Notes under the pieces: model-generated
The model's input: the letters and a program-made list of their open reading frames with translations, nothing else
Told to the model about the DNA's origin: nothing
The model's database searches: none
Part shown: positions 1 to 38,272 of the stretch, in pieces
Position numbering within the stretch: position 1 is the stretch's first letter
Layout: the number at the start of each line of letters is the position of its first letter
Source of the DNA: Octopus bimaculoides
Taxonomy: Eukaryota
Assembly: GCF_001194135.2 (NCBI RefSeq)
Contig: NC_069009.1
Coordinates: 9,091,923-9,130,194 of the forward strand
Direction: 5' to 3'
DNA: 38,272 nucleotides
Translations under genes and position numbers: made by a program

Positions 1-1394
1 CTAAGGTAAGTTCTTATGCTATATTGGTAACGGTTGCTACATCCTCTGGAAAATTATTATATATATATATATATACTATTAAAAATCAAATTGAATCTTG
101 TTTGCTTGCAATGTTATTCAGCCAAACTAGCACATAATGGGAAAATATAATGAATTAAGTTTACCCTGAAACAGAATGAAATAAGTTTCACATAAATCGG
201 TAAAGTGGTTTTTGAGATATTAGAGGTTTTGGGGGTATAAATACCCCAAATGGTGCATAATGGGAAAATGTTCCGAAAATAATCTTCATCCTGTTTACAC
301 GTGATTTTGATGTCACATTCGATGAAAGTATGCAAAATAACCTGGAAAAGATTTGTACTAAAACCCCTGAAGGTAGTGCCCCAAGATGGCCATAGTCGAA
401 TGACTGAAACAAGTAAAAGATAAAATATAATTAAGTCACAGTATTTACAAGAAAAAGCTTCTTAAACTAGAGATGATTTTGTTATGTTTATTTTATTTGC
501 CAAATAAACACATGCACTACATATTTGCTCTTCACTCCTTTATTTTTGTTCTTATTTTATCTTATATCCAGTCTCTGAAAATCTTTCCTCACACATCTGA
601 AATCTGTTGTCACACATCTCTGACCTCTTCAGCAACTACACCATCAATGCGTATCCTCCTATTCTGTTTATTTGGAGAAAAAAAATTGATCATCCCAAAA
701 TATAACAATATCTGTTTCAACTCTTGATTTCACAACAGGAATCTTCTAAAACAAATTCATAAACAAATTCATTAGCTGAATGAATTGATCCCATTTCTTT
801 TTTCCTTTTCTTTTTTGTAAGTTTTGGCCCTCTGGATATGTAGTCATATCCAGAGATCAACTTCCATTGTTTTTACCTGTATAATCCATAGTCTTTCTCT
901 TCTACAGGTTCCTTCTACCAGAGCACTACTTTCCCCAAACATTACTCTTCATATGTATCGCATTCTTGTACCAATGCGATCTTCCCTTTTGCACACATTA
1001 CCTGATTCCTTTTATACCCAGCTTTTCTCTCAACTGTTTTTATTCATTCAGCCTAACATTAGACATTCAACAGAGCATGTTTCATTTGTTTTTTTTTCCT
1101 GCTTTCATGGTTGTTTTCCTTTCTTCATATTTGGTACCTGTGTTCTATTACCATGTAATGCCATCCAATCTACTCTTTACCTGAAGAGAGAATCCCTTGC
1201 AGCTAGCTCCCTAAACTTATTTCTTCTGTGTTCTTACTCTGGCTACTATGCTTTCAGAACACTCCTACTCCACTGCTAATTAGGTCCCCTAGGTAACTGA
1301 AGATGTCAGTCAGTTCTGAGGCTTTTGAAAGAATTTATTTCATGCTTGCTTTTACTGACAACTGTTCTCTCACATCCAAAGTCTTTCTTCTCTT

Positions 1395-1850
1395 TTAGCC
1401 TATCTATGTATCTGTCTGTCTGCCTGTCTGTCCATATAACTGTTCATCTGTCTTCTTTCTCTATTAGCCTGCCTGCCTGTCTGTCTGTATGTCTGCCCAT
1501 CCATCTGTCTGCCTGTCTTTCTTCTCTATCTATCTATCTGTCTGTCCATATAACTGTCCATCTGTCTTCCTTCTCTATTAGCCTGCCTGCCTGTCTGTCT
1601 GTATGTCTGCTCATCCATCTGTCTGCCTGTCAGTCTGCCCATCTACTTGTCCATCTGTCTGGCTGTCTGTCTATCTGTCAGTTTGTCTGTCCATCCATCT
1701 GATCATCTGTCTTTCTGTCAGTTTTCCCTTTCTATTAGCTTATCTATCTGTCTGTTTGTCTGTCAGTCTGTATGTCGTCTGTCTGTTTGTTTTCCTTCTC
1801 TATTAGCCTATGTATCTATCTGTCCACCTGCCTAACTATCTCTGGCCGGC
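1395..1850. repeat. Compound (TCTG/TCTA/TCCA)n microsatellite with a 114-bp higher-order duplication
   Basis: TCCATATAACTG..TTCTCTATTAGCCTGCC unit starts at 1431 and again at 1545. Confidence 0.85.
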
Positions 1851-1933
1851 TGTCTAGATTTGATGGAACAAATAGAAGTAGAACTCAGTGTAGGTGTCCC
1901 TACAAGTTATCAATATGTATCTATTAGTCACAA

Positions 1934-2290
1934 GAGTGGCCATGTGGTAAGAAGCTTGCTTCCTAACCACATGGTTCCGGATTCAGTCCCACTGTATGAC
2001 ACCTTGGGAAAATGTCTTCTACTATAGCCTCAGACTGACCAAAACCTTGTGAGTGGATTTGGTAGACAAACTGAAAGAAGCCCATGTGTGTATCTGTCTG
2101 TTTGTCCCCACACCATTGCTTGACAACTGATGTTAGTGTGTTTACATCCCTGTAACTTAGTTTGACAAAAGGAACCAATAGAATAAGTACTAGGGTTTAA
2201 AAAAAAACGTCCTGGGGTCGATTTGTTTGACCAAAGTCAGTGCTCCAGCATGACCACAATCAAATAACTGAAACAAGTAAAACAATAAAT
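1934..2290 (+). mobile_element. tRNA-derived SINE family A (CORE-like segment, internal TA/TG microsatellite)
   Basis: A-box-like TGTGGTAAG, B-box-like GGATTCAGTCCC, CACCTTGGGAAAATGTCTT segment, tail GACTGAAACAAGTAAAA shared by many copies in the window. Confidence 0.8.
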
Positions 2291-2671
2291 TAGATGAGCA
2301 TCAAACAGAATTGTTTGCCAGTGTGACAGGAAAGGAAATGAAATTTCCTTTCATAATAATAGGCTTTGTCACAGATTGTTCTTCATATGTATCGGGTCTT
2401 GTAGTCAAGATCAACAGCTGGTTGTTGATGAAAGGTTGTTGATGTGTGGCCCATGTGCTACTGATGTGTCTGAATTCATGTTGGCTGGTTTCATTGTTTA
2501 TATTTTCATTTCTGAGAGACCTTATAAAGGTTTTGATTGGTTGCCTTCAACAACCATGTGTGGATCATTTCCTGGTGACATCAGTAAGTTTTGTTGTAAC
2601 TTAGAATCTCTTTTACTTGTTTCAGTCATTGCACTGTGGCCTAGGTTCATGGTATCTGAATAGGAAATGGG

Positions 2672-3070
2672 ATTCTTTTATTCTTTTTCTTGTTTCAGTC
2701 ATGTGACTGTGGCCATACTGGAGCATCACCTTGAGGCTCTTTAGTCAAACAAATCGACCCGAGGACTTATTTTTTTAAAGTCTAATAGTTATTCTATCAT
2801 TCTCCTTTGCAGAACTGCCAAGTCACAGGGATGTAACCACACCAACACTGGTTGTCAAGCAGTGATGGGTGGACAAATACAGACACACACAAACACACAC
2901 ATATATGACAGGCTTCTTTCAGCTTCCATCTACCAAATCCACTCATGAGGTTTTGGTCAGCCCAAAGCTATAGTAGAAGACACTGGCTCAAGTTGCCACA
3001 TGGTGGGACTGAACTTGGAACCATGTGGTTGGGAACCAAGCTTCTTACCACACAGCCATGCCTGTGCTTA
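2672..3070 (-). mobile_element. SINE family A, antisense copy
   Basis: Reverse complement of the family A consensus from CTTGTTTCAGTCA to CCACACAGCC. Confidence 0.8.
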
Positions 3071-3308
3071 TGCACACAGCCACACCTGCACCTTATGCAA
3101 CCATAATATGCTACAAAGTATATTAAAACACTTTATCTGTAGGGATAATCTTAACAAGTGATGGTTATAGATGTAACATTTTTAATCATAGATCTGTTAG
3201 GCCAAGACTAACCTGGGGCTAAACAACAATTACATCAACAACAACAACAGCAACATTGTATTCACAGTCATTAAAAATTCTTCTCTGCCCTCTCTTATTG
3301 TTTCAGTG

Positions 3309-3582
3309 ATGGAGCAGAACGTGTTTGAAACAAGCAACCATCCAAGACACAGCACCATCTGGACCATTAAATGCAAGAACTTTGATGATGTTCTCACTAC
3401 GAAAACATCAACAAGTTGTGTGGCCTGTTTGGTGGAACTGCTTGAAGAACCAAGTTATTTGATTGTCAAGAAGAAATTGGTTCTTAATGAATTTCTACGA
3501 CTCCTACAGAATTGCGAGCAGCTGCCATTGCTAATCACACACAAATACGATGTTCTCAAGAACACAGTCATCATTCTTATAG
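3309..3582 (+). CDS. MEI1: MEI1 coding exon 1 (MEQNVFETSNHPRHSTIW...VIILIG)
   Basis: Acceptor ttattgtttcag ends at 3306, ATG at 3309, donor ATAG|gtttct at 3583 (phase 1). An upstream, probably non-coding, exon is implied but not located. Confidence 0.85.
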
Positions 3583-6500
3583 GTTTCTGTAGTGATTTAT
3601 ATGTTTGTAGTGTGTGTGCATTTCTGTGTATATATGTGCATCATCATCATCGTTTAACATCCGCTTTCCATGCTGGCATGGGTTGGACGGTTTGACTGAG
3701 GACTGGCGAGCCAGATGGCTGCACCAGACTCCAATCTGATCTGGCAGAGTTTCTACAGCTGGATGCCTTTCCTAATGCCAACCACTCCGGGAGTGTAGTG
3801 GGTGCTTTTACGTGCCAACGGCATGGGAGCCAGTCAGCCAGCACTGGCATCGACCACACTTGAATGGTGCTTTTTACATGCCACCGGCACAGGAGCCAGT
3901 CCAGCAGCACTGGCAACGACCTCGCTCGAATGTTGTTTTTCACGTGCCACCGGCACAAGTGCCAGTAAGGTGACGCTAGTAATGATCACTCTTGAATGGT
4001 GCTTTTTACGTGCCACCGGCACAGGAGCCAGTCAGCAGTCCTGGCAATGATCACACTCGGATGGTGATCTTAACGTTCCACTAGCACAAATGCCAGTCAG
4101 GCAGTGCTGTCATTGGCTACATCAGCGAATTTGATTTCAATTTCATGTTTGTGTGAAATGTATAGTAGTTAGTATTCTAGCCATACCGACTCATAAGGGC
4201 TGGTTTCCTGGTTTCATGGTGTATATATTCCCTATCTGGATGGGATGCCAATATGTTGCAAGATTACTCATTTTTGCCGGCTGAGTAGACTGGAGCAGCA
4301 TGAAATGAAGTGTTTTGCTCAAGAACACAATGCATCGCCCGGTCCAGGAATTGAAACCTCAACCTTATGATCATGAGCCCAACACTCTAACCACTCAGCC
4401 ACACACCTCCACAGTAGTCAGTATTAGTAACTGTTTTGTTGTTTAACCACAGGTCAGTTTTGTTCCAGCTATAACCATCTTATCTTTAATTCAGGATATG
4501 ATGTATCTAGGACTATACTAGCTAATTACAATGTTGTTGTAGTCAGATGTTGTAGTTGTGTGTATATATGTGCATGTGATGTGAGTTTATGTGTGAGATT
4601 GTGAACATTTGTATGTATGAGTGTATGTTGTATCTGTGTGTATGTATGTAGTAAGAAGGCAAGATTGCAGAATGGTTAGTACACTGAACAAAATGCTTAG
4701 CAGCGTTTCATCTGTCTGTATGTTCTGAGTTCAAATTCTGCCATGGTCAACTTTGCCTTTCATCCTTGTGGGGTCAAGGAAATAAGTACCAGTTGAGCAC
4801 TGGGGTTAGTGTAATTGACTTACTTCCTTCCTTGAAATTGCTGGGCTTGTGCCAAAATTTAAAACCATTATTATTATAGGCGCAGGAGTGGCTGTGTGGT
4901 AAGTAGCTTGCTTATCAACCACATGGTTCTGGGTCCATTCCCACTGTGTGGCACCTTGGGCAAGTGTCTTATACTATAGCCTCGGGCCGACCAAAGCCTT
5001 GTGAGTGGATTTGGTAGACGGAAACTGAAAGAAGCCCGTTGTATATATGTATATATATGTGTATGTATATGTTTGTGTGTCTGTGTTTGTCCCCCCAACA
5101 TCGCTTGACAACCGATGTTGGTGTGTTTACGTCCCCGTAACTTAGTGGTTCGGCAAAAGAGACCGATAGAATAAGTACTAGGCTTCCAAAGAATAAGTCC
5201 TGGTGTCGATTTGCTCAACTAAAGGCCGTGCTCCAGCGTGGCCACAATCAAATGACTGAAACAAGCAAACGAGCAAAGAGCAACCCTTTAGCATTTCCAT
5301 TATCCTGTCAAAATTGATACTTTTTTTATTCACATTGTTTTGAATTAATCAAGAATTATCTTCTGGCTTTGAAATTCTGATATAGTAACTTAATTTTTAG
5401 AATTTTTATTGTAGGGTTGGTGTGAGAGACCAAATCTGGCCACTTTGAGTATAAAACAGTTTGAGTATAAAACAGAATATTTTAGTTGGGTATGGCTTTA
5501 GTTTAAATGCTAAAGGATTAGGGTGGTGAGCTGACAAAATTGTTAGTACACCAGACAAAATACTTAGTACCATTTCATGTCTTTATGTTCTCAGTTCAAA
5601 TTCTGCCAAGGTCTGTTTTGCCTTTTATCCTTATGGGGTTCATAAAATAAGTACTAATTGATCACTGAGGTTGATGTAATCAACTAGCTCTCACCTTTCA
5701 GGCCTTGTACGTCATCATCGTCATTTAACATCTTCTTTTCATACCGGCATGGGTTGGACAGTTTGACAAGAGCTGGATGGGACACCAGTCCATCGCAGGA
5801 TTACTCATTTTTGCCAGCTGAGTGGACAGGAGCAACATGAAATGAAGTGTTTTGCTCAAGAACACAACACATCGCCTGGAATTGAAACCACAATCTTACG
5901 ATCATGAGTCCAACACCCTAACCACCAAGCCATGTGCCTCCACAATCTTTAGTACTAGTGACTAATTGAATGCCCTCAAAATTGATTGATCCCCTCCCCT
6001 CCAAATTCAGCTCAACACAAAACATTGCTAACAAGAGATCTACTCTGTAGTTACTCAACCTGCTAACAATAGCAGCCAAGTCTTCTTCAAATCTCAGCAA
6101 ACTTACTTTTAAAAAGTAAGAGCAATGGATTATGTTGTCCTATGTACACTACATCTAAACAGGATGGGATGGTCGTGGTTGGAACATATTTGATCATAGG
6201 TCTGCTGAATGAGGATGGCCATGGGCTTAAACAGCAACAGCGACTGTAACCATCAATATTAACTATTATACATTAGATAATGTAATCCTAGATACACTAT
6301 GTCTGAATAAAAAGATGGGATGGTTACATCTTTGATTATAGGTCTGCTGGATCAATACTGACCTACAGCTGCTAAACAACAACAACAACTGTGTATACTG
6401 TTTATATTAGTCAAACTGGTGTCCCCGTTTTGATTGTTGCTTTCACTCCATTTTGGCTGTTGTACACTCTGACCTTCCTCAGGTGTCTTGTGTTGAACTC

Positions 6501-9500
6501 TGTTGTTATACCAGATACAACTGGTTTCAGCACAAACCACCTCAATAATTCTGGAGAGTACAACAGCTGAAACGTGGTGAAAGAACAATTGAGATGAGGA
6601 TACCAGTCTGCTTAATATAAACAGTATACATAATATAAGTACCCTCATCTCATAAATATTGAATTGAACAACAACTGTAACCATTATTACAAATTTCTGT
6701 TGTCTTATTTGAATTCTAGGTTTATTAGAAGTGACTGAAGAGAATTTTCTGGCATCAGTCATTGAAGGTAAACTTATTTCTTTACTTACATGCCATAAAT
6801 GTTTGTGTGTAAATGGGTGATTTAAAAAAATCTTTTAGTTAAGGGGGAAGACAGTAATAGACCCTTTTACAAGGTCTCCAAGGTTGGTGGGAGGGAGGGA
6901 GGAAGCAGGGTATCTTCAAATGGGGACACTTAGCCTGAATACTTGTAATAGGGTGGACTCTACTAAAAGCACCCCAGATGTCAGGTTGTTGTTTAACCCT
7001 GTCATGCTACAGTGGAAATGGCTTAAATGTCATCTCGGCTGGATTTCCAGTTAAGTGGTAATGAACAACATATGTAGAAAAAGGAGATGCATCTGATTCT
7101 GTATATTAGTTTGCCTGCAATTGTTGCTCTTGAGCTGTGTATGCTTGCTTGCTTGATAGGGCTGAGGTCAGTCCAAGTTAGTGATCTCAGAGATGTCATC
7201 ATGCATTGAGCTGACCAGGTCCACCAGTGTTCTCCATCACTGGTAGTCCAATGCCAGGCTCTCTGCATCCTCCAAGGTGACACCAAGCTGCTGAAGATCT
7301 TTCTTAATCATGTCCAGCCATCTGGTGCAGGGCCTGCCATGAGGCTTCTTCTAGCTCACAGCTACTGGGTCAAATGAGAGTATAGCCCTGGTAGGATGAT
7401 CTAGCAGGAGATAGAGAACATGTCTGTACCAGTGCATGCAATGGATAGCTCTGAGTTGAGAGGCTGCTGGCTGACACATGCGCGTATGCAATTCTTTGTT
7501 GGAAACAATGGTACCATCTGATGTTCTTGAAGCATCACTTGACAACCAATGTTGGTGTGTCTATGTCCCCATAAAATAGCGGTTCAGCAAAAGAGACCGA
7601 TAGAATAAGTAGTAGGCTTACAAAGAATAAGTTCTGGGGTTGATTTGTTTGACTAAAGGCACTGCTCCAGCATGGCTGCAGTCAAATGACTGAAACAAAT
7701 AAAAGATTTAAAAGATTAAAAGAGTATATATATATATATATATATATGTGGAAAGCGGACGTTAAATGATATATATATATATATATAGACTAAGATTTAA
7801 ATCAAACATCATATATTCTCTGTACATTTTCAACATTTTACTATTTCAATTCTGTAACATTATTTGTTTAGGTTAACAAAGATTTATATATACATATATA
7901 CACACATACACACACATGTATATATAGTATTATATTATGTATATGTCACTCATCACTTCTCTATCACCTGAGAGCAGAATAGGTGCATACTACATCCTCC
8001 CCGCTTTCTCAGTTACCTCTTTTCCTCCTCTCCACCAAACTACTTCCATTTCTCATTATCTTCCCCCACCTACTGTTTCCACCAATCACCTTCTTCCCAC
8101 CTGCCCCCTGGCTGTTATCCATCATTAGCATCTTGCTTATCTGCTATCACCCTCAGTGTCCTCACATATCTACTGCAACCCATGCCCCTGAACCACTCTT
8201 AGGTTTCTCTCCATTATTCACTACAATCACCTGTGTGTGTGTGTGTGTGTGTGTCTACTCATTACTTTTCTCTCTCCGTTTTTTTCCGTCCTTTCTCCAT
8301 TTTTTCGTCCTCTTAACCCTTTCTGTCAAAGAGCATAGGCTTGAAACATCAAAGACTTTTCCATTCTTCCTGAGTGTCAAACTAATATACCTGCTTGTTG
8401 TTCCCTCACCTGTATTTGTCTTTTGTTTTCTGTAAATTTGAACTGTGCATATATTTATATATATATATATCGTGAAGTATATTTTCCACCTAAATGTGGC
8501 AGACCCATAGATGCAGTGTGTATATGTAGATGACTGTGTGATAAGAAGTTTGCCTCTGAACCATATGGTTCCAAGTTCAGTCCCAGTACATGGCACCTTG
8601 GGAAAATGTCTTCTACTCTAACCTCAGGCTGCCCAAAACCTTGTGAGTGGATTTGGTAGACAGAAACTGAAAGAAACCCATGTGTGTGTGTGTGTATGTG
8701 CACATGCATGCATGCGTGTGTGTGTCTTTGTGTCTGTCTTTGTCCTCTCTCACTGCTTAACAACCAGTGTTGATGTGTTTATGTCCCTATAAAAAGGGAC
8801 CAACAAAATAAATACCAGGCTTAAAAAACAAAGTAGTCATTTGGCAAAAGAGACCAATACAATAAGCATCAGGCTTAAAAGAAATAAAGTAAGCACTTCG
8901 GTCGATTTCATTCAACTATAATTCTTCAAGGTGATGTCCCAGCATGGTTACAGTCTGATGGCTGAGAGATGTAAAGGATAAATGAAAAAATTGTCATCAT
9001 TGTCATTTTATGTTCGTTTTTCATGGTGGTATTGTTTCTATGATTGGATACCCTTCTTAACACATCCCATTTTACAGAGTGCATTGAATGAGTTTCTTCT
9101 GTGGCACCAGCACTGTAGGGGTTGTCTTGTCCTCAGGAAGACAAATGAACCCTCTCAAGCTCTGTATTGTCACTCCTCATTTAGTTTACCTCCCATTTTT
9201 CTTGCAGCACCAGCACTAGTGAGGTCACCTTGTTGCTGATAAGGCAAAATAGAATCCCTTTCACTAGGACCAAAAGACTAGAAGTTAAAGTTTGATGGAA
9301 AAAAGGTAGAGATGCTGCAAGTCTACAAGAGTTTTGTCAAAGTATGCATAGGGGTTAGTATTCACATAGTGTTGGAATATGTGTTGGGGAAGTTTATGTG
9401 TAAGTTTTTTTTTTTTTTCGTGAAATAGAGATGACAGCCCTTACAGTGCTGATGCCACAAAAGAAACTCATCCAATACACTCTGTAAAATGGGAGGTGTT

Positions 9501-9859
9501 AAGAAAGGCATCCAGTCATAGACATTAATGGCCCTGGCTCTTCTATACCACCCTTGGCCTGAATAGTTACCTCAGGCACCAGCCCCCTTTGCATCCATCA
9601 AGATGAAGTTCAATCACTTACTACAGATTAACTACTTAGATATGAGTTAATGCTGCCGGCAATATGTAATACATATATATTTATAGGTGTGGCTATGTAG
9701 TCAGAAGCTTGCTTCCAAACCACATGGTTCAGGGTTCAGTCCCACTGTGTGCCACCTTCAGCAAGTATCTTCTGCTATAGCCTTGTGCTAACCAAGACCT
9801 TATGTGTAAATTTGGTTGATAGAACTGAAAGCAGCCTATCACATATATATATATGCATG

Positions 9860-9911
<52 letters not shown>

Positions 9912-11050
9912 TTGAACCTAAGAAGCATCAGTTGTGGTGTGCAAGAGAGACATTTGCGCTGGTATGGGCATGTGGCGAGAATGGATAAAGACAGCTGTGT
10001 GAAAAAGTGCCGCATCCTAGCAGTTGTGGGAACCTATGGAAGAGGTAGGCCCAGGAAGACCTGGGATGAGGTGGTGAGGCATGACCTTCGAACATTGGGC
10101 CTCACCGAGGCAATGACTTCTGACCGAGATCCTTGGAAATATGCTGTGCGTGAGAAGACCCGGCAAGCCAAGTGAGACCTAAATCCAAGGCCTCTGCCAG
10201 GGGTGTAGCCAGCCCACTTATGCGTACCTTCCTACGTTGGACACTAAACTCGGCTTGCGAAGACCTGTTGAGGCAAGTGAAATCGAACTAATTTCAACGG
10301 ATAGCACCCATGCCAATGTCGTCTCCTTCATTGGACACAGAAACTCGGCTTGCGANNNNNNNNNNNNNNNNNNNNNNNNNNNNNNNNNNNNNNNNNNNNN
10401 NNNNNNNNNNNNNNNNNNNNNNNNNNNNNNNNNNNNNNNNNNNNNNNNNNNNNNNNNNNNNNNNNNNNNNNNNNNNNNNNNNNNNNNNNNNNNNNNNNNN
10501 NNNNNNNNNNNNNNNNNNNNNNNNNNNNNNNNNNNNNNNNNNNNNNNNNNNNNNNNNNNNNNNNNNNNNNNNNNNNNNNNNNNNNNNNNNNNNNNNNNNN
10601 NNNNNNNNNNNNNNNNNNNNNNNNNNNNNNNNNNNNNNNNNNNNNNNNNNNNNNNNNNNNNNNNNNNNNNNNNNNNNNNNNNNNNNNNNNNNNNNNNNNN
10701 NNNNNNNNNNNNNNNNNNNNNNNNNNNNNNNNNNNNNNNNNNNNNNNNNNNNNNNNNNNNNNNNNNNNNNNNNNNNNNNNNNNNNNNNNNNTGATGATGA
10801 TATATATATATTTTTGTGTGTACGTTTGTGTGTGTCCTTGTGTCTGTTTGTCCTCCCATCAACTGGTGTTGGTGTGTTTACGCCCCTGTAAATTAGCAGT
10901 TTGATAAAAGAGATCAATGGAATAACTTCCAGGCTTAATACAAAAAAAGTGAAAAATAGTACTGGGGTTGAGTCATTCAACTAAAATTCTTCAAGGTGGT
11001 ACCCCAGCATGGCCACAGTCTAATGGTTGAAACAAGTAAAAGATAAAAGA

Positions 11051-11092
<42 letters not shown>

Positions 11093-12656
11093 TCATGGAG
11101 GCAATGACTGAGACCTTTGCCATTATGTCATGCTTGAGAAGAAGGCCCATCAAGCTGAGCAAATACTGGTCTCACGCAAATGGCACCCATGCCGGTAGCA
11201 TGTAAAAGCACCCATTACACTCACAGACTTGTTGGTGTCAGGAAGGGCATCCAACCGTAGAAAGCCAAATCAGACTGGAGTCTGGTGCATCTTACCAGCT
11301 CTAGTCAAGCTGTCCAACCCATGCCAGCATAGACAATGGACATTAAATGATGATGATATATATACATATAATGTAGTTGTTGATTATCACTGGTCAGGGA
11401 GTTATCATTGGTTTCACACCTCTTGTGCTCTTAGCAATATAGGCAACCAATCAAACCTACAGATGAGAGGTGTATAACCTCTCTACTACTGGAGGTAGAA
11501 ATACAATCTTGGTCAGTTGAGGTTGTTAAAAAACCCCTTGAAATGAAGTTCTGTTATGTGACATTTCTTCCGGGAAATATGGAGTTATATATATAGGCAC
11601 AGGTGTGGCTGTGTGGTAAGAAGCATATTTTCCAACCACATAGTCTGGGGGTTTAGTCCTATTGTGTGGCACCTAGAACAAATGTCTTATATTATAGCTT
11701 TGGGCCAACCAAAGCCTTGAGTGGATTTGGTAGATGGAACCTGAAAGAAGCCCGTCATATATATGTGCCTATGTGTGTGCGTGTGTGTGTGTATCCCACC
11801 ACCACTTGACAACCAGTGTTGGTGTGTTTACATCCCCATAATTTAGTAGATTGTTAAGAAAGACTGATAGAACAAGTACCAAGCTTAAAGACTAAAATAC
11901 TTGAAGGCAGTGCCCCATCATGGCTGCACTCTAATGACTGAAACAAGCAAAAGATAAAAGGATATATATATATATACATATATCAAACATTGGGTCTCAT
12001 GGAGCCAATGACAGGTGCCAGTGACCTTTGGCAATGTGCCATGCTTGAGAAGACACATCAAACTAAGTGAAATCGTAGTTATGGCTGATGCCAGTGTCGC
12101 ATGACTGGTACTCCTACTGGTGGCATGTATGAAGCATGAAGCACCCTTGGCACTTTGGGCCTCACGGAAGCAGTGATGAGTGACCAAGACTGTACTTGAG
12201 AAGATCTGTCAAGCCAATGTGAGGTCATAGTTGTGGCCAATACTGGTATTTTGTAACTGGCACATAAAAGGCACCCAGTGCATTCTTGGGGTGGTTGGTG
12301 TTTGGAAGGGTGTCCAGCTATAGAAACCATGCTAAATCAGATTGGAACCTAGTGCAGATCCCCAGCCACCAGTTTTTAGTCAAACCATCCAACCGACGCC
12401 AGCATGGAAAATGGAAGTTAAATGATGATGATATATATATATATATANNNNNNNNNNNNNNNNNNNNNNNNNNNNNNNNNNNNNNNCATAAGAGGAATCC
12501 ACTCATGGGATTCCTTACGCTAGAAAGAACAGCTAGGTTCCAGAACCACAAAAATTAGGGATAAAATCCCAAAAGAAACGAAATGAAAAATTAAAACTTT
12601 TATACGCTAGGAAGTGAAAATTTTTATTAATTTCCATTTTCCTTTGATATAATTAA

Positions 12657-12692
<36 letters not shown>

Positions 12693-15457
12693 AATTTACA
12701 CACACACACACACATAGTCAACAAGTGATAGATATATGATTTAAGCCCTGTTAGTGGGCCTGTTTGCTCTTTATGCCAAATATTAGTCTAAAGTATTTCA
12801 ATCTCAAATTCCTGAAATTCTACCTTTCCTTTTACAAATATTTCCAGTCTGCTTGAAGTTGTTAAATCTTGCCAAATCTGATCCGCTAACAACTCTGGTT
12901 CTGGATTTTATTGCTAACCAAGTAAGTGGAAACATATCATTTATTGTTTCTGTTTTGTCTGCGTTGGTGTGGTGGGATTGAAATGGAAAGGCACTACAAT
13001 GAGAGCAAAGGGAAGTAGCAGGAGACCCAGGAAGACATGGGATGAAATATTGAAGGCTGATCTCAAAGAACTTAAGAAGGAGATGGCAGAGGACTGTGAT
13101 ATGTAGCACATTGCTGTACTCAAAAAGACCTGCCCACCACAACAGAATTGAAATCCTAAAACTAAGGTGCTGCATAAAAAGCACTGGAGATGGTGCCATG
13201 TAAAAAGCACCCAGTACACTCTGTGGAGTGGTTGGTGCTGGGAAGAGCATCCATCCATAGAAACCAAGCCAAAACAGACAATGGAACCTGGTGCAGCCCC
13301 TGGCCTTGCCAGTTTTTGTTAAGCTGTCCAACCCATGCCAGCATAGAAAGTGATTGTTAAATGTTATTGATGATTATGGGGATTATGATGTCTTGGCTGT
13401 TAGTGGGTCTACAAGTTGCTGTGATCTTAGAACAGGATATTATAAACCTAATGAAGGAGTTTATGAATATAAGACGCAACGGCTGGATTATATGTTTGCT
13501 GGATCAGGTCTGACCTGGGGTTAAATAACAACTATAACTGCTAATACTTACTGTTGGGTAAGGCTTACTTACTACTACCTAATGTAGCCCTAGATATACT
13601 ATGCCTGAATAAAAGACAGAATGGTCACTGATGTGACATCTTGATTGTAGGTCTGTTGGATAAGAACTAACGTGGTGCTAAACAACAAATATAAGACAAA
13701 TTGCGCCGATACTAACCAATCAGAGTAGTGGACACAACAGGGTCCAAAATGTGGCCAAAGGCTATCTGTTATCTACTACGTTCGTATGTATGTATATATA
13801 ATAGAAAGGAGAGGAATTTTACTCAAGTGTACGCTACACCACTAATACTAACTGCTATACATTAGATAATGTAGTCCTAGATGCATTATGTCTCAAACCA
13901 CGGAATGGTCAAAGCTGTGACATCTTTGATCAAAGGTCAGTTGAATCTGAACTGACCTACACCTAAACAATAATATAGCCGCTAATACTGGCTTCTGTTT
14001 TATACATTAGATGGTGTAGTTTTAGATACATTATGTCTGGGATAGCCACAGCTGGAACATCTTTGCTCAAAGGTCAGTTGAATCAGGACTGACCTGGGCC
14101 TAAACAACAAATATAGCCTTCAGTACTAACACTGTACTATGCCTTAGATCAGGGGTTTTCAAACTTTTTGACTTGCGGACCCCTTTATATTTCAGGCTTT
14201 ACTTTAGGGACCCCCTTATAAACGCTTATGAAATTTATACATAAATATTTGCTTAAAATAACATATTTTTACATTTATTCATTTAACAGTATTTAACAAA
14301 TAAGTTTATTGTCAATTAAAAGATTTCAATTAAAAAACATATATAAAATCAAATTGCCCATAAAAAGTATTTGCTGTCCACGGACCCCCTGTCTTGTCCT
14401 TGCAGACCCCCTGTGGTCCGCGGACCACAGTTTGAAAACCCCTGCCTTAGATAATCTAGTCCTAGATACATTATATCTGAATATAAGATGGGATGGTCAC
14501 AGTTGGAAGCCTTTGATCATGGGTCTGCTGGATCAAAACTTACCTGGAGCTAAGCAATAACAACTATAGGCACTAACATGAACTGCTATACATTTGATAA
14601 TGTACTCCTAGATGCACTGTGTCTGAATAAAAGACAAAACACAGTGTCGTCTGTCTAGTGTCTGTGACTGATGAGATAATTACTCTGAAATGCTAGCATC
14701 TCACAGTCTAGGTCGGTGGTGCTGCGAGCTGATCTAGGGTATACACACCATTTGTCAACAAGCGAGATATATTCTCCATGACAAAACACAGTGAGTAACT
14801 TCTTCCCCAGTTCAAATGTGCATCAAGCTTATTCAGACTTATAATAACATTGCAATTTTACTTATGACTGTTTAGTGCTCCCCCTCTGTAATTTACTTAC
14901 AGTGAGTCACCGTATAGCACTGCCAGTCATTGTATGGTGACTGGAAAAGCATAAGAGAGCCAATCTCTTAATTCAGCTCATAGCGTTGTCTGCCTGGTGT
15001 CTGTGACTGATGAGCAAATAACTACTCTGAAATGCTAGCATCTCACAATCTAGGTCGGTCGTACTGCGAGATATACTCTCCGTGACAAAATGCAGTGAGT
15101 AGCTTGTTCCCCGCTTCAAACATGCATCAGGCATATTCAGACTGATAATAATGTTGCAAAAGATAAGCTGGTTACAGATGCAAGATTTTTAATCATTGAT
15201 TTGCTGCATTAAGTCTGACCTGGGGTTACACAATAATAACAACCATTAAAGCCTCTAATACTAACTACTATACTACTATAGGTGCTATAGTACTACTATA
15301 CTACTATGGCTATGTGGTAAGAAGCTTGCTTCTCAAGCACATGATTCCAGATTCAGTCCCACTGCATGTCACCTTGGGCAAGTGTCTTCTACTATCGCCC
15401 CAGGCTGACCAAAGCCGTGTGAGTAGATTTGGTAGACAGAAACTGAAAGAAGCTCAT

Positions 15458-15491
<34 letters not shown>

Positions 15492-16126
15492 GATGGATGG
15501 ATATGTGTATGCGTGTTTGTGTGTCTGTCCCCCCCACCATTGCTTGACAACTGATGTTGGTACGTGTACATCCCTGTAACTTAGTGGTTCGGCAAAAGAG
15601 ATCAATAGAATAAGTACTAGGCTTACTAAGAATAAGTACTGGGGTTGATTTGTTTGACGAAAGGCAGTGCTCCAGCATGGCCACAGTCAAAAGACTGAAA
15701 CAAATAAAAGAAAAAGAATTCTTCTCCTTCTGCCTATAGTAGAAAGGATTATTGGTGAACTGGTTAAATATCCAGCTAATATTTTTTTTTGTTTGCCAAA
15801 GCTCTTTCATTGCTACTTACAACCTTTTCAATGACTCTTCCTTTTGGTTATGCCGTTTCTTTATTCTGTACTTACTTGTTTTGTATTCCATGTAAATATA
15901 TGCTTTAATCCTATCTGTATCTGTCTACCTTACTATTCATTAAATCGCAACTATGCTGCGGCACTGCCTTGATTGAATCAACCCCACCAATACTTATTTT
16001 CTTTTTTTGTAAAGCCTGATACTTATTCTGTCAGTCTATTTTGCTGAACTGCTAGATTACAGGGATGTAAACACACCAACACCAGTTGTTAAGCAGTGGT
16101 GGAGGACAAACACATACCCAAAGACA

Positions 16127-16162
<36 letters not shown>

Positions 16163-19110
16163 GGTGTTCTTACAGTTTCTATCTACCAAGTCCACTCACA
16201 AAGATTTGATCGGTCCAAGGATATAGTAGAAGACACTTTCCCAAGGTTTCACACAGTGGGACTGAATCCAGAATCATGTGATTGAGATGCAAACTTCTTA
16301 CCACACAGCCATGGATGTATATTATATATACAAGGGTTGGACAAAATAATGGAAACACCTTAAAATTTCAAACAAATTTATTTTGATATGGAGTTGGACC
16401 ACCTTTGGCAGTAATTACAGCTTGAATTCTATGAGGTATGGACTTGTACAAAGTTTGAATTGTTTCCAAAGGAATTTTTGTCCNNNNNNNNNNNNNNNNN
16501 NNNNNNNNNNNNNNNNNNNNNNNNNNNNNNNNNNNNNNNNNNNNNNNNNNNNNNNNNNNNNNNNNNNNNNNNNNNNNNNNNNNNNNNNNNNNNNNNNNNN
16601 NNNNNNNNNNNNNNNNNNNNNNNNNNNNNNNNNNNNNNNNNNNNNNNNNNNNNNNNNNNNNNNNNNNNNNNNNNNNNNNNNNNNNNNNNNNNNNNNNNNN
16701 NNNNNNNNNNNNNNNNNNNNNNNNNNNNNNNNNNNNNNNNNNNNNNNNNNNNNNNNNNNNNNNNNNNNNNNNNNNNNNNNNNNNNNNNNNNNNNNNNNNN
16801 NNNNNNNNNNNNNNNNNNNNNNNNNNNNNNNNNNNNNNNNNNNNNNNNNNNNNNNNNNNNNNNNNNNNNNNNNNNNNNNNNNNNNNNNNNNNNNNNNNNN
16901 NNNNNNNNNNNNNNNNNNNNNNNNNNNNNNNNNNNNNNNNNNNNNNNNNNNNNNNNNNNNNNNNNNNNNNNNNNNNNNNNNNNNNNNNNNNNNNNNNNNN
17001 NNNNNNNNNNNNNNNNNNNNNNNNNNNNNNNNNNNNNNNNNNNNNNNNNNNNNNNNNNNNNNNNNNNNNNNNNNNNNNNNNNNNNNNNNNNNNNNNNNNN
17101 NNNNNNNNNNNNNNNNNNNNNNNNNNNNNNNNNNNNNNNNNNNNNNNNNNNNNNNNNNNNNNNNNNNNNNNNNNNNNNNNNNNNNNNNNNNNNNNNNNNN
17201 NNNNNNNNNNNNNNNNNNNNNNNNNNNNNNNNNNNNNNNNNNNNNNNNNNNNNNNNNNNNNNNNNNNNNNNNNNNNNNNNNNNNNNNNNNNNNNNNNNNN
17301 NNNNNNNNNNNNNNNNNNNNNNNNNNNNNNNNNNNNNNNNNNNNNNNNNNNNNNNNNNNNNNNNNNNNNNNNNNNNNNNNNNNNNNNNNNNNNNNNNNNN
17401 NNNNNNNNNNNNNNNNNTTGAAAGTCCGATAGATCTGTCATTTTAATGAATTTTAATTACCTTTTTCTGATGATATCTGAAAAGAAACAGCAATTTTAGC
17501 AAAACATATCAAGCAACACTAATAATAAATAAAAAGCATAAAAATAAACAAGATTTTGACGGTTTTATAGATATTTCAAATTTATGATGCTAGATGTTAC
17601 CATTATTTTGTCCAACCCCTGTATGTGTGTGGTAAGTAGCTTGCTTACCAACCACATGGTTCCGGGTTCAGTCCCACTGCGTGGCATCTTGGGCAAGTGT
17701 CTTCTATTATAGCCTCGGGCCGACCAAAGCCTTGTGAATGGATTTGGTAGACGGAAACTGAAAGAAGCCCATCATATATATGTATATATATATATATGTG
17801 TGTGTTTGTGTTTGTCCCCCTAGCATTGCTTGACAACCGATGCTAGTGTGTTTATGTCCCCATAACTTAGCGGTTCGGCAAAAGAGACCGATAGAATAAG
17901 TAGTAGGATTACAAAGAATAAGTCCCGGGGTCGATTTGCTCGACTAAAGGAGGTGCTCCAGAATGGCAGCAGTCAAATGACTGAAACAAGTAAGAGAAAG
18001 AGAAAGAATACACACACACACACACACACGAGTTAAGGAATGGTGTACATAAGATCTGGGCTACATATGTTTCATAGTGAGCAGAAACTCAGAAGTGGTA
18101 AACATCCAAGCAAGGTGACACTTCACTTTGATATTTACCACTTTCGAGGTTCCACTCACTATGAAATATATGTAGCCCAGATCTTATCTACTCCATTCCT
18201 TAACTCTTGTATTCTTATTTGCATACCTGGCAACCCTGATTCCCTACTGTGAAATATAAAACAACTTTCTTCAGCTTATCATACTTTCATACCAAAAAAA
18301 TCCACAACCTTCTGCCTCAATAAGCTGCTATTGTTCCTGAAAGTTGTTTTTTTTTAAATATTTATTATGGGTTGCTTAAAGCTAACTTTCTTCCTACACC
18401 TCGATCCTTGGATCATATATATATATGACACTAAACTCTGCTTGCGAAGACCTGTTGGGGCAAGTGAAATCGAAATTGAACCATACTCAATGACTGGTCA
18501 CCGCACCAGTGGAGCACTAACAGCACTGTTGAGCATGTTCATTGCCAGAGCAGCTATCTGGCTTCCGTGCTAGTGGCCCGTAAATAGCACCATTAGAGCG
18601 TAATCGTTACCAGCGTTGCCTTCTAGCACTTGCGCTGGTGGCACGTTATAAAATCATTCGAGCGAGGTCATTGCCAGTGCCGCTGGACTGGCTCCCGTGC
18701 AGGTGGCACGTAAAAAACACCTTTTTGAGTGTGGCCGTTGCCAGTACTGCCTGACTGGCCCTCGTGCCGGNNNNNNNNNNNNNNNNNNNNNNNNNNNNNN
18801 NNNNNNNNNNNNNNNNNNNNNNNNNNNNNNNNNNNNNNNNNNNNNNNNNNNNNNNNNNNNNNNNNNNNNNNNNNNNNNNNNNNNNNNNNNNNNNNNNNNN
18901 NNNNNNNNNNNNNNNNNNNNNNNNNNNNNNNNNNGGCACATAAAAGCACCCACTACACTCTCGGAGTGGTTGGCGTTAGGATGGGCATCCAGCTGTAGAA
19001 ACTCTGCCAGATCAGATTGGAGCCTGGTGCAGCCTTCTGGCTTGCCAGTCCTCAGTCAAATCGTCCAACCCATGCTAGCATGGAAAGCAGACGTTAAATG
19101 ATGATGATGA

Positions 19111-19150
<40 letters not shown>

Positions 19151-22100
19151 TCGTCGTCGTCGTCATGTTGATTTAACATCCGTTTTCCATGCTGGCATGG
19201 GTTGAACAGTTTAGCAGATGCTGACCTGCTGAAGGGCTGTTCAGACTCCATGTTTGTCTTGGCCTGGTTTCTACGACTGGATTCCCTTCCTAATGCCAAC
19301 CACTTTACAGAGTGCACTGGGTACCTCTATGCAGCACCGGTACGGGTGCTTTTTACAAGGCACCACTACTTATGAGCCCACAAGATTAGGGATGCTCAGC
19401 TGGAGAGGATCGTAAGGGATGGGCAACCATGCTTTCGCTTAGCTTGACATGTCCTTTCAAGCACAGCAAACTGACAGGAGTCTTTGTCCCCTGCCATCCC
19501 CTCTGTGAGTCCCAATATTTGTAGATCCTTTCACACCACTTTATCCCACATCTTCCTGGGTCTACCCCTTTTACATGTTCCCTCTACAGTTAGAGCTTAG
19601 CAGCTCTTGATGCAACTCTCCTCATTCATACACATTAGATGGCCATACCAGTACAGTCTTCTCTGTTGCACACTATATCTGATGCTATGTATACCCAGTT
19701 TTTTCTCTCATAGGTACCCAACAAGTTGATTTACTTAACAGGTTTTATTTTGTTTACTTACTTTACTAATTGTAATCTGTTTATATTTAACATCAGATAA
19801 ATTTCATACAACCCAGTCCTACGTAAAAAGAAAGTTTTTGATCTCATAGCAAGTGTATTCTGTTGTCATGGCAGCAGCTGGTGGCCAGCGGTGGAAGCAC
19901 TCGTTACTTCAGTTTCTTTTTCTTTCTTTTTCTCCTCATTACATTGCTTAAATTTCCTTTGTATTTAGAATATTTTTTCCCATTAGTAATGGATAAGAGC
20001 AGAAAAAAAATTCTAAGTGAGAATGATTGCATTAACAAAAAGTGAAAAGCTTCTACTTCAAAGAAGAAATTTAGAATATTTAAAAGTTCTAATAACAATA
20101 GTGGGTCATCAGAGATTGCCTGCTCATTTGGATTGAATGAAACAAGCAGAAGATTATAAGACGAAAAAGGAAAGATGGTGAGCTATGACTAGTGCTGGAG
20201 CTGCTGTTTCTTGTGTCAGAGGTCAAGAGTTGCACATAGAAGATGGCGAAAATTGTTGAAATTTTTGACAAACAAGGCACAGGTGTGGCTGTGTGGTAAG
20301 AAGCTTGCTTCCCAACCACATGGTTCCAGGTTCAGTCTCACTGTGTGGCACCTTAGGCAAGTGTCTTCTACAATAGCCTTAGGCTAACCAAAGCCTTGTG
20401 AGTGGATTTAGTAGATGGAAACTATAAGAAGCCTGTCATTTATTTATATGTGTGTGTCTTTGTGTTTGTGTTGTCNNNNNNNNNNNNNNNNNNNNNNNNN
20501 NNNNNNNNNNNNNNNNNNNNNNNNNNNNNNNNNNNNNNNNNNNNNNNNNNNNNNNNNNNNNNNNNNNNNNNNNNNNNNNNNNNNNNNNNNNNNNNNNNNN
20601 NNNNNNNNNNNNNNNNNNNNNNNNNNNNNNNCATTGCTTAACAACCAGTGTTAATGTGTTTACATACCCATAACTTAGCAGTTCGGCAAAGAAGTTGATA
20701 GAACAAGTACCAGGCTTAAAACTATATATCTACTGGGGTAGATTCATGTGACTAAAAATTCTTCAAGGCAGTGCCCCAGCATGGCCACTGTCTAACGACT
20801 GAAACAAGTAAAAGATAAAAGTTGAACAAACTTCTATTCTTTTCGTACACAAGAGAGTCTGGATGTTATTATTCTTGGTATAACTGTAATAATATTCAAA
20901 AAGTTAACTGTTAGTTCATTATGTTGATGTCAGCTCGGTTCAGCCACTGCCCGCATCTGTTCGCTGTCCATCTGCCATATCATCTCATGCTCTCTCTGCT
21001 ACATCCCAAAGCTTTCTGTCTGGTAGTTGCATTGTGTTGATTTTTTACTGATTGAGAGGCTCAGAAAGGAGCAAGTGGAAAGCTGAAATAGTCACTGGAG
21101 CCTGTTCCATGGAAAATTACGATTGGTCAGATTTTGTTGATCACATGGGTAATATTCTAGCAAATTGTGACATCAGGTGATAGCTGAATATTCCCACTAC
21201 AATGGTTTCATCTTCAACAGCAATTTAATAAACTTGAAATTGAAATGAGATGATAATTGAAATAGAACACTTATTATGACATGGATTAATGACATGCTTT
21301 TACTTGTTTCAGTCATACGGCTGTGGCCATGCTGGGGTACTGCCTTGAAGGGTTTATTTCAGAGGTTCTCAATGTGGGCAGTACTGCCCCCATGAGGGTG
21401 CTAGGCTTGTCAAAGGGGGCATTAAGTTTTAAGGGGTAGTGAAGTAATATAATTAGCATACTAGATTTTACCTATAGTACTACATTATACATAATGAAAC
21501 TAGTAATGATTATTAAAATAAAATGAGATCTCATCAGGCACAGAAAAGTCATTAACTTGCGATGTATAAAGTAAATTCACTGTTAAAAGCTTATACAATC
21601 CATTTTTAGAGTTAATCACACAGCAATTCCTATACCTTTGAAAGCTACAGAAAAATTTAAAATAGAATTTTAAAGGCTTATAGAAGAAAACTATAAGAGG
21701 CAGATTTTCGTTATCTATGATGCTGCTTATTTTGGAAGCATGAACCCACAAAAATTTTCCTTGCTAAAGAAGAACAAACTGTTTCTGACTATAAAGCACC
21801 AAAAAACAGAATCACAAATTTTATTCTTGAAGTTAATATACTTTGCTGGATGTGCAATGTCAGCGTACATCACAACAAAGTGTGAGTGTCTTGAGAAAAA
21901 AGTTGGGCATAAGAGGCCTCACATGTGGTATGCAAGAGAGACAATTGCACTGTTATGGTCATGTGATACATATGGACAAGGACAGCTGTGTAAAGAAGTG
22001 TTGATCTCTAACAATGGAAGGAACCTGTGGAAGTGGTATACTAAGACATGGAACAAGGTGTTGAAGCTTGATCTTCAAACGTTGGGGGTTCATGGAAGCA

Positions 22101-25100
22101 ATGACTAGTGACCAAGACTTTTGGTAATATGTCACGCTTGAGAAGACCCATCAAGCCAAGTGAAATCATAGTCATGGCCAATGCCGGTCACATAACTGGC
22201 CCACAAAAAGCACCCTTCGACTGGTGGGCTTCACAGAGGCAGTGACAAGTGACCAAGACCTTTGGCGATATACTATGCTTGAGAAGACCTGTCAAACCAA
22301 GCAAGATCATAGTCATGGCTGATGCCAGCATTGCATAACTGGCACCTGTGCTAGTGACATGTAAAAAGCACCCACTACACTCTTGGAGTCGTTGACATTA
22401 GGAAGGGCATCCAGCTATAGAGACCATGCCAAATCAGATTGGAACCTGGTGCAGCTCCCCAGCTTATCATTTTTCAGTTACCCCCAACCCATGCCCGCAT
22501 GAAAAGCAGACCCTAAATGATGATGATGATGATGCAAGTTACTTGGCAACCTCACTAATGCTAGTGACATGTATAAAGCATCCAGTATACACTGTCAAGG
22601 GGTTGGTATTAAGAAGAGTATCCAAGCCATAGAAACCTTGCTAAAGCAGATACTGGTGTGTAGCACTGCCCTGCAGCTCTCCAGGTCCTGTCAAACAATC
22701 CAACCCATGCCAGCATGGAAAATAAATGTTAAGTAATGATGGTGATATCAAGGTAAAGCAAATGCTAATCAGCCATACACAAAATTAAAACACACCTAGG
22801 GACTAAAATCAGCAAGTGTTGTCAGATATCTGATGCTGACAGAAAAAAGCCTGAGTGATGAAGTCCCATTTTCAAGATTTATTTCTACCCAAAAATGAAA
22901 AAAATATTGTGTAAAATAACCTCAGTTTTAAAGCTTTGTTGCTCTCCAATAACTCTCTTGGTCATGATCCTGCTATAAATGACTTGGCCTGCAGTTTGGC
23001 ATCTGGTGAGGTAGGTCCGTGCTGTCCAACAGTGTCATGGGGCACTGGATGAACATACTAGTTAAATTCTTGGGGCTTGGCTTGGGCCGGACTTCTAGGT
23101 AGACAAGAACTGGGAAGAGGTGACAAACTGGGTGGCTGACCTCACCTAAAAACAAGTTAAGAGGCAAAAATCCCTGAAAAGCCAAGTGGAAGTAGTGAAT
23201 ACTTAGATTGTATCCATCATCTGTTATCACCTGACCATTGTGCCTTTTCTGGAGAGGGTCACACATTGGTCATAGAAATGTACATGTATCTTTTACCTCT
23301 TATTTGTTCGAGTCTTTAGACTGCAGCCATGCTGGGGCACTACCTAGAAGGATTTTTAGTTGAATGAATCGACCACAGGATTTATTTTTTAAAACCTGAT
23401 ATTTATTTTATCAGTCTCTTTTTCTGAAGTTATAGGGATGTAAACAAACCAACACCAGTTGTCAAGCAGTGTTAGGAAACAAACACACACACACACACAT
23501 ATATATACATACACAATGGGCTTCTTTCAGTTGCCATCTACTAAATCTGCTCATGAGGCTTTAATCAGCTCGAGGCTATAGTAGAAGATACTTGCCCAAG
23601 ATACCATGCAGTGGGACTGGACCCAGAACCATGTGGTTGGGAAGCAAACTCTTTTACCACACAGCCAATCCCTGAGTCTTATGAAGATAATTTTTGCAAC
23701 AGGGTAATTGTTGTGTTCAAAGTTAATTATATAAAGATCATTGTTGATAATGTAATACAAGATGCTATGAATGCTAAATAAGTTCAATGAGAAATTCACA
23801 TTATAAATGCTATTGCAAATATTTGAGATTCATTGCTGTGAGTGACATCAAACAACATGAGAGCCATGAAAGAACTTTTGCTGATTGTTATTCTGTTATT
23901 TTGTTACTTGTTTCAGTCATTAGACTGTGGCCATGCTGGAGCTCCACCTTAAAGGGTTTCAGTTCAAGAAACCAAACCCAGGACTTATTCTTTGTAAGCC
24001 TAGTACTTATTCTATCGGTCCCTTTTTCTGAACTGATAAGTTATGGAGATATAAACACACTGACATTGGTTGTCAGGAGATTGGGGGACAGATACAGTCT
24101 CATACATAAGTACATAGGCATAATTATCCAGCTGTAAAAACATGCCAAAACTGACTTCACTTGTGCTGGTGCCACATAAGAAGCACTCAGTTAACTCTGC
24201 AGAATGGTTGGTGTTAGGAAGGGCATCCAGCCATAAAAACCCTGCCAAAACAGACAGTAGCCTGGTGTAGTTTTCTACCTGGCCGGCTCCTGTCAAATCA
24301 TCCAACCCATACTAGCATGGAAGGCAGACCTTAAAAACAATGTTGATGCTGATGACATGACAGTCTTCTTTCAGTTTCTGTCTACCAAATCTACTCATAA
24401 GGCTTTGATTGGCCCAAGACCATAGTAGAAGACACTTGTCCAAGGTTCCACACAGTGGGACTGAACCCAGAACCATGTGGTTAGGAAGCAAGCTTCTTAA
24501 TACACAGCCACATCTGTGACTATGTGTGAATGATTTTCTACCCTGAAGCCAGAGGCCAGATTTACCTAATGTTTATATGCATCTGCCACTGGTTGCAGAT
24601 TCTTGAGTTTTTGCAAACTGCATCTGCCAACATTATTACATGATTCAGAGCCCCTAGAAAGAGACCCAAAATGCTATACTGTCCCTCCTTAGTTTTCTGT
24701 GTCTTTGTACACTGTGTAAATCTGATCTGTTAATATATAAATATCTATATACTTATTCATGAATGTTCATCATCTGAATCTTTGCAGTCTTTGCTTTCTC
24801 TCTAATTACTTCAAATCATTTGAGAGCTATGAAGTGTCCTCTATATTGAGCATTTATGGATCTCATCTGTTGTGTGTGTGTGTGTATGTATCATCATCAT
24901 CATCATCATCATTTAATATCCACTGTCCATGCTGGCATGGGTTGGATGGTTTGACCAGAGCTGGAAAGCTGCATCAAGCCCCAAGTATCTATTTTATCAT
25001 GCTTTCTATGGCTGGATGCCCTTCCTAATGCCAACCACTTTACAGAGTATGCTGGGTGCTTTTATAAAACACTGCATGAGCACTTTTACATGACACTAGT

Positions 25101-26182
25101 ACAGGACTTTTGCAGGTCAGTTCTCTTCACAAGGGGAGTACAGGTCTTCTTGAGTACAGCAAGGTGCCTGACATATATGGTCCTTTTTTATCTGAAAGGT
25201 TCAGCATCCTGAGCTCATCCTAACCTTTGTCCTCTGTATGTGTGTGTATGCTTATATATATATACATTAAACTACGGTTTACTTTTAAATTACCTGCTAC
25301 CATATACCTTATAACAAGGACCTACATCATCATCATCATCATCATCATCGTTTAACGTCCGCTTTCCATGCTAGCATGGGTTGGACGATTTGACTGAGGA
25401 CTGGTGAAACCAGATGGCTACACCAGGCTCCAATCTGATTTGGCAGAGTTTCTACAGCTGGATGCCCTTCCTAACGCCAACCACTCCGAGAGTGTAGTTT
25501 ATTTATATATATATATATATCATCATCATCATCGTTTAACGTCCGCTTTCCATGCTAGCATGGGTTGGACGATTTGACTGAGGACTGGTGAAACCGGATG
25601 GCAACACCAGGCTCACTGAGGTAATTACCAGGAGTGCATCTGGATACATCTATCCCTTAGAGTGTTTAAACACTTCTAACTTATTCCGTATATATATATA
25701 TATATATATATTGTAAAGTACAGATAAGTTGATGTTTTTTTGAATTCAGAATTGCCATTAGAACAGCAGAAATACTGGGTAAGTTACCCTTACAAAGTGG
25801 AAAAATTTTTCAGCGGGCAGTTTAGCTTAATAGTAAAGCACTCTGCTGAAGTCTTTAGGGATGTGGGTTTGAGTTCCGTAACTGTTTGTTGACAAATTTT
25901 TACCAGTTCTAATGGCAATTCTGTGTTTGAAAAATATCATTTCATCTATATTGTACAATACACATTTTGACACTTATAAAAAAAACTACACATAGTTATA
26001 TATATATATGTCTGTCTATTTCTAATACTGTCAGATTGTGAACAACAATTCTAACATAGAGAAATGCCTACCAATTATTGTGTTGCTGGGACGTCTGTTG
26101 GACACTTTGACAGACTTACACAAAACTTACTATCATTACTACAGTAAGTATGACATTATTATTATTATTATTATTATTAGTG

Positions 26183-26233
<51 letters not shown>

Positions 26234-29015
26234 ATAGCAGTAGCAGCAGTAGTAGCAGCAGCAGCAGTAGTAGTAGTAAGGCGATGAACTGCTTAGCGGT
26301 ATTTCACCTATCACTGTGTTCTGAGTTCAAATTCTGCCAAGGTTGACTTTGCCTTTAATCCTTTCAGGGTCAATAAAATAAATACCAGTTGAACACTGGG
26401 GTTGATGTAATCGACTCATCCCCACCTCCCCCAAGCTGCCTTTGTGGTAAAAATTTGGAAATAATAATTATTATGAACTGTAGTATGGAATTATTAATGT
26501 TGTTGTTGATGTTCTAACACTCTTTTACATTCTGTGTTCAAACTGTGTTCATTTCCACACACATGGGGACACACAGTGGGCTTCCACACAGTTTCTACCA
26601 AATTATTTCACAATTATGGTTTCAATTTTTGGAACAAGGCCAGCAGTTTCAAGTGAGTGGGTAAGTCAATTACATCAACTAGTGTTCAACTGGTTCTTAG
26701 TTTATCAACCCAGAATGGATAAATGGCAAAGCCGACCTTGACGGCATTTGAACTCAGAACATAAAGATGAGTGAAATGCCACTAAGCATTTTACGAGGCG
26801 TGCTAACAATTCTGCCAGTTTGCCACCTTTCGTTATTATTATTATTACTATGTTATTGAGTGAGAGAGCAGTGCATGCCATCAAAGTGACACTGGGGTAA
26901 AATATATGAAGCCCATTATACCCATCATGACTACCCGTCTGATAAGGGTACACCAGGCACATGCATCTCAACCATATGTGTGCGACATGATGATCTCATA
27001 TCAAGATAAACAGCGCATGACCTCACAGATGGGGCCCAGTTAGAATTTTCTTCAGGTTGAGTAGCCCATCCCGCTCAAAAGGTCCCTGAATAAGGTTTGT
27101 TTAAGGATGTTGAGCAAAACACACATGNNNNNNNNNNNNNNNNNNNNNNNNNNNNNNNNNNNNNNNNNNNNNNNNNNNNNNNNNNNNNNNNNNNNNNNNN
27201 NNNNNNNNNNNNNNNNNNNNNNNNNNNNNNNNNNNNNNNNNNNNNNNNNNNNNNNNCGCATGACCTCACAGATGGGGCCCAGTTAGAATTTTCTTCAGGT
27301 TGAGTAGCCCATCCCGCTCAAAAGGTCCCTGAATAAGGTTTGTTTAAGGATGTTGAGCAAAACACACATGTTTCCAAAAGTGAATTATTCAAACCCCAAA
27401 GAATTCCTCTCAACACATGGCTATGATGCTCCCCCACTACTTCTGCTCATGATCATAGATGCACATATCGTCAGCCACCAAGGGACATGCTCAACTGGTT
27501 AAGGTCAAACAACTGACAAGCAAATCTGTGGTATTGAGCAGAATATTTACTGTAGCCCATCTTTTTATACCATGACAAAACAATGTACATGATTACACTC
27601 CAATCAATTAAGATCAGAAGCCATGAGAGTCACTGCCTGGTACTGCATCCAGGCATTGATATTATATTATTATTATTATTATGATAATGATAATGATGAT
27701 GAATGATAGTAATAATAAAATTTTGAGCTCAAATTCCGCTGAAGTTGAATTTATCTTTCAGTCATCAGCACTCTATAAAATCAGGTACCAGTAATATATT
27801 GGACGTCATTGAATCAATATACTCACTGCCAAAACATTAATCCTTATGCCAATGTAAGAAATTATTATAATTTTTGTTTGTTAATTAATCCATGTGCCTA
27901 CCTGTCTGTCTATTCATCTATCTATATATTGTGCCCCTTTCAACTCTCTTTTTTCCCCCTCTGCCTCTCTTTCTCTCTCTCTCTCTCTTTCTCTCACTTT
28001 GTCTATTTGCTACTCTCTCTTTCATCTCTCTTACTCTCTCACCTATATATATAAACAAACAGAAAGGAACTCTTGAATGCAGGATAGCTGTGAAGTCAAT
28101 GTAAAAAATCGAGTAAAAGTGATCAGCAAGCCTCAAGCCTCTACACAGAATTGAACCCTGTACCGCTCAAATTCCAGCTGAGTACACTATACCATTAAGC
28201 CTAGAGACCCCTTTTTTTTACCATTTTTGTCCCTTTTTTCTCACTTTATCCTGCCTTCTAAAGAGTATTTACTTAATTTCCTAAGTTGTCTTCACAGCCA
28301 TCCTGCATTCAAGAATTCCTTTATGTTCTGTAGAATATCAACTCACTCAGCACTTATAAGTTTGTTTAGAAAATGTCCTCATACATATATCTTTTATCTT
28401 TTACTTATTTTGGTCATTAGACTGTGGCCAGGCTGGGGCACTACTTTGAAGGCTTTTAGTCAGACGATTAATCCCAAGACTTATTTTTCAAAGCCTAGTA
28501 CTTATTTTTACTCTTGTTTCAGTCATTTGACTGTGGCCATGCTGGAGCACCGCCNNNNNNNNNNAATCGTCCAACCCATGCTAGCATGGAAAGCGGACGT
28601 TACACGATGATGATCACAAATTCCAAATAAAATCTCTTTGATGAGACCAGGAATGGAGAGATTCTACGATGTGGTAGTCTGCCTCCTATGATGGAATCTT
28701 CATTGAGAAATTTACAGTGGCTGGGACACATACACAGGATGGATGACAACACACTCTCCAGACAAATACTTTACTCCCAACTATACAAGGGGGAAAAAAC
28801 AACCATGGAAGACATAGACTGAGATTCAAAGATGTTGCATAAAGGAAAATAAAATGGAAAAGGAATTCTTTTATTCTTATATTTGTTTCAGTCATTTGAC
28901 TGTGGCCATGCTAGAGCACCGCAAAGTTATGGGGACATAAACACACCAGCATCGGTTGTCAAGCGATGAGGGTGGACAAACAGAGACGCACAAACATATA
29001 CACACACACTCACAT

Positions 29016-29054
<39 letters not shown>

Positions 29055-31322
29055 GAGTTTCTTTCAGTTTCTGTCTACCAAATCCACTCACAAGACTTTG
29101 GTCAGCTCAAGGCTATAGTAGAAGACACTTGCCCAAGGTGTCACACAGTGAGCCTGAACCCAGAACCATGTGGTTGGTAAGCAAGCTACTTACCACACAG
29201 CCACTCCTACACCTATAATTTATAAATTTTATAAATCTTTTTTGATGAACTGCTAAGTTATAAACACACCAACACCAGTAAACACACCAATGCCAAATCC
29301 ACTCACAAGACTTTGGTTGGCCCAAGACTATGGTAGAAGACATTGGCCCAAGGTGCCATGCAGTGGGACTGAACCCAGAACCATGTGGTTGGGAAGCAAA
29401 CTAACTTCTTACCACACAGCCACGCACATACCTACAAAATATTAACAGGTTCTGGTGAGGATCAAACTCATGGCCTTCCACATGTAAAGCAGATGTGGTA
29501 ACCACTACATTATATACATGTGAAGGCGTATGGCACAGTGGTTAGAGCATTGTGCTCAAAATCTTGAGGTAGTGAGTTCAATTCTTGGACTGGGCTGTGT
29601 GTTTTGTTCTTGAGCAAAACACTTTATTTCACATTGCTCCAGTTCACTCAGTTGTAGAAATGAGTTGTGATGTCATTGATGCTAAGCTGTATCGGCCCCT
29701 TTGCCTTTCCCTTGGATAACATCAGTTATCAGAGGGGAAGCTGTGCATGGGCAAGTGCTGGTCTTCCATAAACAACCTTGCCCAGACTTGTGCCTTGGAG
29801 GGAAACTTTCTATGCACAATTCCATGGTCATTTATGACCAAAGTAGGGTATTTACCCCTTTTATATATACATATAGTAAAATCAACAAAAAGAATACAGT
29901 GGACTTGCTGTGGGGAATGGAAAATCTAACATTTCAGACACAGCCCTTCTTCAGGGAAAAGTTTAAAGAGGTGAAATTAATAAGACAGCTGTCTCTCATT
30001 AATTTCATTCCTTTCAACTTTTTGCTGAAGAAGGACTGTTGTCTCTGAAACACTGGTTTTTCCACACCTCATGGCAAGTTCACTGTGAATTTTTTATTGA
30101 TTTTACCACACACACATTTCTATTCCTCTCTTCAATATTGTTACTTCACAGACAATACCATATCCTGCCTGGCTGCCTCCCTTGTTCACCCTAACACTGA
30201 TGTCCAGTTGGCTGTACTCTATATAGTACTTCTTTTGGTCAAGGACCCTACTATCAGACCATCACTTCTCACTGACTACCAATACCAGCTATCACAAGCC
30301 ATCATTGTCATTCTCAGCTCATCATCATCAGTTCCCCTCTTGTGCAACATTTTAGGTAAGTCATCATCACTTTCATTATCTTAATACTCACTCTCATCAT
30401 CACATCTATCAGTTTCTTTTGGAAAACAGCTAAGTCACAGATACATAAATGAACCAACTCCCATTATCAAGCAGTGGTGGTACTTGATAACTTTGAACTT
30501 ATTAAATTGGGTTTTTGGAAAACAAATTAATGTGAAATTTTAATGAAAGAACACTTTGAAACACAAAGTTGGTATCAAAAGGGTTTAATGTTCTGAGCCA
30601 ATGGTGTAGCTAGAGTGTGTGCCATCTAAAGCAACCCTTGAGTTTACTGTCCTCCTCCCAAGCTTATACAGTCTTATGTGGTGGCACTCCATCGATTATG
30701 ATGATGCGGGTTCCAGTTGATCTGATTAATAGAACAGCCTGTTCATGAAATTAACATGCAAGTGGCCGAGCACTCCACAGATATGCGTATCCTTAATGTA
30801 GTTCTCAGGGTGATTCAGCGTAACACAGGATGTTACAAGGTTGGCCCTCATTTTTGCCAGTGGAATGGGCTGGAGCAACGTGAAATCAATTGTCTTGCTC
30901 AAGGACACAATGCACCTCCAGGAATTGAACTCATAACCTTACGGTTATGAGCTAAATACTCTAACCACTAAGCCACATGGTCTTATACAGTCTTATACAG
31001 TAGACCTCAAATTGCTGATCCCATAAAAATGTTACCTGAGATTAGACCCTTTCTCACCTACTTATGCTACTGTTTCAATATGACCCTTTTGTCTAAATTT
31101 CAGAAATGGTAAGAGTGTTGTTAATCGAGAATTCATTCCTCCAATTTGTTGTACAGCTGAGGTTGAAGGGATCAAGCCTTGGGTCAGCTTTCAAATCTCT
31201 ACTACAAAACAGGAAGGAATCACTGCAAACTGGAACACTACTCTGTGTCTTGGAACTCCTTACAAGGTCCAGGAGTATTACCCCTGCTGCCAGTGTTCTG
31301 CTCCTTGAGGCTGATATTGCAG
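3309..31322 (+). CDS. MEI1: MEI1 orthologue, 5' partial spliced CDS (6 coding exons, 928 nt, continues beyond the last exon found)
   Basis: Six GT-AG exons join with compatible phases (1,1,0,1,1,1) and no stops. The product parallels human MEI1 as recalled: CVACLVELLEEPSYLIVKKK ~ [29 protein letters not shown] ~ [24 protein letters not shown] ~ GLVYPSEGIQASVCY; FKSLLQNRKESLQ ~ LKKLLLSRDETLQ; EADIA ~ HADIP. Confidence 0.85.
3640..4140 (-). mobile_element. 5'-truncated RTE LINE 3' UTR with (GAT)n tail and internal tandem subrepeats
   Basis: CATCATCATCGTTTAACATCCGCTTTCCATGC start; the same sequence is joined to the RTE ORF end at 35766-36420. Confidence 0.75.
4190..4410 (-). mobile_element. tRNA-derived SINE family C, partial
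   Basis: Reverse complement of the 29525-29845 head (AGTGGTTAGAG...TCTTGAGCAAAACACTT); another partial copy at about 5785-5940. Confidence 0.65.
4655..4870 (+). mobile_element. tRNA-derived SINE family B
   Basis: GCAGAATGGTTAG...GTTCTGAGTTCAAATTCTGCC...CTTTGCCTTTCATCC...AATAAGTACCAGTTG; other copies at about 5520-5705 (+), 26280-26460 (+), 26640-26835 (-). Confidence 0.7.
4877..5280 (+). mobile_element. SINE family A, well-preserved full-length copy
   Basis: GGCGCAGGAGTGGCTGTGTGGTAAG head, CACCTTGGGCAAGTGTCTT CORE-like block, retained CpGs, GACTGAAACAAG tail. Confidence 0.85.
5284..5517. mobile_element. piggyBac-type MITE (decayed)
   Basis: Termini CCCTTTAGCATTT ... AAATGCTAAAGGA; flanks resemble degenerate TTAA; internal 15-bp tandem TTGAGTATAAAACAG x2. 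Confidence 0.6.
6120..6390 (+). repeat. Two tandem copies of the ~140-160-bp (CAA)n-tailed unit also arrayed at 13430-15300
   Basis: CCTAGATACACTATGTCTGAATAAAAAGATGGGATGG...GATCATAGGTCTGCT...CTAAACAACAAC repeated. Confidence 0.7.
6720..6767 (+). CDS. MEI1: MEI1 coding exon 2, 48-bp small exon (GLLEVTEENFLASVIE)
   Basis: ttatttgaattctag|GTTTATTAG...ATTGAAG|gtaaac; phase 1 to 1; resembles human GLLCSMEDGSVTDLCIEV. Confidence 0.8.
7190..7530 (-). mobile_element. RTE-type LINE ORF2 C-terminal relic
   Basis: Minus-strand translation with stops ...WLDMIKKDLQQLGVTLEDAESLALDYQ*WRTLV..., typical of an RTE ORF end. Confidence 0.55.
7940..8450 (+). mobile_element. Probable Penelope-like element terminal-repeat relic
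   Basis: Pyrimidine-rich stretch followed by a CpG-decayed minimal hammerhead motif (8319-8354), the arrangement known for PLE pseudo-LTRs. Confidence 0.45.
8319..8354 (+). ncRNA. Decayed minimal type I hammerhead-like motif
   Basis: CTTT-CTGTCAA-A-GAGC-ATAG-GCTT-GAA-ACAT-C-AAAG; helix I CUUU/AAAG, helix II GAGC/GCUU; reverting CpG decay gives palindromic helix III ACGU and a GUC site. Confidence 0.45.
8532..8982 (+). mobile_element. SINE family A copy
   Basis: Head ACTGTGTGATAAGAAG...GTTCAGTCCC, CORE-like block, internal (TG)n, decayed tail. Confidence 0.75.
9912..10355 (+). mobile_element. RTE LINE 3' fragment (ORF2 end plus start of 3' UTR), running into a gap
   Basis: LRSISCGVQERHLRWYGHVARMDKDSCVKKC...GRGRPRKTWDEVV, characteristic RTE C-terminus. 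Confidence 0.85.
11594..11960 (+). mobile_element. SINE family A copy
   Basis: GGCACAGGTGTGGCTGTGTGGTAAG head to GACTGAAACAAG tail. Confidence 0.75.
11985..12431 (+). mobile_element. RTE 3' UTR fragment with (GAT)n tail
   Basis: GGAAGGGTGTCCAGCTATAGAAACC...CAGCATGGAAAATGGAAGTTAAATGATGATG; similar + copies at about 11070-11358, 13165-13370, 18420-19113, 22100-22745, 24140-24355. Confidence 0.7.
12848..12921 (+). CDS. MEI1: MEI1 coding exon 3 (VCLKLLNLAKSDPLTTLVLDFIANQ)
   Basis: cctttccttttacaaatatttccag|TCTGC...AACCAA|gtaagt (consensus donor); phase 1 to 0; same length as human [25 protein letters not shown]. Confidence 0.8.
14150..14444. mobile_element. hAT-superfamily MITE (295 bp)
   Basis: Perfect 16-bp TIRs CAGGGGTTTTCAAACT / AGTTTGAAAACCCCTG; perfect 8-bp TSD CCTTAGAT (14142-14149, 14445-14452). 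Confidence 0.95.
14654..14712 (+). ncRNA. Type I hammerhead ribozyme fold, copy 1
   Basis: TCTAG-tgt-CTGTGA | CTGATGA (14668-74) | GATAATTACTCT | GAAA (14687-90) | TGCTAGCA-TC | TCACAG-t-CTAGG. Full core and helices I and III present; helix II weak. Confidence 0.75.
14993..15054 (+). ncRNA. Type I hammerhead ribozyme fold, copy 2
   Basis: CCTGG-tgt-CTGTGA | CTGATGA (15007-13) | GCAAATAACTACTCT | GAAA (15029-32) | TGCTAGCA-TC | TCACAA-t-CTAGG. Confidence 0.72.
15307..15715 (+). mobile_element. SINE family A copy
   Basis: GGCTATGTGGTAAGAAG head to GACTGAAACAAAT tail. Confidence 0.8.
15925..16312 (-). mobile_element. SINE family A, antisense copy
   Basis: Reverse complement of the consensus ending CTTACCACACAGCC at about 16310. 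Confidence 0.75.
16331..17621 (-). mobile_element. Tc1-family DNA transposon, apparently full length; centre unassembled (N 16484-17417)
   Basis: 30-bp TIRs (27/30 identical, CARGGGTTGGACAAAATAATGG) flanked by TA. Transposase N-terminus MTDLSDFQ and C-terminus IPLETIQTLYKSIPHRIQAVITAKGGPTPY lie either side of the gap. Confidence 0.9.
17624..18006 (+). mobile_element. SINE family A, well-preserved copy
   Basis: TGTGTGGTAAGTAGC...GGTTCCGGGTTCAGTCCC...GACTGAAACAAGTAAGAG. Confidence 0.85.
18052..18184. repeat. TA-flanked foldback / MITE-like palindrome
   Basis: AGATCTGGGCTACATAT.TTTCATAGTGAG ... CTCACTATGAAA.ATATGTAGCCCAGATCT; arms pair almost to the centre. Confidence 0.8.
19150..19720 (-). 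mobile_element. Decayed RTE LINE 3' fragment
   Basis: Minus strand reads ...RRLYWYGHLMCMNEESCIK...RGRPRKMWDKVV, followed by a 3' UTR ending in a GATGACGAC tail. Confidence 0.7.
19990..20270 (+). pseudogene. pogo/Tigger transposase N-terminal relic
   Basis: SEIACSFGLNETS resembles the Tigger HTH motif (AEVAKIYGKNESS); frameshifted. Confidence 0.45.
20275..20820 (+). mobile_element. SINE family A copy spanning a gap
   Basis: Head at about 20277, gap 20476-20631, tail GACTGAAACAAGTAAAAGATAAAA. Confidence 0.8.
21660..21855 (+). pseudogene. pogo/Tigger transposase DDE-region relic
   Basis: Frameshifted ...EENYKRQIF...LFWKHEPTKIFLAKEEQTVSDYKAPKNRIT ~ LFWKRMPSRTFIAKEEKSMPGFKASKDRLT. Confidence 0.7.
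21870..22100 (+). mobile_element. Decayed RTE ORF2 3' fragment
   Basis: LEKKVGHKRPH...LHCYGHVIHMDKDSCVK...GRNLWKW..KTW, degenerate form of 9912-10175. Confidence 0.6.
23290..23668 (-). mobile_element. SINE family A, antisense copy
   Basis: Reverse complement of the consensus; another antisense copy at about 23895-24512 is split by an RTE 3' UTR insertion (about 24140-24355). Confidence 0.75.
23780..23885 (+). pseudogene. pogo/Tigger transposase C-terminal relic
   Basis: IINAIANI*DSLL*VTSNNMRAMKELL ~ Tigger ILDAIKNIRDSWEEV...WKKL. Confidence 0.45.
25711..25958. mobile_element. TA-flanked TIR element enclosing a tRNA-like cassette
   Basis: About 60-bp imperfect TIRs with a perfect 18-bp core CAGAATTGCCATTAGAAC (25747-25764 / 25906-25923); tRNA-like sequence at 25815-25887. 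Confidence 0.75.
26035..26143 (+). CDS. MEI1: MEI1 coding exon 4 ([36 protein letters not shown])
   Basis: tatttctaatactgtcag|ATTGTG...TACTACA|gtaagt; 109 bp, phase 0 to 1; resembles [27 protein letters not shown]. Confidence 0.85.
26155..26279. repeat. (ATT)n(AGT)n(AGC)n compound trinucleotide microsatellite
   Basis: Seen directly, about 10 bp downstream of the exon 4 donor. Confidence 0.95.
26850..27655. repeat. Unclassified interspersed repeat with a gap and duplicated gap flanks
   Basis: GC-richer non-coding block; 27013-27127 is repeated at 27257-27369 across the N gap. Confidence 0.4.
28136..28209 (-). pseudogene. tRNA-like relic (tRNA pseudogene or SINE head)
   Basis: GGTCTCT/AGAGGCT acceptor stem, TGG-containing D loop, CTCAG-CTGGAAT-TTGAG anticodon arm, GGTTCAAT T loop; T arm out of canonical register. 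Confidence 0.5.
28630..28845 (+). mobile_element. RTE (BovB-like) ORF2 3' fragment
   Basis: RNLQWLGHIHRMDDNTLSRQILYSQL...LRFKDV. Confidence 0.7.
28865..29425 (-). mobile_element. SINE family A antisense fragments (one near-complete plus an extra 5' half)
   Basis: Reverse complement of the consensus; head motif CTTACCACACAGCC at about 29200 and 29415. Confidence 0.7.
29525..29845 (+). mobile_element. tRNA-derived SINE family C
   Basis: GGCGTATGGCACAGTGGTTAGAGC head, GAGTTCAATTC B-box-like motif, TCTTGAGCAAAACACTT block, tail CCATGGTCATTTATGACC. Confidence 0.75.
29876..30106. repeat. ~230-bp imperfect foldback with a hammerhead-like core in each arm
   Basis: Arms align from GTAAAATCAA to TTGATTTTAC around the central palindrome AGACAGCTGTCT (29983-29994). 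CTGAAGA...GAAA cores at 29954-29932 (-) and 30025-30050 (+). Confidence 0.85.
30152..30355 (+). CDS. MEI1: MEI1 coding exon 5 ([24 protein letters not shown]...VPLLCNIL)
   Basis: ttgttacttcacag|ACAATACC...ATTTTAG|gtaagt; 204 bp, phase 1 to 1. Confidence 0.85.
30690..30980 (-). mobile_element. tRNA-derived SINE family D, antisense
   Basis: Shared with 33020-33350 (GGGTTCCAGTTGATC...GTGAAATTAACATGCAAGT); head GGCTTAGTGGTTAGAG...GAGTTCAATTCC on the minus strand. Confidence 0.65.
31104..31322 (+). CDS. MEI1: MEI1 coding exon 6 (EMVRVLLIENSF...LLLEADIAG)
   Basis: ttttgtctaaatttcag|AAATGG...ATTGCAG|gtaatg; 219 bp, phase 1 to 1. Confidence 0.85.
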
Positions 31323-31373
31323 GTAATGTACTCAAATTGGTATCTTATTCCATATCTTTGTCTACTCTTTTAA

Positions 31374-31593
31374 CCCTTTTGTTACCGTATTTATTTTGAG
31401 ATGTTCTGTTTCTTTCAATTAATTTTAAATATAACAAAGAATTTAGTAAAATAACTTAGTTATCATTAGGCTAATGTTAGGAACATAAATTGTGACTAAG
31501 GTTTGGTGGAAGATTTTAATTCAAAACTTATGAAAGCAAGACATTTGTACTACAGAGCCAGAGGTGGTTTCAGCCAGATTGGTATCAAAAGGG
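31374..31593. mobile_element. piggyBac-type MITE (220 bp)
   Basis: TTAA (31370-73) CCCTTTTGTTACC ... GGTATCAAAAGGG TTAA (31594-97); TIRs 12/13. A partial relative ends at about 30585. Confidence 0.9.
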
Positions 31594-31598
31594 TTAAA

Positions 31599-31935
31599 AT
31601 GAATTTAGATCAGATCCAAATCAGACACTGCATGTTGTATGAATCCAAAAGCTCTTCTAGAATGGAAGCAGCAAGAAATATTCATTCTGTCTATGGAAAT
31701 GAAGCTTTAAGTGTCCAGATATGCCAGTGATGGTTTGACTTCCACTTGGGAAATTTTTCTTTCATAGATTCCCCTCAATCTAGACAACCAAATTCTGTCA
31801 ATAATGAACTTCTGAAAATTATATTTAACTGCATTAGAATTAACAAAACAGTTCATTTCAAGTCACACTTTTCCCATAAAATACCTTCAGGAACAAGGAA
31901 AAGGGTCCAAACTTGGTCAGTGGTCTCTCATCTCT
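31599..31935 (+). pseudogene. mariner transposase N-terminal relic
   Basis: MNLDQIQIRHCMLYE...EAARNIHSVYGNEALSVQICQ*WF...DSPQSRQP ~ mariner HTH; ends near a decayed WVPHEL motif. Confidence 0.7.
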
Positions 31936-32102
31936 CAAGGTTTTATCGATATTATATATGATATATTCATATTTTACTGTTCAATTTGTATGCCCCCAAC
32001 CTGCTCAACCATTAGCAAATACAACACCATTCATGTTTTGAAAATAAGTTACCCAATCAAATTTAAATGCTTATTTGTCATATTGGATTATATTAAATTA
32101 TA

Positions 32103-32625
32103 TTAGGTTGGCAACTAAGTTCCCACCGTTTTTTTTTTTTTTTAATTTAAATTTTTTAAAAGGTTTAATAAAAAATAACTAATTAATCAATAATGTATTC
32201 ACCCTTGTTGTTTACAACTTCTTCCCAACGTTCAACAAGATTTTCAATACCTCGTTGGTAGAAATCACCCAATTTCGACTCGAAAAATTGATCAACCATG
32301 CTCTCAATTCTGCATCAGTATTGAACGAAACTCTGTGCATAGCATTTGAAAGAGATCGAAAGAGGTGGAAATCTGTTGGTGCCAAATCAGGAGAGTACAG
32401 TGAGTGTGGCAGTACTTCCCAGTCATGCATTTGTATGGCTTCCTTGGTCATATAGGCAATATGAGGGCGGGCGTTGTTGTGCAGCAGAACTATTTTTTCT
32501 TGTATAGCCGTGTTGAGTCGTTCCATCTGTTGAACATAGAGTTCCGTGTTGACCGTTTGATTCCATTCAAGCCATTCATAATGGATAATCCCTTCCCAGT
32601 CCCACCATACGCACAACATTGATTT
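32103..32625 (-). mobile_element. mariner (DD34D) 3' half with terminal TIR
   Basis: MLCVWWDWEGIIHYE...LLHNNARPH...HSLYSPDLAPTDFHLFRSL; TA|TTAGGTTGGCAACTAAGTT terminus at 32101-32121. Confidence 0.9.
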
Positions 32626-33019
32626 AGAATTTGCTAAATTGAATTTTCCCTGTAAGTTTTGGAATTGTATTCCCTAATATTGTTATTATATATATATAAT
32701 AATAATATTAGGGATAAAATCCAAAACTACAGGTAAAAACTCAATTAAAATCAATTTATTAAAAATTAAAATTAAATTAAGTTTCACAGTATAAGATATA
32801 TATAAATATATAGTATTAGGGAAAAGAACCAAGGTTTATGAACTCATCGATGAAAATCCACTGTCACATATAGAAAAAATTTACAATTTAACGTACAATG
32901 AATAAGTATAATATAATACAAAGTAAATATCATAATATCAAGATAATAAAATAATCAATACTTATATATATGTATAAGTATGTATGTATATATATATATA
33001 TGTGTGTGTGTGTGTATGT

Positions 33020-33350
33020 GCACTCCATTGGTTATGACGACAAGGGTTCCAGTTGATCCAATCAACGGAACAGCCTGCTTGTGAAATTAACATGCAAGTA
33101 GCTGAACACTCCACCGACACATGTACCCTCAATGTAGTTCCTGGAGAGATTCAGCATCACACAGAATGTGACCCTTTGAATTACAGGCACAACAGAAACA
33201 GGAAGAAAGGGTGAGAGGAAGCTGTGGTGAAAGAGTACAGCAGGGTTCGCCACCACCCCCTGCTGGAGCCTCGTGGAGCTTTAGGTGTTTTTGCTCGAAA
33301 CTACAATCCTACAACCGCGAGTCCGCTGCTCTAACCACTGGGCTATTGTA
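33020..33350 (-). mobile_element. SINE family D, antisense
   Basis: Aligns to 30690-30980. Confidence 0.6.
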
Positions 33351-33679
33351 CCTCCACATGTGTATGTATATGTATGTGTGTATGTATGTATATATGTATG
33401 TATATGTGTATGTATGTATATATGTGTGTATGTATATGTATGTATGTGTGTGTATGTATATAAATGTGTGTATCATCATCGTCATCATTTAATGTCCATT
33501 GTCTATGCTGGCATGGGTTGGACGGTTTGACCAGGGCTGGCAAGCTAGAAGCCTGCACCAGAATCCAGTCTGATTTGACATAATTTCCATGGTTGGATGC
33601 CCTTCCTAACACCAACCACCCCAAGAGTGTAATGGGTGCTTTTATGTATATAGGTGTGTGTGTGTATATATATATATAT

Positions 33680-34279
33680 CATCATCATCATCATCATCGT
33701 TTAACGTCCGCTTTCCATGCTAGCATGGGTTGGACGATTTGACTGAGGACTGGTGAAACCGGATGGCAACACCAGGCTCCAGTCTGATTTGGCAGAGTTT
33801 CTNNNNNNNNNNNNNNNNNNNNNNNNNNNNNNNNNNNNNNNNNNNNNNNNNNNNNNNNNNNNNNNNNNNNNNNNNNNNNNNNNNNNNNNNNNNNNNNNNN
33901 NNNNNNNNNNNNNNNNNNNNNNNNNNNNNNNNNNNNNNNNNNNNNNNNNNNNNNNNNNNNNNNNNNNNNNNNNNNNNNNNNNNNNNNNNNNNNNNNNNNN
34001 NNNNNNNNNNNNNNNNNNNNNNNNNNNNNNNNNNNNNNNNNNNNNNNNNNNNNNNNNNNNNNNNNNNNNNNNNNNNNNNNNNNNNNNNNNNNNNNNNNNN
34101 NNNNNNNNNNNNNNNNNNNCTTGCACGCCACAACTGATGCTTCTAATGTTCAGCTTTTCTTTCAAGATACTTACACTCTGACGGGTATTCACATTGACAT
34201 TACACATCCAACGGAGCATACTGGCTTCATTCCTTGCGAGCTTACGTATGTCCTCAGCAGTTACAGCCCATTTGCCATG
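33680..34279 (-). mobile_element. RTE LINE 3' fragment spanning a gap
   Basis: WAVTAEDIRKLARNEASMLRWMCNV...LNIRSISCGVQ right of the gap; (GAT)n-tailed 3' UTR left of it. Confidence 0.85.
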
Positions 34280-34916
34280 TCCCCAGAACATGTACCAAGA
34301 GTGATAAAAATCAAACATCCAGTCACCATCATGGTGTCTAGAGTGATCACCAGTGATGGCAACATTATGCCTCCATTCATCTTCCCACACGGTCTCAGAC
34401 TCAACATGGAGGCCTACATCAAGTGCCTGCAGGAAGTAGAGTTGCCCTGGGTCAAGAGAGTGGCTGCTGGAAGACCCTATGTCTGGCAACATGCACCATG
34501 CCACCCAACTTTACACCATGCCACACAAGCAGGAGAATCCAGTCATGGCTTTCAGACAATTTCTGCGACCACATCATCCCTAACATCTGGCGACCTAACT
34601 CTCCAGACTGCAACCCGCTTGATTATGTGTGGGGCACAGTTGAGTGAAAAACCAACAAAACTCCTCGTAACACCAAAGATGAACTGATTGGAAGGATTCA
34701 CCAACTTAAACAAGGAGACCATCCAGAAGAGTTGCAGGAGATTCCAAAGTCATCTGGAGGCCATGGTGAAGCCAATGGCGATTTTATTGAATGAATTTAC
34801 TCTTTAGTATTTCAATATATTTTATGTAATTTTGGTAAATATACCTGTTAAAATGAGATATCAGTGTTATTTTCATTTTTGTGTAATTTAGACAACAATA
34901 TATTCACCGCACCCTG
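34280..34916 (+). mobile_element. Tc1/mariner DD37D (maT) transposon 3' half
   Basis: HPVTIMV..VITSDGNIMPPFIFPHGLRLN...PCHTSRRIQSWLSDNF...WRPNSPDCNPLDY; terminus CACCCTG|TA at 34916. Confidence 0.85.
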
Positions 34917-35249
34917 TATATATATTCATGCACACATGTGTGCACACACACACACACACACGCATGTGCATATATATTCACGTCACGTGTAGATCCTTAG
35001 TAATTTGTTGTGATCCAGCTATCTTTGAACCATCTACCTTTATGCCACTACGTGTGTAGGATGGAGCAACTGTTACTTCCTGTGTTTTTTCACAAGATGA
35101 AACTAAAAGAGTACATTGCCACAGTATTAGGCTGATAAAGATAATTAGGATGGCGTTTTTAATTACTGCATACTATTTACATAAAAATAACATACTTGAT
35201 GGATGTGAATATGAAACTAATTATTTCTGTAATTATTTTATTGTTTATT

Positions 35250-35768
35250 GAGTAATGTGTGTGTGTGTGTATATATGTTTGCGTGAGTGTACATGTATGA
35301 GTGTGCGTGTGTATATATGTTTGTGTGTGTGTATATGTTTGTGTGTATGTATATGTGTGTGCGTATATATGTGTGTGTGTGTGTGTGTATATGTGTTTGC
35401 ATGTGCATATGTCTGTGTGTGTGTGTATATATGAATGTGTGTGTGTATGAGTTTGTATATGTATGTGTGTGTGTGTGTAAATGTTTGTGTATATATAAAT
35501 GTGTGTGTGTATATATATGTGTATATGTGTGTATACATATATGTATGTGTGTATATATATATATATGGATATATATGTACATATATGTATGTATATACAT
35601 ATATATATGTATGTATACACATATATATGTATGTATACACATATATATGTATGTATATACATATATATATATGTATATACATATATATATATGTATATAC
35701 ATATATATATATGTATACACATATATATGTATGTATATACATATATATATGTATGTGTATATGTATAT
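35250..35768. repeat. Long (TG)/(TA)/(TATG) compound microsatellite with ~20-24-bp higher-order period
   Basis: Seen directly; ATATATATGTATGTATACAC-type units. Explains the spurious Y/I/H/T-rich ORFs. Confidence 0.95.
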
Positions 35769-37452
35769 TATCATCATCATTGTTTAACGTCCGCTTTCCA
35801 TGCTTGCATGGGTTGGACGATTTGACTGAGGACTGGCGAACCAGATGGATGCACCAGGCTCCAATCTGATCTGGCGGAGTTTCTACAGCTGGATGCTCTT
35901 CGTAACACCAACCACTCTGAGGGTGTAGTAGGTGCTTTTACGTACCAGTCATGCGGTACTGGCAATGGCCATGCTCAAGTGGTGTTTTTTATGTGCCACC
36001 TGCACAGCAGCTAGTCCAGCAGCACTGGCAACAACCTACCTCAAATGTGTTTCCGCGTGCCAACGGCACAAGTGCCAGTAAGGCGACGCTGGTAACGATC
36101 ACACTCGAATGGTGCTTTTTACATGCACTGGCACGGAAGCCAGTCAGCTGCTCTGGCAGCGATCACGCTCAGNNNNNNNNNNTTTTACATGCACTGGCAC
36201 GGAAGCCAGTCAGCTGCTCTGGCAGCGATCACGCTCAGATGGTACTCTGAGGACTCCACTGGCACAGGTTCTAGTCATTGAATCTGATTTCAAATTAACT
36301 TGCCTTAACAGGTCTTCGAAAGCAGAGTATAGTGTCCAATGAAGGAAAGGTATGCATAAGTAGGCTGGTTACACCCCTGGCAAAAACCACAGGTTATGGT
36401 CGCACTTGGTTTGTTGGGTCTTCTCACGCACTGAATATTTCCAAAGGTCTCGGTCACTAGTCATTGCCTCGGTGAAGCCTAATGTTTGAAGTTCGTGCTT
36501 CACCACCTCATCCCAGGTCTTCCTGGGTCTACCTCTTCGATAGGTTCCCTCAATCGCTAGGGTGTGGCACTTTTTTACACAGCTATCCTCATCCATTCGT
36601 ATCACATGACCATACTATTCATTCGTCTCTCTTGCACACAATATCTGATGCTTCTTAGGTCCAACTTTTCTCTCAAGGTACTTGCACTCTGTCTAGTATG
36701 CACACTGACATTACACATCCAGCGGAGCATACTGGCTTCATTCCTTGTGAGTTTACGCATGTCCTCAGCAGTCACAGCCCATGTTTCACTGCCATGTAGC
36801 ATGGCTGTTCGTACACATGCATCATACAGTCTGCTTTTTACTCTGAGCGAGAGGCCCTTAATTGCCAGCAGAAGTAGGAGCTCTCTGAACTTTGCCCAGG
36901 CTATTCTTATTCTAGCAGCTACATTTTCAGCGCACTCTCCCCTGCTATTGACTTGTTCACCTAGATAACAGAAGCTATCAACTACTTCTAGTTTTTCTCC
37001 CTGGAATGTGGCGGAAGTTGTTCTCTTCACATTTTCAGTGTTTATTGCTCCTGAGCATCTGCCACATACAAAAACTATCTTCCCAGTTAGCCTTCCTTTG
37101 ATATCGCTGCACCTAATATGTGTCCATAGCTTACACTGGGTACATCTTAGAGTTTCTACCTGCGACTTTTCTACAGATCAAGCAGTCATCTACCTGAAGG
37201 GATTTGTGGTTTGTCTACCTTCCTACTTATTAGGACTTTGGTTTTAGCTAGGTTGACTCTAAGGCCCTTCGATTCTAATCCTTGCTTCNNNNNNNNNNTG
37301 ACTCTAAGGCCCTTCGATTCTAATCCTTGCTTCCATACCTGAAACTTCTCCTCTAGTTCTGATAGTGACTTAGCAATTAGAGCAAGGTCGTCAGCATAGA
37401 AGAGCTCCCAGGGGCATCCTGTCTTGAATTCCTCTGTTATTGCCTGGAGGAT
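35766..37452 (-). mobile_element. 5'-truncated RTE LINE (~1.7 kb): RT C-terminal part, ORF end, 3' UTR, (GAT)n tail
   Basis: GCPWELFYADDLALIA...NLAKTKVL...VVDSFCYLG...MLHGSETWAV...RGRPRKTWDEVV; frameshifted. Confidence 0.92.
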
Positions 37453-37559
37453 GTATGTATATTTATACATGTGTATGTATGTATATACATATGTACAGGC
37501 ATGTTGTATATATATATGTATATGTGTGTATACATTTATTTATTTATGCATTTTAGCCA

Positions 37560-37985
37560 AGTGGCTGCAGTCATGCTGGAACACCACCATGACTTTCTCT
37601 CCTTATGCTGTGCTCTCTGCACGTTCTTTGCATGGCTCTTCTCTGCCACCTGATGTAGTCCAATCAAGACTTTCGATGGCACATTTGGTGTATTAGAGAA
37701 TTTGACATTGCTGCCTTCAACTGTGTCTCATTTTGAGCCATCGGTTCGTCTGGTATCGTGGATAGGAAAGTGTCGAGTTTTGTTTTGAAGATCTCTACAT
37801 CCATGTCTTGCAGGTCTCTCAATTATTTTGGCAGGGCATTAAAGAGCTGAAGTCCTCTATAACTGAGGCTGTTGCAGTATCTTGTTCTTATGTGAGATGC
37901 AGTGGACGGTACCTTTGGTACTATGCAGTGGCAATCTGTGCGGGCATTCATGCAGTACTTGATGCCAAAGTTTGGTGCCAGTCTT
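37560..37985 (-). mobile_element. CR1/L2-group LINE ORF2 C-terminal relic
   Basis: ...RYCNSLSYRGLQLFNALPK*LRDLQDMDVEIFKTKLDTFLSTIPDEP... Confidence 0.7.
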
Positions 37986-38019
37986 TCTAGTGTATATGTA
38001 TATGTATATATATATATAT

Positions 38020-38114
38020 GTATATATAAATTTAGTAAATGGAGTAAAACGCATATGTTAACTGAATACTTTTTAACATATGCGTTTTACTCCATTTACT
38101 AAATTTATATATAC
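38020..38114. repeat. Perfect 42-bp inverted repeat with 11-nt spacer
   Basis: 38020-38061 is the exact reverse complement of 38073-38114. Confidence 0.95.
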
Positions 38115-38272
38115 TCAAGTACCCAAAATAACAAGGAGTTTCTACCTCATAAACAGGAGTCACACCACAGTCATTTTGTGATTTTGCTACCCTGGTATCT
38201 ATTAACCAATTTATTTTGTCGGAGTTAATTATTAACTAGGAGAAAATAAATACATATAATACAATATATATA

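Follow-up and report, generated by a model that had tools for sequence, protein, structure and literature searches.

At issue in this locus is whether two hammerhead-like motifs in an octopod genome mark a retrozyme (a non-autonomous retroelement with an RNA that its two hammerhead ribozymes cleave and that is then closed into a circle), and whether this particular copy could still be processed in that way. The window examined (the whole 38,272-nt stretch of DNA analyzed) was originally predicted to carry two direct copies of a type I hammerhead motif bounding a 342-nt tandem unit within intron 3 of MEI1, with the caveat that helix II is weak. A cephalopod, more precisely octopod, origin is supported by a LINE ORF in the window, which is 80-81% identical to Octopus bimaculoides proteins. 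The two candidate exon ORFs examined for MEI1 (30085-30384 and 31106-31399) gave no protein match and no Pfam match.

Two hammerhead-like motifs in type I order

The presence of the two hammerhead-like motifs, reading as first described, was confirmed. Motif 1 (14654-14712, plus strand) reads UCUAG-ugu-CUGUGA-CUGAUGA-GAUAAUUACUCU-GAAA-UGCUAGCA-UC-UCACAG-u-CUAGG, and motif 2 (14993-15054, plus strand) reads CCUGG-ugu-CUGUGA-CUGAUGA-GCAAAUAACUACUCU-GAAA-UGCUAGCA-UC-UCACAA-u-CUAGG. The full core (CUGAUGA, GAAA, and AUC) is found in the correct order in both copies, with the conserved C3-U4-G5-A6-N7-G8-A9, G12-A13-A14, A15.1-U16.1, and H17 in type I order. On the plus strand, CUGAUGA, GAAA, and C17 occupy 14668-14674, 14687-14690, and 14700 in motif 1, and 15007-15013, 15029-15032, and 15042 in motif 2. 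Both C17 positions were verified, and the predicted cleavage sites at 14700 and 15042 are indeed spaced 342 nt apart. The pattern CTGATGA-N(5-30)-GAAATGCTAGCATC has exactly two matches in the window (14668-14700 and 15007-15042, plus strand) and was found in 0 of 100 shuffles. A descriptor built for this analysis leaves helix II unconstrained and calls for the core and H17, with minimum lengths of 3 bp for the A15.1-U16.1 helix III and 5 bp for helix I. The expectation for a shuffled window is 0.017 matches; when the helix I minimum was raised to 6 bp, 300 shuffles yielded 0 matches. The two motifs descend from a single ancestor and do not represent separate events.

Reading of the sequence, together with a helix check, bore out the bipartite helix I. 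Its proximal part comprises 6 bp in copy 1 (14662-14667 with 14701-14706, plus strand) and 5 bp in copy 2 (15002-15006 with 15043-15047, plus strand), where a G to A change at 15048 leaves a C·A mismatch (15001/15048) at the outer end of the proximal helix. Beyond an asymmetric internal loop (UGU/U), a distal closing stem of 5 bp pairs in both copies (14654-14658 with 14708-14712, and 14993-14997 with 15050-15054); two one-sided changes between the copies (U·G to C-G and A-U to G·U) keep this pairing. The helix III palindrome already pointed out (AUGCUAGCAU; 14690-14699 and 15032-15041, plus strand) is identical in both copies. Helix III has 3 bp in each, and AUG-CUAG-CAU forms a 10-nt palindrome, with a calculated energy of −15 kcal/mol for the 10-bp duplex of two copies vs 0 for the single hairpin.

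The caveat on helix II proved well founded, as this helix is nearly absent from both copies. In copy 1 (helix II region 14675-14686, plus strand), it consists at best of 2 bp (G-C and A-U), followed by an extra U before G12, and in copy 2 (15014-15028, plus strand) it consists of the G-C pair alone. The canonical helix II of about 4 bp starting from G10.1-C11.1 was found in neither copy. The copies differ at a single site of the helix II stem, position 10.2, where the A to C change disrupts pairing and offers no covariation, and folding indicated that adding helix II pairs lowers the energy of neither copy. The hammerhead fold reaches −6.0 and −4.8 kcal/mol (copies 1 and 2, respectively) vs minimum free energies of −14.3 and −13.9 kcal/mol for other folds, but these energies are given little weight because, even in a control with a canonical helix II, helix III was likewise unformed in the minimum-free-energy fold. 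An intermolecular, maxizyme-like helix II between the copies was also considered and rejected, since their identical 3′ strands provide no extra pairs. At the gathering score, Rfam returned no hammerhead match in the window, and none was obtained at E ≤ 10 on 1.2 kb. When 76-78-nt stretches were submitted, the best result for copy 1 was a misregistered Hammerhead_3 alignment of 12.9 bits vs a threshold of 48.5, and copy 2 gave none, such that the Rfam comparison suggested along with the original prediction did not recognize a hammerhead. In helix II and in Rfam score, the motifs depart from a canonical type I hammerhead.

A discrete insertion of about 1.5 units

The motifs belong to a block of 527 bp (14633-15159, plus strand), the 3′ end of which is ambiguous by 2 nt owing to an AA overlap with the flanking duplication described below. 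Unit-to-unit homology extends over 14640-14855 vs 14979-15159. Unit 1 spans 14640-14978 (339 nt), and the partial unit 2 spans 14979-15159 (plus strand, 181 nt) and matches unit 1 positions 14640-14855. The two motifs lie head to tail and 342 nt apart, as proposed for the tandem unit; the array, however, holds about 1.5 units and not two, its motifs are incomplete at helix II, and it was not called by Tandem Repeats Finder. Alignment revealed a 38-nt segment present only in unit 1 (14724-14761, plus strand), with GCGAG direct repeats at its borders.

Beyond what had been predicted, the block is a discrete insertion with a target-site duplication. The host sequence is a tandem repeat of about 146 nt, and excising the block realigns the interrupted repeat unit with its neighbors. 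The probable duplication reads AAAAGA on the left (14627-14632), where the host repeat consensus is CTGAATATAAGATGG, and AAAAGA on the right (15158-15163), where the equivalent position of unit 1 reads TTGCAATTTT. The first two A residues of the right copy possibly belong to the element itself, giving a duplication of 4-6 bp, and the 6-bp version lies in A-rich sequence and may in part be coincidental. The clean boundary and the target duplication support a mobile element whose copying ran beyond the length of a single unit. In addition, the block starts 68 nt ahead of cleavage site 1 and stops 117 nt past cleavage site 2, which argues that the template was not a processed linear monomer and rather was a circle or multimer.

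The units differ by 13.5% (24 substitutions over 178 aligned positions), plus the 38-nt indel and one of 3 nt. The substitutions comprise 19 transitions vs 5 transversions, with three CA/TG pairs typical of CpG loss, a pattern that argues for decay. Differences number 3 of 48 positions within the hammerhead vs 20 of 119 elsewhere, a contrast that falls short of significance (Fisher p = 0.086), with CpG decay outside the motif as a confounding factor. Given this divergence, the near absence of helix II, and the lost outer pair of proximal helix I in copy 2, this copy most likely no longer self-cleaves efficiently and represents a genomic fossil; the near absence of helix II in particular makes a dead copy probable.

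The predicted monomer between the cleavage sites (14701-15042, plus strand) is 342 nt long and contains only short non-coding ORFs (≤53 aa), which are without relatives in protein searches. Its GC content is 41.8%, and LTR, PBS, PPT, and coding capacity are absent, as is characteristic of metazoan non-LTR retrozymes (GC below 45-50%). In the predicted fold, 63% of bases are paired, and pairing between the two ends of the monomer prolongs helix I as a long, imperfect stem; for the circle, a minimum free energy of −86.9 kcal/mol was calculated vs −77.8 ± 5.7 kcal/mol for shuffles (z −1.6). For the 53-aa minus-strand ORF spanning hammerhead 2, a word-index protein search found no relative, and one bacterial repeat protein from a full HMMER search was dismissed as a chance match.

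No second copy was found elsewhere in the 38-kb window, and the contigs reached via relatives of the LINE ORF contained no sequence similar to the element. A scan for CTGATGA-N(5-30)-GAAATGCTAGCATC in collections without cephalopod genomes gave 0 matches in IMG/VR, 4 in JGI metagenomes, and 4 in GTDB; all of the JGI and GTDB matches lack helix I, those from GTDB are bacterial, and they were rejected as relatives and attributed to chance.

Comparison with known hammerhead-bearing elements

Metazoan non-LTR retrozymes are non-coding, 170-400 nt long, and below 50% GC (PMC7229834); examples include the 350-390-nt repeats of Mytilus galloprovincialis and the axolotl Rtz_331 and Rtz_353 (Cervera and de la Pena 2020, PMC7229834). 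The octopod block resembles them in its type I layout, in its apparent head-to-tail repeats within 150-450 bp, in its low GC content, and in the lack of LTR, PBS, PPT, and coding capacity (PMC7229834), as well as in a probable target duplication exceeding 4 bp and in a long helix predicted between the ends of the monomer. A further feature, shared with amphibian retrozymes, is the short palindromic helix III that favors dimeric cleavage. In contrast to the metazoan elements, the block has 1.5 units at a single known locus; its helix II measures 1-2 bp where theirs has about 4 bp, G12 is preceded by an extra U, no loop 1/loop 2 tertiary motif is assignable, and the monomer fold surpasses random sequence only slightly.

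Newt satellite 2 and Schistosoma Sm-alpha (RF00163, Hammerhead_1) share with the octopod motifs the CUGAUGA...GAAA...AUC core, a helix I made up of a 6-bp proximal part, an internal loop, and a closing stem, and a helix III of 1-3 bp with a palindromic loop; the unit length is also near the 330-340 nt of newts. Unlike these ribozymes, the octopod motifs yield no reportable Hammerhead_1 score, and the 5′ strand of helix II is missing. The hammerheads of Penelope-like pseudo-LTRs (Cervera and de la Pena 2014, PMC4209133) are likewise of type I, with a small palindromic helix III implying dimers and a link to retrotransposition, but their helix II has 6-8 bp, their helix I has 2-5 bp, and they flank an RT/GIY-YIG ORF (PMC4209133), whereas the octopod motifs combine a long helix I with an almost missing helix II and accompany no such ORF. 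With plant LTR retrozymes (Cervera et al. 2016, PMC4918200), the block has the concept in common, namely a retroelement that is not autonomous and gives rise to an RNA which is cleaved by two hammerheads and circularized; the plant elements differ in carrying type III hammerheads in LTRs of about 350 bp, with PBS and PPT, 4-bp duplications, circles of 600-1000 nt, and high GC content (PMC4918200).

Origin of the block and its possible processing

The block probably stems from an old insertion into an octopod genome and has since decayed, the inserted element being a non-autonomous retroelement with hammerheads, of the metazoan non-LTR retrozyme type. The retrozyme-like architecture originally put forward is recognizable in the type I layout, the short palindromic helix III, and the low-GC, non-coding unit of about 340 nt arranged head to tail. 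This assignment is favored by the exact type I order of core, helix I, and helix III, which matches the canonical metazoan layout (PMC4209133), by the distance of the motif from chance expectation, and by a length, GC content, and non-coding character that fall within the published definition (PMC7229834). It is also favored by the 235 Hammerhead_1 matches and the Penelope elements already reported for a cephalopod genome (PMC6962438). Against it stand the missing helix II and Rfam scores no higher than 12.9 bits, the single locus, the monomer fold only slightly better than shuffles, the lack of significantly better conservation within the hammerhead, and the lack of a Penelope-like ORF in the window.

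Among the other explanations, a fortuitous resemblance, in which CUGAUGA...GAAA happens to lie between the complementary arms of some other repeat (e.g., a SINE-like or satellite unit that underwent partial local duplication), appears unlikely. It could account for the loss of the most constraining helix and for the failure of Rfam models to recognize the motif, the window is dense with other repeats, and the rate obtained with the helix-II-free descriptor would correspond to roughly a thousand chance matches per gigabase-scale genome. However, that estimate leaves out the 5-bp closing stem, the asymmetric loop, the 10-nt palindrome, the unit length, the GC content, the tandem arrangement, and the insertion anatomy, which are jointly very unlikely to arise by chance. 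Moreover, G10.1 in copy 2 is directly followed by CAAAUA, a sequence that makes up loop 2 in the type I hammerheads of Schistosoma and newt. A reading of the hairpins as microRNA precursors of the mir-2/mir-11 kind, with UCACAGUCU in the 3′ arm, can hardly be credited and was rejected: the Rfam mir-11 score of 16.9 bits on copy 1 is far under the gathering score of 45, copy 2 has no match, hairpin stability is ordinary (z −1.6 and −1.2), and helix I alone accounts for the match. It is distinctly improbable that the block is instead a remnant of an autonomous Penelope-like element, i.e., a pseudo-LTR with its hammerhead left by truncation or recombination and no separate family. In their pseudo-LTRs, Penelope-like elements do have type I hammerheads whose helix III is small and palindromic, and these elements integrate as incomplete tandems (PMC4209133, PMC8557442); a 2026 preprint relates vertebrate retrozymes to the pseudo-LTRs (10.64898/2026.07.22.740005), and Penelope elements are annotated in cephalopods (PMC6962438). 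In this block, though, the second unit follows directly on the first, head to tail, neither an ORF nor a trace of one separates them, and the helix proportions are opposite to the long helix II and shorter helix I typical of those elements. The window, too, contains no Penelope-like ORF, GIY-YIG-like motif, or Penelope-type RT motif, its sole YxDD motif in a recognizable RT context belonging to a LINE at about 37.4 kb.

It is improbable to a like degree that the copy is functional, its hammerheads being an atypical natural variant with helix II pared down to 2 bp and a bulged U that nonetheless cleaves, probably in dimeric form alone through the palindromic helix III, and releases a 342-nt RNA that is circularized. 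In favor of this reading, the 13.5% divergence seen elsewhere has spared all conserved core nucleotides, helix I, and helix III of both copies, and the lower proportion of differences within the hammerhead is a weak trend in the same direction. Engineered 'minizymes' without helix II retain reduced activity. The axolotl HHR_Amex2, with a helix II base weakened by a U·U mismatch, still cleaves, and does so better as dimers (PMC7229834). Furthermore, the block resembles a copied circle or multimer and, if the template was a circle, the ribozyme had cleaved. These points are opposed by a helix II that adds no stability to a hammerhead fold already less stable than its competitors, by its reduction to one G-C pair in copy 2, by the lack of Rfam support, and by a CpG-decay pattern that indicates neutral aging. 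Nor is the insertion of a nucleotide beside G12, the general base, known to be tolerated. It is more doubtful still that there is an octopus family whose natural hammerhead does without a true helix II (2 bp and a bulged U by G12) and cleaves as a dimer via a 10-bp intermolecular helix III; if true, it would provide a natural counterpart of the engineered minizymes and a class missed by current descriptors and Rfam models.

The locus is thus probably a decayed further example of an already known kind of retrozyme and, as a single decayed copy, by itself changes no current view. Were octopus genomes to confirm a family, non-LTR retrozymes would be extended to cephalopods, for which the hammerhead matches in the literature found are automatic-annotation counts only and were not studied. 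Such a family would also offer a concrete element with which to seek circular RNAs generated by ribozymes, in animals noted for the peculiarities of their RNA biology.

By analogy with the described family, a tandem or read-through transcript of the retrozyme-type element would have been cut by the type I hammerheads after the C of AUC, the two ribozymes probably acting as a dimer because helix III is short and palindromic. The product of about 340 nt, with a 5′-OH and a 2′,3′-cyclic phosphate, would then be circularized by an RtcB-type ligase, with a predicted junction of ...GCUAGCAUC followed directly by UCACAGUC, joining 15042 to 14701. A reverse transcriptase supplied in trans, most likely by a Penelope-like element, may have copied the circle over more than one turn from a nicked A-rich target. 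The expected outcome of such copying is a block longer than one unit, with ends off the cleavage sites and a short target duplication, which is the anatomy observed at this locus and fits the proposed use of a circular or multimeric template.

Paired hammerhead-like motifs with a defective helix II

Re-reading of 14635-15157 in the retrozyme-like block (14633-15159, + strand) reproduced the two direct hammerhead-like motifs of the original prediction, copy 1 (14654-14712) and copy 2 (14993-15054). Each runs from a 5-nt distal arm through UGU, CUGUGA, and the core CUGAUGA into a segment of 12 or 15 nt, followed by GAAA, UGCUAGCA, UC, UCACA(G/A), U, and CUAGG. In a pattern scan, CTGATGA-N(5-30)-GAAATGCTAGCATC matched the window solely at 14668-14700 and 15007-15042, both on the + strand, and matched none of 100 shuffles. 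Both sites were also recovered by a purpose-written descriptor, which specified the core, a helix III based on A-U and no shorter than 3 bp, a nucleotide other than G at 17, and a helix I of 5 bp or longer, leaving helix II free; allowing a 2-bp helix III added one site, at 1292. When the window was dinucleotide-shuffled 300 times, the stricter descriptor occurred 0.017 times per shuffle, and the form with a 6-bp helix I did not occur. The two-motif observation is real and beyond chance, and both motifs are copies of one ancestor, so they are not independent.

Every nucleotide of the claimed hammerhead core is found in both copies, and the predicted cleavage sites (C17 at 14700 and 15042) lie 342 nt apart, as had been proposed. 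Proximal helix I has 6 bp in copy 1, and 5 bp plus a C.A mismatch in copy 2, the latter caused by a G to A change at 15048. Beyond it, an asymmetric internal loop (UGU/U) leads to a 5-bp closing stem, where two inter-copy changes preserve the distal pairing expected despite sequence differences. Helix III was likewise confirmed as a 10-nt palindrome, AUGCUAGCAU, with a hairpin form of 3 bp and a CUAG loop, and a 10-bp duplex between two copies (computed at -15 kcal/mol). Canonical metazoan type I hammerheads have a 6-bp helix I, a 4-bp helix II, and a helix III of 1-2 bp with a small palindromic loop as cap, a description with which the intact features of both copies agree (PMC4209133).

The weakness of helix II, against which the original prediction had warned, is evident in both copies: the A9-to-G12 segment is GAUAAUUACUCU in copy 1, pairing G-C and A-U at best, and GCAAAUAACUACUCU in copy 2, pairing G-C alone. 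Both copies have an extra U adjoining G12, and the A to C difference between them at 10.2 loses a pair, with no covariation. In copy 2, CAAAUA, the loop 2 sequence of Schistosoma and newt hammerheads, lies immediately 3′ of G10.1, and the 3′ strand ACUACUC is without a partner; together these suggest, as a lead, loss of the helix II 5′ strand. The hammerhead folds reach -6.0 (copy 1) and -4.8 kcal/mol (copy 2) with no gain from helix II pairs, and competing folds are lower (-14.3 and -13.9 kcal/mol, respectively), but these energies are given little weight because a control with canonical helix II showed this kind of folding to be uninformative about helix III.

Rfam hammerhead models gave no match at the gathering score, nor at E≤10 on 1.2 kb. 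On 76-78-nt stretches, the sole hammerhead-clan match was a misregistered Hammerhead_3 hit to copy 1 only, whose 12.9 bits fall far short of the 48.5-bit threshold. Separately, a relaxed minimal-hammerhead descriptor matched once, at 15795-15831, 640 nt downstream and on the opposite (-) strand, with a U3/A8 core variant (UUGAAAA), a 4-bp helix I, a 5-bp helix II with G.U pairs, and a non-palindromic helix III. With 0.06 matches expected per window, and at least one in 11 of 200 shuffles, it is probably due to chance.

Unit structure and insertion into a host repeat

The predicted tandem organization held in that homologous units lie head to tail with a cleavage spacing of 342 nt; however, unit 1 (14640-14978, + strand, 339 nt) is followed by a unit 2 (14979-15159, + strand, 181 nt) that stops at the equivalent of 14855, so the array comprises 1.5 units rather than two. 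Tandem Repeats Finder did not report it. Unit 2 is without the 38 nt found at 14724-14761 in unit 1, flanked there by GCGAG repeats. The units differ by 24 substitutions over 178 aligned positions (13.5%), including 19 transitions and three adjacent CA/TG pairs, a signature of CpG decay in each copy.

The monomer between the cleavage sites (14701-15042; 342 nt, GC 41.8%) has only short ORFs (≤53 aa), with no relatives found in two attempts using their translations. Its ends pair, with imperfections, to extend helix I over a long stretch, and its circular form folds at -86.9 kcal/mol, compared to -77.8 ± 5.7 for shuffles (z -1.6), an excess that is suggestive only. Further copies of the unit were absent elsewhere in the 38-kb window and from contigs reached through LINE relatives, and scanning viral, metagenome, and prokaryote genome collections for the hammerhead pattern returned only chance matches without helix I.

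The block is an insertion in a host tandem repeat of ~146 nt (13877-14632 and 15160-15300, with units beginning near 13877, 14023, 14463, and 14609, and weaker copies at 13616-13693, 6266-6382, and 3169-3232). When 14633-15163 is deleted, the stub remaining on the left (14609-14632), joined to the sequence from 15164 onward, aligns along an entire neighboring unit. The hexamer AAAAGA occurs on both sides (14627-14632 and 15158-15163), giving a duplication of 4-6 bp, since two of its bases could be element sequence. The same host repeat contains a 295-bp MITE-like element (14150-14444) with terminal inverted repeats CAGGGGTTTTCAAACT / AGTTTGAAAACCCCTG and an 8-bp duplication, CCTTAGAT, at 14142-14149 and 14445-14452; the repeat is thus older than both insertions. 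The block starts 68 nt 5′ of the first cleavage site and ends 117 nt 3′ of the second. Its template therefore exceeded one unit in length and had its termini away from the ribozyme sites. Copying from a circular or multimeric RNA, as proposed for retrozymes, would fit these ends (PMC7761336).

Relation to retrozymes and alternative readings

Metazoan non-LTR retrozymes carry type I hammerheads in tandem repeats of 150-450 bp with low GC, yield monomers of 170-400 nt, lack LTR, PBS, PPT, and coding capacity, and show duplications of >4 bp; the octopus locus largely conforms to this sequence definition, but lacks a complete hammerhead (PMC7229834). We consider it reasonably probable that a non-autonomous retroelement of retrozyme type, bearing hammerheads, inserted here long ago as 1.5 units and has since decayed. 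A fortuitous hammerhead-like motif within an unrelated repeat appears unlikely. An active atypical ribozyme at this locus is improbable. Weak helix II with dimer-dependent cleavage is known from axolotl retrozymes, but helix II is weaker still here (PMC7229834). Similarly doubtful is a pseudo-LTR remnant of a Penelope-like element, a class whose hammerheads flank an ORF and have a long helix II and short helix I, the opposite of the octopus stems (PMC4209133); the window contains no Penelope-like ORF. A microRNA hairpin can practically be dismissed: the mir-11 match at 14647-14719 (+ strand) scored 16.9 bits where the gathering score is 45, copy 2 gave none, and the match arises because helix I contains CUGUGAC...UCACAGUCU.

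The decayed retrozyme-type insertion is most likely a further example of a known element type, of modest importance. The published retrozyme pipeline, which combines Tandem Repeats Finder with complete motifs, would miss it, and no description of a cephalopod retrozyme was found in the literature searched. Cephalopod hammerheads are not new, since the giant squid genome paper lists 235 Hammerhead_1 matches that exceed the Rfam threshold, plus Penelope elements; bona fide cephalopod copies therefore pass the test that the octopus locus fails (PMC6962438).

Other features of the window

The presumed cephalopod origin is supported, specifically as octopod, because a LINE ORF at 36605-37030 (- strand) is 80-81% identical to uncharacterised Octopus bimaculoides proteins. 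This piece belongs to broken reverse-transcriptase ORFs at 36372-37470 (- strand; YADD motif at ~37398), and similar C-terminal pieces lie at 9912-10175 (+), 21740-22108 (+), and 33701-34504 (-). Candidate exon ORFs examined for the proposed placement in MEI1 intron 3 matched no protein and no Pfam domain. The sequence includes 2205 N in several scaffold gaps, some interrupting repeats (e.g., within 10350-10800, 16400-17400, 18700-18900, 20470-20640, and 33760-34120).

A SINE-like sequence of ~350 nt, present at 15300-15660 and in no fewer than 15 further places (e.g., 4889-5213, 17628-17944, 1937-2231, 15976-16312, and 28918-29203), outnumbers every other repeat in the window by a wide margin and gives rise to many of the spurious ORFs; its copies occur on both strands and share 66-83% identity. 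A single-copy tRNA-like sequence at 25816-25887 (+ strand; Rfam tRNA 33.1 bits, threshold 29; no ARAGORN call) is possibly a tRNA pseudogene, or else the head of a SINE derived from a tRNA. Mariner/Mos1-type transposase fragments, namely HTH_48 at 31503-31727 (+; E 1.2e-08) and a partial DDE domain, Transposase_1, at 32215-32619 (-; E 7.9e-14), probably represent two broken copies, as they lie on opposite strands. Finally, a 66-nt tandem repeat at 3801-4100 (4.6 copies), recurring at 18536-18770 (-) and 35945-36277 (+) with ~80% identity, is probably the internal array of another transposable element.
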